The notes beneath the pieces are model-generated. The model was not told the origin of the DNA. It worked only from the letters and a program-made list of their open reading frames with translations, and did not search any database. DNA of 64,000 nucleotides. Origin: an uncultured Thermoplasmata archaeon. Its GTDB lineage: Archaea; Thermoplasmatota; Thermoplasmata; Lutacidiplasmatales; UBA184. The position numbers and the translations under genes were made by a program. This document shows, piece by piece, positions 1-64,000 of the stretch (positions are counted from its first letter, which is position 1; the number at the start of each line of letters is the position of its first letter). The stretch is from positions 1,208,545 to 1,272,544 of the forward strand of contig OY970259.1 in assembly GCA_963715645.1 (NCBI GenBank), read 5' to 3'.

Positions 1-378
1 CACCTGTCTGAGGAACGGAAGTTCCAAGTCTTGGGCGACTCCCGAATCAGTGTGCTCTGTTCCGAGCGTGAGGGTTTCTCAGCCTCCACGCTTGAGGCCC
101 TCGCGTGCGGATTGCCCGCTATCGTATCACGCCCACGGTCCGACGACGTCTTCGGAGTTTCCGATATCGTTATTTCAGGACACAACGGCCTCTACTACCC
201 TGTTGCGGATGTCGAAGAGCTTGCCGAGCAGATGTACGAGTTGTTGCAAGACACAAGCGAGATTGGACGGATGGGCAACAACGCGATTGAAATCGCAAAG
301 CAGCACGATTGGAGCGATATTGCATCCGCCTTTGAGGCGATTCTCGAACGACAAGCCTGGCAAAAGAGGGCATCTTAG
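1..378 (+). CDS. Glycosyltransferase family 1 (GT4-type), C-terminal part; 5' end lies outside the window
   Basis: ORF 31..378 stays open in frame back to base 1. SEREGFSASTLEALACGLPAIVS...GHNGLYYP is the C-terminal donor-binding motif region of GT1 enzymes. Confidence 0.8.
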   Translation, partial: HLSEERKFQVLGDSRISVLCSEREGFSASTLEALACGLPAIVSRPRSDDVFGVSDIVISGHNGLYYPVADVEELAEQMYELLQDTSEIGRMGNNAIEIAKQHDWSDIASAFEAILERQAWQKRAS

Positions 379-466
379 CATGCTTCGAGTCTCTCCTCGA
401 ATCACGCAATCGTTGTATCACTGTAGCTGCGCGATGGCCCCGGGGTAGCTCGGTACAGGTCACGGG

Positions 467-1389
467 TTGTCTTCTGGTAGGGATACTTTGGCTGCGACAT
501 CGATTTCTATCGTGATTCCCACCTTCAACAGTGCCTCCGCACTCGAGAGGGCGGCTTGTTCTATTGACCTCCAAACCAGCTCCCCTGCGACGGTTGTCAT
601 AGTAGACAACTTGAGTCGGGACAATACTCAGGCAATCGCCCAAGCGCACGGATTCCGTTTGGTGTCTGTGCCAGCCAACCGGGTCGTGGCAAGATTCCTC
701 GGCTTGAAGGAATCCACAGGCTCCCACGTCCTCTTCATGGATAGCGATCAAGTTCTGGAGCCGAGGTGCATCGAGGCCCTCACGGAGGTGATCGGGGTCC
801 ATCCAAATGCAGCACTTGTCTTGAACGAGGAATCGGTTGGGGGTGGTAGGTGGGGTACTCTTCTTCGGCTCGACGATAAAGTGGGATTCCTCCTTAGGAT
901 AGGACTCCCTCGATGCTTTCCCCGAGACGCACTTCTCGATTTCGACTATTCCAAATTCGCTCCGTTCAGGAATGTGCTCGGGGAGGACAGAATCCTGCTC
1001 TCTTGGCTTACCGAGCGAAGTGTTCCGGTCGTGAACGCTCCGGGGGCCAGCATTGGTCACACTGACCCGGAGTTCGGGGAGTTCTTCCGAAAGCAATTCA
1101 GTTATGCGTATTGGGGCTCTCATGGAGCCCTGGCACCGATGTACGCTAATCCATCGTTCCGACTGTCTTTCAGACATTCAAAGAACTGCCGACGCTGCTC
1201 GAGAGTCTGCCCCCAACCGACATTCTCGCCTACTTCTCGTTTCTCCTCGTCCGTGCGTGGTTCTATAGTCTCGGGACGGCGTGGGGCAGACTGCGACCAA
1301 GAGACGCTTGGAAGTTCGATCAACTGGGGAGGTTGGCGGACTCGCGTCGAACCCGGAACGAACCACAAGGCCTGAACAAGGACCGTTGA
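467..1389 (+). CDS. Glycosyltransferase family 2 (one frame switch near 1155)
   Basis: ISIVIPTFNSASALERAACSI, VVIVDNLSRDNT and FMDSDQ are GT-A/GT2 signatures. After about 1155 the track frame turns Cys/Arg/Ser-rich. The neighbouring frame reads FKELPTLLESLPPTDILAYFSFLLVRAWFYSLG to a TGA at 1387-1389. Confidence 0.75.
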
Positions 1390-1461
1390 GCTTGTTCGAT
1401 AATCGACTGGATCGCTGAGGCACTCCCTGTTCGGTTTTGAACTGCGATGGCATAGCGGGGG

Positions 1462-2304
1462 ATGACTGCCATGGGTTTCGATGATTCGTTCTGGGAAGCC
1501 CACCAACACATCTCGGCTGCGAGCCGCCGGGGTGCCAAGCCGGATCGTTATGACTCGCTGATTCAGAGGAGTGTGGCGCATTTCAAGCCGAATCGAATCC
1601 TAGAAATCGGCTGTGGAGACGTGGATTTTGGCGAGCGAATCTCTAGCCTTCCGCTTCACTACGTAGGCATTGACAGCAGTTCCGATGGACTGCGACGTGG
1701 CCGAAGGCGAGCCCTTCCCAAATGTGCAGAGCTGGTTAGGGCAAATGGAATCAGACTCCCCTTCCGCGATTCGGCCTTCGACGTGGTTGTGATGATTGCA
1801 GCGCTCCACCACACAGGGTGGGACGTGCTCCCAGAAGCTAGGACAGTTCTTCGGAAAGGTGGGTTATTGATTCTGAATGACCACGCAGTCTCTGATAGCT
1901 GCTTGGCGGTAGCGGTCTACCGCCTAGCCCATCTAATGCCACCCGGCTTCCGACGGAGAGGCAGTCTGAAGTCTCTGTACCTGGATGGTGTCCTCCCCAC
2001 CACACTGGAGTTCAGAAAGGAAGAACTCGTGAGTCACCTTCACGCGAGCGGCCTCGTCCCCATTCGATGGTCCTTTGCCACCACCGGGCCAACATTTGTG
2101 TTACAGTCGGCGCTTCACTCCCTGACCGCAGTCTTCCCAGCTTTGATTGGGGCGACCCAACCGACGTTTGATATTCTCGACTCGATCGACATTCGCGTTC
2201 TGAACAAGACTCGACAGCGAGGGGCCATTGATTTTGTAGTAGTCGCGGCTGAGGCCAGCACTCGAACCGGGCAACTTGGTCCATCAGGTCAACCCTCGCC
2301 TTAG
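1462..2304 (+). CDS. Class I SAM-dependent methyltransferase
   Basis: ILEIGCGDVDFG (motif I), VGIDSS and FDVVVMIAALHH...LRKGGLLIL follow the Rossmann methyltransferase motif order. Confidence 0.75.
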   Translation: MTAMGFDDSFWEAHQHISAASRRGAKPDRYDSLIQRSVAHFKPNRILEIGCGDVDFGERISSLPLHYVGIDSSSDGLRRGRRRALPKCAELVRANGIRLPFRDSAFDVVVMIAALHHTGWDVLPEARTVLRKGGLLILNDHAVSDSCLAVAVYRLAHLMPPGFRRRGSLKSLYLDGVLPTTLEFRKEELVSHLHASGLVPIRWSFATTGPTFVLQSALHSLTAVFPALIGATQPTFDILDSIDIRVLNKTRQRGAIDFVVVAAEASTRTGQLGPSGQPSP

Positions 2305-3189
2305 TGCGCCGCACCGGCCAGAGCCACCAAGCCAGACGCAGGGAACGCGATTCACCTCGGACGAGAAGTTATGAAACGCGTGGTTGCAGTTTATGTCGTC
2401 GGACAACAACAGACCATTCGATGAGATGTGGGGCCAGGCTGTTCTGTACTCCCACAGCATGTTGGAAGCGGAGTGTTCTGAATCGTGGAAGAAGACATCA
2501 ATCTCACCTTCTCTCTCGAGGAGGTTCTTCAGCGCCGGATTCGAGCTCCCACGGATCAGTTCCCATCCGGAACGTAAGCCCACAGGGACGACAAAGCCCA
2601 GCTCCGATTCGCTCCGGAGATACACGGAGTCAATTGTGCCGTCGCTTGCCACATAACCTGATGGATTGGTGTTCGGGCGATCAATCGAAATGAGCCTGCC
2701 GCCACCCCCATCCTTCAGCGCCTGCAGGATGTAGGCCGAGGTGAATCCAAGGGCAACCCCCGTTTCAACGACCGTCTTTGGCCGAGCAGATCGAACTAGC
2801 AGATAGAGGACCTCGTTGTAGACCCCTATGCTGCCTCCGACTGAGTGCTTGCTCCAGTCAGCTCTGTCTAGGGACTTCCACCGCGCCCTGATTTGAGTAG
2901 GCAGCCCGCTGTCCTCGAGTAACTGCCGCAACCATTCATCAATCGTCGAACGGTCTTCGTGTGCGAAGGAGGAGATTTGATCCCAGACGGCTAGAAGACC
3001 TACCAGCTGCCTGGCCGCGGATATCGGGTGGGTAGCAACTGTCCTCAATGCAATCTGTGGGATCCGATCCCGCACGCGCATGATGATCCTTGTCTGCCAG
3101 GGGCTGATGCGTCTAGCCACCTCGGACAAGAAACGGTTGCGGACGCCAGCTCTGATCTGCAAAGAGTCGCCAGACGAGTCGCCGAACAA
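2284..3189 (-). CDS. Class I SAM-dependent methyltransferase (O-methyltransferase-like)
   Basis: VVETGVALGFTSAYILQAL...GRLISIDRP...IDVFFHDSEHS...LSNGLLLSDD matches the motif pattern of small cofactor-binding methyltransferases. Confidence 0.65.
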   Translation of the reverse strand: MFGDSSGDSLQIRAGVRNRFLSEVARRISPWQTRIIMRVRDRIPQIALRTVATHPISAARQLVGLLAVWDQISSFAHEDRSTIDEWLRQLLEDSGLPTQIRARWKSLDRADWSKHSVGGSIGVYNEVLYLLVRSARPKTVVETGVALGFTSAYILQALKDGGGGRLISIDRPNTNPSGYVASDGTIDSVYLRSESELGFVVPVGLRSGWELIRGSSNPALKNLLEREGEIDVFFHDSEHSASNMLWEYRTAWPHISSNGLLLSDDINCNHAFHNFSSEVNRVPCVWLGGSGRCGALRRGLT

Positions 3190-3397
3190 TGGGTTCGGGC
3201 AGGGCCAATTTGGCCGTTGCCAGTGAAACGTAGCCCAAGGAGTTCAAGATAGGTCCGCTGTCGAGATGCCGCAGGAGCGTTGAAGATCGGGAAGCCAAGA
3301 GGCTGGAGGATGCTTCGGGGTTGCAGAGTTCCCTCTTTAGAAGGGCTGCGTCGACTGCCCAACTGAGATACTTGCCGATGGACCGGGGTAGACGGGG

Positions 3398-4324
3398 TTA
3401 TAGGCGACGCCGGAGCAATTCGTAGTCGCTCACTGATCGAGCGATGAAATCCTGAATTTGCAGCTGCCAAGCACCAAGGTCGGCGGAGACACCGCCCGAC
3501 GAATTACGGTCATGCAGTCTGTATCCGGTCAATGCGAAGCGGTCGGTAATGAATGCACCTCCACGGCTGAGCGCGACAAAGAAAAGGGCTGAGTCCAAGG
3601 CAATGTTAAGGTGCGTCAAGATATATGGATCCGCGTCGCAGACTGTTCGACTGACGACGATCGCACTGGAATTCCGGTCAATCCCCTCACTCGATGCGCG
3701 ATGGATCACCCGAGCTGGGTCGAAATCTATCGAGACTTGAGTTCTTGGCGGAGGTCCAGGCGACACCGCTCGACCGGGTGGCTCGAGCGGGATTGATCCC
3801 CTCGGAATCGCGCGTCGTTGGTTATGATAGTATGCGAAGCCGGGGAAATCGGAAATCAGGTTGGCCAAACGGTTAATCTTCCCCGGCAGGAAGAGGTCAT
3901 CGTCATCGAGAAAGGCAATGAATTCTCCACGGGCGAGGTCGAGTCCGGCAGCGACGCGCGGGCCGGTCCTCGGTCCCTCGACCGTCGAGTGAAGGACACC
4001 CTGCGAATCGAGAAGCTGCTCCAGGCTCGAGCTATGGAACCCCTTCACAACAATGACTTCGAATCCCAATCGAGAGTGTGATTGAGCCAGCACCGAGCGC
4101 ACGGCGTCTATGACGTAATCTCGGCGCTCATGACACAGCGTGACGACAGATATCATGGGCTTCGCTGAGTTCGCTGGAGTCGGGAGGCGAACCGTAGCAA
4201 GGGGCTCGCCGAGCGGGTCTACTGTCGGCGGACCCGTGATTCGTGGACCGGCACTCATGCTATCGTCGGGCGCCCACCGAGGCGGCCGGTTCGGGACAAT
4301 CTCCGTATGGTAAGACCGTAGCAC
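3398..4324 (-). CDS. Glycosyltransferase family 2
   Basis: MISVVTLCHERRDYVIDAVRSVLAQS...FEVIVV...FIAFLDDDDLF is a GT2 N-terminal fold with a DxD motif. The true start may be the internal Met before ISVVTL. Confidence 0.75.
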   Translation of the reverse strand: MLRSYHTEIVPNRPPRWAPDDSMSAGPRITGPPTVDPLGEPLATVRLPTPANSAKPMISVVTLCHERRDYVIDAVRSVLAQSHSRLGFEVIVVKGFHSSSLEQLLDSQGVLHSTVEGPRTGPRVAAGLDLARGEFIAFLDDDDLFLPGKINRLANLISDFPGFAYYHNQRRAIPRGSIPLEPPGRAVSPGPPPRTQVSIDFDPARVIHRASSEGIDRNSSAIVVSRTVCDADPYILTHLNIALDSALFFVALSRGGAFITDRFALTGYRLHDRNSSGGVSADLGAWQLQIQDFIARSVSDYELLRRRL

Positions 4325-4450
4325 CGCCGTCGTCCGTCTCCTTTTGCCGCCCGTCCCTCTCGCAGTAGGCGACCCCCGATCTCATTAACGGGACTCGGGT
4401 AAAGGCGAGCGATTGGGCCTGATCACACTTTCTCCGAAGCGGCTGAATCA

Positions 4451-6477
4451 TCACGAGATGGCCGAGATCTGGTCGACTGCTAGTCCCTGGAATGAAATCT
4501 GACCGGTCCAATAGGCATTAACCCCGCGGAACTCCACGTAGCCATAGGTACTGTTGACGGGGACCATGAACGAGAACTGTGTCCACACTCCCCGACCCGA
4601 GAAGGCCGAACCGTTGAGTGTATCATGCCAAACCACGACTCCTCCGGAGTTCGCCGAAACCTGAAGATCGATGCGGTTTGTTGGAGACAAGGATGTGGTC
4701 CGTAAGTGGAAGGTTAACCTATAAAGGCCCGGTGCGAGCGCCGTACTTGGACCGAACCACACCGTAGCTCCCGAAACATTGTCGCCCGAGACATGGTCAC
4801 CCTGGACAGGAAGGGCCGTGGAACCGTTCCAGAATTCATTGGCCGGGAAAGTACGTGCTCAGTGGAACGAGTAAGGCTGGGGTGCCCGTGTAGTTCCTTT
4901 CATAGACGGCCATGCCCGATGCCTCCGCCACCAGACCGAATGAGCCGCTCCTATACAAGTCAGTCAGCAAAGTGTACATGCTGGGGTGGTCTGGGTAGTC
5001 GAAGTAAAACCAAAATGAGAAGGGATCATCGATAATGTAGTTAATCGGGGGTCGTGCCCATTCGCCGCTCGGTGTAAGAATTGACAAGTTCGTCCTGATT
5101 GTAGAGCCCGCAATCAGTGGCGTATTGTCGTAATCGAAGTGACGGACCATCAAGGCGGGCATATTGTTCTGGAACAACACGAAAGGGTCGTCTGGGGGAA
5201 TGAGCGACATTAACGTTTGAAGTGAGTCGGTACCGTGTTAGATTCACATCTGTAGCCGGACCCAGTTGAAAGTCGACAGCACTCCCGGGATTCAGTGGGC
5301 CATACGGCTCGAAAACACATGCTAGTGCGACCATATTTACTATCACTATCAAAGTGAGAATGGTACGTGACCGAGGAGTTCTAATCCAGGTTCGGGCCGC
5401 ACGATACGAAACTCCGGCGGATTTTGCGGACGAATGGTCGCTCCACCCCGACAAAACATCCACTGTTCCGAGATAGAGGAACGGTACAAACAGCACAGCG
5501 TATTGCAGTGTGAACGCGGAGGGATAGACGTAGAGTCCGTTGTTCACAAAGAGATCAAGAGCAATGAAAGGGAGAAGACAAGGCACCCATCGCTTGGAGA
5601 ACAGGGGAAGCGCCATAAATGGCGCAAAGAGAAGTCCGATTGTAAGCAGCTTATTTTCGAAGTCATAGAAGAGCGACGGACTGCTTGATGAATGTATACT
5701 GCCCACGGCGTTCGCCTGGCCGATGACTATGTAGCTTAGAATTAGGGTCGCAACGCATACGAGTGTAAATGCGATCGCGAACGCGGCCCGAGGGGGGATG
5801 ACACGAAAACGCGAACGAAGGAGTCCGGGTAACTCCTCTATGCCGATGATAACGGAGAAGATGGCTGGAAGTATGAGGTATGGAAACCTCACTCCGCCCG
5901 CCAGAAACAAGAGTCCTCCAGCCAAAGCGTACCTTTCTCTCAGAAAGGCGTAGTACCCGAGAAAAAGGAAGAGCATCATCAACGTCTCATAGTGGAAGTC
6001 GAACCAGTTCATCCCAGCAAGCGGGAAGTAGAAGAGATATGACAGGGCGATAGGGAGGGCGATCCCAATCGGGAGCCTATGGTATCGTCCGATGGCATAG
6101 AGTGGCACGACCGCGGCCCCTATAGCAAACGCTTGGAGTGTTAGCAAGAGTGAGAAACTCTGAGGGAGGCTGAGAGGCGAAAATACAATTGCCGTTGGCT
6201 GGCCTAGGAATAGATAGAACCACGCCCGGAAGTCCCCTCCTTCATGGAATGCGAGCCATCCGATCTGCAATCCGGATCCAAGGTCAAAGTTGGTAGCCGT
6301 AAGCGCGTAGACCTTGGAGGTCGTGAGTTCAGACCAATAAACCGTGTAGCTGATTACGGCTATAGCGAGGATTGCTAGGTCGATTCGCTTGCGGAACTGG
6401 GTAACCGCCCGCCGGATTGAAATCATCACATCAGTTGCTTGCCCCCAATCCTCACCCACCACGAGGTGGACGTCCAT
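4451..6477 (-). CDS. DUF2079-like polytopic membrane protein with extracytoplasmic C-terminal domain (three fragments, frame switches near 5210 and 4838)
   Basis: 5041..6477 encodes about 10 hydrophobic helices, with NFDLGSGLQIGW resembling the DUF2079 FDLG motif. The protein continues as SLIPPDDPFVLFQNNMPALMVRHFDY (4836..5210), then YFPANEFWNGSTALPVQG...VWFGPSTALAPGLYRLTF (4451..4762 frame). Confidence 0.55.
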
Positions 6478-7822
6478 GAAGCATCAGGGTCTCCCCAGTA
6501 TAGCTCACACCTGGAGGCGAAGATTGTTCATCGTCTGGGGGTCTGAATTTTGCAGACAGGTCTTGGAGGATAGACCACTCCGCTGAAGCCGCTCTCTCCC
6601 ACGAATACGGGGCAACCGTTTGACGCCCTGCCTCGCCGAGTCTCCGCTGTTCCTGAGGGTTCGAAAGGAGGCGCTCTACCGCGTCCGCGAAACTACTGAC
6701 ACTTCCCAGCGGTACTGCTGTGATGCCTTCTGAATAGACATGACGAAGTTCGGGGAGATCCCAGGCTACCACAGGTGTGCCTAAGGCTAGGCTCTCCATT
6801 ATCGCGATTGACCAACCCTCTGCCAGGCTCGTGGTCGTGAAGACTGAACTCTCCACAATTAGCCGTAGGACATCCTTCCTGGCAAGTACCCCCTTTACGC
6901 TCACGACCCCGTCGAGCCCTCTCTCTGCGATCTCTTTGCGAAGGTCACCCCGTGACATCGTGTCCGCCGCCCCAACCAAGGTGAACTGTGTTTGTGGCAT
7001 CCGTTGGCTAAGTACTTGCCAGACGCCAAGAAGGTCGGACAGACCCTTCTGAGACGACATTCTTCCAACGTATATCACCGAATTTGGCCGATGGGTGAGT
7101 TGAGCAGCCCCCGCGGCGGCGATTTCCTGGATGTCGAGTCCATTCAACCCGGACAAGATGGGCTGCGAATCCCTCCTGAACCGGCTCAGGGATTTGTGGG
7201 CTTCGCCGCTGATAGCGATGATAGTGTCCGCCAAGCCTCCTGTCAGAATCACTACCAAACCTTCGAATAGAGCTGCAAAGACCTCGGCGGCATTGTGTCG
7301 GGCCAACCCCTTGCGACCTTGGACAGTGTGGTGAACGACGGCAACCCACCTAGTCGAGGGACAAATCAGCCTCGCCATCGCAGAAGCGATTACATCTGAT
7401 GGCAGGGTTGAACTCGAATAAAGTATTGTGATTCCCGTGGGCGATCTATTTCGAACGATCCATACCGCAGCCAACAGCCCTCGGAGCACTTGGACGATCA
7501 ATGCGAGGGGTCGCCACTTCGGAAACTCACGAAACGTCGAGTCAACACTGACAAGATGCAGCGGTGTGCCGAGTCCTGCGGTGAGGTCCAAGAGACCCAC
7601 TGAGGAAGAAACGAGATATATCTCTCCTGAATCCATTGGGGCGCGCGCGAGCATTTCGTGCAGCCGGTAGTCCCCGCCGGCTGTAAGTGGTGAGGCTATC
7701 CTCGAGCCTCTTGGCCGGAAGAAGGCGGTCGCAAGAATGATGATTCTTCCAGGGCCACGGCAGGAGTTGGAGCTAGAGGCCTCGACCTCTAATCCCTGCT
7801 TCGTCTTCCGTCCATCGCCCAT
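6452..7822 (-). CDS. Glycosyltransferase family 1 (GT4-type)
   Basis: VIYVGRMSSQKGLSDLL...FTLVGA...VFTTTSLAEGWSIAIMESLALGTPVVAWD is the classic GT1 C-terminal motif set. Confidence 0.8.
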   Translation of the reverse strand: MGDGRKTKQGLEVEASSSNSCRGPGRIIILATAFFRPRGSRIASPLTAGGDYRLHEMLARAPMDSGEIYLVSSSVGLLDLTAGLGTPLHLVSVDSTFREFPKWRPLALIVQVLRGLLAAVWIVRNRSPTGITILYSSSTLPSDVIASAMARLICPSTRWVAVVHHTVQGRKGLARHNAAEVFAALFEGLVVILTGGLADTIIAISGEAHKSLSRFRRDSQPILSGLNGLDIQEIAAAGAAQLTHRPNSVIYVGRMSSQKGLSDLLGVWQVLSQRMPQTQFTLVGAADTMSRGDLRKEIAERGLDGVVSVKGVLARKDVLRLIVESSVFTTTSLAEGWSIAIMESLALGTPVVAWDLPELRHVYSEGITAVPLGSVSSFADAVERLLSNPQEQRRLGEAGRQTVAPYSWERAASAEWSILQDLSAKFRPPDDEQSSPPGVSYTGETLMLHGRPPRGG

Positions 7823-8161
7823 CGAGATGTGGGGAAAAGGTCTGAGGTATTAATCGGGCCGGCGGGGTTCTCGGTTTCGAATGGATCGCGTCCCTAGACA
7901 TAATGCCATTCTGCAGAGCTGCACCACGGCCGAATCCCCAGAGAAGACGACGGACTCAGACCCTCTGCTTCTCCCGTTGCGCTTGCGAAGTTCGGGAACC
8001 TACTCTCTCGACGACTACATTCAGTCCGCTCAGTTCCACCGGTCGTCGACCCGAGCCTACGGAGGATTGTTGCGTATCATTTCTCGAGCTCGTGCGGGGC
8101 TTATCAGCGTGATCCTGCTGGACCCAAATTCCCACGGTCGCTCAAGAAGAGTCAGGATCGT

Positions 8162-8942
8162 TCACGAGCCGGGAACGACATACTCAAAATCCTTCCTGCA
8201 GTAGATATAAACCTGGCTTCGAGTTGTCAAGGTTGCGTACTGATCATACGGAAGCAGCCAACCCTCTCCGGTCTCATTGAACTCACGGATTGCTCTTAGT
8301 TCACCGTAGTCTGGGTGCCCGTGAAACGCCCAAATGTCATCGAAATAGAAAACTGTCCCAGAGTGAAGTAGCGGCCTAAGCCAATTGAGAACTACTCGCG
8401 TCGATGAGTAGTAGTCAACGTCTATTGTAACGATAGATGGTGGGCTTTGAGCCAGCTCGGACCGAAGCGCCGGAGTCAGAGCAGTGTCGAATCTCCCTCC
8501 AACAAGATGGAGGTTGTCCGGGCGATAACCTCTGCAAAGTCTCTTAATCTTCGCGTGAACGTCTTCCATCGCGGCGGAGAAATCGCCCTCATGCCACAAC
8601 GGATTGACATCGGTACTTTTCGGACGACGCGGGCAAACCGGTGAAGGTATCGAATCCGTAAGCGTGGTAATCAGCGAGATTCTTTCCAAAATCTTTGCAA
8701 AACGCCCCAAGCGCGCTATAGTACCGGCTGAGAACATCTCCGAGTCCCACCCCAAACTCGTAGTATGAGTTGCCCGTTCCCCATTTGAACCCCAAGAAGT
8801 AGTCCTGTCGTCTGAGTAGAAAGTAAAAGAGTGAACGAAGGCGGTCCAGTTCGAGTACTCTCTTCGCCTGCTCGAGGCCGAATCTTATCCCGGATCCTCG
8901 ATTCCGTCTCGGCGCAAGCTGCTTTAGATCTGACACTCTCAT
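8162..8942 (-). CDS. TylF/macrocin-O-methyltransferase-family SAM methyltransferase (frame switch near 8630)
   Basis: N-terminal part (8589..8942) reads YEFGVGLGD...AYGFDTFTGLP. C-terminal part (8162..8755) reads HLVGGRFDTAL...IVTIDVDYYSSTRVVLNWLRPLLHSGTVFYFDDIW. Both match the TylF-type DxDxYxST...DDY pattern. Confidence 0.6.
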
Positions 8943-9235
8943 GGAAACCGATTAGTCCGTCCATGCTGAGATGCCATTAGGTCTTGCGCCGGGCCCCAAC
9001 CCCCGATGCCGCAGAAGTGTCAGGTTTGTGTGTGGCACCGATGACAAGCCCTCCACTAACCCGCTTGTTGGGCAGAGCCCTCTCGAATCCATGACTGTCG
9101 AAAACGTGTCCATCGCCCTGCCTACTCGCCAATACAACCAAGGGAAGCCATTCTGTTTACGACACGGCGAACGCAGTCATGAGGCCTGCCTTGGCTGTCC
9201 TCCGCCCGACACCTCACCTAAGCCAATGGATTCGC

Positions 9236-10019
9236 TCAGTTTCCCCCGAACTCGTTCAAGAACCATCGGACGAGCTTGGGGGGGACCCGCTTGCCTACGG
9301 GGGAGTTCATCACCCGCACCCCCAAGAGCGAGACGAACATGACGGGGATTGCGCGGCCCACCGGCATGCGGCTACCGCGGTCGTGCGTCCACTGGACCGG
9401 CACCTCCCGGACGGTGTGGCCGTCCTTGCGGATGTGGTAGAGGAAGTCGACGTCGAACGCTCGGTTCGTCAGCGTCACGGTCTTGAGCACCGGGCGCACG
9501 ACCGAGCGGCGGAAGAACTTCGCCCCGCACTGGGTATCCCGGAGCGGCAGGAACAAGAGCGAGCGGGTGAGCAGGTTCCAGGCCCGTCCGGCGAACCGGT
9601 TGAACAGCGGCTCCCCGTCGGCGCCCGAGGCCCCCCGGATCCATCGGGAGGCGACCACGCAGTCGACGTCCCGCAGGCCTCCGACCAGGTCGTACATCTG
9701 CTCGGGGGAGATTGGTCCGTCCGCGTCGACGTACCCGAGGGTACTCGTGCCGCGCCTCCCGGAGGCCCGCGAGGATCGCACCCCCCTTGCCCAGCTTCGT
9801 CGGGAACTGTAGGACGCGGACGTGCCGGTGCGCGTACTTCGCCGCGACCTCCGCGGTGCGGTCCTGCACGCCGTCCACGACCACGATGACCTCGAACGGG
9901 TCCCCGCGCGCCTCGAGCGACGGCAGGTAGCGCTCCAACGTCCGAGCGAGCCGGTCCTCCTCATTCCACGCGGGAATGACGATGCTCACCCCTGGGACGG
10001 TCGCGTCCGAGGTCGTCAC
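9236..10019 (-). CDS. GT2 dolichyl-phosphate-sugar synthase-like glycosyltransferase (frame switch near 9750)
   Basis: VSIVIPAWNEEDRLARTLERYL...FEVIVVVDGVQDRT...FPTKLGKGGAILAGL (9372..10019 frame) continues as GYVDADGPISPEQM...FLPLRDTQCGAKFF...FDVDFLY (9236..9964 frame). Confidence 0.75.
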
Positions 10020-10156
10020 TGCATGTATTCACGTTTCTCACCCTATATCCACCTTCGCTGGATACGAGACACCTTCCAGGCGGGAAGTATAACCCGGGCC
10101 ATCGCTCAGCGACCACCGGCCAGGGCACCACCATGCCTCCCACGACCCGAGCCGAT

Positions 10157-10345
10157 CCGTGGTCCGCCGGGACGACGTCGTCAGGCGCTCGGTACGAGGC
10201 CAAGGGCAAGCGAGGCGGCCCGCCGGAAACGGTCCGTGGGGCCACCGCTGACCTCCCTTGCAGGAGGCACCTCGCCCTACACGCGAGCCGCCTTCTTCAC
10301 CCGGAATCAACGCGGGCCGCGAGCGCCTTCGCCGAGGAGGGAGGG
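10157..10345 (+). pseudogene. Decayed 5' remnant of a tyrosine-recombinase gene related to 12277..13311
   Basis: 10157-10215 (CCGTGGTCCGCCGGGACGACGTCGTCAGGCGCTCGGTACGAGGCCAAG...) is near-identical to 12267-12325. Downstream YEAKGKRGGPPETVRG parallels YAAKRERGCLPDTIRR of the intact integrase, but frames are broken. Confidence 0.6.
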
Positions 10346-10346
10346 A

Positions 10347-10740
10347 CTAGGGCCGGGCCTTCCCGAACTCGCGATCCTGGGTGACGATACACTCTGCGCG
10401 ACGGACCAGGACGGAGGCGACGATCAACGCATCCGGCAAACGGAGCGAAGTTTTCGACCGGACGACCGCGGCGACGCTCGAGACCTCGAGGTCGACCCGC
10501 ACGATCACCAGGCGGTTCGAGCCGCGAAGGCTAGTCCAGGAACGCCTCCCGCCCTTCCGAATCGCCCTCGGTGGAGTAGCCGGCGCACACCTCGGCTACG
10601 GTGACGGTCGAAACGAGCCGCTGGATTCGACGGTGATGGGCAAGGTCGAGGATTCGACCGCAGTCAGCGTGCTCGAGCTCGCTGGGGCTCTTGGCGCCGA
10701 TGAACACGCTCGAGTCGATGACGGCGAGGGGTCCACTCAT
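10347..10740 (-). CDS. vapC: PIN-domain toxin VapC (frame switch near 10535)
   Basis: [16 protein letters not shown]... (10531..10740) continues in the next frame as [16 protein letters not shown]...[27 protein letters not shown]. These are PIN acidic-residue motifs. Confidence 0.75.
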
Positions 10741-10963
10741 CCCGGAGCCTCCGCTGGAACGGGATCGCCCGGATCGTCCACCGCTTCTGGCGCTGGAACA
10801 AGGCCGGGAGGCTCTCCCGGGGCGCCCTCCGAATGAAGGCGCGGTCGCCCTCGACGTCGAACACGAGGCGATCTCCCTCGGTCACACCGAGGGCGTCCCG
10901 CACCCGCTTCGGCACCGTAACCTGACCCTTGGAGGTAACCGTTCCGATTCCAGCTTCCCCCAT
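10737..10963 (-). CDS. vapB: AbrB/SpoVT-type antitoxin VapB (frame switch near 10805)
   Basis: [29 protein letters not shown] is an AbrB swapped-hairpin motif. An acidic tail (...[19 protein letters not shown]) in the neighbouring frame ends in a TGA that overlaps the vapC ATG. Confidence 0.7.
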
Positions 10964-11012
10964 TGCACAGCGGTAAGGAGATTCCTTCCATTAGGCATTA
11001 CTGCGACCGGGG

Positions 11013-11085
11013 GCTTTGAATCTCATCTCCGCGGAGGGCCGCCCTGAATCGAAACTCAGCTGCCTGAATCAGAACCCATTCGGCC
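11013..11085. repeat. Degenerate copy of the 95-nt element at 11990-12084 (5' arm and core conserved, 3' arm lost)
   Basis: GCTTTGAATCT... and the perfect 14-mer GAATCGAAACTCAG are shared with 11990-12084. By eye about three quarters of the first ~66 nt are identical. Confidence 0.6.
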
Positions 11086-11122
11086 GAAGGTCCATGCTGG
11101 GAGGCGAGTCCCGCGCGACCGA

Positions 11123-11500
11123 TTACTCGCGACGGGGGTCGGCGTCCTTCGGGAACTTGGCGCGCCGCAGATACCGAGCGATCCTCGGAGCGTTGCCACT
11201 CGCGAACTTCCACAGCTCGCCGAGTGCGATCGGCGCGGCACCGATGTCATACGGATGTGCGATGGAGTTGCGAACTCCCACGAAACTCTCCCACGGAACT
11301 CCGGGGTTGGTCTTCTGGAAGCGACCGCTGACCTTCTTGGCGGCCTCGAGGAACAGCTCGGTCGCGTGTTCGAGGGCGTAGCGTGTGGTTACGTCGTCTT
11401 CGACCCGAACCTTGCCACCACGTACTGTAAGTTCGACAACGCCGAGGTGCCGAAGCATCTCGTCCACGAGGAACCGGTCGCGCTGCTCGCCCTCGTTCAT
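11123..11500 (-). CDS. hepT: HEPN (DUF86) toxin HepT
   Basis: VRNSIAHPYD is the R-x4-H HEPN motif. The gene overlaps the upstream nucleotidyltransferase gene by 4 nt. Confidence 0.8.
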   Translation of the reverse strand: MNEGEQRDRFLVDEMLRHLGVVELTVRGGKVRVEDDVTTRYALEHATELFLEAAKKVSGRFQKTNPGVPWESFVGVRNSIAHPYDIGAAPIALGELWKFASGNAPRIARYLRRAKFPKDADPRRE

Positions 11501-11945
11501 GCGGGCACCGCCTCGGCCTCGACCTGTGGAGCGATGGCCCAGTGGAGGTCACCGCGGTTCACCAGGTCCACAGGCCGTCCGACGGCCCGCTCTATCGCGA
11601 CACGAAGAGAAGCGTGTCCCAAGAGCGAAGGGAGCCGTCGCCACTCGACGAGTAGGTCGAGGTCGCTCTTTTCCGTGGCCTCCCTGCGGCGTACGGAGCC
11701 GAAGACGAAGAGACGGCGGGCGCCGTGCTTCCGAGCGAGGCGAAGGATCTCCTCACGGTGCGGAGCGAACACTTCCTCGATCCCGAGACCCTTCCCGAGG
11801 ACCATGGGCCGGACCTTCGGGATGCGCCAGAGCCGCGACTTGCAACGGGGGCACATCGTAGGGGACCGTTGGCGCATCCGCCAAGTGTAGATGCAGCGAT
11901 GACAATGCCCGTACCCGGGGCTTCCTCGGAGTCGTCATCCTCCAT
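11497..11945 (-). CDS. mntA: MntA-type minimal nucleotidyltransferase antitoxin with N-terminal 4-Cys zinc ribbon (frame switch between about 11905 and 11940)
   Basis: FGSVRRREATEKSDLDLLV is the NTase motif GS-x9/10-DxD. Upstream, HCHRCIYTWRMRQRSPTMCPRCKSRLW is only reachable from the ATG at 11945 through one frame switch. It aligns with the paralog at 26842. Confidence 0.75.
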
Positions 11946-11989
11946 ATGGACGGAACCACGAAACTTACTTATACCTGTCGGGGGAACTG

Positions 11990-12084
11990 GCTTTGAATCT
12001 TAACCCCGCCGAACAGCCGCCCCGAATCGAAACTCAGGCGCGTGAATCAAAACCGGGGTGTCCCAGGAGGTTACGATTCAAAGC
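11990..12084. repeat. 95-nt element bounded by 16-nt terminal inverted repeats (15/16 match); MITE-like or recombination-site-like
   Basis: The 5' arm GCTTTGAATCTTAACC (11990-12005) pairs with the 3' arm GGTTACGATTCAAAGC (12069-12084). Three TGAATC-type motifs lie inside. The element sits between mntA and the integrase gene. Confidence 0.7.
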
Positions 12085-12276
12085 ACCGACCGAGGCGCCC
12101 CGGCCGGTGAGACAACGTCGAACCGGGCCGTTCGGACCTAGGGACCCTTCCATGTCCGGGGCCCCGAGCACGGGAGAGCTGGGCGACGATTGCCCGCGAC
12201 ATAGCCTCCCGCCCCCCCACCGTTCACCGTCCGTCGACCGGCGAACGGACTTCGCTGTGGCCGCCCGACACGGGCC

Positions 12277-13311
12277 GTGGTCCGGCGTGACGACGTCGTC
12301 GGGCGCTGGTACGCGGCCAAGCGGGAGCGGGGATGCCTTCCGGATACCATTCGACGGTACCGATGGGTCGTCCGGAGAGCCACCACCTTCCTCCGTCGTG
12401 CTGGGCGGACTCCGGATCCAAGGAAGTGGAGCGTTGAGGACGGCCGGTGGCTCCGCCGTCGCCTCCATGACGACGTCTGGCAGCTCTCCGTCCTCGCCGA
12501 CCTCGCTCGGTTTGCGCGGAACTCGGTGTTCAACGAGGTGGGACTCCCGCGCCGCGGTCCTCCGCTGCGGGTCCGGTGGCTGGCCGAGGGGGCGGTCCGG
12601 GGGCTGGTGGAGGTCACCCGAAGCGATCGCCTCCTTCGACTCGTGGTCCTTCTCGGTCTCGGCCAGGGACTTCGCCGCATCGAGTGGCTTCGGATGCAGG
12701 TCGGTGACATCGATCTCGGGGGCAATCGTCTTCTGGTCCGTGGAAAGGGCCGCGGCCAGCCTAAGCGAGTGTGGATGGCTATGCACCCCGCGCTTCCCCC
12801 TGCCTTCCGGGATTACCTCTGGTGGCGGAACCGGCAGGTCCAGAGATTCCTCCGCCGTTCCCCGTTGACCCCCGTGCCCGACGAGCTCTTCCTCCATCGA
12901 CGTGGCGGCCGCCTGGTCCCGTACGGCGAGGGGGGGGCGAACCGCTGGATGGTCATCCTTCAGCGGCGGCTGGCGGCGAAGGATATCCACGTGAAGCTGT
13001 CGACGCACATGCTGCGTCGCTCGGGGGCTACCCTGATGGAACGGACGCTCCTCGGCTCCCCGGGGGCTTCCCGGGACGGGGTCTACCGTGCCGTCCAAGG
13101 GTTCCTGCGTCACGAGAGCATCGCGACCACGATGCGCTATCTGGAGGCTGATCCATCGCGCCAAGCAGCGGTGATGCAGGCCTTCGCCAACGCCCTCCCG
13201 TGGGACGGGGATGCGGACCCTCCTTCCGGTGACGCCGCTCCGGGTCGACCTTACCTCTCCCGATCCTCTCGTCCGGCCCACCCGAGAATCCGAGCCGAGC
13301 TAGCGGGGTGA
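12277..13311 (+). CDS. Tyrosine recombinase / phage-type integrase
   Basis: LLLGLGQGLRRIEWLRMQVGDIDL (box I Arg), HMLRRSGAT and LRHESIATTMRYL (His-x-x-Arg ... Tyr) place the catalytic residues in the expected order. The ORF is intact. Confidence 0.85.
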   Translation: MVRRDDVVGRWYAAKRERGCLPDTIRRYRWVVRRATTFLRRAGRTPDPRKWSVEDGRWLRRRLHDDVWQLSVLADLARFARNSVFNEVGLPRRGPPLRVRWLAEGAVRGLVEVTRSDRLLRLVVLLGLGQGLRRIEWLRMQVGDIDLGGNRLLVRGKGRGQPKRVWMAMHPALPPAFRDYLWWRNRQVQRFLRRSPLTPVPDELFLHRRGGRLVPYGEGGANRWMVILQRRLAAKDIHVKLSTHMLRRSGATLMERTLLGSPGASRDGVYRAVQGFLRHESIATTMRYLEADPSRQAAVMQAFANALPWDGDADPPSGDAAPGRPYLSRSSRPAHPRIRAELAG

Positions 13312-13734
13312 ACGTGGTACCATGGGCTCTACGGGGGCGGGCCTCGGCTCCGCCAAATGTGGGGCAGACCACCCGTCGAGGGTACGCCGGTTCGGAGGCC
13401 CCGGTAGAGCGGAGTCTGCCCCGGGTGCGATGGCACTTGCAGCCCTGACAGGAGCTAGTCGGTCGGCCAGACACGAACAGCCCCCTAGGGTCGGTCTCCG
13501 AGATGCCGGGTCTCGCTTCTCCTCGTCCTCGCCCGGTTCCTCGCTCCACTGCTTCGGGGTCTTCTTGAACATTTCGAGGCTCATCTGCTCTAGCCGCTCG
13601 ATCCGGACATCGATGTCCTGGCCGGGCTCCGCGGGGGCCTCCGAGGCCCGCCGGGCCGGATATGGGAGACGGGGTTCGCCCCTTCGATGATCGCTGGGCT
13701 GCTAGAATCCGCCAATCGACTCCCTCGCAGTCCC

Positions 13735-13968
13735 TCAGACGAGCCCTTTGGCGTATCCGATCTGGGCCGCGAAACGCCAGGCGCCGGGCGCGAGGAGGGC
13801 GGGGAGCCCTCCCGCGAGTCCTATCGCGACCGGCACTTGCGCTAGGATGGCGCTCGCAAGGGCCAGCTCCAAGCATACGACGGGGAGGAGCACCGCGAGC
13901 GCACGATACTCGAAGCGAAGCCAGACGACCCACACCGTACGCAGGAGGCGAGTTCGGTCACTCGGCAT
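13735..13968 (-). CDS. Small membrane protein (two predicted helices), function unknown
   Basis: The 77-aa ORF has high third-position G+C like real genes here. Hydrophobic stretches are VWVVWLRFEYRALAVLLPVVCLELALASAIL and VAIGLAGGLPALLAP. Confidence 0.4.
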   Translation of the reverse strand: MPSDRTRLLRTVWVVWLRFEYRALAVLLPVVCLELALASAILAQVPVAIGLAGGLPALLAPGAWRFAAQIGYAKGLV

Positions 13969-14193
13969 CGTGCATGCTCCCGGTTTACATGCGACGGTGG
14001 CAAAGCCGGGACCCTACATAGCGCCCCGGTTATACGACAACCCAAGCTTCCGGGCGGTCCCCCCGGCGGCTCGACCCTTCGCGCGGCGGAAGCCTGACTG
14101 ACCACCCGAACTCGGGTCGTAAGGAGCAGACCGACGAACCTACCGATGAGGAAGACCAGCGCGCCGAAGGCGAAGAGTACCTGAGGGCCCATG

Positions 14194-14312
14194 GCTGACA
14201 GGGGGACAATCCGGGGCCTGCTCGACGTCACCCGGAACGGCCGTCTACTCAGGTTCGTGCTGCTTCTCGGCCTCGGTCAGGGCCCCCGGCGGGTCGAGTG
14301 CTGGCGGCTGAC
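14194..14312 (+). pseudogene. Internal remnant of a second tyrosine-recombinase gene
   Basis: ADRGTIRGLLDVTRNGRLLRFVLLLGLGQGPRRVECWRL aligns with AEGAVRGLVEVTRSDRLLRLVVLLGLGQGLRRIEWLRM of 12277..13311. No N- or C-terminal parts are attached. Confidence 0.6.
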
Positions 14313-14373
14313 CCGGAGTGGCCGGGAGGCGCCAAGGCGATATACATGGTCTATATGTAGCGTATGTAGCCCT

Positions 14374-14619
14374 ATGGCGTCTAAGACGGTTGCGCTCGAC
14401 CAAGAGGCCTACGAATTACTGAAGCGACAGAAGAGGCCCGAAGAGAGCTTCAGCGATACCGTCAAGCGCCTGGCCCGGCCACGGCGTCCCATCTCCACTT
14501 TCGGGGGGATGTGGAGCGACATGTCCGAGAGGGAACGCAAAGAGCTCGACCGCACTTACTCTAATCTTCAATCCGCAAATCGGCGACGAGCCGAGAAGAT
14601 TCGACGGTTGTGGAGCTAA
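14374..14619 (+). CDS. vapB: Archaeal VapB-type antitoxin (COG1753/DUF217-like)
   Basis: MASKTVALDQEAYELLKRQKRPEESFSDTVKRL matches the conserved start of this antitoxin family. The gene lies directly upstream of a PIN gene and is preceded by TATA-like repeats TATATGTAGCGTATGTAGC. Confidence 0.7.
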   Translation: MASKTVALDQEAYELLKRQKRPEESFSDTVKRLARPRRPISTFGGMWSDMSERERKELDRTYSNLQSANRRRAEKIRRLWS

Positions 14620-14622
14620 TCC

Positions 14623-15009
14623 ATGAAGTGCCTGGACTCCACGTTCTGCATCGACTTCGCGAACGGAGTGCCGGAGGCCCTGGCCAAAGCCAGCGAGGTC
14701 TCGACCGTCGGCGAGAGACTCGCGATCCCCGCCCCGGCTCTTACCGAGTTCCTCGTTGGGGCCTTCTCCCAGGGAGGGCGACGGCTCGCTCAGGCCCTCG
14801 AGTTTATCGCGGAGCTCGAAGTCTTGGACGTCACCGAACCTATCTCGGTGGATGCCGCTAGGCTGGGAGGGGAGTGCTCACGTCGCGGTGAGTCGGTGGG
14901 GACCCTGGACCTTCTGATTGCCTCCACGGCCAAGCACCATCACGCAACGCTCCTGAGCCGGGACAAGGATTTCGCAAGGATTCCGGGTCTCACGCTCGAA
15001 ACGTATTGA
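14623..15009 (+). CDS. vapC: PIN-domain toxin VapC
   Basis: MKCLDSTFCIDF...LDLLIASTAKHHHATLLSRDKDF has the PIN N-terminal Asp and C-terminal D-x-D/F motif. The ORF is intact at 128 aa. Confidence 0.8.
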   Translation: MKCLDSTFCIDFANGVPEALAKASEVSTVGERLAIPAPALTEFLVGAFSQGGRRLAQALEFIAELEVLDVTEPISVDAARLGGECSRRGESVGTLDLLIASTAKHHHATLLSRDKDFARIPGLTLETY

Positions 15010-15141
15010 GACCCCCACGTGAAGCGGTCCTGGGCGAGTGACACCACCCTCCCTCGCCCGAAGACGGGTGTTCCGGCATCGCACGTAGGAGGATCCCCCC
15101 TGGGTTGAGATGGCAGGTTTGGGACGGACAAGTGAGGTCGT

Positions 15142-15642
15142 CTACGCGGGCCAGAGGCGGTTGAGCGACGGTTGGAGCTGACAGAGAAGGCTCCGGTCCG
15201 AAGAGGTCAGGCGGAGATCCCTCTCCCCCTCCAGGAAAGGAGTCCGAGACCGGAACCCGGCGAGCCCTATTCGCGCGGCCAGTGTCCGGTTCTCCCAGGC
15301 GGCCATTCCTTGCGAACGAATCGAATCGACCGGGGAGCTAACGCTCGGCGGATGGCTACCGGAGACCCCGGTCATCGTAGGGAGCATTCGTGCCAGGACC
15401 GTTCGGGTCTCCACGTAGACTCCGAAGGCCTTCCAACGTTCCTCAACCTCCGCGATAACCCCTGCCCCGACCCAAGAGGCACCCCGTTCGCGGGTCTGCA
15501 GGAAGAGGACCGGGTGGCCGGGTTGCTTGCCAATGGTGCGCGCGTCGTCCCACAGACGGGTGGTCCCGGCCCGGAGCAACGATGGTAGGTGCTCGTCGGG
15601 GAAGCCAACGAAGACCCAGCCTTCGATTTGGTTCGTGATCAT
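15142..15642 (-). CDS. Hypothetical protein; N-terminal half weakly reminiscent of PUA/EVE-like folds
   Basis: Intact 166-aa ORF with native-like codon bias. GWVFVGFP...GHPVLFLQTRERGASWVGAGVIAEVE resembles the GD-x-V-x-FY...IVG-x-G-x-V pattern of PUA-like domains. This is pattern recognition only. Confidence 0.5.
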   Translation of the reverse strand: MITNQIEGWVFVGFPDEHLPSLLRAGTTRLWDDARTIGKQPGHPVLFLQTRERGASWVGAGVIAEVEERWKAFGVYVETRTVLARMLPTMTGVSGSHPPSVSSPVDSIRSQGMAAWENRTLAARIGLAGFRSRTPFLEGERDLRLTSSDRSLLCQLQPSLNRLWPA

Positions 15643-15851
15643 GGTTGTCGAGGTTGCGTACTACGGCGCCAGGCTCGGGTCCTGGTGGGCGCGTTCCTCT
15701 CGGGTGGATCATCGAAGGCGGAAAGTCTTCATCCATCTTGGGGAGGGCACGGACTGCGCAATCCATCCGCGGTCCACCCCGCGTCGCAGGGCCCGTGCGT
15801 GCAACGACCATTACAAACAGTGATCCTCTTCCCCGGTCGGTGAGGTAGCCT

Positions 15852-16118
15852 GTGGCGGCCTCTGCGGACGACGTCCTGACGACGACTGTTGGGCCCGGGA
15901 AGCGGATCCTTTCGAAACGAGCGGCTCTTCTTCACGGTCACTTCAACTTTAACCAGGACGTCCTGTGCCTCCCCAACGAACGGCTGCTCCTCGTTGTCAG
16001 GGAGAAGAAATCCTACAACTTCGGGAATTCCTGGAATCTCGGGGACCTCCCCGGGGTCCAGTTTCAGCGGCAGAACCAGTTCGCGACAGCCTTGCTGGTT
16101 GCGGGGACCACGATCTAA
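15852..16118 (+). CDS. Small hypothetical protein (88 aa)
   Basis: This frame has clearly higher third-position G+C than the competing minus-strand frame (15729..15941). No recognisable motif. Confidence 0.3.
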   Translation: MAASADDVLTTTVGPGKRILSKRAALLHGHFNFNQDVLCLPNERLLLVVREKKSYNFGNSWNLGDLPGVQFQRQNQFATALLVAGTTI

Positions 16119-16139
16119 CTAAGCGACCTGACCCCACAG

Positions 16140-16403
16140 TCACCGGCCCCGGTCGTAGACTCGGGAGCGATGATCCACTCGTTCCACCAGAACGGTCCGC
16201 TCCGAATGAGAAAGTACGGCGAGGAGCCGATACGCACCGATGCGAAGCTTGTATTCATCCGAGGCGGCCAATCTCGAGAAGAAGTGGTCGGGATCCGAGG
16301 CCGCCACCTCCAGGCGGCCCACAACTCGGCGAGCGACGATCCGATCGAGTCGATGCAGGTCACGGACGGCGGTCTCCGACCATCGAATCGACCAAGGCGT
16401 CAG
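16140..16403 (-). CDS. relE: RelE/ParE-family toxin (start uncertain; no canonical start at the expected CTGA junction)
   Basis: WSETAVRDLHRLDRIVARRV...YKLRIGAYRLLAVLSHSERTVLVERVDHRSRVY is the typical RelE/ParE C-terminal pattern. The frame is open back to the antitoxin stop. Confidence 0.65.
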   Translation of the reverse strand: MTPWSIRWSETAVRDLHRLDRIVARRVVGRLEVAASDPDHFFSRLAASDEYKLRIGAYRLLAVLSHSERTVLVERVDHRSRVYDRGR

Positions 16404-16642
16404 AGGCCCAACCGCTTCTTGACCTGCTCGTGGTCGGTTACCCGTCCCGCCCTGATATCGAGCCGCGCGTTAAGTATCCCCATCCGGAACGCATCGCGGT
16501 AAGTCCCCTCCTCATCACCACGGGGGATCAGGGCCAGTAGCTTGTTCAGGAGCTCATCGTAGGTCTCCCGCGGGGAGCTCTTCAGGGCAGCGAGTCGCTC
16601 GCGTGTCGCGGGAGTTACCTGGATGGTTGTAATCACGGACAA
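16400..16642 (-). CDS. Antitoxin partner of the RelE-like toxin (small RHH-like protein)
   Basis: 80 aa, TIQVTPATRERLAALK...ETYDELLNKLL, directly upstream of and abutting the toxin frame. It is a paralog of 17014..17229. Confidence 0.6.
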   Translation of the reverse strand: MSVITTIQVTPATRERLAALKSSPRETYDELLNKLLALIPRGDEEGTYRDAFRMGILNARLDIRAGRVTDHEQVKKRLGL

Positions 16643-16661
16643 TGGAATGGCATAGGGGAGA

Positions 16662-16679
16662 CATATAGTCTACTATATG
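16662..16679 (-). promoter_or_regulatory. Perfect 8-bp inverted repeat overlapping TATA-like sequence; candidate promoter/operator of the 16.1-16.6 kb TA operon
   Basis: CATATAGT-CT-ACTATATG lies 20-37 nt upstream of the antitoxin start at 16642. Confidence 0.45.
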
Positions 16680-16695
16680 CCTCCGATGGCGGGAG

Positions 16696-16895
16696 CTCCA
16701 CTGGCACTGGCTCTTGGCCGGAATCTGGCGAGGATCAGAGGCTCGCCAGGCTCTTGTAGGCGCCCGGGCGGGGCCTAAACGCTACGAACACCACGTTTGC
16801 CCCCTCCACTCGGTACAACCCTCGGTACCTCCTCACGCGCAAGGTCCAGAGCCTCCGACCACCTCTGAGCTGGTGAATATCCAACCGGGCGGTTC
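16696..16895. repeat. Copy 1 of a ~200-bp direct repeat (relE 3' half plus downstream sequence)
   Basis: CTCCACTGGCACTGGCTCTTGGCCGGAATC...GGATCAGAGGCTCGCCAGGCTCTTGTAGGCGCCCGGGCGGGGCC... recurs 702 bp downstream with scattered substitutions. Confidence 0.7.
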
Positions 16896-17013
16896 GCCTG
16901 AGGGGACCGCGGACCATCAACGCAAGCGCAGTCTGGAACTCCCGCTGCACTTCGCGAGGCAGTCGCAGAAACTCACGGCGGGCGGAGGCCGTAGCCTCGA
17001 GACGGTAAGTCAA
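16735..17013 (-). CDS. relE: RelE/ParE-family toxin
   Basis: TTG start abuts the antitoxin stop. LRLPREVQREF...LRGGRRLWTLRVRRYRGLYRVEGANVVFVAF is a RelE-type pattern. Confidence 0.7.
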   Translation of the reverse strand: MTYRLEATASARREFLRLPREVQREFQTALALMVRGPLRRTARLDIHQLRGGRRLWTLRVRRYRGLYRVEGANVVFVAFRPRPGAYKSLASL

Positions 17014-17229
17014 CTACAGCCCGGCGTCGCGAAGCACTTGTGCAATCGGGTAGCGCTTCTCTGTACGGAATCGTCGCTCCATCTCGTCCAGGAACTCCGA
17101 GGGGGGGAACTCTTCCATGAACTCCAGGAGGACATCCCCGTAGGTCTGGCCAGGCCCCTTGTAGCGCTCCAGGGCCCGTCGAACCTCACTTGGGATGGTA
17201 ATTGTCGTGGGTCGCGTACTAGCGGCCAT
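17014..17229 (-). CDS. Antitoxin partner (small RHH-like protein)
   Basis: MAASTRPTTITIPSEVRRALERYKGPGQTYGDVLLEFM parallels 16400..16642. I prefer the ATG at 17229 to the longer track ORF. Confidence 0.6.
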   Translation of the reverse strand: MAASTRPTTITIPSEVRRALERYKGPGQTYGDVLLEFMEEFPPSEFLDEMERRFRTEKRYPIAQVLRDAGL

Positions 17230-17246
17230 GGTCACACCCAGGTTCG

Positions 17247-17272
17247 TCAATTGACTTAACAATTGTGTTAAG
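17247..17272 (-). promoter_or_regulatory. Palindromes TCAATTGA and CTTAAC-AATTGT-GTTAAG; candidate operator of the 16.7-17.2 kb TA operon
   Basis: Both palindromes lie 18-43 nt upstream of the ATG at 17229 in an AT-rich patch. Confidence 0.4.
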
Positions 17273-17397
17273 GGTGAATGGTGGAGGCGTACCTGCGACA
17301 AGACCTGTCATCGAGAGTCGAGACGATCAATTGCCATCGTCCCCCGACTTGGGATCCCTCCTCCTCCCCGAGCAATGTCGACGGGGGAAGGCTGTGG

Positions 17398-17597
17398 CTA
17401 CACCGGCACTTGCACTTGGCCGGAATCGGGTGTGGATCAGAGGTTCGCCAAGCTCTTGTAGGCGCCCGGGCGGGGCCGGAACGCTACGGACACTACGTTT
17501 GCCCTCTTCGCCTCGCACAAACCTTGGTACCTCGTCAGCCGCAACGTTCGGAGCCCCGGACCACCTCTGAGCGGGTGAAAGTCCAACCGGCTCCCCG
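17398..17597. repeat. Copy 2 of the ~200-bp direct repeat
   Basis: CTACACCGGCACTTGCACTTGGCCGGAATC...GGATCAGAGGTTCGCCAAGCTCTTGTAGGCGCCCGGGCGGGGCC... aligns with 16696-16895. Confidence 0.7.
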
Positions 17598-17616
17598 CAC
17601 CCTCACCCAGCCCCAT
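17437..17616 (-). pseudogene. Truncated RelE-like copy (C-terminal half only, no cognate antitoxin)
   Basis: ...RLDFHPLRGGPGLRTLRLTRYQGLCEAKRANVVSVAFRPRPGAYKSLANL aligns with the C-terminus of 16735..17013. The upstream sequence does not align with the RelE N-terminus. Confidence 0.55.
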
Positions 17617-17754
17617 CGGTATCACGTAGTGCCTGCCACCTCGGCGTAGCTCCTCCCGGTAGGCGTCGTTGCGTGGTCTAGGATTACGGGGGGCGGGCGC
17701 GGGTGGTCGCGCCCGCCCCATGTCGGATAACCAAAGGTTCATGCGCTCGTAGCG

Positions 17755-18285
17755 ATGTCGCGCCCTGCCGAGTCGATGATGCGCAAGCCGGCGATGACCC
17801 CCTCCGCCGCCTCCTCGGGCGGGCAGCGGTACCGCACGAAGATCGAGGTCCTTCGCGCCCTCCTCGAGAGCACTGCGGCCGAGTCGACCAAGACACGCAT
17901 CCTTCGCCGCGCGAACATGAATCCCGCCTCGTTCGACCGGTACCTTGCTTTCTGCGTGGGCACCGGCCTGGTGGAGTCCGCGGGCCGAAAATTCCACCGG
18001 ACCGTCTCCGGCGATGCTGCGATGGTCGCGATCGACTCTTTGATCGGCAAAGCCGCAGAGCTCGGGTCCGCGATGCAGCAGCTGGGGACATGTCTCGGGG
18101 GCGAGACGTCTCCCGTCGAGAGCACGGCGGCGCTCCGGTTCGCGTCTCTTGCCGCGTGGGACGAGCTCACGCGTCGGAGCGCGCATAGCGGAGGGATGGC
18201 GATGCCTACCCGCGAGGTCCTCGACTCCCCCGGGGTCAATCCCTCCCACTCCCGAGCGCCGCGTCGACCTCGGCTGGTGGCGTAG
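17755..18285 (+). CDS. Winged-helix DNA-binding protein (archaeal HTH_45-like)
   Basis: RTKIEVLRALLESTAAESTKTRILRRANMNPASFDRYLAFCVGTGLVES matches the conserved N-terminal wHTH of this family. Start codon choice is uncertain. Confidence 0.6.
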   Translation: MSRPAESMMRKPAMTPSAASSGGQRYRTKIEVLRALLESTAAESTKTRILRRANMNPASFDRYLAFCVGTGLVESAGRKFHRTVSGDAAMVAIDSLIGKAAELGSAMQQLGTCLGGETSPVESTAALRFASLAAWDELTRRSAHSGGMAMPTREVLDSPGVNPSHSRAPRRPRLVA

Positions 18286-18419
18286 TACCCCTACCCCGAA
18301 CGCCGTGCTTCAGGTCGAGGCCTTCCCTTTCTTTCCTTACGACAGGCCCCGGTGGCCCTGAGGCTGGCTGCACGACCGGCTCCGAGCTGACCCGAGGGTG
18401 CGCGTCCGCTCGTTCGGGC

Positions 18420-21207
18420 CTATCCCTTCGCCCCCACCGCAACGGTGGTCGTGCCGGAGCTGTATACGAAGTTGGTGCTCGCCGGGTAGACCGCCTTGAA
18501 CGTGTACGTCCCGACCTTCGAGGGGGTGATCGAGAACGAGCACTGCGCGACACCACCCGACCCTTTCAACATGCAGCCGGCCGAGAGGTTGGGGCCGGTG
18601 GGCGGCACGATGGTGACCGTCACCTTCCCGCTCGGGGTCAAGGCGGTCCCTGGGCTCGTGTCGACCACCATGACGGTGCACGAGAGCGCTTTGCCGACAT
18701 CCGGGTCGGCCGTCACGCAACTGACCGATGTCGAATCGCTCCGCTTGCTCACGGTGAGGCTGAAGGTCTGCGAGCTCCCCACGTGGTTAGTATCCCCACC
18801 GTAGGCCGCCTTGACCACCGTCTTCCCTTCCGAGCCCGGCGCCGGAGTGAACGTGACCGAGCAGCTGCCGGAGACCAGGGTGCAGGAGGTCGGGCTGAAC
18901 GAACCGCCCTTGTTCGCGCTGAACAGCACCGTCCCGGTCGGCGTCACCGGGGTCCCGCCACTCGTGTCGGTCACGGTCGCCGTGCAGGTCGTAGGGGCGT
19001 TCACCGCGTCGGGGTTCGGCGCACACACGACGTTGGTCGCGCTGCCCCGGGCGGAGACCGTGAGAGGGTCGATGGCGACGCTCCCGAAGTGCAGGGAATC
19101 GCCGGTGTACGCCGCGTTCATGACGAACGAGCCTTCACCGCCCAGCGCCGGAGTGAACGTCACGCTGCAGGCCGACGACGTGCCGCTTCCGGTGGGGGTG
19201 CAGATCCCGACGAAGGAGTGAACGCCCCGGTTCCGGTCCACCCGAATGACACTAACCCCGTGGGGGGGAGTACGGCGGTCGGATTGTCGTTCACCGTGGC
19301 CGAGCAGGTCGCGGGGTCGTTGACCACGAGCGCCCCGCAGCTGATCTCCGTGGTCGTCCCGAGCTCGTTAGCAGAGAGTCCGGTCGTCCCAGAGCTCGAG
19401 TCCCAGTACCCCGCCACGCCCGGGTAAGATGCGGTCACGGTGGAGGTGAGGTCGCTCGGCGTGAAGCTGGCCGTACACTGCGACTCCCCCGCGACCGTGG
19501 GGACGAGAGCACAGGAGGTGGTCGGAGGAATCCCCGGGGGACTGCCCGAGAGCGTCACCGTCCCGGTCGGAGAGGTGTGGATCGCCCCCGAGGTGAGCTC
19601 GGTCACCGTCACGGTGCACGTCGTCGGAGTCCCGACGTCGACCGGATTCGGCGAGCAGCTCACTGCCGTGTTGGTCGGGAGGACGACGTCGAGGGTGAAC
19701 TCGGACGAGTAGTCGGAGACGTGCAGCTGAGCGTCCGTGGCCGTCGCGTACAGCGAATGAGGCCCGGCCCCGAGGTCGACGCCGGACGTGATCAACCAGC
19801 CTCCGGAGCTGTAGTCCGTGGTCAGCGAGGTGCCGAGCAGGGTCGAGCCCTCGCCCTCATAGAGCGAGATCAAGAGCGCGGTTCCCCCACCAGACTGGAA
19901 CTCTCCGTTCATGTCCCCGAGGACGGCCGGGGTCTCGGGTACCTGACGCTCGACGGCGATAGGACCTCGGGGGCGCACGGGAGGAACTGCACGGGATTCC
20001 CCGTTATGAGACCGGGGCCATACACCGCCGAGCAGTAGTTCCAGAAGGTTCCCGGGTTATCCAATGCGAGAGCCCCTGAGTCATCGAAGTTCGCAAACGG
20101 TTCATTCGAAATCGTCGCGCCGAGGGCGTTACTGATGACGCCGTCGTTCGTGAATCCGATTCCGTAGTTCGTGAGGCTGCCGCCTTTGTCGTTCTGGATC
20201 ACCCCGAGGCCGGAGTTGACGAAAGTCGAGTCGCTTTCGAGGAGACCGTTGTTATCGATCGTCCCGCTGTTGCTGCCGCTGCCGGATATGTAGCCTAGGA
20301 AGAAGGACCCCGTGTTCTCGATGGAGCCGCTGACATCGTTGGTGAACGCCCCCGAGTCGATGATCTCTCCCCCGTTCGTCAGGGCTGCGTTGTTGTAGAG
20401 CGTGGAGGAGGTGTCGGCAGTGATCGTTCCGGGGTCGTTGAGAACGCCGCCGGGATCGTTGTTGAACTTCGCCCCCGTGAGCGCTAGGAAGTTGTTGTTG
20501 TCGAACGTGCCCCAGTTGTCGATCTGATTGTTGTCCGAGAGGGTACCCGCGTTGTTGACCGTGCCATACACGACCATGTTGCCCGACTCTTCGTAGGTAC
20601 CATAGTTCGTCAGCGAGAACCCGAGTTCGAGGTAGAACACCGCGCCGGCCTTGTCGTTGAACGTACCTGAATTCGCAACCGGGCCGTTGACGTCGATGTT
20701 GCCAAAGTTGGCGAAGTACCCACCGGACAGGATCGTGATCTGGGCGGTGTCCGCAACCAGCGCTTGACCGTTGATGAGAAGCCCCCCTCCGAGGACGAAA
20801 ATCTGTCCGCTGAGGCTCGCCGAACCCCCGCCGTAGAACTGCAGGATGCCGGCCACCTGGACATCGCCCGGGTTGCTGAAAGAGCCCAAAGAATCCAGCT
20901 CACCGCCGGAGGCAATGTCCAAGGTACCGCTGTCGACGATCGACCCGGTGCTAGTGAACGACCCGGTCATCACGAGCGCGAAGTTCGAGCCGATCGTGAG
21001 GGTGTCCGAGGAACCGATGGACCCCGCGCCGATCGTGCAGGTGTTCGTGATTGCGTCCCAACTAACGAAGACCGCCGGGATACTCTGGCAGTCCAGCAGG
21101 CTGTTGGCATCGTACGACGCGGCGGCCGCGGTGTGCACGAGCACGAGAGGCAGCGCGAGAACGATCGACACGATCAACACCAGCCGAATCGCTTTCTTCG
21201 CCCTCAT
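18420..21207 (-). CDS. Large secreted adhesin-like protein: signal peptide, Asn/Gly/Ser-rich beta-helix-like repeats, then Ig-like repeats (frame switches near 19950 and 19215)
   Basis: MRAKKAIRLVLIVSIVLALPLVLVHTAAAA is a signal peptide. Repeats of the type G-x-L/F-x-N-x-G (19909..21309) follow. Cys-framed modules of about 90 aa then repeat (...SC-x-P-x-P-x-V-x-x-P-T-T-C-T-A/V-T-V-T-D...P-T-G-T-V-x-F...) across 19160..19978 and 18420..19241. Confidence 0.7.
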
Positions 21208-22004
21208 ACGCCGTCGCCTTCCTGTCGGCCGATTGTGATTGGCGTATAACCGCGATGAGAACCAATTCCCTGAATTGGCAGGTACGATTCGACGAAATCG
21301 TCCTGGCATTTACTCGTCGCCACCCCAGGTCGGGGGCCGACCGCGCCCGAGGTAGGGGTTCATGCGAGACAGTCCGAAAATCCCTCTCTGTGTCCTCCCT
21401 GAGGCCCAGTCCTGGACGGCATCGAGTGCGGGTCGTGCATTCCATCCGTGCAACGTGAGGAGCCCACCCGAACCAGGAATCGGAGCCCGCGAGCTTCGAC
21501 ACGCGAGGCACTCCGAGGTGGGGACTCACCGTCTCCTGTATTCGGCCGCGATCGAGCTTAGGTCCGGAATCAACCGACCCTCGCTCCGATGAAGACTCCT
21601 AGCCCTCGATCGCCCGGCGGCGACTTGAATAGGCACGCTCCGAGCGGCCGAGTCCATCGTGACAGAGGCGTCGGTGTGTCTTCAGGAACGAATGGAAGAG
21701 AGGATGGCCCGAGGCCACGTTGAAGGGCCGTCGTCATCCCACCCGCGGGTACAGGCTGAAGGCGGTTGACCCGATCGACGCCGCCCTACACTCTGCCCAC
21801 TCAATTCTCGCGGCAGAGGCGAGACCAACCTTGTACCCGACATAGCCCGTGGAAGGCCGTTTCTTTCTCGACGGTGGGTGTGACGGGGAATGCACCTACC
21901 CCAGGAAGGTAGCCCCTCCTCCCGCCGAGTCGGGGGGCTGCCGACGGAAGTGGCTGGAGAGGGCCGCCCCGGTCGGTTATAGCCCCGAGACCCGATACCA
22001 AGAC

Positions 22005-22786
22005 ATGGCTCCCCGAGGCCCCTTCCGGGCGGTCTCTCTCGACCTGTGGTTCACCAGCCTGTACCTACCCTTCGGAGACCGAGAACCGCTGGAGGGAGGA
22101 TCGGGTCCGCGCGCTCCGCGACATGTTGAGGTCGGGCGATGGAGCGAAGTTCGGTCTGGGCGAGATCGAATCCTCGGTCGAACACGTGCATGCTCAGCTC
22201 GAGACCCGAGGACTGAACACCGGAAAGGTCGACCCCCAGGCGCTCGTGATGGACTACGCGGAGTCGTTGGGGGCCGAGCTGACGATCCCCTCCGACCAGG
22301 CCGGAGCGATGTACCTCCTCCGCCGGCTTGGCCGAGCACCCCCCGTCGCTCAATCCCGAGCTGAGCGACGTTGTCCGGGCCTTGGAGGAACGAAACATCC
22401 CGATCATCGCCATCACCAATACCGCTCGCCGGGGGGCGACCTGGCAGGAATTCTTCCGTTCGCAGGGAATCTCCCAGTTTCAACACATCATCGCATCGTG
22501 TGAGGTCGGACAGTGCAAGCCGGAGAGCGAGATCTTTCTCGAAGCTTCCCGGCGATTGGCCATGCCCCTCGGGGAGATCCTCCACGTGGGCGACCGCTGG
22601 GAGCTCGACGTGGACGGAGCACGACGGGCCGGCTGCGGGGCCGCGCTCTACCAGGGTCTCTGGCCGTTCTACCCCGCCGGCATGTATCCGACGACCGACC
22701 CCTCCCTGCTCGACGACCCGGGGCTCCTCAAGGTCGAACGTCTGGAAGAATTGCTCGAGGGCGACTTGTTGAAGTCTCCCGACTAG
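22005..22786 (+). CDS. HAD-superfamily hydrolase (two frame switches, about 22070-22110 and 22325)
   Basis: AVSLDLWFTSLY is HAD motif I (DxxxT). ...IIAITNTARRG... is motif II-like. CKPESEIF...HVGDRWELDVDGARRAGC gives motifs III/IV. The three track ORFs join colinearly. Confidence 0.7.
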
Positions 22787-22836
22787 ACACGCTTCGGGGG
22801 GGGCCACTGCCGCCCGCATCCACCTCGCAAAGGGGT

Positions 22837-25806
22837 CTACTCAGTGGGACGGACGGCTTCGGCCGGGGGTAGTCTTGCGGCTCGGAGCGACGGTTCCGCG
22901 ATGGCGAGCATGGAGAGCCCGTAAGCGGCCCCGAGGATGATCGCAAGGTTGACCCACGGGATCGTGAACACGGTGACCCCCGCGGAAGCTGCCGCGGAGC
23001 CCTGGGTCACATTCCAGACGATGAGGAGTCCGAGGGCGGTGCCGATCGCGATCCCGACCAAGGTGACGAACGAGTACTCGAGGAAGAAGGCCGTCAGGAC
23101 CATCCGTTGCGTGAACCCGTTCGCGCGGAGCATGCCGATCTCCCGGCGACGCTCGACGACGGCCCGGAGGGCCACGATCCCCATCGCCGCGATACCGACC
23201 GCCAGACCGAGTCCGACGAAGATCTGGAGGAGCCCGATGACCCCCTCGGTGGACGCGACCGACGTGGCGAGAAGGTCGGCGATATTGAGGACGACGAGCC
23301 CGTAGGGAAAGAACGCCGCCTTGGCTACTTGAGCCGCGCGCGTGGCCGAGGCCCCCGGGGCGAGCGTGAGGAAGAAGACCTTCTCCTCGGAGACCCCCAG
23401 CGCGGTGGCGGTGGGGGGGCTCACGAACACCCCGGAGACTAGCGATTGGGTCATGATTCCGAGGATGGTGACCGTGGCGCTGTGGCCGTTCGCGGGGTTC
23501 GAGAGCAGCATCGTTCCCCCGACGTCCACCTTCGGATGAGCCGCACTCGAGCCGGTCCCTAGGTTGTTCGTCACGGGGGCGTAGCTCTGATCGACGATCG
23601 CGACATCGGGATCCGTCGCGAGCTTGGCGTTGACCTGCGCTGCGCTCATCCCGGTTTCCGTGGCGGTAAACGAGAACTGGTTGGTCGCGTAGAAGTTGGA
23701 GGCGAGGGGCGCGCCGGCCGGAGCCGAGTAGATCGAATCCCCGTACGGGTTGCCCGAGAACCCGCTCACATTGACGTAGATCCCACCGTACTCCAAGGGC
23801 ACGACCGAGGAGAAGTACGGGGAAACGGTCGAGTTGTTCGCAACGAGTTCGGGTAGATTCGGGATGGGGGTCGACGAGTAGGATACGAACGTGTAGCCTC
23901 CGGACTGCTCCTGGAGGGTATCGCTTAGGCTCCCATCGACCGTCGCTCCGGTAGCCGCGATCGCCACCAGGACGAAGACCACGAGCGCGAAGATGGCGAG
24001 GCTGACCGTGGTACGAGAGGAACGTCGGCTGGGATACGACAGCGCGATCCGCGCAACCGGGGCTCGTTGGGTCCGGCCCCCTGCGAGCCGAAGGAGTCCG
24101 TCCGCGAGGGAGGAGGCGTTGAAGGCGAAGAGGAGGAGGGCCCCGCCGACCATGACGATCCCCTCGGTGAAGACGATGAAGATCCCGCCCCCGTGCGCGG
24201 ACCCAAGCAGGACCTCGTGAAGGTGTCCGTACCCTGCCCAAACGAGGAGGGAGGCACCGGCGGCGGAGAAGGCGATGCGGTTGCGCACGAAGCGCGATGC
24301 GATCAGCGCGAGTCCCACGATCGCGAGGGTCCCACCCAGAATGGGGTAAGAGGCGTCCGACGTCCCTTGGTAGGTGGTGGCGTAGAGGAAGGCCCCGAGG
24401 ACGAACGCGACCCCCCCGAGGTAGGCGAGATACGTGTAGGTCCTGACGGTCGGCGGGGGGTCGGGGATATCCCGGATGGCCCGCACGATGTTGAGCCGGC
24501 TGGCCCGCCAGCTCGCGACCACGACCGTGACCAGGGTCAGCAGGAACCCGATCACGTAGGCGGTAAGCAGCGTCTGGAACGTGACCGCGAACGAATCGAG
24601 GATGGCCGAGGAGGGGAGACCAGGTTGGGGGAAGAGGACGCTGAAGGCGACCGCGAGACCGTAGCCCACCCCGACGCCGAGGAGCGTCCCGGCGAGCGCG
24701 CTGCCCGCCGAGTACGCGAGCCCTTCGAAGAAGTAGGAGTAGACCAGTTCGCGTCCCTTGAGTCCGATCGCTCGTAACACCCCCATTTCCCCCTTGCGCT
24801 CCTCGGCGAGGAGGACGAAGATGCCGATGATCAGCATCGCACCCGCAACGACGGAAAAGAGACCCAGCACCAGGAACAGCGTCGAGATGCCGCTCGCGGC
24901 GGAGCTGGCGCTGGCGAGGGCGTTGACGAGGATCTGGTCGACCGAGAGCCCCCGGGCCAAGGGGACGCCAGCGAGCGTTGCGTTCAGGGTTGCGCTCACC
25001 GCCGGGGCGAGAGCAAGACGGTTCGCCTGGTCCCCGACATTGGTGACCGAGAGGAAGTTGATGGCACCGCTCATGTTCTCGAGGTGCTGAGCGGTCGAGA
25101 GGGCGACGAAGGCGCTCCCGAAGTTCCCGACACCGCCGGTCGGGAACGCCCCGCGAATATTGTCCTGGACGACCGCTTGTATCACCGACGGCACGGCCGT
25201 CGCCCCGGCGCCGTAGAGGACCACGGAATCTCCGGCCGAGGCGTTCAATTCGGAGGCCGCGAGGTCATCGAGGATCACCTCTCCCACCGCCGGACCCGCG
25301 AGCCGGGTACCGGCGTCGGTTACGAAATCTCCGAGCTGGGAACTCTGGTTCGCGTTCACCCCGATCAAGTAGAGGTTCGTCTGCGGGATGGCGGTCGTCC
25401 TATCGAAGACGGAGACCGTACTCACGATTTCGGGGGCCATGCCCGCAATCGAGGAGTCTCCCGCCGTCGCCGCCGCGACATCCGTGGAGACAGCGTACGG
25501 GAAAGGAGTCCAAGCCCCCGAGGGGGATTGATTCCCGACGACCTCGTCGTTGTAGCCGACGGCGAGGACCGTGTAGTGGACCTCCAGCTGGTTGATGGTG
25601 TCCCCCACCACGAGGCTGCCGGAAACGATCGTCGTTGCGACGAGAAGGCCGAGCACGAGGAGGACCGTCCGCCCGCGGGCCCGGTACACGTTCCGGATCC
25701 CGATCCGGAACGCGAGGCGGTGACGGAATACGAGAACCAAAGCAACCACGGCGACGACGAGGAGGACCAGGAGGAGTCCACCGACGACGGGGGTGGCGGT
25801 AGCCAT
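22837..25806 (-). CDS. ABC transporter permease, MacB/FtsX type with two FtsX domains and large extracytoplasmic domains
   Basis: Intact ORF of about 990 aa. Two copies occur of the FtsX pattern (...ERKGEMGVLRAIGLKGRE... and ...RRREIGMLRANGFTQRM...), each followed by three helices. The likely start is the ATG at 25806, just after the ATPase stop. Confidence 0.85.
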   Translation of the reverse strand: MATATPVVGGLLLVLLVVAVVALVLVFRHRLAFRIGIRNVYRARGRTVLLVLGLLVATTIVSGSLVVGDTINQLEVHYTVLAVGYNDEVVGNQSPSGAWTPFPYAVSTDVAAATAGDSSIAGMAPEIVSTVSVFDRTTAIPQTNLYLIGVNANQSSQLGDFVTDAGTRLAGPAVGEVILDDLAASELNASAGDSVVLYGAGATAVPSVIQAVVQDNIRGAFPTGGVGNFGSAFVALSTAQHLENMSGAINFLSVTNVGDQANRLALAPAVSATLNATLAGVPLARGLSVDQILVNALASASSAASGISTLFLVLGLFSVVAGAMLIIGIFVLLAEERKGEMGVLRAIGLKGRELVYSYFFEGLAYSAGSALAGTLLGVGVGYGLAVAFSVLFPQPGLPSSAILDSFAVTFQTLLTAYVIGFLLTLVTVVVASWRASRLNIVRAIRDIPDPPPTVRTYTYLAYLGGVAFVLGAFLYATTYQGTSDASYPILGGTLAIVGLALIASRFVRNRIAFSAAGASLLVWAGYGHLHEVLLGSAHGGGIFIVFTEGIVMVGGALLLFAFNASSLADGLLRLAGGRTQRAPVARIALSYPSRRSSRTTVSLAIFALVVFVLVAIAATGATVDGSLSDTLQEQSGGYTFVSYSSTPIPNLPELVANNSTVSPYFSSVVPLEYGGIYVNVSGFSGNPYGDSIYSAPAGAPLASNFYATNQFSFTATETGMSAAQVNAKLATDPDVAIVDQSYAPVTNNLGTGSSAAHPKVDVGGTMLLSNPANGHSATVTILGIMTQSLVSGVFVSPPTATALGVSEEKVFFLTLAPGASATRAAQVAKAAFFPYGLVVLNIADLLATSVASTEGVIGLLQIFVGLGLAVGIAAMGIVALRAVVERRREIGMLRANGFTQRMVLTAFFLEYSFVTLVGIAIGTALGLLIVWNVTQGSAAASAGVTVFTIPWVNLAIILGAAYGLSMLAIAEPSLRAARLPPAEAVRPTE

Positions 25807-25811
25807 GGAAC

Positions 25812-26504
25812 TCAGCTCACGAACCGTCCATCGCGCATGCGCAAGGTGCGGTCGCACGCACTCGCTACCGTCGCATCGTGGGTGACCACGACGATCGTCT
25901 GCTCGTAGGTCTTGTTGAGATGGCGGAGCAGGGTGGTCACCTGGCGGGAATCTCCCTCATCGAGATTCCCGGTCGGCTCGTCGGCCCAGACGATCGCGGG
26001 GTGTCCGACGAGGGCGCGGGCCAAGGAGACGCGCTGCTGCTGCCCTCCCGAGAGCTCGGAGGGACGTCGGTCGAGGCGGTCGCCGAGTCCGAGCTCGGTC
26101 AACATCGCACGGGCCCGGTCGCGCGCCTCACGCCCGGAGGCGCCCGCGATCAGGAGGGGCATCTCGACGTTCTCGGTCGCCGAGAGCACGGGTAGGAGGT
26201 TGTACGACTGGAACACGAACCCCACGCGGCGCGCGCGGTACTCGCTCTTCGCGCGGTCGTTCATCGAGCGGAGGTCGACGCCTTCGAGCGAAACTTGACC
26301 GCGGTTGATCTCGTCCAACCCGGAGAAGCAGTTCAGGAACGTCGTCTTGCCACAGCCCGACGGCCCCATGATCGCGAGCATCTCCCCTCGGGAGATCTCG
26401 ATGTTGATCTCGCGAAGTGCGGTAACCTCGGTGTCCCCGGTTCCATAGACTTTCCAGACGTCCTTCCCAATCACGACCGGTTCGGGCATGGGCACGCGGC
26501 GCAA
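25812..26504 (-). CDS. ABC transporter ATP-binding protein (MacB/LolD-like)
   Basis: GPSGCGKTT (Walker A), LSGGQQQRVSLARAL (signature), IVWADEPTGNLD (Walker B) and VVVTHD (H-loop). Confidence 0.9.
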   Translation of the reverse strand: MRRVPMPEPVVIGKDVWKVYGTGDTEVTALREINIEISRGEMLAIMGPSGCGKTTFLNCFSGLDEINRGQVSLEGVDLRSMNDRAKSEYRARRVGFVFQSYNLLPVLSATENVEMPLLIAGASGREARDRARAMLTELGLGDRLDRRPSELSGGQQQRVSLARALVGHPAIVWADEPTGNLDEGDSRQVTTLLRHLNKTYEQTIVVVTHDATVASACDRTLRMRDGRFVS

Positions 26505-26798
26505 ACCATGGTGAGCTTAAGCCTCGCCCATTTACGTCAACCAGCCGGGTTTGGGCCGCTGATGGCCCTCGATCTGGCCGGAGCGTGACTCCATCGTCGT
26601 TTCGCCACGGAAGGCGCAAATTAGGGCAGGCGGCCAAATTGGCCGTCGGCGGACCCGGGGCTCTGAGAGCCGGACGTCGGTGTGCGCCCACGAGAACCCA
26701 GCTGTCTCGCGTCATGGTCCGGTCCCGCCTCTTTCGGGAGGCGCGTAACGATTCGGCGGGCGAATGCCGTCAGCCGAAACGCCCCCGAGTCCCTTTCT

Positions 26799-26830
26799 AG
26801 GTAAGTTTATGCTACTTCGTTTTCTTACCT
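26799..26830 (+). promoter_or_regulatory. 7-bp inverted repeat AGGTAAG...CTTACCT bracketing a TTTAT box; candidate promoter/operator of mntA-hepT copy 2
   Basis: AGGTAAGTTTATGCTACTTCGTTTTCTTACCT ends 12 nt before the ATG at 26842. Confidence 0.4.
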
Positions 26831-26841
26831 TGGCTGAGAGA

Positions 26842-27267
26842 ATGACGCGGGAAGAGGCACACTGCTACCGCTGCGGGTATGTATGGACCCCACGCCGGTC
26901 CCGAGTCCGCATCTGTGCCCGGTGCAAGTCGCCGTCCTACTGGTTCCCAAAGATGCGGGTCCCGACCGGCGGTTCGGGTCTCGGAATCAGGGAAGTGATC
27001 GGAACGAAGCGGGCGAGAGTTCTCCGGCTCGCACGAAGGCACGGCGCAACGAATGTGCGCATCTTCGGGTCCGTCGCGCGGAAGGAGGCAACGGCGGAGA
27101 GCGACGTCGACATCCTCATCGACCGAGCTGAGGGAAGGAGGTTCCGGCAACTCGCTCTCGCACTCGCACTCGCTGAGACCCTGCAACGGAAAGTGGACCT
27201 GGCCGTGGAGGACGACCTCTTCTGGCTCATCCAACCCCAGGTCGTCACTGAGGCGGTTCCCTTGTGA
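26842..27267 (+). CDS. mntA: MntA-type nucleotidyltransferase antitoxin with N-terminal 4-Cys zinc ribbon
   Basis: HCYRCGYVWTPRRSRVRICARCKSPSYW (2x CxxC) is followed by FGSVARKEATAESDVDILI (NTase motif). Its stop overlaps the hepT GTG (GTGA). Confidence 0.8.
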   Translation: MTREEAHCYRCGYVWTPRRSRVRICARCKSPSYWFPKMRVPTGGSGLGIREVIGTKRARVLRLARRHGATNVRIFGSVARKEATAESDVDILIDRAEGRRFRQLALALALAETLQRKVDLAVEDDLFWLIQPQVVTEAVPL

Positions 27268-27620
27268 AGACAGGACCCGCATCAAGTCAAACCAACCTTG
27301 CTCTCGGCATAGAGCACTTGCAGAAGGCGATCAGCTACGCCGGGCGAGGTCGGGATGAGTTCTTCGCGGAGGAAGACCCTGTCCTTTCCGTTGCGGTCGA
27401 GGCGGAACTACGGAAGGCCTTCGAGTCGATCAATCGGCTCGGCGTTTCCTTCTGGAGCGCGAACCCGCAAGTCAAGAGGCACCGAATCGGCGAGATACGC
27501 CAACTCCTCACCCACGACTATACCGCGGCGAGCAGACAGGTCGTGTGGGACGTCGCAACCGAGGAAGCACCACGCCTGCTTCGTCGGCTAGCGAGGGCCA
27601 GGGCCCCTAGGGAGGAGTAG
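27264..27620 (+). CDS. hepT: HEPN (DUF86) toxin HepT
   Basis: IGEIRQLLTHDY is the R-x4-H HEPN motif. Size and position are typical of HepT. Confidence 0.8.
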   Translation: MKTGPASSQTNLALGIEHLQKAISYAGRGRDEFFAEEDPVLSVAVEAELRKAFESINRLGVSFWSANPQVKRHRIGEIRQLLTHDYTAASRQVVWDVATEEAPRLLRRLARARAPREE

Positions 27621-27742
27621 GGGCGCGCGACCCACCGATCGGACATGCACCTCGACAGGCAGATCTCATTGAGCGAAAACGGACTGAACCGTCAGACCCG
27701 AGGAATGATGAGGCCCGGGTCCTTCCCTGGCGTGGAGAGAGC

Positions 27743-28108
27743 ATGGAGCAAACCCCAACCTGCCCCGCGTGTCATTCACCGATGCAGAAGGGATGCGTCG
27801 GCGCGGAGTCGATCACTGGGGGCGCGAAGTGGCACGAGTCGCGGTCGGCCCTCGCTCTCGGCGGGGAAAAGATCGGCGATTATCGATGGGATGGAATGGT
27901 CTGGCTCGACGGATTCCGTTGTGTCCACTGCCGTATCCTGCTCTTGGGGTATGAACGTCGATGCAAGCAGAACACCCGGCTGGGGCAACTCGACGTAGAT
28001 CCCCTCGTCGTTGGCCGGATCGACTGGGTAAGGCCCCCGGAGGGTCATCGCCTCGGGCGGGGGGCTAAGGGCGGCACGAGTTTCTGGACAGGGGATTCAG
28101 AAGGATGA
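27743..28108 (+). CDS. Small zinc-ribbon protein of unknown function (3' end uncertain)
   Basis: MEQTPTCPACHSPMQKG...WLDGFRCVHCRILLLGY has two CxxC pairs about 55 aa apart. The last ~45 codons look less protein-like and compete with a minus-strand ORF. Confidence 0.45.
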   Translation: MEQTPTCPACHSPMQKGCVGAESITGGAKWHESRSALALGGEKIGDYRWDGMVWLDGFRCVHCRILLLGYERRCKQNTRLGQLDVDPLVVGRIDWVRPPEGHRLGRGAKGGTSFWTGDSEG

Positions 28109-28113
28109 AACGG

Positions 28114-28169
28114 TGAATGTGCCGCATACATCATTGTTACTAATTCAGTAACATTCATGTATCTGTAAC
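28114..28169 (+). promoter_or_regulatory. AT-rich nested inverted repeats upstream of abiEi; candidate autoregulatory operator/promoter
   Basis: TGAATGT (28114-28120) pairs with ACATTCA (28151-28157). GTTAC-TAATTCA-GTAAC lies at 28136-28152, with a third GTAAC at 28165-28169. The ATG is at 28183. Confidence 0.4.
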
Positions 28170-28182
28170 ACCTCCCCTCCGT

Positions 28183-29011
28183 ATGGACTTCCGGTCGCTT
28201 TCGCAGACCGAGGCGAAGGTGATCCTCGCCTTGGAGGCGGAGGGTCGAGAGATCGTCTCTCTGACAGAGATTCGCAAGAGGACGGGGGCATCCCCGGGGT
28301 TCGCCCGGAAGCTGGCGCATGAGCTGGTACGGAAGGGCTGGCTCCAGCGCGTCCGACAGGGGACGTACCTCCTGAACCCGAGCCGCCACGGACCGGATGC
28401 ACTGCCCGACACAGACCCCCTCCGGATTGGGAGTCGGCTGGTTGAGCCGTACTACTTCGGCTACGCGACGGCTGCGGAGCTCCAGGGTCTGTTCACGCAA
28501 GCAAGTCGGGTCTACTACATCGTGACGCCCGCCCGGTGGCTGCCGGGAAGGGACCGCGCCGGTCGGTTCCGTGCGGTCAGGGTCACTCCCGCGCGATTCT
28601 TTGGGACACGTACCCTGACCCGTCGGGGCGTCCGACTCGTGGTCAGCGATCCCGAGAGAACGGTCCTAGACTGCCTGAACCGCCCGGAGCTTGCTGGGGG
28701 CATGGCCGGGGTCTCGCAAATATTCGCGCTTGCGAAACCGAAAATGAACTGGTCCCACCTCGGATCGGTACCTGGACCGGTTCGGGAATCGGAGTCTCAC
28801 CCTGCGGGCCGGGTTCCTGGCCGATAGGGTCCGACCTTCGGTCCCTGCTCCCGACTCGTGGGTTCTCCCGCGACTGGCCAGAGCCCAGGAGCCCTACGTG
28901 CCCTTCGGCCCCCCGAAGGCCCACGGTCGACGGGGAACGCGGGATCTTCGATGGCATGTGATTCGGAATGTGGCGGACGCCCAGCTCTTCGCCGAGGGGG
29001 AGATCCGTTGA
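28183..29011 (+). CDS. abiEi: AbiEi-family antitoxin / transcriptional regulator (frame switch near 28765)
   Basis: N-terminal wHTH (SLTEIRKRTGASPGFARKLAHELVRKGWLQRVRQGTYLL). The C-terminal part continues in another frame as DRYLDRFGNRSLTLRAGFLADRV...DLRWHVIRNVADAQLF. Its TGA overlaps the next gene's TTG. Confidence 0.75.
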
Positions 29012-29885
29012 TCCCGCGCGCCGTCGCGAACCGGTTCGCGAACCGGATGGGAGTCGACCTCCACATCGCGCAGCAGGAGGTGGTCCTCCTCTACGCGCTC
29101 AACACGCTCGCCACCCACCGTGTGGTGGACTCTCTGATCTTCAAGGGCGGCACCTACGTTCGCATGATGGTCACCGGCGACGCGGGCCGTCTCAGTGAGG
29201 ACCTTGACTTCACTAACATGGGACTTCCGGAAGACCCTCGAGCCCTTCTCGACGAAGCGTTCGCCGAGCCCCACTTTGGGGTAGAGTTCCGAGTGGTAGA
29301 GCCCTATCGGACCGCGGCCCGGAATTGGGCCTGTGGAGTCGCGTACGTTCACGAGTGGGACGCGGGACAGTTCCGCCTCGAAATCAGCTATCGGGAGATG
29401 CCCTTCCTGCCCCCACGCCGCTGGCGTCCCATCCCCCAGGGTACTTCTCGGCCCTTCCGTTTCCCGTGCCGGAAATCCCATGCCTGCAGCGAGAGGAGGC
29501 GATCGCCGAGAAGCTGAGGGCGATCCAGCAGCGGGCGACGGAACGGGACCTCTACGACGCAGCCCGCTATGGCCGCAAAGGGTTCGACCAGTCTCTCGTC
29601 CGTCTGTTGGCTGTGGGCAAGCTATGGAACGAGCGAGAGGCGTTGGACCCCGAACGGATCCTGCGAACCCTCTCGGACGGGCGACGTGACTGGCCCGATC
29701 TCGAACGCTTGATCGGGCGGTCCCGTCGGCAGGACTGGAACCGTATGGCTGCGGATGCGGCCCGACGCTTCGCTTTCCTCCAAGAGTTGACGCCCACCGA
29801 AAAGGAGCTGATTCTTGACGCGCGGAGACATCAACTCCGACAGAAGCTCGAGCACGCGCTCCTACCCTACGTCCAAAAGGCGTAG
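29008..29885 (+). CDS. abiEii: AbiEii/AbiGii-family nucleotidyltransferase toxin (frame switch near 29440)
   Basis: LIFKGGTYVRMMV...RLSEDLDF (NTase motif) lies in 28858..29517. It continues as LPFPVPEIPCLQREEAIAEKLRAIQQRATERDLYD in 29325..29885. Confidence 0.8.
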
Positions 29886-30036
29886 CCCGGGGCTGGAGGT
29901 CTGGCCGCGCGAGGGGCGCGCCGTCGGATTGCCCGGGGTCGAGCTCAACACCAGGGCGAGCCTCTCGCAGGCGACCCAGCATATTCTCGGGTTGAACCTC
30001 GAGTGGGTGGCAGCTACTCCCGGCGGTAAGACCGGG

Positions 30037-30066
30037 TTTAGTATATATAGCACATTTAGTATGTTC
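30037..30066 (+). promoter_or_regulatory. AT-rich patch with two TATA-like boxes upstream of the permease gene
   Basis: TTTAGTATATATAGCACATTTAGTATGTTC lies 21-50 nt before the ATG at 30087, in an otherwise G+C-rich region. Confidence 0.4.
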
Positions 30067-30086
30067 TAGCCAAGCTATACCGTAGC

Positions 30087-31286
30087 ATGGTCGGCTCGGG
30101 GGGAGTAGTCCGGATGGGTGCCTTTGCGGTCGTGGAGAGCGCGGGCGGGGCCAGCATCGCTGATGGGCGTGTGGGTCGCCGGCCGAACCCTCGTATCGCG
30201 CAACTGAGACGGACCTGGTACTTCCTGCGGCGCAACACCCTGGCCATGGTCGGCCTCGGGATCGTCCTCTTCCTAGTTCTGCTCGCTATCTACGCAGCCA
30301 CGCAACCGTACCCCTGGACCTCCATGACCTCGTACTGTGTCTACACCCCCGGGTCTTCGAACACGTTCTGTGAGGGCCAGGCCAACTCGGTCTGCGTCTA
30401 CGCCCAGGGGACCGTGGCACCCGCCCCCAGTTGTTACGTGACTCCCGCGCAGTACCCTGCGTTCATCGCGCCTACTCTCTCTCTGGCCCCCTACCATTCG
30501 GGCCCCCTGCCGCTCGGCTCCTTTGTCGACTCCACCCAGGTCATCAGTGGCTCGTACTTCTTCAACCTCTACCAAGGGATCCTTCGAGGTTCCGACTGGT
30601 CGCTGCTGTTCTCCTTCTCGATCGTCAGCGCGGGCGCCACCCTCGGATTGATGATCGGTGCCCTCTCGGGATATTCCGGGGGAGTCGTGGATGAGGCGCT
30701 GATGCGATTTGTCGACATGATGCTCTCGATCCCCCAGCTCTTGTTTGTCCTCATCGTCATCGCGGTCGTTTCTCAGCTCGCGGTCTTTGGCGATTCCCTC
30801 ACCACCCGCATCACCTTCCTGATCCTCGGGTTCGTCGCGGTCTCGTGGCCGTTGTACGCGCGCATCGTACGAGGTCAGGTTCTGGTGACGCGCGAGCAGA
30901 AGTACGTCGAGGCGGCCAAGGCGGGCGGAGCGTCGGGCGGGCGTATCATTCGAAAGCACATCATCCCGAACTCGGTCTACCCGGTGTTCGTGCAGATGTC
31001 CCTGGACGTCGGTGGCGTGCCCCTTCTTATTGGCGCGCTGATCTTCCTCGGGTTCACGGCGATATTCCCGAGCGTGAACTTCCCGGAGTGGGGCACGCTC
31101 TCCGCCCTCTCGGTGAACCCGTCCGTCCTCACCAGCCTCCTCACGAGCTACGAGCTCAACATCCCCGTGTTCGTGCCCTGGTGGATGATGTTCTTCCCGG
31201 GGATGATGCTCTTCCTCTTCGCGATCAGCGTGAACTTCATCTCGGACGGACTGCGCGACGCGCTCGACCCGAGGCTCCGCCGTTAG
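30087..31286 (+). CDS. ABC transporter permease, OppC/DppC family, with a long Cys-containing extracytoplasmic insert after the first helix
   Basis: LMRFVDMMLSIPQLLFVLIVIAV is an EAA-type loop region (BPD_transp_1 pattern). There are six helices. No cognate OppA/B/D/F is present in the window. Confidence 0.8.
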   Translation: MVGSGGVVRMGAFAVVESAGGASIADGRVGRRPNPRIAQLRRTWYFLRRNTLAMVGLGIVLFLVLLAIYAATQPYPWTSMTSYCVYTPGSSNTFCEGQANSVCVYAQGTVAPAPSCYVTPAQYPAFIAPTLSLAPYHSGPLPLGSFVDSTQVISGSYFFNLYQGILRGSDWSLLFSFSIVSAGATLGLMIGALSGYSGGVVDEALMRFVDMMLSIPQLLFVLIVIAVVSQLAVFGDSLTTRITFLILGFVAVSWPLYARIVRGQVLVTREQKYVEAAKAGGASGGRIIRKHIIPNSVYPVFVQMSLDVGGVPLLIGALIFLGFTAIFPSVNFPEWGTLSALSVNPSVLTSLLTSYELNIPVFVPWWMMFFPGMMLFLFAISVNFISDGLRDALDPRLRR

Positions 31287-31510
31287 GAAGGCGGCTCGCC
31301 GACGCTGCCTGCCGGAGGGGCGGCCGGTACGATAGAGGCCGCTTTGGGCGGCCACGGACGGTACCGGTCCCTCCCTCGGACGACCCCCCGTCGGCGCCGG
31401 GTACGGCTCGACGGCGGGCCGGTGGGAGAGGATGCCCCCGTCGTCGTCCGGGGCTCCGGCTCGGCCCTAGTGGAATCGGTAGGGATATCCCACAGGGTCG
31501 ACTGCCGACC

Positions 31511-33924
31511 TTGTGGCCACTCTCGAGTACCCGGCTGGACCTCGACGTGAACTTCGCGAGCGAGGAGTTTCGGGGGCGCCTGACCGTTTTCGGTCTCGGG
31601 AGCCGGTCGGAGGTGGAGCTCGACTGCGAGGACCTAATGGTCGAGGAGGTCCGTCAGGGAGCGACGGTGATCCCCTTCCACTTCGACCGCTCCCGGAGGA
31701 AGTTGGTCATTCCCAAGTCACCCACGGGGAGCGGCCCCATCCGAATCTCCTACTCGGGCCGGGCCTCGAGGGACCTCCAGACCGGCTTCTTCGTTTCCCG
31801 GCTCGGGGAGGGCAAGGCGCTCACCACCATGATGGAACCCGAAGGTTGCCGCCGATTCCTTCCGTGCTTCGACCGGCCGAGCGAGAAGGCCGTCTTCCGG
31901 CTGCGGGTCGTTACCGACCAGTCGCTCGTCGCAATCTCCAACTCGGAGAGCGAGAGCCGCCTCCTTCCCGACGGGCGCCGGGAATGGACGTTCGCGCAGA
32001 CCCCTCCGATGTCGACGTATCTCCTTTACCTAGGGATAGGTGCGTTCACCGAGACCGAGTCCAGCGAGAGCGGAACCCGGATCGTGGTCGCGTCCACTCC
32101 CGAGGACGCCCCCAACGCCGCGAGAGCCCTCCAACTTCCCGGAGCGGCCGTCCGGTGGTACCGGGGAGTTCTACGAGGTCCCCTACCCGTTGCGCAAATT
32201 GCACTTCGTCGCCCTGACCGACTTCTGGGCGGGGATGGAGAACTGGGGAGCGATCGCCGGCGATGATTCCTACTTCGCGTTCGGCGAGACCGCCAGCCCG
32301 AGCGGCGTGCGCATGGCCGTTGAGACGATCGCCCACGAGGTCGCCCACCAGTGGTTCGGGGATCTGGTGACGCTCTATGACTGGAACGACCTCTGGCTCA
32401 ACGAATCGTTCGCGACGTTAGTCGTTCCGAAGATCACGGAACGTGCGCACCTCCGAGAGGACCCGTGGGGTGAGTTCATGATCCGTATCGCTGGGGCGGG
32501 TTCGCCGACTCTCTGCGCGCCACCCATCCCGTGGCGCCCGACTCGCTCGACCCGCGGGAGATCATGGCCCGGGCCGACGAAATCACCTACTTCAAGGGAG
32601 GGCAGCTCCTTCGGATGATCGAAGGGTATCTCGGGGCCGAGGTATTCCGGGCCGGGGTCTCGGCATACCTCCGACGGCATGCCTACGGCAACGCCCGCAG
32701 CGAGGACCTCTGGACGGCGCTCGAGGAGTCCTCGGGACGCAAGGTGACCTCGGTGATGCGAGCGTGGGTCGACCGACCCGGCCACCCCCGCGTGGTCGTC
32801 GAGGGCACCTCCGGGACACTTCGGCTTTCCCAGGAGCGATTCTCCTTCCTGCCCCGGGAGACCGAGGAGCCCCCGTGGCCAATCCCGCTGACCTTCGAGC
32901 TGGCGGGGGCGCGCCGGTCGATGCTCTTCGATACCCGCGAGGTCGAGATGCAGGTCTCCAACCCCTCCTCGTTCCGGCTCAATCCCGGGCGGACGGGATT
33001 CTACCGCGCCCTGTACCCGGAGGAGCATCGGGCGCTCCTGATCGAGCGGATCCTCGAGACGAGCCCCCTCAATCGCTGGGGGCTGTTGAACGATGCCGAG
33101 GCCTTCCTCCTCTCCGGGGACTACTCGTTGGACGAGTATCTCCGGGTGATCCTGTCGGTCCGCTCGGCGACCGATTACTTGACGGTCGCCGAAGCGTGTC
33201 TGGGCCTGGACCAGCTCCTTCCCTTCCTTCGGGACCACTCCGGATTTCGTGGGGCGTCGCAGCAATTCTATCGGGCCCAACTGGAACGGTTGGGTTGGAC
33301 GGCGAGGGCGGCCGAACCCGACACCAACGGCCTTCTCCGGGAGTCCCTCGGATTGGGACTCTCCCGGCTCGACGACGAGGTGGCCCGTGACCTCTCCGGC
33401 CGGTTTCGGCGGGGATCGATTCGGAAGATCCCGCCCTCCGACCGGCGATCGCCTGGTCCCATGCGCGCTGGGGGGGTACCGGGGCCCTCGACCGGCTCTT
33501 GACCCGGGCCAAGGCGGCCGACACCGACCAGTCGTTCCACGCCGCGCGCGCGCTGGGAGGCCTGCCCGACCCGGCCCTCCTCGCCCAGGCTCTCGAGCGA
33601 ATCTTCGCCCCCGGAATGCGCCTCGGCAACAGCCTGTACCTTCTCCAGGGCATCGCTCGGAACCCCGAGGGCCGGGGTGTGACCTGGGAATGGCTCACCC
33701 GGAACCTTCGGGAGTTCGAGCGAAGGGCCAAGGGAAGCCCCCTTCTGTCGCTCGCCCTCCAATTCACGATCCCCGAGGTGGGGGCCGGCCGCCCGACCGA
33801 GGTCAGGGAGTACTTCGGACGGGAGGAGTTCCCGGGAGCCGCGGTCGGTATCGCGAACGGCCTCGAGCTCATGGAAGTGATGGCCCGTGTGCGGGCTCGG
33901 ATCCCCTCGTTGGGTGCGAACTAG
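31511..33924 (+). CDS. M1-family zinc aminopeptidase (tricorn-interacting-factor F2/F3-like); frame switches near 32160, 32490 and 33430
   Basis: GAMENWGAI-type [21 protein letters not shown] and WLNESFA give the HEXXH-x18-E motif. [14 protein letters not shown] follows. The ERAP1-like C-terminal domain continues through 32531..33502 and 33499..33924. The start codon (TTG 31511) is tentative. Confidence 0.8.
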
Positions 33925-34082
33925 CGACCTCGCGCCGTTCTGGCGGGGGTTGGGGGGGCCAAACGGGGACCGTCAGGCGGCGCACCCTTTTCGACCCTGT
34001 GGAGACCCGTTCGACCTCCAGCTGGGTCGGCGAGGAGACCCCGGGGTGGGTGGGTCGCCTGTCGATCCGCCGGGGTTGGAGG

Positions 34083-35225
34083 CTACCAGCGTTCGTGTCC
34101 GAGAAGGGTCCGGTCGATCTCGGAGAGCTTTCGGCGACCGACGAGGGCCATCTCGGTGGCAAGTTCGGTCGCCAACAACGAAAGAAGACGACGGACGCCG
34201 TTCTCCCCTTCCAGAGCCAAGGCCCACAGCACCGGTCGTCCGATGCCTACTCCCCGCGCCCCGAGAGCCAGGGCCATCAACACGTCACTGGCGCGGCGGA
34301 CGCCGCTGTCGAAATAGACCTCGACATCCGAGCCGACCGACCGCACGACCTCGGGGAGGGCCTCGAGGGCGGCTTCGGCGGCATTGAGCTGGCGTCCCCC
34401 ATGGTTCGAGACGAGGATCGCTCGGGCCCCGTGCGTCACGGCCCGACGTGCATCTTCCCCCGTGAGGATGCCCTTCACCACGACGGGCAGCCGGGTGATC
34501 GACTGGAGGTCGTCGAGCACGTTCCAGGTGGCGCTGGCGTCCTTCCGAAGCGAGTAACGTCCGTTCTCCCCCTTGGGGGAGCGGTCCGGGGCGAGGATCT
34601 CGCCTCCGCTGCCCACCGGGGCGTCCTCGGCGATCACGAAACCCCGCTGGACGAGGTGGTCCCGCGGGCCGAGGACCGGCATGTCGACCGTGAGCATGAG
34701 GGCGGTGTAGCCGGCCTTTTCGGCGCGTTCCACGAGGCGCTGCGACGCCGAAAACTCGGGCTGAAGGTAGAGCTGGAACCAACGAGGTCCTTTCGGTGCC
34801 GCGCGGGCGATCTCCTCGATGGAGGACGTCGAGAGGGTGCTGAACACCGCGAGGACGTTCGCTTCGGAGGCGGCACGCCCGGTGGCCAGCTCCCCCTCCG
34901 GGTGCAGCAGGCCCTGGCGGGCCATCGGGCAGATGAAGAAAGGAGCGCTGACCTCCTCGTCGAGCAGCCTCGTCGTCAGGTCGAGGTGGGTAACGTCGAT
35001 CAGGGTGCGCGGCCGCAGGGTACGGCGGCGAAAGGCGTCGCGGTTTGCCCGCATCGCGTCCTCCTCGCCCGCGCCGGACTGAACGTACGCCCAAGCATCC
35101 TCGGGGACCACTTTCGCGGCGGCGCCCTCGAGTTCGCTGAGCGTAGAGAACGTCGGGAGAGTCGGGTCGCTCACGGTGCCATCTCCGGCGCGGGGTGGAT
35201 GGTCTCCTCCCGCATTTGAGCGCAT
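34083..35225 (-). CDS. FMN-dependent alpha-hydroxy-acid oxidase/dehydrogenase (L-lactate/glycolate oxidase family)
   Basis: PFFICPMA, RWFQLY, VVKGILT and LVSNHGGRQL...DSGVRR are all hallmark motifs of the family. I prefer the ATG at 35225 over the longer track ORF. Confidence 0.85.
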   Translation of the reverse strand: MRSNAGGDHPPRAGDGTVSDPTLPTFSTLSELEGAAAKVVPEDAWAYVQSGAGEEDAMRANRDAFRRRTLRPRTLIDVTHLDLTTRLLDEEVSAPFFICPMARQGLLHPEGELATGRAASEANVLAVFSTLSTSSIEEIARAAPKGPRWFQLYLQPEFSASQRLVERAEKAGYTALMLTVDMPVLGPRDHLVQRGFVIAEDAPVGSGGEILAPDRSPKGENGRYSLRKDASATWNVLDDLQSITRLPVVVKGILTGEDARRAVTHGARAILVSNHGGRQLNAAEAALEALPEVVRSVGSDVEVYFDSGVRRASDVLMALALGARGVGIGRPVLWALALEGENGVRRLLSLLATELATEMALVGRRKLSEIDRTLLGHERW

Positions 35226-35389
35226 CGCGCGACCCGCGAGCCGACCTGGCGGCGCCCGCGCGCGACTCCGGTGCGCCTGGCCGAGACGACGGCATCGGCT
35301 CGAGCCACAGCCTGGGCGGCCGGGGGGAGAGCCGCCCGACCGGGAGAGGAGATCGTGCAGCTGGAGCAGAAGCGGGGCGGCCGCTCTTC

Positions 35390-36621
35390 TCACCCGGTGG
35401 CCGAGGAGGTCGCACGGTTGGGGGTAATGAGGAGGAGGGCGGGCAAGGCGAGCCAGGCCAGGAGGGCGAACGCCTCCCAGGCCAGAGGATACCCGGACCG
35501 GGCCACGACGATGGCGAATGCGACGGCGAAGCCTGCGTTGGCGAACAGGTGAGTGGTGTTGATCAGGCCCACGTCGACGGAAACCCGTCGCCGGTCCTCA
35601 CCAGTGAGATGGGAGGGCATGGTGAACCAGAATCGCCAAAATCCCCCCGTAGAGAAAGCCGAGCATGGCGTAGAGTCCCACGAGCACGTACTCCGACGCG
35701 AACGGGATCAGGAAGAACAACGCTCCGAACGGCGCCACGAACGCGGCGCCGACCCACCGCCGGTCAGCCCCTCGCTCGGAGAGCCATCCCCCCGCGACGC
35801 CGCCCGGAACCGACAGGAGGAAGCCGGCCGCGGCGACCGTGGCGGCACCGGCCAGTCCCCAGGACGGGTGTTCCGCGAGAAAGTACCGACGAAACGAAGC
35901 CAATCGCAACGAAAGCCGCGCTGGAGGCACCGACAAGTCCGAGCGCCAACCCCCAGGTGGAACGTGACCGAAGGGTCGCACCGACGGCCTGCCTCGTCAG
36001 GACCGCCTCGTCGGGGACGGAGCGGGCGGGGTCTCCCGGAAGCGCGGCCGTACAGACCAGACCGACAACGACCGCACCCATCGCGCCGGCGATGAGAACG
36101 AACCGCCAACCGAACGCGGCGCCAAGGATCTCGCCGCCGACCAGCCCGATAGTGCCCCCGAGAGCGATCCCGCACGTCACGAACAGCCCGATGACCACGG
36201 CTCGATGTTGAGCCAGGTAGTATTGCGAGAGCAGCCCGACGGCAGGGACCCAGAAGAGGGAGGCTCCGGCGCCGGCGGCCACGCGGAACCCGACCAGCTC
36301 GTAGGGGCTAGTGGAGGCGGCGGAGAGGAGCCCGGCCCCTCCGAGGACCGCGAGACCGAGCTGGATCGTGGTCCGGGCGGAGAACCGATGGGCGATGGCC
36401 CCCGCCGGAACTGAAAACAACGCAAGTCCCAGGGGAAAGCCGGCGAGAATGAGACCGAGACCCATCGGGGTTGCTTCGAGCTCGCGGCCGGCGAGGGGGA
36501 GGACGATCGCGAGGCCGGTGTAGCTGACCTGGTACGTGATTCCGCCCACGAAGAGGAGGAGCGCCCCGGTCAGCCGACAATCGTTACCCACGAAGGGGGC
36601 CTCCGCCATGCAATGCGGCAC
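35390..36621 (-). CDS. MFS transporter (frame switches near 35985 and 35610)
   Basis: About 12 hydrophobic helices are spread colinearly over 35764..36621, 35598..35981 and 35390..35620. GAIAHRFSARTT resembles MFS motif A. Confidence 0.7.
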
Positions 36622-36906
36622 ACCGTAGATTCACGTTGTGGTGGCGAGGTCATGGCCTGCGACAGGGCCGGTCTCGCTCGACGTGCTCGCAGGCCCGAGG
36701 GTCGGAGATCCACTCCGCAACGTGGCGGCCCTTTCGTCGCGCACCCTCTCCGAGTGGGGGGAGCGTTCGGGGTGCGAAGTCCCCCAGTGCCGGGTCTGTG
36801 TCGGGAATGCCGCCCGCGGTGCCGGCGCGTGGGCGCTATCTCCCCCGCGAGCCTTCCCCCGGCGACAACATGACTGGGGCAGGCTGATGGAACGGGGAGG
36901 CCCACG

Positions 36907-37413
36907 ATGAAGGCTCGGGGAACTTGGATGGGAGGCTCCCACATCCTCCTGGAGGACCGGCGGGGCCACCAGGTGACGGTCGACCTCCCGCACGGCGAGG
37001 GAGGTGGGGACCTCGGCACCTCCGCGGTTGAGCTGACGGTCCTCTCGCTGGCCGGGTCCATCCTGACCGTGTTTGCTCAGGTGGCGAAGAAGCGACGGCT
37101 CGCCTTCCAGTCGCTGCGGGTCGATCTCGACGCGGACCAGCCGGAAAAGGCCCCCTCGGTCGCTGCCGTGGAAGGCGTGCTTCACGTCGTGACGTCGGCT
37201 CCGCCGGAGGACGTCGCCAGTGCCCTCGGATTCACGCTCCTAACTTGCCCCGCCGGGGTTCTGTTCGAGCAAGCCCGGATCCCGGTCCGTGTGCATTCGG
37301 AGGTTCACCCCGCCCATCGCGTCGACCCAGCGGCGCGACCTCACCCGGCTGGGGAGCCTCGCCCCGGCGCGAAGCACCTCGGCGACTCCCCCCCCCACGC
37401 TCATGGCGGGCAT
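36907..37413 (+). CDS. OsmC-like protein; no in-frame stop before the following methyltransferase module
   Basis: GTSAVELTVLSLAGSILTVF...LLTCPAGVLF fits the OsmC/Ohr two-Cys-region fold pattern of about 140 aa. A Pro/His-rich linker then follows. Confidence 0.55.
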
Positions 37414-38062
37414 ATGGAGCGGAGAGCCTGGGGCCGCGCGGAGGCGGTCGAGGTGCTCGAGAGTCCCGAGCGTCGAGGGGCTCACGACCCGGACGGGCTA
37501 TGGGCCTGGGTCCACATCGCCCCCGGAGCGACGGTGGTCGATGTCGGCGCGGGGACGGGGTTCTTTGCACTTCCTGCAGCCCGCCGGGTAGGACCTAGCG
37601 GGCACGTCTACGCGGTCGACCTCTCCCCGGAACTCGTCGAGTTCCTGGACGAACGACGGCGCGAGGAGTCGCTCCCCCAGCTCGTTCCGGTCCAGTCGAC
37701 GATCGCGGCCATCCCCCTTGAGTCGGCCATCGCGGACATCGTCCTGCTCGCGAACGTCCTGCACGACCTCCCTCCGCCCTCGGTGGCCGAGGCCGTGCGG
37801 CTGCTCAAGCCCGACGGGCGATTGGTCAACGTCGACTGGAAGAAGTACCGAAAGCCCGGGGGGCCCGCCTCTCGAAATCCGTCTCACGCCCGAGGAGGCG
37901 GTCCAGCGGTTTCGGGACCTCGGGCTCGAGGAGGTCGAGCGCTGGGAACCCGGGCCGTGGCATTACGCCTCCCTCTTCCGACGGACGGCACGAAAGGCCT
38001 CGAATCGAGGGGCAACGATACGAGACGAACCCGTCTCATCTCCCCAGCCTCCTCCTGGGTAA
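37414..38062 (+). CDS. Class I SAM-dependent methyltransferase (frame switch near 37855)
   Basis: VVDVGAGTGFFALPAAR (motif I), VYAVDLSPE and IVLLANVLHD...LLKPDGRLV. The tail LEIRLTPEEAVQRFRDLGLEEVE lies in the 37718..38062 frame. Confidence 0.65.
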
Positions 38063-38291
38063 GTCTCGACCTCGTCGCGAGGCGCATTAGCTCGGACGCC
38101 GAAGAGGTCTCTCGGGACTCGCTTCCTCCTACCGACGACGCGGCCTCAGCGGAGCGTCCGGTCCGGGGCCACCGCAGGGATGGTCGGGAGCTCGGGCGCT
38201 TCGGGTGAAACCGGCTTGACTGAACTGCTTTCCGCCCGGAAACCTCCCTGTACGGACGAGGAGGGACGACCCCTCTCGGGAATCAGCGAAG

Positions 38292-38837
38292 ATGAGCGGA
38301 GCAATCGAAGCAGGGGTCCATGAGCACGCGCTCCTGGGCCTCGAGGAAGAGGCGCCCAAGCCGAACGGAATGTCAATCGTGGTCTTCTCCGGTGACCTGG
38401 ACAAGGTACTGGCGGCGTTCATCATTGCCAACGGGGCCGCCGCGATGGACCTGCCCGTGACGATGTTCTTCACGTTCTGGGGACTCAACGTGCTGCGCCG
38501 CGAAGAGCCCGTCGCGCTCAAGGGCTCGAAGACAAACATCGAGAAGATGTTCGGCCGGATGATGCCGCGGGGACCCGGGAGCCTCAAGCTCTCGCGGATG
38601 AACATGGCCGGTCTCGGGACAAGGATGATCAAGAAGGAGATGTCCAAGAAGCACGTCCTGGACCTACCGCACCTCGTCAAGAGCGCGCAAGACCAAGGGG
38701 TGCGCCTCGTGGCGTGCACGATGTCGATGGACCTGATGGGCATCAAGAAGGAGGAACTCCTTCCTGGGATCGACTACGGCGGTGTCGGCAGCTACGTCGA
38801 CGCAGCGGACCGGAGCCGCATCTCCTTGTTCATCTAG
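38292..38837 (+). CDS. DsrE/DsrF-like sulfur-relay family protein (DsrE2/3-type)
   Basis: MSIVVFSGDLDKVLAAFIIANGAAAM...MFFTFWGL...VRLVACTMSMDLMGI is the conserved pattern of the DsrE-related family, with the active-site Cys in ACTMS. Confidence 0.75.
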   Translation: MSGAIEAGVHEHALLGLEEEAPKPNGMSIVVFSGDLDKVLAAFIIANGAAAMDLPVTMFFTFWGLNVLRREEPVALKGSKTNIEKMFGRMMPRGPGSLKLSRMNMAGLGTRMIKKEMSKKHVLDLPHLVKSAQDQGVRLVACTMSMDLMGIKKEELLPGIDYGGVGSYVDAADRSRISLFI

Positions 38838-39056
38838 GGCCGGTCGAGCGTCGGGTCCGGGAGTCCGGGAGGAACCGTTCGTCCCTCCCCCTCCCGACCT
38901 TCCCGGACCCGGGATGGGAGGGCGCGAAGCGAGCCGACCTGACCCACTCCTTCGTGGGGCTGCGTAGGGTCGCCAGGGGCGAAATCCCTCGAGAGTGAGC
39001 CCGGGTTGACTTGAGCCTTTTAACTTCGATTCCACCTACGAAGCTCGAGGGAGACG

Positions 39057-39312
39057 ATGAATCCGGAGGAGCTCAAGCATTTGAAAGTTGACCGAGTCGT
39101 CGACGCCCGCGGAGTTGCGTGCCCCGGCCCCCTGCTCGAGGCCAAGCGCGAGGTGACGGCGGTCCCGATGCACGGTGTGATGGAGGTCATCTCCTCCGAT
39201 GAGGGAACGACCGAGGACGTGCCGTTGTGGGCGAAGAAGGTGGGCCATGAGTACCCTAGGGACGCTTCCCGACGCAGGGCTCTGGCACGTCTACCTGCGG
39301 CGGAGCAAGTAG
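39057..39312 (+). CDS. tusA: TusA/SirA-like sulfur carrier (restored by removing one C from the CCC at 39255-39257)
   Basis: DARGVACPGPLLEAKR is the CPxP persulfide-carrier motif. In the shifted frame the C-terminus reads ...LGTLPDAGLWHVYLRRSK, typical of TusA. It ends at TAG 39310-39312, which overlaps a GTG. Confidence 0.75.
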
Positions 39313-39737
39313 TGTCCGAAGCGGCTGCCGCACGCCACCCGAAGGTGTTGGTGTTCTCCACCAACGCGATCTCCGACATGGGGATCGACCTCGCCGGCAG
39401 CTCCCACATGGACTACTCCGCGGCGGTCCGCGTGATCGCCGTGCCGTGCTCCGGCGGGATCAACCCGGCGTGGATCCTCCACGCCGTACAGGCGGGGTTC
39501 GATGGCGTCTTCGTCGCGGCCGACGGAGCCGAGTGCGCGTTTCTCCCGGACTGTGTGGCCCGGACCGGCCGCATCGTGGCAGATGCCCAGACCCTCCTGC
39601 GGAACAACGGGGTGGACCCGGCGCGGGTCAAGACCGCGGCGATCTGCTCGGTGTGCTCCGAGCCCTTCGTGAACCACATGAAGCAGTTCGGCAAGGCCCT
39701 CGGGGAGATCCCCGCGGTCGCCGGAGCACCTGCATGA
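39312..39737 (+). CDS. MvhD/FlpD-like domain protein with atypical cysteine pattern
   Basis: KVLVFSTNAISDMGIDLAGSS...VRVIAVPCSGGINPAWILHAVQAGFDGVFVAA parallels MvhD (FCCNWC.YAGADLAG...VPCSGrv...GADGV). The N-terminal Cys cluster is replaced. Its stop overlaps the hdrA ATG (ATGA). Confidence 0.65.
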   Translation: MSEAAAARHPKVLVFSTNAISDMGIDLAGSSHMDYSAAVRVIAVPCSGGINPAWILHAVQAGFDGVFVAADGAECAFLPDCVARTGRIVADAQTLLRNNGVDPARVKTAAICSVCSEPFVNHMKQFGKALGEIPAVAGAPA

Positions 39738-41569
39738 CGGTGACATCGCCCCCCTCCCAGTACGACGTGCTCGTCCTCGGCGCGGGGGTGGGAGGGATGG
39801 AGTCCGCCCTCACGCTGGGCGACATGGGATTCCGGGTCCTGCTGGTGGAGAAGGAGAGCAGCGTGGGTGGCCGGATGATCCTGCTCAGCAAGGTCTTCCC
39901 GACGCTGGACTGCGCGAGTTGCATTTCCACTCCTAAGATGGCGGCCGTGAACAACCATCCCAACGTCCGACCCCTCGTCTACTCGCAGGTCGACGATATC
40001 ACTCCCCGCCCGGAGGGTGGGTTCCTCGTCCACCTGACCCGGAAACCTACGTTCGTCGATTTCGCCAAATGCACCGGGTGTGCGCTCTGCGAGGCCGCCT
40101 GCACGGTCGCTGTCCCGGACGAGTTCAATTACGACCTCGCGGCCCGACGGGCCGCCCACATCGCCTTCCCCCAGGCGGTGCCGAAGAAGGCGGTCATCAC
40201 GCGACGGGGGACCTCACCCTGCTCCTTCACGTGCCCCGCGGGAGTGAAGCCCCACGGGTACGTCTCCCTCGTGCGCGCCGGAAAGTACGAGGAAGCCTTC
40301 CGTCAGCACTTGGAGGACGCTCCGCTTGTGGGCGTACTCAGCCGGGCCTGCTATGCCCCGTGCGAGGGCGAGTGTACCCGAGGGGAGCTCGAGGGCCCCG
40401 TGGCCATCCGCGGGATCAAGCGGTTCATGGCCGACCGGTACTATGCGGCTCACCCCATCCCCGAATACGGCCCGCCGAAGAAGGGTCGCGACCCGAAGGT
40501 CGCGATCGTCGGCTCCGGACCGAGCGGCCTCTCCGCAGCGTTCTTCCTCGGCCGCTCTGGCTACGAGGTAACGATCTTCGAGGCCGAGAGCGAACCCGGC
40601 GGGATCTTGCGCTGGGGGATCCCGGCCTATCGACTTCCCAAGGATGTCCTCGCGCGCGACCTCGCGAACATCACGGCCCTCGGGGTCCGCATCCAGACCA
40701 ACCAGCGCGTCACCTCGGTGGCGGCACTCCGCGAGCAGGGGTTCGATGCCGTGTTCGTGGCGTCCGGAGACCGAGGCGGTCGTAAGCTGGCAGTCCCGGG
40801 CGAGGACCTCGACGGGGTCTACGACGCGGTCCAGTACCTTCACGACCTGAACGCGGGCCGCCCGCCCGACCTTTCGGGCAAGACGGTAGTGGTGATCGGA
40901 GGCGGGAACGTCGCCATCGATTCCGCCCGCAGCGCGCTGCGTCTCCAGGCCCGCTCCGTCAAGATGTTCTGCTTAGAAGCACCGGGGGAGATGCCGGCCC
41001 ACCCCTGGGAGATCCAGGAGGCGACCGACGAGGGGGTCCTGCTCACCAACTCCTGGGGGGTCGGCAAAGTCCTTGGGCACGACCGGCAGGTCATGGGCAT
41101 CGAGCTCGTCCGGTGCACCTCGGTGTTCGACCAGGAGCACCGATTCCGTCCGACCTTCGACCCATCGGTTCGCGAGACCGTACCCGCCGACGTGATCATC
41201 ACGGCGATCGGTCTGGCTCCCAACACGGGGGCCTTTGCCTCCGAGGTCGAGCTCCAGCGGAACGGTACGTTCAACGTGAACCCTGAGACCCTCGCCACCT
41301 CGGTTCCGTACGTCTTCGCTGGCGGGGACGCCGTTACGGGCCCCTCGATGATCGTGACCGCGATCGGGCAGGGGAAGCGAGCCGCCTTCTACATCGACCG
41401 TCTTCTTCAGGGCCTTCCGCTCGAGGGGGTCAAGTTTGACGAGCGGTTGCCGAGCGCCGACCGCATGGCGGTGGCGACGGAAGCCCGCAAGGACACGGCC
41501 CCGCGCACGCCGATCCCGGTCGTTCGAACTCCCATCCCCCAGTCGGGTCACCTCGTTCGAGGAGTATGA
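39734..41569 (+). CDS. hdrA: HdrA-like flavoprotein, N-terminal part, carrying a nested GltD/NfnB-like NAD(P)H:FAD module
   Basis: VLVLGAGVGGMESAL...GGRM...FPTLDCASCI...CTGCALCEAAC...FPQAVP are HdrA motifs. Then CPAGV...YAPCEGECTRG...VAIVGSGPSGLSAAF...GGILRWGIPAYRLP...VVVIGGGNVAIDSA...VFAGGDAV is GltD/NfnB-like. Confidence 0.8.
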   Translation: MTVTSPPSQYDVLVLGAGVGGMESALTLGDMGFRVLLVEKESSVGGRMILLSKVFPTLDCASCISTPKMAAVNNHPNVRPLVYSQVDDITPRPEGGFLVHLTRKPTFVDFAKCTGCALCEAACTVAVPDEFNYDLAARRAAHIAFPQAVPKKAVITRRGTSPCSFTCPAGVKPHGYVSLVRAGKYEEAFRQHLEDAPLVGVLSRACYAPCEGECTRGELEGPVAIRGIKRFMADRYYAAHPIPEYGPPKKGRDPKVAIVGSGPSGLSAAFFLGRSGYEVTIFEAESEPGGILRWGIPAYRLPKDVLARDLANITALGVRIQTNQRVTSVAALREQGFDAVFVASGDRGGRKLAVPGEDLDGVYDAVQYLHDLNAGRPPDLSGKTVVVIGGGNVAIDSARSALRLQARSVKMFCLEAPGEMPAHPWEIQEATDEGVLLTNSWGVGKVLGHDRQVMGIELVRCTSVFDQEHRFRPTFDPSVRETVPADVIITAIGLAPNTGAFASEVELQRNGTFNVNPETLATSVPYVFAGGDAVTGPSMIVTAIGQGKRAAFYIDRLLQGLPLEGVKFDERLPSADRMAVATEARKDTAPRTPIPVVRTPIPQSGHLVRGV

Positions 41570-41576
41570 GACGGTC

Positions 41577-42467
41577 ATGAACGAAGCCCAGGCGAGGGAG
41601 AGCGCCAACCGCTGCCTGGACTGCGGCGTGTGCTCGGAGTGCCGGGAGTGCATCGCCGCCTGCCCGGCGGACGCGATCGACCTCACCATGCGGGCCCACG
41701 CAGAAACCGTCACCGTCCGGTCGGTCGCCCTCGCCACGGGGTTCTCTCCCTTCGACGCGCGCCAGAAGCCGGCGTTCGGGTTCGGGCGCTTCCCCAACGT
41801 CATCACCGGCCCGCAGATGGACCGCATCCTCGCCCCCACCCGGCCGTTCAACGCGGTGGTCCGCCCCTCCGATGGCAAGATGCCTTCCAACGTCGCGTTC
41901 GTCCTGTGCACCGGTTCGCGAGACGAACAGGTCGGCAACCGTCTCTGCTCGCGGGTGTGCTGCATGTACTCGATGAAGCAGGCCCAGCTGCTCATGGGGT
42001 CGCTCCCGCTCGCGGACGTGACGGTCTACTACATCGACATCCGGGCGTTCGGTAAGGGGTACGAGGAGTTCTTCCAGCAGACGAAGGGGATGAGCGTCGC
42101 GTTCACCAAGGGCAAGGTCTCCCGCATCGAGGAGACGGACGACAGCGACCTCCTCGTGCACTACGAGGACATCGAGGGCGGAGGCGGCCACAAGGTCGCA
42201 CGTCACGACCTGGTCGTGCTCGCGGTCGGTATGCTCCCCAACCAGACCCCGCTGGGGATGTTCCCCCAGGGAGGTCCGGCCAAGGATGCCTACTCCTACG
42301 TCCAGGAGACGAACGAGGAGTTGGAGCCCGGCACGACAAGCCTCGATGGGGTGTTCGTCATCGGCTCCGCCACCGCGGTCCGCGATATCCCCGATACGAT
42401 CGTGCATTCGGAAGCGGCATCCGCGCAGATCGCCGCCTACCTCAAGCGCGCGGAGGCGAAGGCATGA
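41577..42467 (+). CDS. hdrA: HdrA-like flavoprotein, C-terminal part (either a separate ORF from ATG 41577 or fused to 39734..41569 by a frame switch near 41520-41560)
   Basis: RCLDCGVCSECRECIAACP...ATGFSPFD...NVITGPQMDR...VAFVLCTGSRDEQVGNRLCSRVCCMYSMKQA...YYIDIRAFGKGYEEF are colinear with the second half of methanogen HdrA. Confidence 0.75.
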   Translation: MNEAQARESANRCLDCGVCSECRECIAACPADAIDLTMRAHAETVTVRSVALATGFSPFDARQKPAFGFGRFPNVITGPQMDRILAPTRPFNAVVRPSDGKMPSNVAFVLCTGSRDEQVGNRLCSRVCCMYSMKQAQLLMGSLPLADVTVYYIDIRAFGKGYEEFFQQTKGMSVAFTKGKVSRIEETDDSDLLVHYEDIEGGGGHKVARHDLVVLAVGMLPNQTPLGMFPQGGPAKDAYSYVQETNEELEPGTTSLDGVFVIGSATAVRDIPDTIVHSEAASAQIAAYLKRAEAKA

Positions 42468-44201
42468 CGGCGCGCAAGATCGGGGTCGTCGTCGTGCCAG
42501 TGCGGGGGCAACATCTCGGACTACGTCGACACCGAAAAGGTGCGGCAAGAGGCCAGCAAGGAGGCCGACGTCGTGACCTGCCCAGGTTCAGATGTTCGCT
42601 TGCTCCGACGCCGCCCAGCAGGCCGTGATCCAGGAGATCCGCGAGAAGAAGCTCGACGGCATTGTCGTCTGCTCCTGTTCCCCGAAGCTCCACACCGCGA
42701 CCTTCCGCGCCATGGCCGAGCGGGCCGGCCTCAACCCGTACGAGTACAGCCAGGTCAATATCCGCGAACAGTGCTCCTGGGCCCACACCCACGACCGGCC
42801 GGGGGCCACCGAGAAGGCGCTCGACCTCGTCCGGGCCGGCGTGGCCAAGACCGCGCTCTCCCAGCCGCTCGAGAGAATGCGGGTCGAGACCCTTCCCCAG
42901 GCCCTCGTGCTCGGCGCCGGGGTCGCCGGACTGCGGGCCGCCGTCGCCCTGTCGGACCTCGGGATCTCTGTCCACCTCGTGGAGAAAGCGGCCGCCCCGG
43001 GGGGACAGGTCGTCCGGTGGGGCGGCCTCTTCCCGAACGACAAGGTGGGCGGGGAGCTCGTCCAGAGCCTCCTCGCGGACGTGGGTCGACGGGAGAACAT
43101 CGTGACTGTACTTCAACAGCGAGCTGGTCGAGAAGGCGGGGCGGATCGGCGAATTCGCCGTCAAGGTCCGCACCGGAACCGGGGACCTCATCTCCCTCCA
43201 GGTCGGAGCGATCGTCGTCGCCACCGGATTCGAGCCCTACACGCCGAAGAACGGGGAGTTCGGCTTCGGCCTCGAGGGTGTGGTGACGCTTCCCGGAGTT
43301 CAAGGAACTCCTCGCCACCCGACCGAACCGCCTCGTCTATCGAGGGCGGCGAGATCCGGACGATCGCCTACATCTACTGCGTCGGCTCCCGCGAGGCGTC
43401 GAAGGAAGGTGCCGGGCACTCGTACTGCTCGCGGTACTGCTGCAGCGCTACCTCCCACATCGCGACGGTCGTCGAGCCGCGCTGGACCCGACCATCCACC
43501 AGTTCCACCTCTTCCGGGACGTGCGGACCTACGGGAAGTACGAGGCGCTCTACGAGCACGCGCTGCGCTCGGGCTCCCTCTTCCTCCGGTACGGCGAGGA
43601 CGGACCCCCCCGTGGTCGCGCGAGGGGACGGAGGGCTCCGGTCCTGAAGGTCCACGACCGCCTGATGCGCGGGCGAGGAGGTCGAGATCCGGCCCGACCT
43701 CGTCGTGCTGGTCACGGGGATGGTGCCCCGGGAGAACGCCCGCGCTCACGGACGTCCTCAAGCTCCCGGTCGGCCAGGACGGGTTCTTCCACGAGATCCA
43801 CGTCAAGCTGCGGCCCGTCGAGACGGTCATCGATGGGGTGTTCATTGTCGGAGCGGCCCAGGGACCGAAGAACGTCGCGGAGAGCGTCGCGAAGCGCTCT
43901 GGCCGCGGTCTCGAAGACCGGTGCGCTGCTGCTCAAGGGGTACGTCGACCTCGACCCGCTGGTCGCCAAGGTCGACCCGAACCTCTGCGTCTGGTGCGAC
44001 GCGTGCCTGAAGGCCTGCCCGTACGGGGCGATCGATTCGGTATCCTACGGCGAGAAGCAGGTCGCGGAGGTCAACCCGATCCTGTGCAAGGGCGAGGGCG
44101 GGTGCGTGCCGGTTTGCCCGAAGCAGGCGGTCGCCGTTCAGGGGTACACCAACGAACAGATCACGTCCATGATCGACGCGATGGCGAGGGGGGCGGCATG
44201 A
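42464..44201 (+). pseudogene. Second HdrA-type gene (N-terminal Cys domain, FAD domain, C-terminal 2x[4Fe-4S] ferredoxin domain) broken by about 11 frame switches
   Basis: MTARKIGVVV / CQCGGNISDYVDTEKV / MFACSDAAQQ...IVVCSCSPKLHTATF...NIREQCSWAH...LVLGAGVAGL / LYFNSELVEK...VVATGFEPY / IYCVGSRE...YCSRYCC / RDVRTYGKYE / LVVLVTGMVP / FFHEIHVKLRPVETVIDGVFIVGAAQGP / CVWCDACLKACP...CKGEGGCVPVCP. Each piece lies in a different frame. Confidence 0.75.
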
Positions 44202-44449
44202 CGGGTAAGACCCAGCTCCGGAGCCTCAGCGAGGTCTTCCGGGATGGGATGCTCGAGGCGGACCGCGTAGCCGCCGTGCTGCGTCAGGGCCCCAGGACCC
44301 TCCCCGAGATCGCCGGAGCGCTCGGGGCACCGGTCCCCGAGGTGACGAAGTGGGTCATGGCGATGCGGCGTTACGGGCGGGTCCACGAACTTTCCAAGGC
44401 GCGGTCGGACGACTACTACCAGTACCAGCTTGCGGAGGAAGACCGATGA
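44198..44449 (+). CDS. Small (83 aa) winged-helix-like protein embedded in the hdr cluster
   Basis: ATG overlaps the hdrA2 stop, and its own stop overlaps the hdrC ATG (ATGA). LPEIAGALGAPVPEVTKWVMAMRRYGRVHEL looks like an HTH plus wing. No Cys residues. Confidence 0.5.
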   Translation: MTGKTQLRSLSEVFRDGMLEADRVAAVLRQGPRTLPEIAGALGAPVPEVTKWVMAMRRYGRVHELSKARSDDYYQYQLAEEDR

Positions 44450-44754
44450 AGGTCGACACGGAATTCCTGAACGGACTGGACCTGAGCGGCGACTTCGACG
44501 CGCGAAGGTGCATCAACTGCGGCACCTGCTCGGCGCTCTGCCCGCTCGGGGTCGAGCTCCTGCCCCGCCGGCTATTCCGTTACGTCCTCTTGGGAAATGC
44601 GGAGGCGGTCCGCGCCCAGCGAGACACGATCTTCAGCTGCCTCCTCTGCCGGATGTGCGAGGCGAACTGCCCTGGTGGGGTCCACATCGCCGAGAACGTC
44701 CGGGCGCTGCGGACCATCGTCAACCGCGATGTCCACCACCTCGCGGAGGCCTAG
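44446..44754 (+). CDS. hdrC: HdrC-like 2x[4Fe-4S] ferredoxin subunit
   Basis: CINCGTCSALCP and CLLCRMCEANCP are two CxxCxxCxxxCP motifs with HdrC-like spacing. Confidence 0.8.
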   Translation: MKVDTEFLNGLDLSGDFDARRCINCGTCSALCPLGVELLPRRLFRYVLLGNAEAVRAQRDTIFSCLLCRMCEANCPGGVHIAENVRALRTIVNRDVHHLAEA

Positions 44755-44762
44755 GAGGGATC

Positions 44763-45733
44763 GTGCCCGTTCCGGTGGCCAGCACCCTCGGGATGCTGGG
44801 GGACAACCTCCGCAAGCGACGGAGCGCGCTTCCGATCGGCCGTCGGAAGCTGACCGCCTGGACCCGGGGCCTCGACATTCCCAGCGAGGGAGCGACGATG
44901 CTCTTCACGGGCCAGATGTGGCAGATGGTGCCGGCGATCAACGCCATGAGCCGGCAGCTCGCGAAGTACGAGAGATCCGGGAGCGCCCGACTCTTCGGCC
45001 TCGCGCGGTCCGTGAACAAGGTCGTCAACCTCACCCCGCTGCTCGCCCGCACCTCCGCCAAGGAGCGCCGAGCGTACGACGAACGACTACGCAACATCGC
45101 CCGACTCCTGAAGGCTGCCGGCGTGCCGTTCAGCTACCAGGTTAAGGCCGACCTCTACGCCGGAGCCCTCGCGTACGATGAGGGACTCGACCGTACGTTC
45201 GTGGCCCACGCCCAGTACGTGTATGGCGTGCTCCGGGAGCACGGGGTCCAGCGAGTGATCACCGTGGACCCCCACACGACCAACATGCTGCGCAGCGTCT
45301 ACCCGAAGGTCGTCCCCGGATACGAGCTCGAGGTCCGAAGCTATCTCGAGGTCCTGGCCGAGCGGAGCCTCACCCCGCTCCAGCGGGTCGGGGGGTCCGC
45401 CACGATCCACGACTCGTGCGTCTACGCGCGGTACGAGGGGGTCGTCGACCAGCCGCGAACCCTGCTCGCCGGCGCCGGGGTCCGGATCGCCGAGCCCGAG
45501 CTCTCCGGGAAGATGACGTTCTGCTGCGGGGGGCCTCTCGAGACGCTGTTCCCGGGAAAGTCCGCAGAGATCGCGACGGCGGCGTATCGAGCAGCTCCAG
45601 GCGGTGGATCGTCGGGTCGTGACCGCCTGTCCGCTCTGCCTCTCGAACCTGAGCCGCGTGGCCCCGCCCGAAACAAAAGTCCGGGACATCTCGGATTACC
45701 TGGTCGAGGCCTACTGTCCGGGCAGAAGCCTGA
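44763..45733 (+). CDS. hdrB: HdrB-like CCG-domain subunit (frame switch near 45590; 3' end not determinable)
   Basis: TVDPHTTNML, IHDSCVYARY and MTFCCGGP form the first CCG domain. After the switch, VVTACPLCLSNL forms the second. GTG start at 44763. No clear stop appears after DISDYLVEAY. Confidence 0.7.
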
Positions 45734-45946
45734 AACGGGCCCGACCGCCGTCGCTCCGAGCGGCCCCCCGGCTCGGACCGACCGGACCTGACCGACCCGC
45801 GACGCGGGGGGATCGGTCCGCCGCGTGGCCCGAGACCATGGGGAAGACGGAGCCGCCCCGACCCCGCAAACGTCGCCGGGGCCGACCGGGCCCACGACCG
45901 ATGTTCGAGGGGAAGCCCGGGGCGCGTGTCGTACCGGCGGGGGGAA

Positions 45947-46535
45947 CTAGAGGCCGGCGGCGAGGAGCGCGTTCATCGCCTGCTCGATCGTGTGCTCGGG
46001 AGTACCTTTCGCGTCGATGCGAACCCAGCGCGGCTGTTGGAACATCTGCTCGAACTTCGTCCGGACCCGCTGGAGATACATGTCATCCTCGACCGCATCC
46101 GCCTCCCCGCTGGCCTGCATCCGTCGGATGGCCAGGTCCACCGGAGCGTCGAGGTAGAGCACCAGGTCCGGCTCGACCGACAGGGCTCGCTCAATCCGCT
46201 CGAGCTCCCGCATTTGTTCGGTCGCCAGACCCGGCGACTGGTAGGCGAGCGTCGAATAGAACGAGCGGTCCTGCACGACGACGTCGCCCTGGTCGAGCGC
46301 GGCCTCGATGTCCGGCCGAAGGAGCGCGCGGTCGACCGTGAAGCAAAGTGCCGCCGCGAAGGGCTCGCTCTGGATCATGCGGGCGTACCTCGCGACGCAG
46401 GAACTTGTCGGTGGGCGAACGGAAGCTCGAGACCGAATGCCCGCGCCGGAGCAGGGGCGGCACCAGTCGGGCGGCCAGCTCCGTCTTGCCGGTCCCGTCA
46501 ATCCCCTCGATGACGATGTACGTTCCTCGTTCGCT
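45947..46535 (-). CDS. tmk: Thymidylate kinase (frame switch near 46390)
   Basis: YIVIEGIDGTGKT (P-loop) lies in the 46191..46610 frame. It continues as FTVDRALL...VVQDRSFYSTLAYQ...LVLYLDAP in 45947..46501. Confidence 0.8.
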
Positions 46536-46713
46536 CACGGGTCGTTCTCTTGCGGTCGCCCGTCGTCCACCGGCCCTGTCTCCGGGGTCGTCGGGGTCCG
46601 GCCTCACCAAGCCCTCCGGGGCAATAAACCCGCCCCGGGCCGCTCCGTGGACCCGCCCCGAGACCGGGGGCCCCGCCGGCCGGTGAGTCCCGGCCCCGCC
46701 CTCACCCTCCCGG

Positions 46714-47297
46714 TCAGCGGGGGCGCACGTCGAGGTTGGTCAGGAGACGGCGGTGCTCTTTCGCACTGACCCAGGCCACGCGCAGGTCCTCCCTCAGGAA
46801 CGAATCGGTGACGCCGAGCCGCCGGGCCTCCACGTTCGCGAACCGGTACGCCTCGAGCTCTGTCGGACGATCCACGTAGGAGTAGCTCTCGTCCCAGAGC
46901 TCTCGACCCTGGCTTCGCTGGATGACGTGGTAGAGCTCATGGAGGATGTCCAGGTACAGGACCATCGCGGGACTCTCGCGAAGGTGCTGACGGCTCACCA
47001 CCACGCAATTCTCGGGGGCGGTAATCGGTCGCCAGCAGTTCGATCCGCGTTCGGGGGGAGCTCGTGGGGAGCCACGTACATCCACTCCCCGCGACGCCGT
47101 GCGATCTCCACCGTAGTATCGCGGGCCAAACTCCGTCGGGTCCCTGGGGAGCCCGGGTACTTCTCGAAGGCGGGCACTCGTTCCAAGCCCTGAAAGACCT
47201 CGAGCAGCGAGTAGCGGAGGGGGGGAAGGTCCCGCGATACCTGGAACACCGCAGGGGGGTTGGGAGGGTCGGTACACGGGGATGTCATCACCATCAC
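46714..47297 (-). CDS. Hypothetical HExxH-motif protein, putative metallopeptidase (frame switch near 47010)
   Basis: LDILHELYHVIQRSQG...PTELEAYRF is HExxH plus a downstream Glu. The N-terminal part ...TVEIARRRGEWMYVAPHELPP lies in the 46995..47297 frame. Confidence 0.5.
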
Positions 47298-47491
47298 TCT
47301 CGACCCGTTTCATTGGGAGTGGCAGACTCTTGAACCTTCGCGTCGCGGCCGGCCGCGGAACCTCGAGGTCCCGTAGCGGGAGCGGTTCCCGCGGCCCGGC
47401 CACGGCTGCCGGGGAGGGGCGGCGCGGACGGGAGTTCACGAGTTTCCGTTGGGGGGTAGGTTTAACCTGCGGGGCTACCGTTAAGGCGGCG

Positions 47492-48217
47492 GTGTCGCCA
47501 AAGAGAGGAGCTCCTCCCGCGCTGGATTTCCACGTCCTGGGAAGAGGCCCCTGGGGTACTTTCCTCTACGGGTCGTCGAGGCCGGTCGTCGACCGGATCG
47601 CCTACGCCATGGCCCGCGCCAACGACCCGAACCCGACCTGGCTCGACATCCGCAACGCGAACGGGGGCTCCGACCTCGCGAGCCCGAGCGACCTCGGGTG
47701 GATCCCCAAGAATCACCTCTTCTTCGTCTCCCCTACCGACGCGATGCCTCAGGACGCGACTGCGAGCAGGGTCCTGTGGAGCGTGGTGCGGTCCGACGAG
47801 CCGAGCGCCGTGATCGCCGGACTTACCGATTTTCTGCGGCTGCCGCCGACGGTCCAAGTCGCCGTCAGCCAGGTAGGACGTGAGCCCGCGCGGCCGGTCG
47901 TGGTGATCGCGAACAGCGACCGCGTCCGCGACTACTACCCGAGGGAGCCGGCGGGCGTTCGACCAATCATCGATGCGATCCTGCAGGCGGGGGTGCTCCC
48001 GGTCTTCGCGGCGGTCGGTCCCCCCGGGACGGGCCGCTCGGCCTTTGACTTCGTTTTCGAGGTCCAGGCGGCCGACCTCGGGGGATGGCGGGCCGGTTCG
48101 CTGGTGTGCCACAAGGCCCCCCCCGGAACCTCGCTCCCGCTCGACCTCCCAATCCCGCTGTCCTCGCTTCCCCAGGTCGTGGAGGCTCTCGACCTCCGGT
48201 CCGCACGCCCCGCCTAG
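47492..48217 (+). CDS. Hypothetical protein (possible degenerate RecA/KaiC-like fold without Walker A)
   Basis: The coherent protein-like sequence starts around VSPKRGAPPALDFHVLGRGPWGTFLYGSS. A GGTTTAAC box lies about 27 nt upstream of the GTG at 47492. No conserved catalytic motif is seen. Confidence 0.4.
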   Translation: MSPKRGAPPALDFHVLGRGPWGTFLYGSSRPVVDRIAYAMARANDPNPTWLDIRNANGGSDLASPSDLGWIPKNHLFFVSPTDAMPQDATASRVLWSVVRSDEPSAVIAGLTDFLRLPPTVQVAVSQVGREPARPVVVIANSDRVRDYYPREPAGVRPIIDAILQAGVLPVFAAVGPPGTGRSAFDFVFEVQAADLGGWRAGSLVCHKAPPGTSLPLDLPIPLSSLPQVVEALDLRSARPA

Positions 48218-48233
48218 GGCGATCGACCCGGGG

Positions 48234-48653
48234 CTACTTCTTCGGGCGGGCCCGCAGATACTTTCTCAGAGGGTCCCAGTAGCTCTCCTTCCAGCCCGCG
48301 CTCAGGTGCGCGAGGTGCTCTTGGGGTACCCCCGTATGAGTGAACTTCAGTCGCGTTCCGGCCCGCGTCGGGAAGAGCACGAACGTCACCTTGGAGAAAT
48401 GGGTCCGGGGCCAGGTCTCCTCCGCCGGTCTCCAGCGTTGGACGATCCGCTTCCCCGGGACCAGCGTGAGGTTCTTCCCGTGGATGTAGCCTCCCCAGGC
48501 CATGATCTGGCCGCCCACGCGCGGGCTGATGCGGGCCGGGGCGCCCGTGAAAGCGGAGTGGCCCTTGGTGGTCATGAGAGCCGTGTAGACCTCGATGGGG
48601 GGCGCCGGGAGGGAGACGGTCTGTCGGATGGTTCCGGTCTTCATGGTGACCAC
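48234..48653 (-). CDS. SRPBCC-superfamily protein (Aha1/AHSA1-like START fold)
   Basis: IRQTVSLPAPPIEVYTALMT...WGGYIHGKNLTLVPGKRIVQRW...LKFTHTGVP...GWKESYWDPL is the typical AHSA1-domain pattern. Confidence 0.7.
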   Translation of the reverse strand: MVTMKTGTIRQTVSLPAPPIEVYTALMTTKGHSAFTGAPARISPRVGGQIMAWGGYIHGKNLTLVPGKRIVQRWRPAEETWPRTHFSKVTFVLFPTRAGTRLKFTHTGVPQEHLAHLSAGWKESYWDPLRKYLRARPKK

Positions 48654-48881
48654 CTAGGTCGGGGAGTCTTCTCTCGGATAAGCCATCTCCGGCGCTCCCT
48701 GGAACGAACTCCAGAGGAGCGGTCGAATGTTGCGGGCGGGTGGCGTCGACGGACCGGGGACGAGCCCGACCATCCTCGCGCCCTCGGGGACCGCACGGAC
48801 CCTGCTAGGCGCGGGCGGCGACGGGTGAGCGACGCGGACGCGGTAAGTAGCCGCTTGACGTTCGGGTACCGGAGGGATCCG

Positions 48882-49097
48882 GTGACCGACGAGACACTCA
48901 ACGATGCATTGTACGAAGCAAAGCGGGCCGCGAAGGACCTGGCCTCAGCCAGCGCCAAGCTATCCCGTCGATTGCTCACGAAGGCCGAAGACGCTGCGAG
49001 GGACCCAGAGGGTTCGGCCCGGAAAGCTACCCGGCTCGTGGCCAAGGAACTCGACGCAGCGGCCCGGGAGATTGAGCGGATCCTGAACGACCTATAG
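48882..49097 (+). CDS. Small Ala/Lys/Glu-rich helical protein (start uncertain)
   Basis: Only the last ~70 codons of the long track ORF 47973..49097 look protein-like (TDETLNDALYEAKRAAKDLASASAKLSRRLLTKAEDAARD...). No known motif. Confidence 0.3.
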   Translation: MTDETLNDALYEAKRAAKDLASASAKLSRRLLTKAEDAARDPEGSARKATRLVAKELDAAAREIERILNDL

Positions 49098-49322
49098 GAG
49101 AGAGCTCTCCTCGAATCGCAGAGCGAGCGCTCCCGGATTTGGGCGCGGGCCCTGCGGGTACGAATGGCCCGCCCCTCGCTGCATGTTCATGACGGGGCCG
49201 AGCGTTCCCGGGGTCAGCGCTCGGGGGAAAAGCGTCTGGGAACGCCGACGCCCGCACGCCCTTAAATAGCGTACAGTGCTCAAATGATGCACCCGTTGCC
49301 CCGACGGGTCCTCAGGAACTCC

Positions 49323-51117
49323 ATGACCACCCCCGCCGCCAAAGCCAGCCCCCTTCCGGAGGAATCCGGGCCCGGGGCGGCCCGCCCCGTGGCTCCTCTC
49401 ACCGACGTCAGCGTCATGATCGGGGGGCAAGGCGGCGACGGTACCCTCACCGTCTCCGACCTCCTCGGCCGATACTTCCGGAAGCGGGGCCTCTATGTGT
49501 ACACGTCACGCAATGTGCTGTCCCGGATCCGCGGGGGCCATGCCGACGCTTCGGTGCGCGCGAGCCGGGACCCGACCGCGGCCGTGAAGTCGACGGTCGA
49601 CGTGCTGGTCGCCTTCGACCAAGAGGCGGTGACGATCGGCCACTCCGAGCTAGCCCCCCACGGGTACATCCTCTACGACTCGACCGCGTTCAAGTCGGAC
49701 CTGCCCAACGCGTCGGGGTTTCCGTTCGCGACCCTGGTCGGCGGGGTGCTCGGCCAACCGATCTTCAAGAACACGGCGGCCTACGGCGCGCTCGAGCGTC
49801 GTGTTCGGCTTTGACCCGGCCGAGACGCGAGCCGTCATTGAGGAGCGGTTCAAGCGACGGGGGGGCGAAGCCCTCGAGAAGAACCTCAAAGCCCTCGAGA
49901 TCGGTCGGAAGGCCGCGCTCGAGGTCCCGGGCCTGGCGGACCGGTACAGCGTCGCCGACGGGGATGCCCACGACCTCGTCATGACGACCGGCAACCAGGC
50001 CGTCGCCCTCGGGTTCGTCGTAGGCGGGGGACGGTTCTTCGCCGGCTACCCGATCACGCCGGCGACCGAGATCATGGAGTACCTTCAGCGGTACTTCCCC
50101 CCCTCCACGGGGTCGTGCGCCAGGCCGAGGACGAGCTGGCCGCGGTGAACATGATCATCGGGGCGGCTTACACCGGTGCGCGGGTCATGACCTCGACCAG
50201 CGGGCCCGGCCTCTCGCTGATGACCGAAGGGATCGGACACGCCGGCACGGCGGAGCTTCCGATCGTGGTCGCGGACTGCTCGCGGGTCGGGCCGTCGACC
50301 GGCCAACCTACGCGGCACGAGCAGTCCGACCTCTCGCACCTCGCGAACCTTGGCCACGGGGAGTACCCTCGATTCATCCTCGCCCCCGGGACCCCGGTCG
50401 ACTGCTTCGAGATGACCGTCGAGGCCCTGAACCTCGCCGAACGATGGCGGCTCCCGGTCATTCTCCTCCTCGATCAGGCTCTCTCGCAAAACACGACCAG
50501 CAGTCCCCGGTTCGACATCTCCCGGGTCCACGTGGCTCGGGGCGAGCGACTGACGGGCGACTCCGCCGCCCAGCTCGCCCAGTACAAGGCGTACCGCTTC
50601 ACGGAGACCGGCCAGAGCCCGTATGCTCCTCCCGGGACCCCGGGCGTCTGGGCTGAGATCACGGGCAATGAGCACGACGAATGGGGCCACGTCTCGGTCA
50701 ACCCGGTGAATCGCGTCCGCATGATGAAGAAGCGACTCGAAAAGATGGTCAAGGCGCGCGACGAGCTCCCCGGGGGCTCGATTTTTCGGCCCGGCCGACG
50801 CGAAGGTCGGCATCATCGGCTTCGGCAGTACGATCGGGCCGATCCTCGAAGCGCAGCGGTTGCTTATGGCCCGCGGCAAGGCGACCCGTTTCCTCCAGGC
50901 CCGGACGTTGTACCCCGTCCCCACCCAGGAGATCGACCCGTTCCTGAAGTCCGTGGACGTCGCGTACGTCGTGGAGCACAACTACACCGGCCAGTTCCAC
51001 CGCCTGCTCCGCGAGACGATGCCCTGGCACTACCAGAAGCTCCGCTCCATCCTGAAGTACGACGGCTCAACCTTCCGTGCCCCGCAGATCATCGCCGAGA
51101 TTCCCGAGGTCGCCTAG
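49323..51117 (+). CDS. korA: 2-oxoacid:ferredoxin oxidoreductase alpha subunit with fused N-terminal gamma domain (frame switches near 49795, 50100 and 50780)
   Basis: The gamma-like part reads VMIGGQGGDGTL. The alpha part reads TTGNQAVALGFVVGG...AGYPITPATEIMEY / RQAEDELAAVNMIIGAAYTGARVMTSTSGPGLSLM / IIGFGSTIGPILEAQ...ARTLYPVP. At 50097-50103, 7 C are present where 8 C would restore ...YFPPLHGVVRQAEDE. Confidence 0.8.
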
Positions 51118-51118
51118 G

Positions 51119-51985
51119 ATGGTCGAGTCCGCGAAGCCGGTTCCGCCGATCTGGTGCCCGGGCTGCGGTGACTTCGGGGTCCTCGCCGCCCTCAAGAAGG
51201 CCGCGCTCGAGATCAAGCTCGCACCGCACGACCTCGTGCTGGTCGGCGGGATCGGGTGCTCTGGCTCCATCCACAACTTCCTCGAGGTCAACGGGATCCA
51301 CGCGCTCCATGGCCGACTCCTGGCCCAGGCCGTCGGCGTGAAGCTTGCGAACCCGGCGCTCACGGTCGTGGCCGCCGGCGGGGACGGGGACGGCTACGCC
51401 ATCGGGATGGGTCACTTCATCCACGCGTTCAAGAAGAACACCTCGATCATCTACATCGCCATGAACAACGAGACCTACGGCCTCACGAAGGGGCAGCCGT
51501 CGCCCACGAGCCAGATCGGGTTCGAAGGGAATATCGAGCGGCCGTTCGACGCGATCCTCACTGCGCTCTCCATCCCGGCGCCGAACCTCATCGCACGGAC
51601 CTTCTCCGGGGACCCGAAGACGATGATCGCCGTGATCGGGGAGGCGCTCCGGTTCACGCGCGAGGGGCGCGGGTTCGCGTTCATCGAGGACCTCTCCCCT
51701 TGCGTCACCTACAACGATACCTACAAGCTGTGGCGGGAGAAGGTGCTGGACGTCTCGAAGGTCGAAGGGTACGACCCGACCGACCGAAAGGCGATGTTCC
51801 GGATCTGCCTCGAGACGATGGACGCCGGACGGATCCCAATCGGCGTCATGCACCGACCGAAGGAAGTTTCCCGCGAGGGTCTCGAGACGAAGCTCCTCGG
51901 GGAATCCACCGGGCCCGCGCGCACCGACATCGAGATCGCGCCCAACCTTCCGGCGTACGAGAAGCTCCTCGCCACCCTCGCCTGA
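51119..51985 (+). CDS. korB: 2-oxoacid:ferredoxin oxidoreductase beta subunit (TPP-binding)
   Basis: WCPGCGDFGVL, GIGCSG and GGDGDGYAIGMGHF...YIAMNNETYGLTKGQ are canonical beta-subunit motifs. The ORF is intact. Confidence 0.85.
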   Translation: MVESAKPVPPIWCPGCGDFGVLAALKKAALEIKLAPHDLVLVGGIGCSGSIHNFLEVNGIHALHGRLLAQAVGVKLANPALTVVAAGGDGDGYAIGMGHFIHAFKKNTSIIYIAMNNETYGLTKGQPSPTSQIGFEGNIERPFDAILTALSIPAPNLIARTFSGDPKTMIAVIGEALRFTREGRGFAFIEDLSPCVTYNDTYKLWREKVLDVSKVEGYDPTDRKAMFRICLETMDAGRIPIGVMHRPKEVSREGLETKLLGESTGPARTDIEIAPNLPAYEKLLATLA

Positions 51986-52022
51986 CGCTGGGGGACGGCG
52001 GGGGCGTTCGTTCCCGCACGGC

Positions 52023-53341
52023 ATGACGCTTTGGGTCGGGATCGACGACACGGACTCTCCCCGGGGAGGCTGCACGACGTTCGTGCTGACCGAGCTGCTT
52101 GCGCTTGCGGCGGAGCACGACCTCGACCTCGTCGGCGAGCCTCGTCTGGTCCGACTGAACCCGAACATCCCTTGGAAGACGCGGGGGAACGCGGCGCTCT
52201 CCGCTCGCTTCGGCCGCGGAGCGGGGCGTCCCCGCCTCGTCGGGGAGGTCGGGGAGCGTCAGCTCCGTAGCTTTCCCCGCGGCAGGGCTCCCTCTCCCCA
52301 CGCGGTCGAACGGTTCCTCGACGCAGCCTGGAGCGTGGTCCGTGCCTCCGCTCAGACCGGGGAGAAGGGGACCGACCCGGCGATGGTCGCCACCGAGCGG
52401 CCTTTCCCGGCACGCTGGTACCATCGGGCGGTGCAGGAGGTCGTCGCGGTCGACCAGGTTCGTCAGGAGCTGGCGGCCGCCGGGGTGTGGATGAGGACCG
52501 AGGGGAGCGACCAGGGCCTGGTCGGCGCGGCCGCCTCGATCGCGTGGCCCGGCCGACCGGGGCACGTGGGAGCTGATCTCCTACCGCGATCCGGAGCGGT
52601 ACGGGCGACCGCGCGAGGTGGACTCGCGGTCGGTACGCGCCGCCCAGGCCGCGGACCCTCGACTCTTCCTCTGCTTCGACCGCAGGACCCGGCGCCTCCT
52701 GGTGGCCCCGCACACTCCCTGCCCGATCCTCTTCGGGCTCCGTGGAACTACCCGAGATGCGCCGCTGCGCGCCCGCGAACGGGTCCGGTCAGAACCCGTG
52801 GAACGGTGGGTGCTGTTTCGGACGAATCAGGGGACCGGGGATCACTTGATCCGACGCGAGGCGGACCGCTGGCCCGACTACTGCTCGGGTTGGATTGGGG
52901 GGGAGGTCCGCGCGCCCGGGGTGGCCTTGCGCGGCGGTCACGTGCGCTTCTCAATCGTTCCCTCGCGGGGCCCCCCGGTGGTGTGTCTCGCCTTCGAACC
53001 TACGAAGACCCTCCCCCAGGTAGCCCAGGACCTCCGCGCCGGGGACCGGGTGCGAGTCTGGGGAAGCCGGGGAACGAGGCCTGAGGTCCGGTTGGAGGGG
53101 ATCGAGCTGCTCCGATGGGCGCCCACCCAATCGGGTACGCGTCCGCCCCATTGCATGTCATGTCGCCGGAGCAGCCGGTCCCTGGGCCGGCAGCGGGGAT
53201 TTCAGTGCCCGGAGTGTCACCGACGGTGGCCCCCGGAGGCGGCCACCCATCCCCCTCGCGCTCCCCCTCGGAACCTCGGGACGTCACCACCCCACGCCTT
53301 CGGCGCGGCGCCACCTGGCCCCGCTGGGCCCCGAACCGTAG
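52023..53341 (+). CDS. tiaS: tRNA(Ile2) 2-agmatinylcytidine synthetase TiaS (frame switches near 52565 and 53290)
   Basis: MTLWVGIDDTDSPRGGCTTF is the signature TiaS N-terminus. It continues with WELISYRDPERYG...CPILFGLRG...FRTNQGTGDH. A Zn ribbon (CMSCRRS...CPECH) follows, then the tail TPSARRHLAPLGPEP ending at TAG 53339-53341. Confidence 0.8.
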
Positions 53342-53501
53342 CCCGCGGGCACGCACGAACGCTTTTGAGGGGTGGCTCGCTCTTACCTACCGAGGAGCGA
53401 CCCATGCGACCCGCTCGCCGGCCCCGAATCCATTCTTCGAGCACCGGCGGCCCCGGGCCGAGGCGCCGGCCCCCGGATCTTCGAGGGGAGTGAGACCGGC
53501 G

Positions 53502-54631
53502 ATGGTCGCTCTGTCGTGTCCTGCGTGCGGGACGCTCGTCCCGGACGAGGCCCCGGTCTGCCCGAAATGCCAGCTCTCGGGGAGCCTGTTCAATGCGGTG
53601 CGGGAGGCGGCAGGCCCCACGGAAACCGACCCGGTCTCGCTCCGGACCATCGGCGAGCTCCTCGCGACGGTCGACCTCACCAAGCCAGTGTCGCCACCGC
53701 CCTCGGGGACTCCCGCCCTCCTCAGCCGGAGCTTTCAATTCCCTCCGCTGCCGAGCGTCGAGGTCGCTCCGCCTCCGGACCAGGTCGAGCCGGTCCGTGC
53801 GCCGGCTCCGATCCAGGAGTTCCCCGAACTTCCCCCCGTCCCCACGGATGCGGAGCTGGAGCGCCGCCTCGACGAGTACTCCCAGCTCGGTCGTCGCCTA
53901 GGCCTCGATTTCACGAACTTCGAGGAACGGAACGCGGAAGCCCACCTCACGCAGGACCGGCCCTCGCTCGAATCGCTCGCCCGAGAGATGTTCGTCCACC
54001 TCATCAGCGTCCTCGCCGAGGAGTTCGAGGCGGCACTGGCGCGACGCAACGAGCTCGCGGCATTCTGCCCGACCCCAACGGTCGATGTCGAGCTCGATGG
54101 CGCCCGACAGGCCCTCACTCGCCGGGACCTCACCGGAGCCCAACGTCGCATGAGCCACGTGCGCGACGAGCTCCAGCGCTCCGAAGAGGAGTGGACGGTC
54201 GGCCGGATCCTCGTGACGGAGGGGGAGCTGCTCGCCGGGACGATCCGAGAGCTCGGAGGTGACCCGTCCCCGGCCCTGGGTCCGTTCGAGGAAGGCCGCC
54301 GGCTCGTGCTGGTCGGGCGGCGAAGTGACGGGGAACGGTTGCTCGCCCGCGGGGCGATCGCGCTCTGGGCCGTGCTCGAGCCACGCTTGGTCGAGGACCT
54401 GCACCGCCTTCGCGACCGGCTGGTCGAATCCGTTCGGGCGGCGCCGATATCGAGGCAGCGGTGGGGGAGCTCCGCTCCGTGCTCGCCGAGCTCCGGCAGC
54501 GGAACTTCGTCGGGGCCATCGTGGCGTACCGGGCGGGTCCGGTCGTTCGCCGACCGTCAATCCCCGCCGGCGAGGTGCCCGAGGTCTCCGGCGAGGTCGT
54601 GGGGGGCTTGCGACCCTCCCCGTCCCTCTAG
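53502..54631 (+). CDS. Hypothetical protein: N-terminal zinc ribbon, Pro-rich linker, helical C-terminal domain (frame switch near 54445)
   Basis: MVALSCPACGTLVPDEAPVCPKCQ begins the protein. The helical part is ELERRLDEYSQLGRRLG...LVEDLHRLRDRLVESV. It continues as ADIEAAVGELRSVLAELRQRNFVGAIVAY to a TAG at about 54629. Confidence 0.45.
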
Positions 54632-54687
54632 CCAACGGTCCCGAACTGCGCCGCCCGTCAGGTCGGGCGGTCGAAGGGCCCGGTTCC

Positions 54688-57600
54688 CTACGAGGGTGGC
54701 GGGCCGCGGGACGGTTCTCGTGGTGCCCGGCTGCGCCGATAGAACACGAGGGCCAATCCCCCCAGGATCAACGTCGCCGCGGAGACGACGGCCAGAAGTA
54801 GCTCGAGCGACCCCGCCGTTAGGCTTCCTCCCGCCGTGGCCTCGGGCACGAGTACGATGCTAAGGTTCGTGCGCCCTCCACCGTGGACCGTCACGTTGTT
54901 GAAGTAGGGGACGTACCCCGACGCGGTCGCCTCGACCGAGTGGAGTCCGGCCGTCAGGTTGAGCGAGAACCCCCCGCCGCTCCCCAGGGCGACGGCCTGA
55001 CCGTCGACCGGAGCACGCTCCCCAATCCCGGGCTGACCTGGCCGACGAGAAGGCCGGGCACCCCGGTGGCCGAGAAGGTGATGTCGAGCGTCAGGTTGGC
55101 CACCAAGTCCACCGTGCCCGTCCCCGGCGAGGCCTCGTAGCCGGGCGGGGAACTGACGGTGAAGTTGTACGTGGCGCTCGCGAGGTCCTGCGCCGGGAAG
55201 TCCGGAACGTTGCCCAGGTCGATCCAGCTTCCGAACGAGTTCCAGACCGTCACGGTCCAGAACCCTCCGAGCGGGATCCCGACGGCCGTGAAGCCGAGCG
55301 CGAAGATCGGGTAGAACTGCAAGATGTCCGTCACGTTGGCCGCATCGACCAGCAGGACCTCGGTCGTGGGAATCCCGTAGGTCCCTCCCTGGGAACCGGC
55401 CGTGACAAAGTCCTCACCGGACGGCCACGTCTCCGTCACGGTGGTGCTGCCCGACATGCGGTAGGCGGTGCCGGTCGAGGTGTCGATGCCGACCCGCCAG
55501 GAGGTCCCCGTCGGGAGTCCCTGCTCCACGAAGGTGACCGTCCAGAGCGGTTCCGGCACCACGGGGTGTTCATCCCCACCCGTGGAAATCTCCCCGCTCG
55601 CGTTGTAGGGGAGCACCCAGTACGGGTCGGTCGAGTCGCCGTAATTCCACCAGAAGTTGCCGCCCAGCTCGGTACCGCCTACGATGTTGGGGCCGGGGGT
55701 GGGGGTGACGTTCCATCGGGCATCGAACGGGAGGCGGGGGGGAAGCCCGGTGTAGGGGTCGACGGTCGGCTCGATCGCGGGGAAGTAGGTTCCGAAGGCG
55801 TTGTTGTACACGAGGTCGGCGCAACCGCACCCCGAACCCCCTGCGCCGCCGTCGCCCCGCTCCGCCTCGAACAGTCCCGCGGTACCCGCCACCGCGCCGG
55901 CGATCGAGCCCTCGTCCGGCGCGAGGGGCAGGTAGTTCAGGAACGTGTTCCCGACAATTGTGTTGTTGGTGCCCCCGTACAAGAACAACCCTTCCCCGCT
56001 GGTCAGAAAGGTGTTGTTCGCGACGAGGCTCGCCGACGTGTTCCAGAAGACGACGCTCGCTTGCGCCGCGGCCGGTCCGAGGTAGGAGCCTGCGAACCAC
56101 CAACCGCCAATCGCGCCGGCGCCCGCGAGTCGGATCGCGGAATCGTCATAGCAGAACGTCGGCAGGTCGTTCGAGGATGGGGTGCCGAACCGGAGGCTCT
56201 CGTTCCGCAGCCAGGACGGGGTGAGCACCTCGAGACTCGGAGGCGAGGCCATCACCACATGGGTCACGTTCCACAGGAGGATTCCCGGCAGCTCGGGGTA
56301 GAAGAAATCGTTGAACGCCCCGAACCAGGGGTACGCCGTGGCCCCGTCCGACGGGGAGCCGAGCGGGCGAGACTCGTCGTTCCATAAGGTGCAGCCTCCG
56401 CCTCCGCAGCTCGAGGAGATGTTCGGGAGATTTGCGTTCGAAAGCGCCCAAAGTGGGGTGTAGACGCCCGCGCTCGGGTCGCCGCTGAGCGTAAGGTTCA
56501 GCCAGCTGGAGCCCGGCGCCGTGAGCAAGGTCGTCGAATCGGGGATGAAGTGCGAGGCGAGCGCTACGACAGAGGTACTCGCCAGGGACGACGGTGTACG
56601 GGCCCGCGGGCGGGACCCATTGAAAGGCGGACTCGGAGGGCGCGGTTCCGGCGGCGAGGAAGGTGAACCCGTTCTGTGGGGCGAGGCGGAGATGAAGGAC
56701 GGTCGAGCCCGCCGTCGCGTTCGTGACGTTCCACTCCCCCGTGAGAAACGACGGCCCCTGGCTCAGATAAGCGGCGGGGCCTGGGGGGCCTCCCAGCGCG
56801 GCGTCGGCCCCGGCCGCCCAGGTCGACGCGAGGCCGGCCGCGGTCTCGCCGGTATCCCCTCCGACGTCATAGGCGGAGGGGACCACCCGGAACACCCGAG
56901 CCCCCGCTTCCCAATAGTAGAGGCCCATTGCCGCGGAGGCGTTGAACGCGTCGAAGTTGCTCCCGCCACCGGGACCCCCGATGATGAACTCGAAATCATC
57001 GGGAAGTCCGAGGGCGTTGACGCCGTAGCCCTCCGCCACGTACACCGGCGGGACCGTGGTCCCCCCCGAGGGGGATGACGTGCTATTGAACTCCAGCTCA
57101 TCGTAGGACCCGGCTCGATGGACCGACCCGTTCGATACGGTGTAGTTGAAGAACACCACATCCCGGTTGTCCGACACGCTCGCATTCAGGAAGAGCGAAA
57201 GCCGGAACGGGTATCCGACCGGGATCCGCGGACCGAGCCCGTAGTAGAAGGTGGTCCCGACCTGGGTCCCGTTCGGTCCGTGGGCGTACAGGGCGTTCGT
57301 CGATAGCGCGGGAGTCGAGCTCGAGAAATTCCACAGGTTGTCGAGCAGGAGGAGCTCATGCGAGAAGGGAGAGGTACTCGACCACGTTCTGGGTCCAGAA
57401 CGAGTAGGAGGAGTTCCCCAGCAAGGTGACGTCCTGGAGTACCGCATTGAGCTGGACCCCGTACAAGTCCGGGCCCCCGACGTCCATGGAGAGTCCCGAG
57501 AACTGCGTGGGGGCGAACGTTCCTTCGAGTCCCGAGGTGCTGAGGTTCGCGGCCACGAGGGTGCCAGAACGGTTCATCACGCCGAAGTCCGCGACGCCGA

Positions 57601-57992
57601 TTGGAGCCGGGGCCGTCGTGTAGGTCGGCGAGACGAGTCCCGCCGGCGATGCCACCGAGGGGCCGCGGTCGAGGTCAGGGAGGAATGCATAGCGGAGGGG
57701 CACGCCCGCCGCCCGGATGGCATTCGATCGTCGCGGCCATCGGCCCGCTGGCCCCCGGAGAGCCTACGCCCTGGGGCGGGCTCGGGGTCCCGACGGGTCG
57801 GGGGGAAGGAGAGCCGGCCCCCACCACGCCAGAGAGAGGTCCCTCTCGGGCGGTGTCGCCCAGGTGCGGCGCAACCCATGGGGACTGGCCCGAGACGGCG
57901 TTCGGGCTCTCCGCAACGACCCCACCGCTCGCAAGGGCCAAGAGAACGATGAGCGGGGCAACCCGCACGACCCCGCGAAGGCCCGCACGCAC
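54688..57992 (-). CDS. Thermopsin-like (peptidase A5) secreted protease with extra beta-rich domains and a C-terminal membrane anchor (frame switches near 57750, 57370, 56575 and 55030)
   Basis: Signal peptide VRVAPLIVLLALASGGVVA. APAPIGVADFGV and LYGVQLNAVLQDV...YSFWTQNVVEY resemble thermopsin N-terminal motifs. There are many N-x-S/T sequons. The tail is LELLLAVVSAATLILGGLALVFYRRSR. Confidence 0.6.
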
Positions 57993-58131
57993 GTCGGTCT
58001 GTAGCGTGGGCAGGGTTGATACAACTTGGGGCCGCCGACCCGGCGCGTCCGCGTCCCCGGCGGGAAAGGCCGTCCTTGCGGTGGGCCGTCTCGGCCGGAG
58101 CTAATAAGAGCAGCCCGCCAGTCCCCCCGGC

Positions 58132-59402
58132 GTGCCGTTCAGTCCGCTCCGGGGCTTCCGGGACTACCCTCCTCCGGAGGCGGGGGCCCGGTCCGAGATC
58201 CGCCGACGGATGCGGGTCGGCCGCCCGTCGTGCCGGCTATTCCGAGCTGGAGGTCCCGAGCGTGGAGAGCTTCGAACTGTACCAGACCAAGAGCGGGGAG
58301 GGCATCGCCGCCGAGACGTGGCTCTTCCGCGACAAGGGGGACCGCCCCGTCGCGTTGGTGCCCGAAACGACCCCCTCCGTGGCCCGCATCTTCGCGGACC
58401 GAGCGAAATCCGAGCCGCTCCCGGTCAAGTGGTTCACCATCTCCAAGACCTGGCGCTACGAGGAGCCCCAGGCCGGGCGGACTCGCGAGTTCCTCCAGTT
58501 CAACCTCGACATTTTCGGCGTGGCCGGCGTGGAAGCCGAGGCGGACCTTCTCGCCACGGCGGCGATGTTCCTCGATGAGGCCGGGGCCACCGGTCTGTAC
58601 GCCTTCCGGATCAACGACCGGGCCATCGCCGAGGGCATCGGCGGGCTCTACGGCGTCCAGGACATGGCTCGGTTCTTCCGAGCGGTCGACCGGTATCGGA
58701 AGATCCCGCCCGCCGAGTTCGAGGGCGAGGTCCTGCAGGCCGGCCTCTCCGAGGACGCGGCTCGGGAACTCTCCGGCCTCTTCACCACCGCCGGCGCCGG
58801 GGTCCCCGCACGGGAGGTGGAACCCTTCTTCCTAGAGCCTCGAGCGACGTGGGTTGGGCGCGGCGGCGCAGGCGGGGCTCGAACGGATGCGCCGCCTCTT
58901 CTCGCTGCTCGACCGCGCCGGGCTCGGGAGTCGGGCCGTCTACGACCCGACCGTGGTCCGGGGGCTCGCGTACTACACTTCCACCGTCTTCGAGGCGTAC
59001 TCGCGTTCGGGCGACGCGCGGGCGCTCTTCGGGGGCGGGCGGTACGACCACCTCATCGAGCTTTTCGAGGGCCCTCCCACCCCCGCGGCAGGCCTGGCGA
59101 TCGGCGACCAGACGCTCGAGCTGCTCCTGAAGGGGGCGGGCCGATGGCCCGAGGGCGAGCCCCCGCTCGACACCTACGTGGTCGTCAACGACGCGGTCCG
59201 GATCCCCGAGGCGATCGAGCTCGTCCAGGAACTGCGGCGGGCCGGCCTCAGCGCGGACTGCGACCTGCTCGGTCGCTCGATGTCCAAACAGTTCAAGGAG
59301 GCAGGGCGGCGGCGTGCCCGCCGTGCGTTGATCCTGGGGCTGAAGGAGGTCGGGCCGGGTGTGATTGTCGAGCGTGATCTGACGATCGGGTGCCCAGCGT
59401 GA
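58132..59402 (+). CDS. hisS: Histidyl-tRNA synthetase (frame switches near 58215 and 58850; true stop may be TAG near 59441)
   Basis: PLRGFRDY, FRDKGDRPVALVPETT, WRYEEPQAGRTREFLQFNLDIFG, VRGLAYYTSTVFE and GGGRYD are class-II HisRS motifs in order across three frames. Confidence 0.85.
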
Positions 59403-60178
59403 GGTGTCGCGCTCCGTCGTGGCACGACCGGGATAGCCGTCTCGATCATCTCGGCGTCCCAGAGCAGGATCCCCGGTGGGGACTCGGCCCCGGCCACGAA
59501 GCCGTACCAGTAGACCACGGCGCCCTCCCCGAAGAGCTCGGTGTACGGCGCGAGCTGACGTCGCAAGTTCTTCCGCAGCTCGACGTCGTCGCCGAAGTTC
59601 GCCTTCGACTCGATCCAGGCGAGCTTCTGGCCGTTGTGATGGATCGGTTCGTCGAGCAGGGCGTCCGGGGTCTTCGCGTACTTGCCGCGCAGGTCCTTCT
59701 CGGTCCGATACCCGATCCCGTGCTTCTCGAGCCACGTGGCGAGCCGCTCCTCGCCCTTGCGTCCGCGCTCCCGCTGGAGCTCCATGCCGTGGGGGGAGTA
59801 GATCCGGTCTGCGGCGAGGAGCTCCTCGACCTCCTTGCGGATCCTGTGGTCGGGGGCGGTCTCGGGGTGGAGGAACGTCCCCCACACTTTCTTACGCGGG
59901 ATGCCGAGCTCTCCGAGCATCTGCTGGCCCATCAGGACCGGAGGGAACTTCCACTCGCGCGCGATGTCCAGGATCGACCGGCCCTGCTTCCATTGATGGA
60001 CCAGCCGGGGGAGCTGGCGCTTCACCACGTAGAAACGCCGCGTCGCGTCGCGGGTGACCCGGTGGGTATGGATCACGAAGAGCAGCTCGGGGTCGAGATG
60101 CTCGGCATGCGCGATTCGTTTGACGTCCTCGTCGGTGACCAGGGAGTCATAGAGGCGCTGATAGGTCGCTCGGTCCAT
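59174..60178 (-). CDS. TPD-motif domain protein (CDIN1/C15orf41-like PD-(D/E)xK nuclease fold); 3' ~230 nt overlap hisS and are doubtful
   Basis: YAKTPDALLDEPI...LAWIESKANFGD...VVYWYGF matches the TPD-family core. Beyond about 59440 the translation becomes Arg/Ser/Pro-rich and antisense to hisS. Confidence 0.6.
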   Translation of the reverse strand: MDRATYQRLYDSLVTDEDVKRIAHAEHLDPELLFVIHTHRVTRDATRRFYVVKRQLPRLVHQWKQGRSILDIAREWKFPPVLMGQQMLGELGIPRKKVWGTFLHPETAPDHRIRKEVEELLAADRIYSPHGMELQRERGRKGEERLATWLEKHGIGYRTEKDLRGKYAKTPDALLDEPIHHNGQKLAWIESKANFGDDVELRKNLRRQLAPYTELFGEGAVVYWYGFVAGAESPPGILLWDAEMIETAIPVVPRRSATPHAGHPIVRSRSTITPGPTSFSPRINARRARRRPASLNCLDIERPSRSQSALRPARRSSWTSSIASGIRTASLTTT

Positions 60179-60239
60179 GGAAAAGCCGGAAACGGATACG
60201 CCCCGATGACCCGGCCGGGGACCATAAGGTTGGTGGCCG

Positions 60240-61049
60240 CTAGTCCCGCCAGTCGAGGCCGACCGTTCGAAGCCCCAATTTCGGGATCGGGGCGGCGCGC
60301 CGCTTGTGGCGGTTCAGGGCGACGCGTACGGCGAGGGCATGGACGGCGGGGAGGGGGATCCCCGTACGGGCGTGAACCTCCTCCTCGGTCCGGAGCTGTT
60401 CGAACCCGTACAGGACCCGGTCGATCTGCTCGTAGGGGAGGCCGATCTCTCCCTCGTCGGTTTGGCCTTCCCAGAACCCCGCGGTGGGGGGGCGATCCCG
60501 GACCGCCGCCGGGATTCCCAGCTCGTCGGCGAGGATGCGCACCTGGGTCTTGTAGAGGTCCCCGAGCGGCAGGACGTCCACCCCCCCGTCCCCGTACTTC
60601 GTGAAGTATCCCAGCAGAAGCTCGGACTTGTTCCCCGTCCCGAGGACGAGCCGTCCTCGCTCGCGGGCCAAAGCGTAGAGGACCGTCATTCGGAGCCGGG
60701 CGGTCATGTTGCCGAGGGTCACCCGGTCCCGTACCTCGGGCACCAAACCCTGTACCGCCGCTACCGCAGGCCCCAGCCGGAGGGTTCGGTGCTCGATCCC
60801 CAGCGATTCTGCGAACTCGCGGGTCTCCTTCAGGAGGGCGTCCGGATAGCCCGGGTCCGGGAGCAGCACGCCGAGGACCAGTTCCGGGCCGAGGGCGTCC
60901 CGGGCGAGCCGGGCGGTCACCGCGCTGTCCAGCCCGCCCGAGAGGCCCACGACCCCTCCCTGGCTCGTAGGCGGGCCGGCGTGAGCGCGCAGGAACTGAT
61001 GGATGGCGCCGATGGCGGTACGGGGGAGCGAGGGGGTGAGGTCGGTCAT
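60240..61049 (-). CDS. nadE: NH3-dependent NAD+ synthetase
   Basis: VVGLSGGLDSAVTARLA is the SGGxDS PP-loop. LGTGNKSELLLGYFTKYGDGG and PPTAGFWEGQTDEGEIG follow. I prefer the ATG at 61049 (MTDLTPSL), which overlaps the RaSEA stop. Confidence 0.9.
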   Translation of the reverse strand: MTDLTPSLPRTAIGAIHQFLRAHAGPPTSQGGVVGLSGGLDSAVTARLARDALGPELVLGVLLPDPGYPDALLKETREFAESLGIEHRTLRLGPAVAAVQGLVPEVRDRVTLGNMTARLRMTVLYALARERGRLVLGTGNKSELLLGYFTKYGDGGVDVLPLGDLYKTQVRILADELGIPAAVRDRPPTAGFWEGQTDEGEIGLPYEQIDRVLYGFEQLRTEEEVHARTGIPLPAVHALAVRVALNRHKRRAAPIPKLGLRTVGLDWRD

Positions 61050-62067
61050 GCTTCGACCCCCAGGGGCTCGAGGGCGAGGCGACGCCGCCATTCGTGCCGA
61101 CAGTCGCAGTCCAGGGCGTCAAGTCCTTGGAACTCCTGGAGCAGGGAGGCGTTCTCGATCGCCTCCAGGACCCGGGAATCGCACTGTTTGCAATTGTGCG
61201 GACCGCGGGGAAGTCCTCCCGCCGTCGGGAACGAGACGAGGCGGCTCGGGCCTCGCAGCGGAGCGCCCGCACGGAGGGTCTCGACGACCGACCAGAGCCA
61301 GGGAGGTCGGTAGCGTCCCCGGTGGGTACATCCACTCCACGACCGTCCCGTTCTGGATGTGGACCGGGTTCACAGAGAGGGCGTCGAAGTGGGGACTCGC
61401 CTCGACGATAGAGGCGAGAACGTCTCGGATCGCTTCACTCTCCGTCAGGTAGGGCGGCTTGAGCAGGAGGTAGGCCTTTGCGCGAAGGCCCAGGGCACGG
61501 ACCCGGTCCCCCGCGTCGAGGTATTCTCGGGGAGGCGCGTTCTTGTGGACCAGTCGTCCGAGCACGTCCGGGTGGGTCGATTCAAGGCCGAGGGCGACCT
61601 CGACCTCCCCCGAGAACGCCTCCCGGAGGGGCTCGAGCGTTTCCGACGTGGCGAACTCGGGGAGGGTCTCGAACAGGAGCCGGCGGGCCCTCCCCGAGAA
61701 CGCACGGACGAGGGCCGCACGACTGGCGGGGTCGACCTCCCGGTCGTCCAGGAAGCTCCCCGATGTGTAGACCTTCACGTACGGCTCTTCCTGGTATCGG
61801 GCGAGCGCCCGGTCGAGCTGTTCGGCGAGCTCGGCGGGGGTCGCCGAGCGGCCGAGAGTGTCCTTGGCGTAGCCGCACATCGAGCAACCCTTCTGGTCGG
61901 CCCAGTAGCAGCCTCGGGTGCGCAGGATCAGGACGAACGCCGACACTGGGTCGGAACCGATCGCCTCGCGTTCGACCCACTGGTTGACGTACCTTCGGGC
62001 ATCGGCGGGAGGGGCCGGATCCCGGCCGTCGCTCTCGCGCGACCGCGCGCGCCAACGATTCCGGCAT
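61046..62067 (-). CDS. Archaeosine biosynthesis radical-SAM protein RaSEA (frame switches near 62020 and 61320)
   Basis: LILRTRGCYWADQKGCSMCGY is the family's CxxxxxxxCxxC-type cluster motif. LESTHPDVL is also present. The C-terminal CKQCDSRVLEAIE...DCDCRHEW lies in another frame and ends at the nadE ATG (ATGA). Confidence 0.8.
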
Positions 62068-62768
62068 TATGTCTCCTCGAGCTCGACCTTGACCGTGTCG
62101 CCGTCCCGGACCCCCAGCGCCTCGCGGAGGCAGTCGGAGGCAACGAACTCGACAACGTCCTTGTAGTGGGTACGGTCGGGGTGGATCAGGTGGCACGCGT
62201 GCCCGTTCATTCGGGCAACGAAGCACGTGGCGCCCCCGAAAGTGCGGCCGCTCGCTTGGAACCCATCGATCCGCATCCCCGTCCAATGCGTGACCAAGTC
62301 GACCTTCCGTAGGGCCTCGGCAGTGACCCGAACGTTGAGGGTTCCCGGGTAGGGAGAGTAGCCCAAGCGTTCGGTGAATTGGACGACATAGCCCGGCTGG
62401 GAGAGGTAGTACCGGCCCTCCCCGAGCCCGCTCGCGACCTTTCCCTCGAACGTCAGGCGGGCCGGTCCCTCGAAGATCCGTCGGTACGCGTGGTACTCCG
62501 TGCGGAGGAGTTCGAGCGCCGCGGGCGTCAGCAGAAGCCGCTGGCGTCGTTGGGCGAGCGCGCGGGTGAGCAGGCCCCGGCGTTCGAGGGCCAATAGGTA
62601 GCGGTCGGCCGCCTGCTGGCTGACGCCGATCCGTTGGCCGACCTCACGGGAGGTCACGACCACGGCGGTGTGGTCCGCCCCGAGCTGCGCCAGGAGTCGA
62701 AGGACGGCGAGCGCTTCCCCCTTGGGCCGCGGCCGTGCGGGTTCCCGGGGCGTAGGCGAAGCGGGCAC
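62067..62768 (-). CDS. ribK: Archaeal CTP-dependent riboflavin kinase with N-terminal wHTH
   Basis: GKVASGLGEGRYYLSQPGYVVQF...YPGTLNVRV...HPDRTHY...GDTVKVEL is colinear with MJ0056-type RibK. Its stop overlaps the RaSEA ATG (TAATG). Confidence 0.85.
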   Translation of the reverse strand: MPASPTPREPARPRPKGEALAVLRLLAQLGADHTAVVVTSREVGQRIGVSQQAADRYLLALERRGLLTRALAQRRQRLLLTPAALELLRTEYHAYRRIFEGPARLTFEGKVASGLGEGRYYLSQPGYVVQFTERLGYSPYPGTLNVRVTAEALRKVDLVTHWTGMRIDGFQASGRTFGGATCFVARMNGHACHLIHPDRTHYKDVVEFVASDCLREALGVRDGDTVKVELEET

Positions 62769-62770
62769 GT

Positions 62771-63013
62771 TCAGGCCGGTTTCCCGGCCGCGCCCTGCGG
62801 GGAGTGAAGGGTCACGACGTTGGACCCGCGGAGGACCACGCGGCCGAGGTGACGGCTCATCTCCGCGGTCGTCTCGTCCGCCTCGTCGAGGACGAGGTTC
62901 ATGTGCTCGTCGACGCCCATCAGCTTCCCGGTGAGCTGTCGGGTGTCCTTCAGCAGCAAGGTCACCCGCTGCGAGACCAACCGTTCGACGAGGTGAGTCG
63001 GGTTGATTGCCAT
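62771..63013 (-). CDS. Sm-like archaeal protein (SmAP/LSm)
   Basis: VTLLLKDTRQLTGKLMGVDEHMNLVLDEADE...LGRVVLRGSNVVTL gives the Sm1 and Sm2 motifs. This is the 80-aa product from the internal ATG of track ORF 62771..63397. Confidence 0.85.
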   Translation of the reverse strand: MAINPTHLVERLVSQRVTLLLKDTRQLTGKLMGVDEHMNLVLDEADETTAEMSRHLGRVVLRGSNVVTLHSPQGAAGKPA

Positions 63014-63102
63014 CGACCCTACGACGGTCCTCGGCTCTTTAGGGTTTCCGGCAACCGCCCTTCCTCCCGTGAGGCTAAGGGTCGGGCTGGGTTCCGGGAC
63101 GC

Positions 63103-64000
63103 ATGAGCACCGCGCCGGTCGTGTCCAAGGGCCTCGACCATGTCGTCGTTGACCGCTCCTCCATCTCCTGGGTCGGCGGGGAGACCGGGGACCTGGTCTA
63201 CCGCGGGTACGACGTCCGGGACATCGTTCCGGGGATCCCGTACGAGTCGGCGGTCCACCTCCTCCTCTACGGGGATCCGCCGCTCGAGGACCCGTCGCCC
63301 GCGGTCGTCGCAGCGCTCCGCGAGCGCCACACGCCCTCCCCGCACGTCGAACGGGTCGTGGATGCCCTCCCCCCGGGGCTCGCTCCCTTGGAGGCACTGC
63401 GGACGATCCTCTCCGCGCTCGGTGACGGGAGCTTTGGGTATCCCCCGTCCCTCGAGGAGGGGTTCCGACTCATCGCCCAGACCCCGGTCCTGCTGGCCCG
63501 GCACGTACGGCGCTCGCAAGGCCAATCGACCATCCCACCCTCCCCGTACCTCTCCCATGCGGAGAACTACCTCACGATGGTCACTGGCCAGCGACCGAGT
63601 CCCACGCAGGTGCGCGCGCTGGAGTCGTACTTGGTCCTGCTCGCCGACCACGGAATGAACGCCTCGACATTCGTGCTCCGTATCGCCATCTCGACCCAGT
63701 CTGACCTCGCGAGCGCCGCCACGGCGGCGCTCGCGACCCTGAAAGGGCCGATCCACGGGGGTGCCCCGAGCAAGGTGTCGGAGATGCTGGACGCCGTGGG
63801 TTCCATCGAGCGGGCCGACGCCTGGATCGCCGAGAGGCTGGCCCGAAAGGAGGTGCTCTTCGGGTTCGGCCACCGGGCCTACAAGACCGAGGACCCGCGG
63901 GGGGTGGTCCTGCACCGTATCGCAAAGGATGTCGCCGAACCGGGGCGGCTGCGATTGGCCGAGGCCGTCGAGCAGAGCGCCCTCGCGGCCTTGCGGGCCG
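63103..64000 (+). CDS. gltA: Citrate synthase (or 2-methylcitrate synthase), 3' end outside the window; absent from the ORF track because it has no stop
   Basis: My translation from ATG 63103 reads MSTAPVVSKGLDHVVVDRSSISWVGGETGDLVYRGYDV...LLADHGMNASTF...LKGPIHGGAP...LFGFGHRAYKTEDPR. These are citrate synthase signatures. Confidence 0.85.
   Translation, partial: MSTAPVVSKGLDHVVVDRSSISWVGGETGDLVYRGYDVRDIVPGIPYESAVHLLLYGDPPLEDPSPAVVAALRERHTPSPHVERVVDALPPGLAPLEALRTILSALGDGSFGYPPSLEEGFRLIAQTPVLLARHVRRSQGQSTIPPSPYLSHAENYLTMVTGQRPSPTQVRALESYLVLLADHGMNASTFVLRIAISTQSDLASAATAALATLKGPIHGGAPSKVSEMLDAVGSIERADAWIAERLARKEVLFGFGHRAYKTEDPRGVVLHRIAKDVAEPGRLRLAEAVEQSALAALRA

Follow-up and report, generated by a model that had tools for sequence, protein, structure and literature searches.

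A resident Xer-like recombinase gene with decayed copies and toxin-antitoxin modules in a glycosylation cluster of a Thermoplasmata archaeon

Described systems and the class of the recombinase

In tandem-accretion systems, elements pile up at one att site and then decay, as in the tRNA-linked genomic islands and ICE/CIME arrays of bacteria; in the archaeal examples, from Sulfolobus and Thermococcus, captured elements are bordered by integrase (int) fragments (general knowledge and PMC8371274). Integrases of the SSV/pTN3/pT26-2 superfamily carry PF16795, occur as complementary int(N) and int(C) halves and have a tRNA target (PMC8371274). Chromosomal (sedentary) integrons, among them the TA-cassette-bearing Vibrio superintegron and the archaeal integrons (PMC9668308), and archaeal XerA, which acts in chromosome dimer resolution, are the other systems comparable to the locus described here.

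We analysed a 64-kb stretch of DNA (the window) from a 2.18-Mb MAG contig of an uncultured soil archaeon (Thermoplasmata). The recombinase gene lies within a cell-surface sugar (glycosylation) gene cluster, and the intact int is flanked by two decayed int copies and five toxin-antitoxin (TA) modules (Table 1). Its product scored 37.5 bits against Pfam PF00589 (cut-off 27.1) and keeps the canonical catalytic R-K-H-R-H-Y set; the catalytic residues are conserved in 48 homologues. The best structural and profile matches were XerA (PDB 5hxy and 4a8e), with the two-domain architecture matched across aa 4-295. An earlier reading of the letters alone (the sequence-only reading) had proposed to classify the integrase as SSV-type, pTN3-type or Xer, and with these matches it came out as Xer-like. 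Unlike XerA, however, it reached only 48 bits with the XerA model (cut-off 220), may have several paralogues per locus, and is linked to glycosylation and TA genes instead of a dif site.

The dN/dS of int is 0.07-0.14 at dS 0.84-2.1, which together with the conserved catalytic residues indicates a functional resident gene. We predict that the product is a catalytically complete, functional Xer-like tyrosine recombinase. Members of the family turned up almost exclusively in Thermoplasmata MAGs, and a search of IMG/VR returned no relative of the recombinase. The gene has long been resident at this locus and did not arrive recently with a virus or plasmid.

The SSV-type analogy drawn by the sequence-only reading does not extend to membership. 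Like the 'suicidal' integrases of the SSV/pTN3/pT26-2 type, the enzyme is an archaeal tyrosine recombinase with a short 5' gene piece repeated in direct orientation across cargo, and a candidate att site may overlap the start of int. Unlike them, it belongs to PF00589 and not PF16795, keeps the canonical catalytic set, is intact in the chromosome with neither an int(N)/int(C) split nor an int(C) half, and has no tRNA target, since no tRNA was found within the 64-kb window; its hosts are not hyperthermophiles. Integron membership was also rejected (24 bits with the integron-integrase model against a cut-off of 265, and no attC-like arrays).

With tandem-accretion arrays the locus shares direct, same-strand int copies and fragments with cargo between them, content that varies among relatives at one site, and the loss of redundant integrase genes while cargo is kept. 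It differs from them in the lack of a tRNA or other recognisable attB and of an att repeat at the outer border. The cargo is almost only TA, with no genes for replication, conjugation or virions, and no virus, plasmid or mobile-element hallmark gene was found in the island. A further difference is that int, under strong purifying selection, co-diverges with its chromosomal neighbour, a GT2 glycosyltransferase gene (77-82% aa identity among loci for GT2, 70-82% for int).

Decayed copies and cargo in the window

Table 1. Coordinates of the recombinase modules and their neighbours in the window
Feature	Positions	Strand	Remarks
GT2 glycosyltransferase gene	9236-10028	-	conserved left neighbour of the recombinase; split between two frames
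Divergent GT2/int intergenic region	10030-10099	.	TATA-like CCCTATATCC and GTATAAC; aligns with L001, L010, L005
Degenerate boundary motif CCATCGCTCAGCG	10099-10111	+	in 5' remnant
5' remnant of recombinase module	10100-10240	+	covers -58 to +80; boundary motif and 48-nt core; frame-shifted
48-nt core of 5' remnant	10157-10204	+	blastn match to 12275-12321
vapBC module	10319-11008	-	PIN toxin 10347-10740; AbrB/MazE antitoxin about 10737-10963; Pfam PIN, MazE_antitoxin
Repeat element RE1	11012-11076	+	upstream of minus-strand vapB
hepT (11123-11500) and mntA (11497-11877)	11123-11877	-	type VII TA operon; Pfam HepT-like, NTP_transf_2
Repeat element RE2	11989-12084	+	upstream of minus-strand mntA
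Conserved upstream motif CCACCGTTCACCG	12217-12229	+	left boundary of conserved int module; family consensus CAYCGTTCA at -52 to -60
Intact Xer-like tyrosine recombinase (int)	12277-13311	+	344 aa, GTG start; PF00589
Internal recombinase fragment	14203-14310	+	aa 105-140; tblastn 64% aa identity, E 4e-9
vapB (PF02697 type, about 14374-14619) and vapC (14623-15009)	14374-15009	+	Pfam, NCBIfam
Truncated ParE-like toxin (16140-16322) and DUF7557 antitoxin (16400-16642)	16140-16642	-	Pfam
ParE/RelE-like toxin (16735-17013) and VapB-like antitoxin (17014-17301)	16735-17301	-	weak Pfam matches
Remnant copy of ParE gene 3' end	17387-17590	-	direct repeat D1
Winged-helix (Sso10a/HTH_45) protein	17755-18285	+	NCBIfam, Pfam; recurrent neighbour

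The first ~58 nt of int had been reported to recur almost unchanged to its left, from a gene start placed about 8-10 nt off that of the ORF. The repeat is real, but the strong part spans 48 nt: blastn, run on the 64-kb window, aligned 48 columns at 89.6% identity (E 7e-11) with a single 1-nt gap, and a gap-free repeat finder gave 84% over 44 nt. The 1-nt insertion in the remnant shifts its frame. Weaker homology reaches upstream to about 10100 and downstream to about 10236-10240, where the weaker protein-level similarity noted before was recovered by tblastn (50% over aa 9-26). Identity between remnant and int is 55% at -60 to -3, 90% at -2 to +44 and 58% at +45 to +84 (core against flanks, Fisher p = 3e-5). 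The two 5' copies differ at 5 positions and an indel, which excludes the assembly duplication that had been considered as their source.

The other reported fragment is also genuine. It lies in frame upstream of the VapB gene, matches many members of the int family at 70-84% by blastn and is, next to the second vapBC, the debris of a third int copy.

The 2.1-kb interval between remnant and intact gene holds what the sequence-only reading listed, namely the AbrB/MazE-PIN and HepT-MNT pairs and two 65-nt repeats. The latter (11012-11076 and 11989-12054) are 82% identical over 66 columns by blastn, and no further copy was found in the window or in roughly 50 related loci. The ends of RE2 can pair in a 15-16-bp stem (GCTTTGAATC.TAACC / GGTTA.GATTCAAAGC). 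The mntA product scored 33.7 bits with NCBIfam MntA, under the cut-off of 60. The PIN gene runs in two frames, with the break at about 10508-10531, whereas in L039, a related locus whose positions 871-1559 are 79% identical to the vapBC module at the nucleotide level, it is an intact 147-aa ORF. The split frames in GT2, vapC and the remnant could be indel errors of long-read assembly.

To the right of int, the vapB/vapC products are homologous to a VapB-PIN pair upstream of the L005 int (60% and 43% aa). DUF7557 scored 31.7 bits (cut-off 25) and the truncated ParE_toxin 21.8 bits, slightly short of its cut-off (23); both members of the next pair fell under theirs (ParE_toxin 22.2 against 23, VAPB_antitox 18.7 against 27.9 bits). 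The two copies of D1 (16685-16888 and 17387-17590) are 82% identical over 204 nt. A homologue of the winged-helix protein (53% aa) was found near the L011 ints.

The locus in related genomes

In L001 a single 286-aa GT2 corresponds to both minus-strand GT2 ORFs of the window (9236-9985 and 9372-10028), each of which aligns with one half of it at 80-82% aa; orthologues are also present in L005, L007 and L010. Positions 9087-10077 of L001, comprising GT2, the intergenic region and the int 5' end, align contiguously with window positions 9243-10236, and L001 9941-10927 aligns with 12217-13203. Comparison of the orthologous region, suggested earlier as a way to define the empty site, indeed revealed one: in L001 and L007, GT2 is directly followed by intact int, with no 2.1-kb block. 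Divergent GT2 and int are also adjacent in L010, L051 and L053, and in L005 with a different 2.1-kb insert, so that the adjacency was counted in at least six genomes. Since the remnant occupies the GT2-adjacent place held by intact int in relatives, the 2.1-kb TA block is an insertion relative to the empty orthologue, and the remnant is probably what survives of a second int module. The L005 insert is int-less, lies at the same intergenic site and duplicates no int coding sequence. L050, with the closest int, has a shorter version of the window block, in which vapC abuts the int module at a right junction equivalent to window position 12214. L039 carries aa 111-333 of an int on its contig, and the vapC-vapB block that matches the window module lies about 195 nt beyond this gene.

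Homology of the window int module with L001, L005 and L050 begins at the boundary motif. It occurs in exact form in the upstream regions of 20 ints, compared with 13 further copies in the rest of the 580 kb, and coincides with homology breakpoints. Both flanks of the module are wholly different among these close orthologues, which share a breakpoint at the -58 motif.

Tandem same-strand ints and fragments are a trait of the int family. L021/L032 carry four ints, three C-terminal fragments and two 5' fragments, the last 87-93% identical to the intact copy and sharing its left boundary. Two direct ints bracket about 9 kb of TA modules in L049, and multiple copies or fragments are also present in L011, L016, L017, L019 and L034. 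A 1203-nt indel separates L031 from L032; it contains a single int and has a 302-nt int-3' repeat at its borders, which points to homologous remodelling. AbrB-PIN and HepT-MNT modules recur beside members of the family, and MNT homologues were found near int in 9 other locus entries.

These comparisons support the view of a variable, recombination-prone site with TA cargo, and the locus is a recombination hot spot of an ordinary kind. Its description as layered mobile-element debris underrates the recombinase, which is a conserved resident of the glycosylation cluster.

Origin of the arrangement

We give a joint probability of roughly 0.55 to the following reading. Recombinase modules and TA operons have long made up, at ~10.0-18.4 kb, a patch prone to recombination inside the surface-glycosylation cluster; a further int module was joined to the start of the resident module, the body of one of the two was subsequently lost by deletion, and the TA operons were kept. 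An 'int + vapBC (+ hepT-mntA)' module would have recombined with the resident module between the CAYCGTTCA boundary motif at -58 and the 48-nt core over the start codon, giving a direct tandem of GT2, int, TA cargo and int. The body of the left int, from +81 onward, would then have been deleted, while the TA operons would have stayed. TA modules resist loss, as follows from established TA biology. L039 and L050 are cited as the putative state before this deletion, and such arrays would be reshaped further by homologous recombination between int repeats. In favour of this reading count the empty-site orthologues, the tandem arrays of relatives, the boundary motif, the L031/L032 polymorphism, purifying selection on int, and the identity peak at -2 to +44 together with the high third-codon-position identity in codons 1-15, both of which point to constraint or recent exchange at the gene start. 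The homologies, the empty orthologue, the shared module boundary, purifying selection, the tandem arrays and one homologous-recombination polymorphism are shown directly; what we infer is that integrase-mediated site-specific recombination produced the tandem, in which order the steps followed and what part the TA genes played.

Several observations count against this history. No match was found for the 80 nt that separate the remnant from the vapBC block, so the deletion junction is not reconstructable, and the outer end of the island has no second copy of the boundary motif or the core. L039, without the int 5' end on its contig, offers no direct tie to the left remnant. The three known 5' fragments stop on the right at different points, about +80 in the window and, counted from the annotated start, about +108 and about +166 in L032 (+71 and +124 on an aa-1-equivalent scale). 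Homologues of vapBC occur also without any int, and the possible long-read errors behind the split frames weigh in the same direction. Moreover, a consistent 5' identity peak is absent from the intact paralogue pairs of other loci, and in L032 the 5' fragments keep an identity of about 90% along their whole length, with no restriction to the core, so plain duplication plus deletion fits as well as site-specific integration.

It is unlikely, but worth weighing, that no site-specific event took place at all. The recombinase would then be a domesticated host enzyme with another role, e.g. rearranging or regulating the glycosylation locus, and copies, fragments and TA modules would stem only from unequal homologous recombination, gene conversion and illegitimate deletion among resident paralogues, the 48-nt similarity reflecting conversion or ordinary gene-start constraint. 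Such an origin is favoured by the conserved GT2-int synteny with its co-divergence and purifying selection, the repeat bounding the L031/L032 indel, and the L049 paralogues, whose 90-100% identity in the 3' 200 nt only indicates conversion. The same holds for the AbrB-PIN and HepT-MNT modules, which are old neighbours (41-61% aa) and form the same four-gene block in L012 and L014, and for the missing viral relatives and hallmark genes. However, differing flanks with a common -58 breakpoint arise more easily from a targeted process or strong selection on the module, and the paralogue arrays are very modular.

Less probable again is the logic of suicidal integrases, which would place an att core within the opening ~48 nt of the int ORF. 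The resident enzyme would have integrated, in trans, a non-autonomous circle of 2.1 kb that held only an int-5'-like att and the TA operons, and a second full int would never have been present at this site. The sharp peak at -2 to +44 between diverged arms is as expected for partners exchanging strands in a common core, and third-codon-position identity among orthologues peaks in codons 1-15 in 6 of 8 pairs, i.e. synonymous divergence is lower there. The core also contains a 12-bp palindrome, GACGACGTCGTC, in both window copies and in L005 and L050. But it encodes DDVV, is not conserved in L001, L010 and L047, and as a perfect palindrome cannot offer the asymmetric overlap region of tyrosine-recombinase core sites. 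The int-less L005 insert at the same site fits a circle of this kind, yet with no int coding sequence duplicated its crossover, if site-specific, lay upstream of the ORF. The family's place outside the SSV/pTN3/pT26-2 superfamily, the differing ends of the 5' fragments and the full int ahead of the same vapBC block in L039 also speak against it.

An integron-like platform is very improbable. Here the resident recombinase would insert cassettes, mainly TA, at an attI-like site immediately 5' of the int gene, with the RE repeats as attC-like junctions. As in chromosomal integrons, a resident, distantly Xer/IntI-like recombinase (weak IntI profile matches: PDB 2a3v, E 3e-4; TIGR02249, 24-45 bits) has variable cargo rich in TA modules at its 5' end; the cargo is divergently transcribed in the window, and an RE copy precedes each minus-strand TA operon. 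L005 has other cargo immediately upstream of the motif, the cargo-int junction of the window and L050 falls at that motif, and the L049 TA modules adjoin int. Unlike integrons, the locus has no IntI-specific domain score and no attC hairpin arrays, nor was a repeated attC-like family found in the L049 array. RE occurs twice only, and its folds are no better than those of shuffled sequence. Cassettes in both orientations suggest a promoter for each TA operon, and a tandemly duplicated int coding sequence is foreign to integrons.

Chance similarity or an assembly artefact is effectively refuted. The source is a MAG contig and several genes of the region are split between frames, but the E values of the 5' copy and the internal fragment are low, the differences between copies fit neither a collapsed nor a duplicated assembly, and the remnant is colinear with the independent assembly of the L001 orthologue.

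The recombinase and its family

The intact recombinase gene (int) encodes a protein of 344 amino acids which belongs to the tyrosine recombinase superfamily by both its domain and its residues. The PF00589 (Phage_integrase) domain at amino acids 116-293 scores 37.5 bits, over the Pfam gathering threshold of 27.1, and the catalytic residues R...K...HxxR...H/W...Y are present. In an alignment of 48 sequences this set (R133/R134, K157, H244-x-x-R247, H279 and Y288) is invariant or at least 90% conserved. The best PDB profile matches were XerA (5hxy and 4a8e), followed by IntI4 (2a3v). Judged from profiles, the resemblance to Xer proteins is distant only: the XerC profile gave 48 bits (cut-off 335), and we rejected an assignment to XerA, as the archaeal model NF040815 gave 48.3 bits against an equivalog cut-off of 220. 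The window protein is 100% identical to one on record from a 2.18-Mb contig. Nearly all of the 98 homologues carrying a source name are labelled Thermoplasmata; this is, so far, a tyrosine recombinase family almost confined to Thermoplasmata MAGs. We did not find a prior description of it, the literature not having been searched for this family specifically.

Compared with orthologues in L050, L001, L005, L047 and L009 (numbered loci with int homologues from related MAGs), int showed a dN/dS of 0.07-0.14 at a dS of 0.84-2.1, and its function has therefore been maintained for long. A search of IMG/VR returned no relative of the recombinase, and a viral origin was dropped. Homology of the conserved module ends near amino acid 309, beyond which the C-terminal tails vary.

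Some genomes have a divergent int paralogue without the catalytic His and Tyr (STDMLRR...RSFL), which may act as a non-catalytic partner. In L034 such a dead paralogue (374-1253) is positioned directly upstream of an active int starting at 1351. Another, the protein P0068, is encoded on the same 26.6-kb contig as the full-length paralogue P0032.

Remnants of int and the orthologous loci

Positions of the features of the recombinase locus and its surroundings in the window
Feature	Position	Strand	Description
Glycosylation cluster	1-9000		low GC
GT2	9236-10028	-	glycosyltransferase gene, left neighbour of the remnant
5' remnant	10100-10240		5' piece of a second int module
Core of the remnant	10157-10204		repeats 12275-12321
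Spacer	10240-10319		80 nt
PIN toxin gene	10347-10740	-	of the AbrB/MazE-PIN pair; two frames, break at about 10508-10531
Interval between remnant and int			AbrB/MazE-PIN pair, HepT-MNT pair, RE1, RE2
RE1	11012-11076		65-nt direct repeat, 82% identical to RE2
RE2	11989-12054		extends to 12084; ends can pair as a 15-16-bp stem
CAYCGTTCA motif	12217-12229		upstream of int
int	12277-13311	+	intact recombinase gene
Internal fragment	14203-14310		matches int amino acids 105-140
Direct repeat, 204 nt	16685-16888 and 17387-17590		82%; over the 3' end of a ParE/RelE-like toxin gene
Ig-like surface protein	18420-19241		right of int
Ig-like (Big_3_5) surface proteins	18420-19978	-	internal repeats, period about 306 nt (families D2, D4)

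The sequence-only reading had described the first 58 nt or so of int as recurring almost unchanged to the left. The repeat exists, but it is smaller and less perfect than this: the match spans 48 alignment columns, including a gap of 1 nt, at 89.6% identity (E 7e-11). Beyond this core there is fainter homology to about +80 (tblastn 50%, amino acids 9-26) and upstream to about -58, counted from the int start. Identity of the remnant to the intact int was 55% at -60 to -3, 90% at -2 to +44 and 58% at +45 to +84, then background, and the contrast between core and flanks was significant (p = 3e-5). The second fragment, said to match the int interior, was indeed present (64% identity, E 4e-9). The fragments cover amino acids 1-27 and 105-140 only, and no int(C) half was found in 64 kb. 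Compared with a view to reconstructing the junction of the proposed deletion, the spacer following the remnant showed no significant similarity to the tail of the L039 int or of the window int.

Comparison with related genomes had been proposed as a way to define the empty site, and such a site was found. In L001 and L007, whose int proteins are 82-84% identical to that of the window, GT2 on the minus strand is directly followed by an intact int 138 nt on. L001 9087-10077 aligns unbroken to window 9243-10236, and L001 9941-10927 aligns to window 12217-13203; therefore, the window remnant occupies the place of the orthologue's whole int gene. Relative to L001, the window has two diverged copies of -58 to +80, which enclose about 2.0 kb of additional DNA. 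GT2 and int are also adjacent in L010, L051 and L053. In L005 they are separated by a different insert of 2.1 kb (two ORFs and a PF02697-type VapB-PIN pair), which duplicates no int sequence. Beyond int, synteny was absent in all four closest GT2-linked loci compared (L001, L005, L007 and L010).

Two further loci resemble parts of the window arrangement. L039 has a vapC-vapB block, 79% identical in nucleotides to window 10319-11008, about 195 nt after its int gene, an order to be expected of the window before its left copy had lost its body. L050 corresponds to the right half: vapC borders directly on the int module, with a junction equivalent to window 12214, and vapB, RE1, hepT-mnt and RE2 are missing. 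When PIN homologues were searched for an intact two-int arrangement, the sole long contig found had vapBC without int. This census of neighbourhoods comprises about a dozen annotated loci, and most related contigs are short.

GT2 is split in two frames in the window and intact in L001, L005 and L010, so that the window gene is either a pseudogene or carries a long-read indel error. GT2, vapC and the remnant are each frame-split relative to intact homologues, and on this 2.18-Mb MAG contig the splits could be indel errors.

Tandem copies and the module start

Tandem int copies are a trait of this family. L021/L032 holds four full ints, three C-terminal fragments and two 5' fragments, the latter sharing 87-93% identity with the int copy that lies downstream. 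These copies are interleaved with DUF234 ATPase, RHH-PIN and MNT genes. Two int copies or fragments each were seen in L011, L016, L017, L019 and L034. In L049 (1-11062) two direct ints bracket about 9 kb with at least six toxin-antitoxin (TA) modules (RHH_12-PIN twice, other PIN pairs, a HicB-like module and HepT-MNT). A 947-aa PKD-domain protein comes next, and no common repeat was seen between the modules. The L049 int copies are 90-100% identical in the last 200 nt only, which indicates gene conversion. The near-identical MAG contigs of L031 and L032 (GCA_028866665.1 and GCA_028864975.1) differ by a 1203-nt indel with which one complete int is gained or lost (L032 15096-16600). The indel has a 302-nt direct repeat from the int 3' end at its borders and is a product of unequal homologous recombination.

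The TA genes of the window also recur. Nine other locus entries have MNT homologues (44-61% amino acid identity) close to int, and AbrB-PIN homologues are found close to int in L039, L035/36, L012/14 and L050. L012 and L014 have the same four-gene block, PIN-AbrB-HepT-MNT, upstream of int. In L032 (3157-18102), DUF234/ATPase_2 genes alternate with int copies and fragments as a repeated 'int-ATPase' unit, which suggests a second kind of cargo for the family.

At the left edge of the int module, homology of the right-hand window copy, L001, L005 and L050 begins at CCACCGTTCACCG, position -59. The consensus CAYCGTTCA was found at -52 to -60 in 20 int upstream regions, with 13 copies elsewhere in 580 kb, and it falls on the left homology boundary of the module. 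The ints that carry it (examples at L001 9942, L009 1450 and L044 1370) span 43-88% identity. A related sequence, GCACCGTCGAG, is positioned about 60 nt ahead of the annotated start in the L032 clade, where it marks the left boundary of each of the three duplicated copies. The motif may serve as a promoter or operator, or else as a site of recombination. As candidates for an outer att site, a second motif and a copy of the core gave background occurrences only. A dyad CGTTC...GAACG downstream of the motif was seen by eye, at spacings that vary, in about 12 of 27 upstream regions and was set aside as too inconsistent. In L034, the second int has its motif where codon ~309 of the first copy would lie, which prompted the idea of a related site at the int 3' end; this idea was rejected, as the window 3' sequence lacks the motif and the first L034 copy stops earlier and is catalytically dead.

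We conclude that the window most likely once carried a direct tandem, GT2 followed by int - vapCB (- hepT-mnt) - int. The copy next to GT2 would then have lost its body to a deletion that left -58 to +80 behind, and a third copy would survive solely as amino acids 105-140, beside a second vapBC. We infer that the integrase formed the tandem itself by recombining two int modules at their starts. Three observations fit this: the breakpoint is shared at the -58 motif, identity peaks over the start codon, and in 6 of 8 ortholog pairs third codon positions are most conserved within codons 1-15. However, purely homologous processes, coupled to selection acting on the gene start and its promoter, would explain these three observations only slightly less well. 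Such processes are also in line with the intact int paralogues, which have no consistent 5' identity peak, and with the L032 5' fragments, which are evenly similar along their length and not limited to the core. Moreover, the right ends of the three known 5' fragments (window and L032) fall at differing positions.

Integration of the SSV type, to which the locus had been likened, failed on the catalytic domain, the split gene and the tRNA target. The suicidal integrases of SSV, pTN3 and pT26-2 are marked by the PF16795 (Phage_integr_3) catalytic domain (PMC8371274), whereas PF00589 was the only domain found in int at E <= 0.01. Integrated SSV-type elements have complementary int(N) and int(C) halves at their borders, which share the att core, with no intact gene, whereas the window int is intact. 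They integrate in tRNA genes, whereas ARAGORN found no tRNA in the 64-kb window. The suggested search for a tRNA or other RNA att target was equally empty in Rfam, which gave no match over 9900-14500, even at E <= 5. On an att site inside the ORF, the observations point both ways: the 48-nt core over the start codon has 90% identity against 55-58% in its flanks, and synonymous change is lowered in codons 1-15, but the L005 insert duplicates no coding sequence. Replication or virion genes and an outer att repeat were not found either.

An integron was rejected as well. The protein falls far short of the integron integrases with their additional IntI-specific domain: the model TIGR02249 gave 24.4 bits (cut-off 265, amino acids 118-167 only) and PRK15417 gave 19 bits (cut-off 435). 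The cassettes do not share one orientation, and no attC arrays were seen: a repeat search found no attC-like family in the L049 TA array, and RE1 and RE2 were confined to the window among the loci compared.

The window locus is like genomic-island hot spots in its tandem accretion and decay. Unusually, int is a conserved resident of glycosylation clusters, and no identifiable mobile element carries it. A broader interpretation, which we regard as unlikely, is that the family is a domesticated, vertically inherited part of surface-glycosylation loci and a gene-capture platform that uses a site at its own module start, in some genomes with catalytically dead paralogues as partners. On this speculative account the recombinase would act at the CAYCGTTCA motif (-58), at the initial ~45 nt of the ORF, or at both, and would capture and shuffle DNA modules: int copies, TA operons, DUF234 ATPases and possibly genes for glycosylation. 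It would be analogous to an integron in function, but without attC sites and evolved independently of IntI.

If the proposed history holds, the locus offers a clear and datable case of the build-up and erosion of an archaeal integrase/TA patch, with the empty orthologue, an intermediate form and decayed states all on hand for comparison. The locus also defines the int family, which is stably linked to cell-surface glycosylation clusters. Such clusters are usually the most strain-variable regions and decide virus susceptibility. Should int truly act at its own module start, this would offer a testable mechanism for the exchange of surface-variation islands and stabilising TA genes in uncultured soil archaea.

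Toxin-antitoxin cargo and surface-protein neighbourhood

The content of the interval between remnant and int had been read correctly as vapBC, two repeats and hepT-mntA; Pfam, NCBIfam and blastn found the same elements. As type II or type VII TA modules, AbrB/MazE with PIN, MNT with HepT and VapB with VapC all scored over the Pfam cut-offs, the PIN match of the first pair resting on the C-terminal half of a gene split in two frames. Its L039 homologue, 77% identical, is an intact ORF of 147 aa. In the weaker pairs, DUF7557 with ParE and VapB-like with ParE, the ParE and VapB-like matches were just below cut-off, and one ParE gene is truncated. The antitoxin ORF of the AbrB-PIN pair extends 24 codons beyond the usual stop.

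RE1 and RE2 flank hepT-mntA and contain three TGAATC boxes. Each is positioned 50-180 nt upstream of a minus-strand TA operon, and the two operons differ in family. No further copies were found in the window or in the related loci compared (blastn, nhmmer profile). The RE DNA folds no better than shuffled sequence, save for the weak stem at the RE2 ends. The idea that the repeats are tRNA-fragment att sites was dropped, as neither matches an Rfam family, even at the permissive E-value used over 9900-14500. Further right, the 17387-17590 copy of the ParE/RelE-like repeat is a remnant without an intact ORF.

The glycosylation cluster to the left has 51-58% GC, against 62-72% elsewhere, and looks like a surface-glycosylation island exchanged horizontally. 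Its genes code for glycosyltransferase, methyltransferase and DUF2079-like proteins, and about 1 kb separates its end from the recombinase locus. In the relatives, sugar-nucleotide enzymes, glycosyltransferases or PKD/Ig-like surface proteins were likewise found around or downstream of int.

Follow-up and report, generated by a model that had tools for sequence, protein, structure and literature searches.

A conserved archaeal and bacterial gene cluster linking an HdrL-type flavoprotein to the sulfur carriers TusA and DsrE

Described Hdr and Qmo systems and the composition of the locus

Delivery of persulfide or thiosulfonate sulfur to Hdr-like enzymes is an established role of TusA and DsrE3-type carrier proteins (PMC11094781, PMC4175335), and the sHdr systems occur as type I (shdrC1B1AHC2B2) and type II (shdrC1B1AHB3-etfAB-emo) loci with LbpA (PMC11094781, PMC6067878). 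HdrA proteins with a nested GltD module are already known as HdrL (PMC2702500), as HdrA-NfnB in ANME-1 (PMC9012536) and as type III HdrA (PMC12054007), and for Syntrophobacter fumaroxidans a complex of HdrABC, HdrL and MvhD has been put forward (PMC5947623). The window analyzed here, a 64,000-nucleotide stretch of DNA from an uncultured Thermoplasmata archaeon, carries eight genes on the (+) strand between 38292 and 45733, for DsrE-like, TusA, MvhD', HdrL, HdrA2, an 83-aa winged-helix protein (wHTH), HdrC and HdrB-like proteins (Table 1), where the first-pass annotation had counted nine. All of its domain assignments are backed by Pfam, and the four start/stop overlaps that it listed (TAGTG at 39310, ATGA at 39734, 44198 and 44446) are present in the sequence together with a fifth, ATGA at 42464. 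It had also taken the genes as one operon; DsrE is set apart from TusA by 219 bp, and many relatives have an ArsR-type gene in this gap, so the tightly coupled unit runs from TusA to HdrB, and DsrE, although co-conserved with it, is possibly transcribed separately. The seven translationally coupled genes together with DsrE form a module conserved in Archaea and Bacteria.

Table 1. Features of the cluster, with frameshift events per gene
Feature	Positions	Strand	Description	Frameshift events
DsrE-family sulfur carrier	38292..38837	+	Pfam DrsE_2 E=3e-59; active-site Cys in VACTMSM	0
DsrE-TusA intergenic gap	38838..39056		219 bp, no ArsR gene here	
TusA sulfur carrier	39057..39312	+	Pfam TusA E=5e-15; Cys in CPGP	1 (extra base near 39255)
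MvhD', MvhD/FlpD-like subunit with remodeled cysteines	39312..39737	+	Pfam FlpD E=8e-26	0
HdrL	39734..42467	+	911 aa; Pfam HdrA with Fer4_20 and Pyr_redox_2 (GltD/NfnB module)	1 (extra base at 41541)
HdrA2	42464..44201	+	N-terminal, FAD and C-terminal ferredoxin domains; stitched by frameshift-aware alignment	11
wHTH, minimal winged-helix protein	44198..44449	+	83 aa; Cys-free; translationally coupled on both sides	0
HdrC-like ferredoxin	44446..44754	+	Pfam Fer4_17/Fer4_8; two CxxCxxCxxxCP motifs	0
HdrB-like CCG protein	44763..45733	+	Pfam CCG, C-terminal half only	2 (extra bases at 45578 and 45720)

The gene combination belongs to neither a canonical sHdr nor an Mvh/Hdr system, in line with the earlier view that it matches no recognized complex, and we found no description of a TusA/DsrE-linked HdrL cluster in the literature; HdrL and the HdrABC/HdrL grouping have been described before. 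As in sHdr loci, tusA and a dsrE of the DrsE_2 type share one locus with genes for Hdr-type Fe-S flavoproteins, the order hdrA-small gene-hdrC-hdrB resembles shdrA-H-C2-B2, and the retention of a single non-cubane site is shared with sHdrB3 of type II. The suggestion that the right end mirrors half of an sHdr locus nevertheless stands for gene order only: the cluster lacks hdrC1B1 and lbpA (neither the window nor the recurrent flanks yielded lbpA or lipoate genes), encodes two methanogen-type HdrA paralogues instead of one short sHdrA, and adds a subunit related to MvhD as well as an integral NAD(H) module.

With HdrL, HdrA-NfnB and type III HdrA it shares a GltD/NfnB module seated in the inserted ferredoxin domain (PMC2702500, PMC9012536, PMC12054007), and with the described HdrL systems, none of them characterized biochemically, an adjoining mvhD-like gene (in S. 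fumaroxidans hdrABC too; PMC5947623) and NADH as the proposed substrate. Those clusters, however, carry dsrABC, fdh, mvhADG or a beta-subunit-like Fe-S protein where tusA, dsrE and a winged-helix gene stand here, and for HdrL systems we found no report of complementary losses between HdrL and its partner HdrA, of remodeled MvhD cysteines or of a single-CCG HdrB. QmoABC and QmoAB-HdrCB likewise have two tandem HdrA-derived flavoproteins followed by QmoC or by soluble HdrC and HdrB (PMC10504309, PMC3333476), and, as in the Qmo systems of sulfate reducers and sulfur oxidizers, a sulfur-metabolizing partner would be served; that partner is AprAB there and TusA/DsrE here, where one flavoprotein has an NADH module and MvhD' and the winged-helix protein have separate genes.

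Methanogen HdrABC-MvhAGD and Methanosarcina HdrA2B2C2 give the best matches for HdrA2, the HdrA parts of HdrL and MvhD' (5ODC; PMC5296606); HdrC has two [4Fe-4S] motifs as in methanogens, and the HdrB-like fold matches HdrB. Unlike in methanogens, the HdrA functions are split over two proteins, only one of the two HdrB cluster sites is kept, and no hydrogenase, formate dehydrogenase or F420-linked module was found. For the rest of the window, a partial Pfam annotation, not exhaustive because of the frameshifts, agreed with the first-pass annotation in finding no lipoate-binding protein, hydrogenase or formate dehydrogenase. DsrL, the NfnB-like NAD(P)H:acceptor oxidoreductase that serves Dsr-based sulfur metabolism (PMC7596348), likewise uses an NfnB/GltD-type flavin module to couple sulfur redox enzymes to the NAD(P) pool, and its YRR versus non-YRR motif logic can be used for nucleotide preference, but it is a stand-alone protein with DsrAB as its partner, whereas the module here is nested inside HdrA.

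Reading frames and conservation of the cluster

Frameshift-aware alignment to the intact L001 orthologues identified about 15 frameshifts in the 7.4 kb of the cluster, and the indels suspected earlier are real in TusA, HdrL, HdrA2 and HdrB. We regard them as assembly errors rather than decay because a 98.9%-identical sister assembly (L083) lacks all but one of them, the extra base in TusA, and has different ones of its own. None of the HdrA2 frameshifts of the window occurs in L083, almost all being extra bases specific to the window, and the substitutions between the two HdrA2 sequences are mostly synonymous (30 synonymous, 14 non-synonymous). Judged by these unshared frameshifts and substitutions, the genes are functional in this population.

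Co-conservation was counted over 56 loci with full coverage, drawn from Thermoplasmata and from more than 15 phyla of Bacteria. In nearly all of them TusA, MvhD', HdrL, HdrA2, wHTH and DsrE occur, in one and the same order (TusA and MvhD' in 56 loci, HdrA2 and wHTH in 55, a same-strand DsrE-family gene in 54-55), with MvhD' directly 3' of TusA in every locus. The arrangement is far beyond chance, its order recurring in all 56 of these loci from two domains of life, and at least 569 candidate loci occur among GTDB species genomes, in hosts from strict anaerobes (Desulfofundulus, Dehalococcoidia, Caldisericota) to likely aerobes; the copy in Desulfofundulus thermobenzoicus is intact. The terminal module is HdrC plus HdrB in 37 of the 56 loci and a QmoC homologue in 18, the two being mutually exclusive; the QmoC-type subunit spans the full QmoC model at 189 bits, under the 300-bit family cutoff. 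An ArsR/SmtB regulator gene occupies the gap beside tusA in 28 of the 56, and the cluster flanks contain no recurrent sulfite-handling gene or thiosulfate transporter (YeeE/YedE). On conservation, the genes are a real unit that includes DsrE and TusA, which speaks against an already characterized complex, accidental adjacency or an unrelated neighboring operon for the carriers, the three outcomes that the first-pass annotation had set against its own proposal.

Subunit architecture

The DsrE protein (alternative start near 38370) is 74.5% identical to its L001 orthologue and scores 88 bits against NCBIfam DsrE2, under the 210-bit cutoff. The gap downstream contains a putative archaeal TATA-like box, the AT-rich TTTTAA at 39018-39023, seen by eye only. 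The ArsR regulators found there in relatives have a two-Cys pattern in most bacterial copies and are not specifically SqrR/BigR-like, since NolR and HlyU score higher and the BigR HMM reaches 47 bits, with a cutoff of 155 bits. The TusA frame as written continues into the MvhD' gene (226-aa ORF, 39057-39737); its extra base lies within the palindrome CCCTAGGG, and the corrected C-terminus reads LGTLPDAGLWHVYLRRSK, followed by a TAG that overlaps the next GTG. TusA and DsrE have one conserved Cys each, as is typical of sulfur carriers. Compared with MvhD (5ODC_D), MvhD' retains two of six Cys positions, those of CSG and (D/E)C; FCCNWC has become FSTNAI, the GGC Cys is gone, and new cysteines appear in LPDC and in C-S-V-C, a new CxxC. 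Five Cys are invariant among 27 orthologues.

HdrL, which has more than 100 full-length homologues of ~910 aa, consists of the HdrA FAD domain and the inserted ferredoxin domain, the latter split by a ~470-aa GltD/NfnB-type [4Fe-4S]x2-FAD-NAD(H) module that matches NfnB, NfnA and GltD chains, and all of its Fe-S cysteines are invariant. It lacks the N-terminal and C-terminal ferredoxin domains of HdrA, aligning to residues 146-290 and 288-567 of 5ODC_A only, while HdrA2 (77% identical to its L001 orthologue) lacks the inserted ferredoxin domain and aligns to residues 4-235 and 317-649. By their matches, both proteins are methanogen-type and not sHdrA-type (HdrA2, E=1e-112 to 3e-112 against 5ODC_A versus 1e-31 against sHdrA 6TJR; HdrL, 1e-95 versus 1e-38). 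Since each has lost HdrA domains that the other retains, an asymmetric heterodimer is implied, and we infer that it is obligate. The phosphate-binding YRR of NfnB reads C-L-E in HdrL, which predicts NADH and argues for it over NADPH; such a replacement accompanies NAD(H) use in DsrL (PMC7596348), and for type III HdrA, NADH has been argued on the same grounds (PMC12054007). The NAD(P)H coupling proposed earlier thus keeps its nucleotide-linked flavin module but with NADH as the indicated partner, and the flavin-based bifurcation proposed with it is less secure, as the classical route to free ferredoxin is not assured with the inserted ferredoxin domain missing from HdrA2 and interrupted by the GltD module in HdrL.

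No Pfam or NCBIfam family matched the wHTH protein, whose homologues (3,899 clusters, all ~80 aa) are labeled hypothetical or MarR family. The nearest compact folds to its AF2 model (pLDDT 84) are Z-alpha domains (rmsd ~1 Å), with ArsR/SmtB cores also matching, and the protein is probably a subunit or accessory factor. HdrC matches the NCBIfam HdrC and QmoC N-terminal models under cutoff. The HdrB-like protein, to which an intact protein of 322 aa (P0241) is 99% identical, retains only the C-terminal five-Cys set (C218, C253, C254, C288 and C291, all invariant), corresponding to one predicted non-cubane cluster; in its N-terminal half the cysteines are swapped for invariant non-Cys residues (motifs YTGxMxQ, LYxGAL, ITVDPHTT). 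Its AF2 model (pLDDT 82) matches EtfD 9ojn, LutA and HdrB 5odc_B.

Proposed function and alternatives

We tentatively favor an intact cytoplasmic Hdr/Qmo-type redox complex dedicated to TusA/DsrE-carried sulfur, and its function would most likely be an NADH-linked redox reaction of sulfur bound to the carriers, for which a carrier-bound persulfide or disulfide would be a reasonable substrate. NADH would feed, or receive electrons from, the HdrL FAD through the clusters of the GltD module and the inserted ferredoxin domain. From the HdrA flavins, one side would lead via HdrC to the single non-cubane cluster of HdrB, or via QmoC to quinone in the QmoC variants, and the other via the C-terminal ferredoxin domain of HdrA2 to MvhD'. 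DsrE would load TusA, which would present a persulfide or polysulfide or form a carrier heterodisulfide, to be reduced to sulfide and free carriers, and the splitting or merging of electrons at flavin may couple a second partner, either ferredoxin or a quinone/disulfide. The role could be cytoplasmic sulfane sulfur turnover for detoxification, assimilation or sulfur respiration, and the ArsR/SmtB gene beside tusA in half of the loci, mostly of two-Cys type in bacteria, is a regulatory hint in this direction. Several observations count against the proposal. The third of the clusters that have QmoC for HdrB retain TusA and DsrE, so HdrB cannot simply be the substrate site and its cluster is not a universal sulfur site; NADH by itself would be a sufficiently strong reductant for a persulfide, which leaves the elaborate two-flavoprotein design unexplained by simple reduction; the classical branch for ferredoxin reduction is missing in its usual form; the hosts span strict anaerobes and likely aerobes; and the regulators are not specifically of SqrR/BigR type.

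A possible but doubtful alternative is general redox balancing, in which an NADH-dependent bifurcating or confurcating Hdr/Qmo-type complex would use TusA/DsrE as a thiol/disulfide couple (a DsrC-like 'bacterial heterodisulfide') or as maturation helpers, with no sulfur atom transformed. Use of protein disulfides, DsrC among them, has been suggested for HdrABC/HdrL, Flx-Hdr and HdrA2B2C2 homologues (PMC5947623, PMC5296606), the HdrCB/QmoC interchange parallels QmoAB-HdrCB versus QmoABC (PMC10504309), and in NCBIfam both HdrA2 and MvhD' match Methanosarcina HdrA2 best. However, the single Cys of each carrier, their persistence where QmoC replaces HdrB, the disulfide site, and the frequent ArsR-type regulator, which suggests a small-molecule response, all argue against it.

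We consider it unlikely that the complex works oxidatively, as a lipoate-independent sHdr analogue that would oxidize DsrE/TusA-delivered sulfane sulfur and split electrons at flavin between NAD+ (at the HdrL GltD module) and a higher-potential acceptor, a disulfide at HdrB or, in variants, quinone via QmoC. The TusA and DsrE3-type pair is the hallmark of sHdr sulfur oxidizers (PMC11094781), the branch that serves methanogen HdrA as its low-potential outlet carries the GltD module here (PMC12054007), the related NfnB-like DsrL reduces NAD+ in sulfur oxidation (PMC7596348), QmoC would supply a quinone outlet, and many hosts are likely aerobes or facultative. Yet hdrC1B1, lbpA and an sHdrA-type subunit are missing, a single CCG cluster is left, the flanks have no recurrent sulfite-handling gene, and strict anaerobes also have the cluster.

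Improbable, in our view, is a bifurcating reductive cleavage of a carrier thiosulfonate (thiosulfate level), with NADH electrons split between disulfide/quinone and a low-potential cleavage of TusA-S-SO3- at or near MvhD', giving sulfite and sulfide/persulfide for assimilation. With its very low potential, about -400 mV, thiosulfate cleavage would give a reason for a bifurcating design. MvhD' adjoins TusA and has the new CxxC, DsrE3A and TusA carry thiosulfonate in Metallosphaera (PMC4175335), and cysK and an EamA exporter lie 3' of the cluster in Desulfofundulus thermosubterraneus; but the proposal is purely inferential, the cysK linkage was seen in one genome only, and no YeeE/YedE transporter recurs in the flanks. 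A decaying pseudogene cluster, with HdrA2 inactivated by its ~11 frameshifts and no present function, is very improbable: despite the frameshift density and HdrA2-only frameshifts in four other assemblies, one of them an isolate genome, similar indels occur in the neighboring housekeeping genes tmk, korA, tiaS and M1 peptidase, corrected HdrA2 is conserved like its neighbors, and the L083 comparison speaks against decay.

The favored reading, a complex acting on TusA/DsrE-carried sulfur, would make this widely conserved Fe-S flavoenzyme complex probably an unrecognized microbial way of processing cellular sulfur.

Gene content and conservation of the cluster

The cluster comprises eight genes in the order dsrE, tusA, mvhD', hdrL, hdrA2, wHTH, hdrC, and hdrB, whereas the first-pass annotation had counted nine. 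MvhD' denotes an MvhD/FlpD-like subunit with remodelled cysteines, HdrL an HdrA with a nested GltD/NfnB module, and wHTH a small winged-helix protein. The start/stop overlaps noticed earlier, TAGTG at 39310 and ATGA at 39734, 44198, and 44446, are all seen in the sequence, and an additional ATGA overlap is located at 42464. The gap between dsrE and tusA is 219 bp, and in many relatives the same gap holds the gene of an ArsR-type regulator. As for curated names, no NCBIfam model was matched at cutoff by any of the eight proteins or among the regulator equivalogs, and the tRNA and Rfam scans of the window gave no matches.

Genes of the cluster in the window, and occurrence of components among the 56 related loci with enough flanking DNA
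Product	Window position	Strand	Match or feature	Loci
DsrE-family carrier	38292-38837	+	Pfam DrsE_2, 3e-59	54-55/56 (same strand)
TusA	39057-39312	+	Pfam TusA, 5e-15; CPGP Cys	56/56
MvhD/FlpD-like (MvhD')	39312-39737	+	Pfam FlpD, 8e-26	56/56
HdrL	39734-42467	+	~910-aa HdrA with complete GltD/NfnB module (Fer4_20 + Pyr_redox_2)	
HdrA2	42464-44201	+	Second HdrA	55/56
wHTH	44198-44449	+	83 aa, without family match	55/56
HdrC-like	44446-44754	+	Two-cluster ferredoxin	
HdrB-like	44763-45733	+	CCG-domain protein	
ArsR/SmtB regulator				28/56

Full-length homologues (~910 aa) of the fused HdrA-GltD protein number in the hundreds and are annotated just as 'FAD-dependent oxidoreductase' or 'HdrA-like'. 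We scanned one genome per GTDB species and obtained at least 569 candidate loci, of which the best 80 were inspected. The hosts among these best 80 are Thermoplasmata, Dehalococcoidia, Acidobacteriota, Gemmatimonadota, Ignavibacteriales, Planctomycetales, Bacillota (Desulfofundulus, Desulfallas), Actinomycetota, Alphaproteobacteria, Myxococcota, Kiritimatiellales, Caldisericota, and others. The component counts, limited to the 56 loci with enough flanking DNA, show that the adjacency is not accidental and that DsrE and TusA are part of the module. On conservation, this speaks against two of the objections that the first-pass annotation had raised against itself, accidental adjacency and an unrelated neighbouring operon as the source of DsrE and TusA, and its observation of an Hdr/sulfur-carrier locus is confirmed by the domain matches, the overlaps, and the conservation.

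The terminal module takes two forms among the 56 loci, HdrC plus HdrB in 37 and a single QmoC-like protein in 18, and never both. The latter is one gene with an Fe-S domain and a multi-helix membrane domain; its product aligns to positions 5-358 of 360 of the QmoC model with 189 bits, which is below the 300-bit family cutoff. The loci with this variant are all bacterial (L024, L025, L028, L029, L031, L036, L044, L047, L050, L053, L066, and others, the L-numbers denoting related loci in other genomes), and the variant would give a membrane- or quinone-linked version of the module.

Several neighbourhoods are distinctive. A Thermoplasmata MAG has a second, partial set just downstream of the full cluster (L014:16736-20206), with a TusA-like gene, an HdrL (64% identical), and a further winged-helix gene. 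In Desulfofundulus thermosubterraneus (L079:15668-17600), genes for the cysteine synthase CysK (480 bits, above cutoff) and an EamA-family transporter come after the cluster, an arrangement that hints, in this one genome only, at a link to sulfur assimilation. Three families, a PAS-domain sigma-54 activator with a Cys-rich PAS domain, a cytidylate-kinase-like protein (PF13189), and DUF2173, recur in bacterial flanks, at 19, 12, and 6 loci (examples are L066:4066-5565, L045:15169-16281, and L048:2783-3313). A Myxococcota MAG (L052:2540-2950 and 7390-7623) carries in-frame stops within its mvhD'-like and winged-helix genes; these stops may encode selenocysteine or be errors, and selenoprotein forms of MvhD are reportedly known in Desulfobacterium.

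Elsewhere in the window, the first ~10 kb has a clearly lower G+C content (54-60% vs 63-70%) and is followed by HepT/MNT toxin-antitoxin genes (11126-11934, minus strand) and a phage-type integrase (12205-13308); positions 1-13300 have the look of a genomic island or an integrated element. The gene of a PIN-domain protein is found at 14620-15006. Reduced ferredoxin could be supplied locally by a 2-oxoacid:ferredoxin oxidoreductase (gamma/alpha and beta subunits, 49266-51982) encoded 3.5 kb downstream; this enzyme is present in the sister assembly L083 and does not adjoin the cluster in L001, the intact orthologous operon that served as our reference.

Frameshifts and integrity of the genes

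A frameshift-aware alignment of the region to the L001 operon (70-80% identical) revealed one frameshift in TusA, one in HdrL, eleven in HdrA2, two in HdrB, and none in the remaining four genes. Neighbouring housekeeping genes (tmk, methyltransferase, korA, tiaS, M1 peptidase) are similarly broken. Thymidylate kinase, the 2-oxoacid:ferredoxin oxidoreductase alpha/gamma subunit, TiaS, the M1 aminopeptidase, and the methyltransferase are split across frames (window examples are 45947-46610(-), 49266-51114(+), 52000-53300(+), 32474-33921(+), and about 37860), so the entire window carries roughly 1 indel error per kb. A search with the HdrB fragment retrieved an intact, 99% identical protein encoded on L083. 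This contig and window 34752-55733 are colinear and 98.9% identical (160 mismatches, 63 indels). Each window frameshift in HdrL, HdrA2, and HdrB is an extra base absent from L083, and L083 has its own, different frameshifts, two in HdrL and four in HdrA2. The only frameshift common to both is the TusA change at about 39255, within the palindrome CCCTAGGG, where a single extra base is found (window 39250-39262; L083 about 4503). As written, this base joins the first 66 residues of TusA, a 20-residue linker, and MvhD' into a 226-aa ORF. Either basecalling could err systematically here, at a modified motif, or the fusion could be real and natural.

The hdrA2 gene is also where genuine differences between the two assemblies concentrate. 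Codon mismatches between the window and L083 number 44 in HdrA2 and 12 in the longer HdrL, and the substitution density of hdrA2 is ~5 times that of its neighbours. The HdrA2 mismatches are mostly synonymous (30 synonymous, 14 non-synonymous), with 31 at third positions. We conclude that purifying selection acts on the cluster genes and that the indels of the window, which comes from a 2.18-Mb contig, are errors in the consensus of long-read assemblies, probably made worse in hdrA2 by strain microdiversity. Among the 80 related GTDB loci, frameshifts were confined to hdrA2 (L003, L026, L052, and the isolate-genome locus L079 of D. thermosubterraneus), and none was found in hdrL, hdrB, or mvhD'. 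Our guess, for a pattern that is seen across technologies, is that this concentration arises from strain microdiversity confusing the consensus calling. We reject a pseudogene reading because L083 lacks all but one of the frameshifts of the window and has others, and because most of the HdrA2 differences are synonymous; the population carries an intact, strongly conserved locus.

Subunit anatomy and comparison with known systems

The two HdrA proteins were compared with HdrA of the solved methanogen Mvh-Hdr complex (5ODC_A) and with the sHdrA structure 6TJR, where sHdr is the sulfur-oxidising heterodisulfide-reductase-like system. HdrA2 (5ODC_A 3e-112, 6TJR 9e-31) aligns to 5ODC_A over residues 4-235 and 317-649 with about 236-316 missing, keeping the N-terminal, FAD, and C-terminal ferredoxin domains and lacking the inserted ferredoxin domain. 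HdrL (5ODC_A 7e-95, 6TJR 1e-37) aligns with its residues 12-157 and 628-905 to 5ODC_A 146-290 and 288-567, without 5ODC_A 1-145 and 568-654, and its residues about 160-640 (~470 residues) align to NfnB/NfnA/GltD chains; of the HdrA domains it retains just two, FAD and inserted ferredoxin, the latter interrupted by the nucleotide module. Since these domain losses are complementary, we infer that HdrL and HdrA2 would form an obligate heterodimer whose electron paths make up one asymmetric set. The YRR motif of Thermotoga NfnB (Y310-R311-R312), which binds the NADPH phosphate, aligns to C-L-E in HdrL, arguing against 2'-phosphate binding. Together with the precedent of DsrL, in which a replaced motif is linked to nucleotide preference (PMC7596348), and with the same argument made for type III HdrA (PMC12054007), this motif predicts NADH as the nucleotide of HdrL.

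In MvhD', the FCCNWC of methanogen MvhD (5ODC_D) is replaced by FSTNAI and the Cys of GGC is lost, while two Cys are kept and three new invariant ones, including a CxxC, appear. The HdrB-like protein has a C-terminal five-cysteine CCG set only (C218, C253, C254, C288, C291, all invariant), with conserved, invariant non-Cys residues at the N-terminal positions. In fold, the model of this protein (pLDDT 82) resembles M. smegmatis EtfD, LutA, and HdrB; a sequence-only search of the PDB gave M. smegmatis EtfD (9ojn) as the sole match and did not find HdrB. The wHTH model (pLDDT 84) is a minimal winged helix without Cys, closest to Z-alpha domains and ArsR/SmtB cores. Its PDB profile search gave generic wHTH matches only, and its homologue search gave close relatives only among the matches listed. 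Because its gene overlaps hdrA2 on one side and hdrC on the other by shared start/stop codons, we read the wHTH as a probable subunit or accessory factor and not as a regulator of the classical kind. A DsrD-like activator role would be a loose analogy, and a profile comparison with an approximate DsrD sequence showed no similarity. The ArsR regulator was not established as a specific sulfane sensor of the SqrR/BigR type, as NolR and HlyU score higher and BigR falls below cutoff; the two-Cys pattern, present in 21 of 38 copies, is no more than suggestive of sulfane sensing.

The first-pass annotation had interpreted the cluster as an NAD(P)H-coupled, possibly bifurcating oxidoreductase for persulfide or disulfide delivered by TusA/DsrE, with ends resembling sHdr loci. 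This stands in part: DsrE and TusA do belong to a conserved module. The cluster is not an sHdr system. Such a system is recognised by syntenic shdrC1B1AHC2B2, or shdrC1B1AHB3 with etfAB (PMC11094781), whereas the cluster has neither an hdrC1B1 pair upstream of hdrA nor etfAB. In addition, sHdr has a short (~350 aa) sHdrA-type flavoprotein, and the HdrAs of the cluster are not of that type. The genes for lbpA (lipoate-binding protein) and lipoate assembly, with which sHdr is obligatorily associated, appeared neither in our partial Pfam annotation of the window nor among the recurrent flanking families within 5 kb of the 80 loci. We reject sHdr membership on synteny, HdrA type, and the lack of lbpA in these regions; what the cluster shares with sHdr is the accompanying TusA and DsrE3-type sulfur transferases. 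The earlier report of no lipoate-binding, hydrogenase, or FDH genes in the 64-kb window agrees with this annotation, and the recurrent flanks likewise contain no hydrogenase or FDH genes.

The canonical HdrABC-MvhD complex has one HdrA with all four domains, an HdrB with two CCG motifs (two non-cubane [4Fe-4S]), and an MvhD with standard cysteine ligands that bridges to hydrogenase/FDH, whereas the cluster splits the domains between two proteins, has one CCG set, and has a remodelled MvhD'. With HdrL/type III HdrA systems the cluster shares the GltD/NfnB insert within the inserted ferredoxin domain and the FlpD gene directly upstream; such GltD-nested HdrAs are already known as HdrL (PMC2702500), in ANME-1 (PMC9012536), and as type III HdrA (PMC12054007). 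Proteomics of S. fumaroxidans led to the proposal of an HdrABC/HdrL/MvhD complex in that organism, where Sfum_0819-0824 (hdrABC, an Fe-S protein, mvhD, and hdrL) are abundant with sulfate (PMC5947623), and, compared by description, its composition overlaps with that of the cluster. As in QmoABC and QmoAB-HdrCB, two HdrA-derived flavoproteins are followed by HdrCB (window) or QmoC (relatives), an alternation that parallels Qmo systems (PMC10504309); no apr-like family, which the genetic and functional tie of Qmo to the APS reductase genes aprBA would call for, was found in the recurrent neighbours or the annotated parts of the window. Within the openly readable full-text literature, we could not find a description of the tusA-mvhD-hdrL-hdrA-hdrCB-dsrE combination. 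The HdrL architecture is known; the cluster is set apart by its link to tusA/dsrE, its winged-helix gene, an HdrA pair with complementary domains, a rewired MvhD, and a single-site HdrB.

Proposed function and significance

These comparisons support an NADH-linked Hdr/Qmo-type redox complex that would be dedicated to TusA/DsrE-carried sulfur. We tentatively prefer a reductive function, in which electrons from NADH would enter through the GltD module of HdrL and pass through the HdrA flavins to a carrier-bound persulfide/polysulfide or a carrier heterodisulfide at HdrB and/or MvhD', with release of sulfide; a second partner, ferredoxin or, in the QmoC variants, quinone, may be coupled at the flavin. 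MvhD' is predicted to sit on the C-terminal ferredoxin domain of HdrA2, and TusA would dock at MvhD' or HdrB. Against the reductive function, the QmoC variants without HdrB still keep the TusA/DsrE carriers, NADH by itself could reduce persulfide, and the classical ferredoxin outlet is missing or occupied.

It is conceivable, if rather doubtful, that the cluster represents a third, unrecognised class of Hdr-type sulfur enzyme with an asymmetric HdrL/HdrA2 pair, in which MvhD', with its new CxxC, would take sulfur directly from TusA and flavin-based splitting would couple NADH, carrier-bound sulfur, and a disulfide (HdrB) or quinone (QmoC). In effect, such an enzyme would be an NAD-linked oxidoreductase for sulfane sulfur or thiosulfonate that works without lipoate and is widespread among soil and sediment Archaea and Bacteria. 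A general redox-balancing complex, for which TusA/DsrE would act as a protein disulfide couple, is doubtful. An oxidative, lipoate-independent sHdr-like function, which would share the sulfur transferases of sHdr but not its synteny or HdrA type, is unlikely, and a bifurcating thiosulfonate cleavage considerably more so. A dead locus is very improbable given the intact population copies.

Energy conservation in anaerobes depends centrally on Hdr-type complexes, as does one major sulfur-oxidation route, and to our knowledge few of the subunit combinations of these complexes have been studied so far. At least several hundred species-level genomes, ranging from Thermoplasmata to Acidobacteriota, Gemmatimonadota, Chloroflexota, Bacillota, and others, carry the cluster, which couples an NADH module directly to an HdrA pair and is tied to sulfur-carrier proteins. 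It is intact in the cultured Desulfofundulus thermobenzoicus, so the question of its function is directly testable. If sulfane sulfur is handled, the cluster would close a gap and would also be a natural asymmetric HdrA heterodimer for the study of electron bifurcation, and it could explain how the cytoplasmic sulfur pool is connected with NAD(H), quinone, and possibly ferredoxin, a link that, if true, would concern many non-classical 'sulfur' organisms of soils and sediments.

Follow-up and report, generated by a model that had tools for sequence, protein, structure and literature searches.

HdrA-based complexes make up one of the four known families of flavin-based electron-bifurcating enzymes. 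Those linked to NAD(P)H (HdrL, HdrA-NfnB) occur widely, and to our knowledge none of them has been purified. In a 64,000-nucleotide stretch of DNA from an uncultured Thermoplasmata archaeon (hereafter the window), a gene that starts as hdrA runs into a GltD/NfnB-like sequence and meets a stop codon, after which HdrA sequence resumes in the next ORF. The locus thus raises the question of whether one protein or two are encoded, how the NAD(P)H module is placed relative to HdrA, and in which reaction the enzyme might take part. In our analysis, the region 39734-42467 is almost certainly a single gene, the product of which is an HdrL-type flavo-iron-sulfur protein of 910 aa, and its split is an assembly artefact. 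The locus as a whole is probably best explained by a single nested HdrL-type gene in a conserved operon, whose products would form an NAD(P)H-linked complex.

The apparent split of the gene

The features relevant to the reading frame are as follows.

39734-42467, + strand: hdrA with nested GltD/NfnB module (HdrL-type), 910 aa (homology, corrected frame, AF2 model and Foldseek; the window copy carries one spurious base)
41541, + strand: spurious extra A, missing in both independent assemblies (L003, L004), which causes the frameshift
41567-41569, + strand: false stop TGA, reached solely through the extra base

The initial annotation had left two readings of this junction, either two polypeptides or one chain broken by a single indel, and had suggested consulting independent assemblies and homologues. 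The ambiguity was real, as the frame switches at 41532-41543, and both lines of comparison settled it in favor of the single chain. Two further assemblies of this population (L003 and L004, 99.5% and 98.9% identical to the window, respectively) lack the extra A, and its deletion yields a 910-aa protein 100% identical to P0121, which comes from an independently assembled, 99.5%-identical genome. In more than 115 homologues, 898-948 aa long (about 910 aa as a rule), a single ORF covers 98-100% of the fused sequence. After correction the junction reads ...VVRTPIPRRVTSFEEYE..., which replaces the peptide ELPSPSRVTSF proposed initially.

The error is not confined to this gene. Comparison of the window with L003 (99.48% identity over 21.2 kb) revealed 34 indels, namely 32 insertions and 2 deletions, against 77 substitutions, and such a ratio, together with such a bias, is no natural mutation spectrum. 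Relative to the two other assemblies, 29 single-nucleotide insertions in 21 kb, including that at 41541, are private to the window; they fall in unrelated genes as well, and the indels are enriched at GTAC (P 2.5e-5). With the insertions removed, all eight genes of the cluster become full length. A frameshift inside the C5 homopolymer was considered and rejected; direct comparison puts the extra base at the A following the homopolymer. Programmed frameshifting was likewise rejected, since the other assemblies lack the extra base. A GC3 phase plot of the window contained too much noise for frameshifts to be mapped.

Against this background, a genuine split, with two polypeptides (611 aa and 296 aa, the latter from the ATG at 41577) assembling non-covalently, or else a pseudogene, is highly improbable. 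The window as given does contain the stop at 41567-41569 followed by the ATG at 41577 with GGAG 12 nt upstream, as the initial annotation described, and both pieces were recorded by gene callers (P0100, P0124). However, the Met encoded by this ATG (Met615 of the fused protein) is not conserved among the relatives, the stop is confined to the window assembly, and the private insertions, their excess over deletions and the identity of the corrected protein to P0121 all speak against it. Consequently, the window gene is to be regarded as an ordinary intact member of the NAD(P)H-linked HdrA group, neither split nor newly rearranged. This region of the assembly carries about 1.5 spurious single-base insertions per kb, and split genes elsewhere in the same assembly should not be interpreted biologically.

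Architecture of the 910-aa protein

The corrected protein is composed of four segments.

39734-40207, + strand: HdrA part 1, aa 1-158 (alignments to 5ODC_A and 8RVU_a; Cys invariant in 62 homologues)
40208-41527, + strand: GltD/NfnB-type module, aa 159-598 (Pfam, PDB-sequence alignments, conservation)
41528-41630, + strand: permuted N-terminal GltD/NfnB segment, aa 599-632 (Pfam Fer4_20 positions 2-39; re-permuted alignment)
41631-42467, + strand: HdrA part 2, aa 633-910 (alignment to HdrA; Cys conservation)

Part 1 is an HdrA FAD domain starting at the ATG at 39734, and all motifs quoted for it initially were found in the translations: the FAD Rossmann fold GAGVGG, FPTLDCASC, ferredoxin motif 1 (C113/116/119/123) and FPQAVP. 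Residues 12-165 of the first ORF match HdrA 5ODC_A 146-298 (E 4e-40), and C63 within FPTLDCASC is the counterpart of Cys197 of the methanogen HdrA, according to the alignment to 5ODC_A/8RVU_a. Residues 158-561 of the same ORF match proteins of the NfnB/GltD type (9N5U_A, E 5e-78; 4YLF_B 42-461, E 7e-65), with Fer4_20 and Pyr_redox_2 recognized by Pfam. Part 2 contains ferredoxin motif 2 (C633/636/639/643), the remainder of the FAD domain and the [4Fe-4S] motif C725...C738-x3-C742-C743; these four Cys, belonging to the CxGSRD...CSRVCC motif near FAD, are invariant in 62 homologues and aligned with HdrA.

When residues 159-630 were cut out in silico, the remaining 438 aa proved collinear with HdrA and gapless at the splice, aligning to 8RVU_a 154-576 and 5ODC_A 146-570 (E about 1e-100). 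The module is therefore nested within the inserted ferredoxin domain, between FPQAVPKKAVITRRG and CSECRECIAACP, and the agreement on which this placement rests is far beyond chance. The nesting proposed initially thus holds, and the range then given for it (40199-41600) corresponds roughly to aa 159-632 (nt 40208-41630). Both ferredoxin motifs, with the 472-aa module between them, are invariant, as are all 22 predicted cluster-ligand Cys and K229 (62 sequences). The methanogen-type N-terminal Fe-S domain and the ferredoxin domain at the C-terminus were not found in the 910-aa protein by domain search and alignment, the latter spanning 5ODC_A 146-570 only. The AF2 model of the protein (pLDDT 84.3, pTM 0.72) gave Foldseek matches to StnC, Bfu-type NfnA, NfnB and HdrA, with TMt of 0.80 for HdrA 8rwn_A and 0.75-0.80 for NfnB/GltD-type proteins.

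The module possesses the features of NfnB and GltD, i.e., FAD and NAD(P)H Rossmann folds and the alpha-helical 2x[4Fe-4S] domain (alignments to 4YLF_B, 5JCA_L and 6S6S_G), in an altered order. Its start coincides with the third Cys of the N-terminal motif of NfnB (C163, C167), and it continues with C206/C210/C214 and K229, with VAIVGSGPSG of the FAD fold and with VVVIGGGNVAIDSA of the NAD(P)H fold. The segment aa 599-632 (...SFEEYETVMNEAQARESANRCLDCGV, with C627 and C630) follows the module and passes directly into HdrA ferredoxin motif 2; it is the N-terminal segment of GltD/NfnB, to which the F-x-E...RCL-x-C stretch noticed at the junction had rightly been likened. Judging by these alignments, the module is circularly permuted, the N-terminal helix and the RCLxC motif coming after it. 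The canonical NfnB/GltD order was not found: collinear alignment from 4YLF_B residue 17 (17-461) was obtained with the re-permuted construct only, the score being 237.5 vs 222.8 bits. The same permuted order is present in the solved 8OH5_C, 9N5U_A and 9BOV_A, as seen in alignments, and distant relatives keep both the insertion point and the permutation. The packing of the permuted segment is deduced from sequence alignments and solved homologues, not from measured contacts in the AF2 model.

With 266 bits against StnC and Bfu-type NfnA and 223 bits against NfnB, the module lies nearer to the former two. The invariant K229 aligns with StnC K170 and with the position of the NfnB Glu ligand (alignments; PMC10482914), and an invariant Arg, R300, corresponds to R201 of NfnB. 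In StnC, Lys ligates the proximal cluster and FAD is non-bifurcating (PMC10482914). Among the characters of a bifurcating NfnB, the Glu ligand is replaced here by Lys, and no NfnA-like gene occurs in the operon. The module thus repeats the cassette of the solved StnC and Bfu-type NfnA, permuted and Lys-ligated, and is therefore predicted to be a point of electron entry or exit, and not a second site of bifurcation.

The operon and its distribution

Besides hdrA(NfnB), the cluster comprises the following genes.

38292-38837, + strand: dsrE2-like sulfur-carrier gene, 181 aa (Pfam DrsE_2, E 3e-59)
39057-39312, + strand: tusA, 84 aa (frameshift-aware alignment; Pfam TusA, E 2e-17; CPGP active-site motif)
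39312-39737, + strand: MvhD/FlpD-like gene, 141 aa (Pfam FlpD, E 8e-26)
42464-44201, + strand: second hdrA (hdrA'), 574 aa (domain searches; 13 spurious insertions in the window copy)
44198-44449, + strand: orf83, conserved 83-aa protein, no Cys, possibly winged-helix-like (conserved position)
44446-44754, + strand: hdrC, 102 aa, 2x[4Fe-4S] dicluster (NCBIfam HdrC and QmoC N-terminus; Pfam Fer4_17, Fer4_8)
44763-45733, + strand: hdrB-like gene, 322 aa (Pfam CCG, residues 214-296 only)

The dsrE2-like gene has no indel; its product is identical to that of L003 and matches the NCBIfam 'sulfur carrier protein DsrE2' below the cut-off. In the window tusA is broken by a spurious C at 39254 (GTAC to GTACC), resulting in an apparent fusion with the next gene, and upon removal of this base TusA is identical to its L003 counterpart. 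The mvhD-like gene, which overlaps tusA by 1 nt and lies immediately upstream of hdrA(NfnB), encodes a protein identical to that of L003, which NCBIfam relates to VhuD and to the C-terminal, MvhD-like part of HdrA2. This protein lacks the N-terminal Cys pair usual in MvhD. HdrA' carries both domains absent from the 910-aa HdrA, i.e., the N-terminal Fe-S domain and the ferredoxin domain at the C-terminus, so that domain searches show the two paralogues to be complementary in their predicted domains. The HdrB-like protein has a single, C-terminal CCG motif and an N-terminal half without Cys; its gene contains spurious window insertions at 45578 and 45720. The orf83 product gave no Pfam, NCBIfam or PDB match; a faint match to PF0610-like_N was seen.

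The gene order dsrE2-tusA-mvhD-hdrA(NfnB)-hdrA'-orf83-hdrC-hdrB represents a conserved operon occurring in Thermoplasmata and about ten bacterial phyla, and the TusA/DsrE context that had been noted initially proved real and conserved. Relatives of the 910-aa protein are encoded in at least 596 loci of species-representative genomes. Of the 43 subfamily loci, 39 have TusA as a direct neighbor, and the remaining four are truncated at contig ends; a tblastn match to DsrE2 is present in 29 of the 43 (at 45% identity or more in 22 of these), and orf83 stands between hdrA' and hdrC in 35, contig ends interrupting the rest. Recurrent neighbors include ArsR-type regulators, rhodanese, DsrE and CsoR-family genes, and many of the hosts are soil Actinomycetota and Chloroflexia. 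Neither TusA nor DsrE2 is present at 37 HdrL-type loci of more distant relationship. A QmoC-like membrane subunit without the CCG catalytic site takes the place of HdrCB in 19 related bacterial loci; therefore, the role of TusA as an HdrB substrate cannot hold throughout the subfamily. No published description of a TusA/MvhD/HdrA/DsrE2 operon was found, the literature, including that on Thermoplasmata, yielding only papers on sHdr.

Possible function

The likely function of the system is that of an NAD(P)H-linked Hdr complex acting on sulfur bound to TusA/DsrE2. In our scheme, the two HdrA paralogues would form a heterodimeric core resembling the HdrA dimer of Mvh-Hdr, and NAD(P)H would reduce FAD of the GltD module, which is presumably StnC-like with its Lys-ligated proximal cluster and therefore probably a non-bifurcating two-electron/one-electron converter. 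Electrons could then pass through the two clusters of the module and the two clusters of the ferredoxin domain to the HdrA FAD. From there, one branch would lead via HdrC to the single non-cubane cluster of HdrB, which would reduce a persulfide or disulfide brought in on TusA/DsrE2; the second would lead via HdrA' (its N-terminal cluster, completed by C63, and then its C-terminal ferredoxin domain) to MvhD and a low-potential acceptor, e.g., ferredoxin. The scheme as a whole, including the direction of electrons and the substrate, is tentative and in our view less likely than not. The low-potential exit of methanogen HdrA is its inserted ferredoxin domain; NAD(P)H wired to this domain therefore implies a rerouted electron path, which we count against the scheme. 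The missing Cys pair of the MvhD-like protein and the QmoC-like variants devoid of the CCG site were also counted against it.

Operation in the oxidative direction, as in sHdr, with TusA/DsrE2 sulfane sulfur oxidized at HdrB and NAD(P)+ reduced at the GltD module, possibly in confurcation with reduced ferredoxin, seems unlikely, even though TusA and DsrE-family carriers are hallmark companions of the sulfur-oxidizing sHdr systems (PMC11094781), HdrA-type complexes are reversible in principle, and soil Actinomycetota and Chloroflexia are numerous among the hosts. The operon has a single HdrC/HdrB set, HdrB has one CCG motif only, HdrA with its ferredoxin domains and MvhD partner differs from sHdrA, and no LbpA gene was found in the operon or the conserved neighborhood. 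Still less probable is a mere electron-transfer module between NAD(P)H and ferredoxin or quinone, acting on no sulfur substrate, with TusA/DsrE2 serving another purpose such as regulation or cofactor thiolation. It would accommodate the QmoC-type variants, which keep TusA without a CCG catalytic subunit, but not the strict adjacency of tusA and its apparent translational coupling to mvhD, the recurrence of rhodanese, DsrE, DsrE2 and regulators of the thiol/persulfide type, or the lack of TusA and DsrE2 at the distant HdrL-type loci. Two bifurcating flavins, that of HdrA and an NfnB-type FAD, were suggested for the ANME-1 HdrA-NfnB fusions (PMC9012536), and the invariant R300 would fit them; yet StnC retains this Arg too and was shown not to bifurcate (PMC10482914). 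Considering also the StnC-like affinity and topology of the module, K229 in the place of Glu and the lack of an NfnA partner, we regard this mechanism as improbable here.

In broader terms, tusA-mvhD-hdrA(NfnB)-hdrA'-orf83 with an output module (HdrCB or QmoC-like) and dsrE2 nearby might encode an uncharacterised, horizontally spread NAD(P)H-dependent enzyme, which may bifurcate, would act on TusA/DsrE2 persulfide and would couple persulfide pools with NAD(P)H, ferredoxin or quinone, although we hold this with less than even confidence. If true, such an enzyme would connect these cellular pools in Thermoplasmata and about ten bacterial phyla. The consistent linkage of this distinct subfamily to TusA, and often to DsrE2, offers a testable candidate substrate for the enzyme class.

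Comparison with known systems

The window system shares with MvhADG-HdrABC (5ODC, 8RVU) the HdrA FAD domain, the inserted ferredoxin domain, CxGSRD...CSRVCC, HdrB, HdrC and an MvhD-like partner; it differs in that the HdrA functions are split over two paralogues, hydrogenase is lacking, HdrB has one CCG motif, and NAD(P)H is the likely donor. QmoABC also combines two HdrA-like paralogues with an MvhD-like domain, but has no GltD module, whereas the window encodes soluble HdrC and HdrB; a QmoC subunit (HdrC-like Fe-S domain plus NarI-like part) had no match in the window, the QmoC-like subunit being found in bacterial relatives of the operon. The sHdr systems are similar in their association with TusA and DsrE-family carriers, while possessing two HdrBC sets, LbpA and HdrA without ferredoxin domains.

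As for the module, NfnB/NfnL and GltD (4YLF_B, 5JCA_L, 6S6S_G) have the same two Rossmann folds, alpha-helical 2x[4Fe-4S] domain and Cys motifs, but are unpermuted, with the N-terminal helix and the first two Cys coming first, carry the Glu ligand (in NfnB) instead of Lys, and need an NfnA or GltB partner, absent from the window operon. StnC (8OH5_C) and Bfu-type NfnA (9N5U_A, 9BOV_A), the best sequence and structure matches, likewise place the RCxxCG segment behind the module, carry Lys in the position of the proximal-cluster ligand, and have the module inserted into another Fe-S domain; their host scaffold, however, is NuoG/HydA-like, and their partners are NuoF/NuoE-like bifurcating subunits.

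HdrL of Desulfobacterium autotrophicum and Syntrophobacter fumaroxidans (HdrABC/HdrL-MvhD) was described as a fusion of the HdrA/glutamate-synthase type that bears an NAD(P)H site; mvhD adjoins it, as does hdrABC in S. fumaroxidans (PMC2702500, PMC5947623). The Desulfobacterales and Syntrophobacteraceae proteins agree with the window protein in insertion point and permutation, and the junction is the same in these and in Thorarchaeota and Methanobacteriota proteins. The HdrL-type proteins of sulfate reducers differ in their identity of 36-42%, their length of about 1120-1170 aa with an extra N-terminal region, the absence of TusA/DsrE2 nearby and the proposed acceptor, DsrC. Two proteins of unclassified archaeal MAGs ('Methanobacteriota archaeon', 'archaeon') have the same insertion point and junction motif at only about 39% identity. 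In ANME-1, an NfnB-like insertion of roughly 500 aa breaks the inserted ferredoxin domain of HdrA9/10/11, and tandem HdrA paralogues likewise complement one another in Cys197 and N-terminal domain (Chadwick et al., 2022, PMC9012536). The insertion is not mentioned in a preprint on the evolution of HdrA. Unlike ANME-1, the window host is a non-methane-metabolizing member of Thermoplasmata, its operon includes TusA and DsrE2, and a substrate other than CoM-S-S-CoB is proposed. The novelty implied by the initial annotation was thus overstated: the nested architecture is not new, being published for ANME-1 HdrA9-11 and matching HdrL of the sulfate reducers, the group in which HdrL was described (PMC2702500). 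The details added here are the permutation of the module, the invariant Lys and the complementary second HdrA.

Reading Frame of the hdrA-NfnB Gene

In the window (G+C content 65.4%) the gene of interest appeared as an ORF running from ATG 39734 to TGA 41567-41569 (ORF1, 611 aa), followed by a frame from ATG 41577 to 42467. The initial annotation had left the junction ambiguous between two separate polypeptides and one fused chain broken by a single indel. All the motifs quoted there were located in ORF1 and the following frame. A search with a provisional fusion of both ORFs retrieved over 115 proteins, all 898-948 aa in length and chiefly from Thermoplasmata MAGs (64-86% identity at 98-100% query coverage), each of them encoded as a single ORF and none split. 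The frame switch was placed at 41532-41543 by tblastn and frameshift-aware alignment. The 90%-identity cluster of ORF1 includes P0121, a 910-aa protein encoded by contig L003, which was assembled independently from run SRR25213560. Once A 41541 was removed, the window gene encoded a product of 910 aa with 100% identity to P0121, its junction reading ...VVRTPIPRRVTSFEEYE... This base is private to the window in comparison with both L003 and L004, a contig of a third assembly. The split version would require the Met of ATG 41577, which is not conserved among the relatives. Given the identity after removal of A 41541, the private insertions and the unconserved Met, the single-chain reading is correct, and the break arose from an error of sequencing or assembly.

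Assembly Errors and the Corrected Operon

The L003 contig is 99.48% identical to window positions 31244-52488. Over these 21 kb the two sequences differ by 77 substitutions and 34 single-base indels, comprising 32 extra bases and 2 deletions in the window. The three-way alignment with L004 (98.9% identical) assigned 29 extra bases, including 41541, to the window only and 13 to L004 only; three further bases occurred in both the window and L004, and two of these lay at GTACC sites. The indels were enriched at GTAC (7/34, P = 2.5e-5; window positions 31530, 32161, 35886, 37848, 39254, 46388 and 50094), mostly with GTAC read as GTACC, a pattern suggestive of a systematic error in base calling at a motif that may be methylated. 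Besides hdrA-NfnB, indels broke tusA, hdrB and unrelated flanking genes; since so many genes are fragmented by insertions, split ORFs elsewhere in the window are also suspect. Removal of the private insertions restored 8/8 operon genes to full length, seven of the encoded proteins being identical to those of L003 and HdrA' (the product of the second hdrA) matching at 567/575 positions.

Corrected operon, in gene order (window positions where specified)
dsrE2, 181 aa
tusA, 84 aa
mvhD/flpD, 141 aa
39734-42467 (+), hdrA-NfnB, 910 aa
42464-44201 (+), hdrA', 574 aa
44198-44449, orf83, 83 aa
hdrC, 102 aa
44763-45733, hdrB-like gene with one CCG motif, 322 aa

Consecutive genes overlap by 1-4 nt. The second hdrA (42464-44201) is an error hot spot with 13 spurious insertions and about half of the substitutions of the 21-kb comparison; its indel density is 7.5 per kb versus 0.37 per kb in hdrA-NfnB, and incomplete polishing or a mixture of strains may lie behind this. 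The tusA and mvhD/flpD-like genes (39057-39737) look like one 226-aa ORF only because of a spurious C at 39254; relatives with intact copies have two separate genes of 84 aa and 141-148 aa with a 1-nt overlap. Another insertion, at 37848, interrupts the window copy of the gene upstream of dsrE2 (36907-38208), whose product is an OsmC-methyltransferase fusion of 384 aa in L003.

Nested and Permuted NAD(P)H Module

Residues 12-165 of ORF1 match HdrA of Methanothermococcus (5ODC_A 146-298, E 4e-40), and residues 158-561 match proteins of the NfnB/GltD type (9N5U_A, E 5e-78; 4YLF_B, E 7e-65; GltD, ~1e-41), with the Pfam domains Fer4_20, Pyr_redox_2 and NAD_binding_8 detected. When residues 159-630 of the repaired protein were deleted in silico, the remaining 438 residues were collinear with solved HdrA structures and gapless at the splice (8RVU_a 154-576, 5ODC_A 146-570, E ~1e-100). 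Therefore the module, located between ...FPQAVPKKAVITRRG and the second ferredoxin motif CSECRECIAACP, sits within the inserted ferredoxin domain, and the nesting proposed in the initial annotation holds. The 910-aa protein keeps the FAD fold of HdrA, both ferredoxin motifs, the CxGSRD...CSRVCC cluster motif and FPTLDCASC, of which C63 aligns with Cys197; all 22/22 predicted ligand cysteines are invariant among 62 homologues. Its AlphaFold2 model (pLDDT 84.3, pTM 0.72) matches StnC, Bfu-type NfnA and NfnB (TMt 0.75-0.79) as well as HdrA (TMt 0.80).

Sequence comparison reveals a circular permutation of the GltD/NfnB module, which starts at the third Cys of the N-terminal motif of NfnB (PCSFTCP; equivalent to T. 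maritima C52, C56). The N-terminal helix and the first two Cys (SFEEYE...ANRCLDC) come after the module and lead straight into the HdrA ferredoxin motif. The permutation is supported by the placement of Fer4_20, positions 2-39 of which fall on the segment after the module, by the alignment of a re-permuted construct and by the equal order in the best PDB matches. With aa 599-632 moved ahead of aa 159-598, the construct was collinear with 4YLF_B from residue 17, and bit scores rose against 4YLF_B (222.8 to 237.5), 5VJ7_A (206.7 to 224.4) and GltD (144.5 to 163.2). In the best PDB matches, StnC (8OH5_C) and Bfu-type NfnA (9N5U_A, 9BOV_A), the RCxxCG segment (~540-595) likewise follows the module; the NCBIfam models PRK12771 and YgfK also cover the region. 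K229, invariant in the family, aligns with K170 of StnC, which ligates the proximal cluster; the corresponding residue of bifurcating NfnB is Glu (PMC10482914). In distant HdrL-type proteins the residue is Lys or His, never Glu; His occurs in some of them (L046, L049 and L054, from Electrothrix, Thorarchaeota and an unclassified archaeon).

Neighbouring Proteins and Distribution of the Locus

HdrA' possesses the N-terminal and C-terminal ferredoxin domains but has neither the inserted ferredoxin domain nor Cys197, so that the HdrA/HdrA' pair displays the complementary domain pattern of tandem HdrA genes in ANME, which was interpreted as a heterodimer (PMC9012536). The HdrB-like protein has a CCG motif in its C-terminal half only and no cysteine in its N-terminal half, and would therefore bind one non-cubane cluster instead of two, as DsrK-type proteins do. 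The Cys-free product of orf83, encoded between hdrA' and hdrC, gave no match in Pfam, NCBIfam or PDB, only a faint winged-helix-like hint.

Relatives of the 910-aa protein are encoded by at least 596 loci in the species-representative genomes scanned, of which the best 80 were analyzed in detail. A TusA-linked subfamily (43 of these 80, at least 51% identity) occurs in Thermoplasmata, Chloroflexota, Actinomycetota, Bacillota, Gemmatimonadota, Deferrimicrobia-type bacteria, Alphaproteobacteria, Ignavibacteriales, Aminicenantes and Verrucomicrobia, with the common gene order tusA-flpD-hdrA(NfnB)-hdrA'-orf83-hdrC(-like). TusA is encoded in 39/43 loci and orf83 lies at its place in 35/43, the remainder being cut by contig ends in both cases; DsrE2 had a tblastn match in 29/43 loci, with an identity of at least 45% in 22. 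The other 37 of the best 80 loci (at most 42% identity; Desulfobacterales, Syntrophobacteraceae, Dehalococcoidia, Thorarchaeota, Methanobacteriota and others) contained neither TusA nor DsrE2, and their proteins share the insertion point and the permuted junction.

The output genes of the TusA-linked subfamily vary. HdrC and HdrB are encoded in 13 loci, including all those of Thermoplasmata, and in 19 loci of bacterial relatives (L038 12672-13844; L010, L021-L023, L025-L030, L032-L037, L045, L053) they are replaced by a QmoC-like subunit with an HdrC-like Fe-S (dicluster) domain and a NarI-like membrane part, which points to a form of the complex that is coupled to quinone. An ArsR-type regulator with two Cys is encoded directly upstream of tusA in 15 loci (e.g., L010 6952-7317); the window has no such regulator between dsrE2 and tusA. 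Other recurrent neighbours are rhodanese (7 loci), DsrE, a CsoR-family repressor and hemerythrin (3 loci each). The ArsR and CsoR regulators, rhodanese and hemerythrin would fit regulation by thiols or persulfides as signals.

Putative Electron Transfer

The analysis establishes which cofactor-binding motifs are present and that they are conserved, as well as the domain order and the conservation of the operon. The predicted cofactors are 2 FAD in the 910-aa protein, 1 FAD in HdrA' and about 12 Fe-S clusters in the whole complex. The analogy to solved structures suggests that NAD(P)H reduces the module FAD, which, as in StnC, could serve as a non-bifurcating two-electron/one-electron converter. 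Electrons would presumably reach the FAD of HdrA, within a heterodimer of HdrA and HdrA', by way of the two module clusters and the two clusters of the ferredoxin domain. From this FAD one branch would lead to HdrC and HdrB, and a second would supply a low-potential carrier by way of HdrA' and MvhD. Judging by gene linkage only, HdrB might act on a persulfide or disulfide bound to TusA/DsrE2, an assignment weakened by the QmoC-type variants, which have no CCG subunit. The flow may be reductive or, as in sHdr, oxidative, and may or may not involve bifurcation.

Comparison with Known Systems

The initial annotation read correctly a real, well-conserved gene, and remarked that the nested form is not known to occur with a TusA/DsrE context in archaea. 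In the open-access literature we found no description of the TusA/DsrE2-linked subfamily, of its HdrA functions distributed over two paralogues with the NfnB-bearing one devoid of the N-terminal domain, or of its two alternative outputs, HdrCB and a QmoC-like subunit. What remains of interest is this uncharacterised subfamily and, for hdrA-NfnB itself, the structural prediction of a permuted, Lys-ligated NAD(P)H cassette. The nesting as such is not new. In HdrA9-11 of ANME-1 an NfnB-like insertion of ~500 aa interrupts the inserted ferredoxin domain (PMC9012536); HdrL of Desulfobacterium autotrophicum was described as a 'heterodisulfide reductase/glutamate synthase fusion', its gene adjoining mvhD (PMC2702500), and in Syntrophobacter fumaroxidans grown on sulfate an HdrABC/HdrL-MvhD cluster is abundant (PMC5947623). 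Thus, the nested architecture is known in both domains, and the protein from the window is a member of this HdrA-NfnB/HdrL kind.
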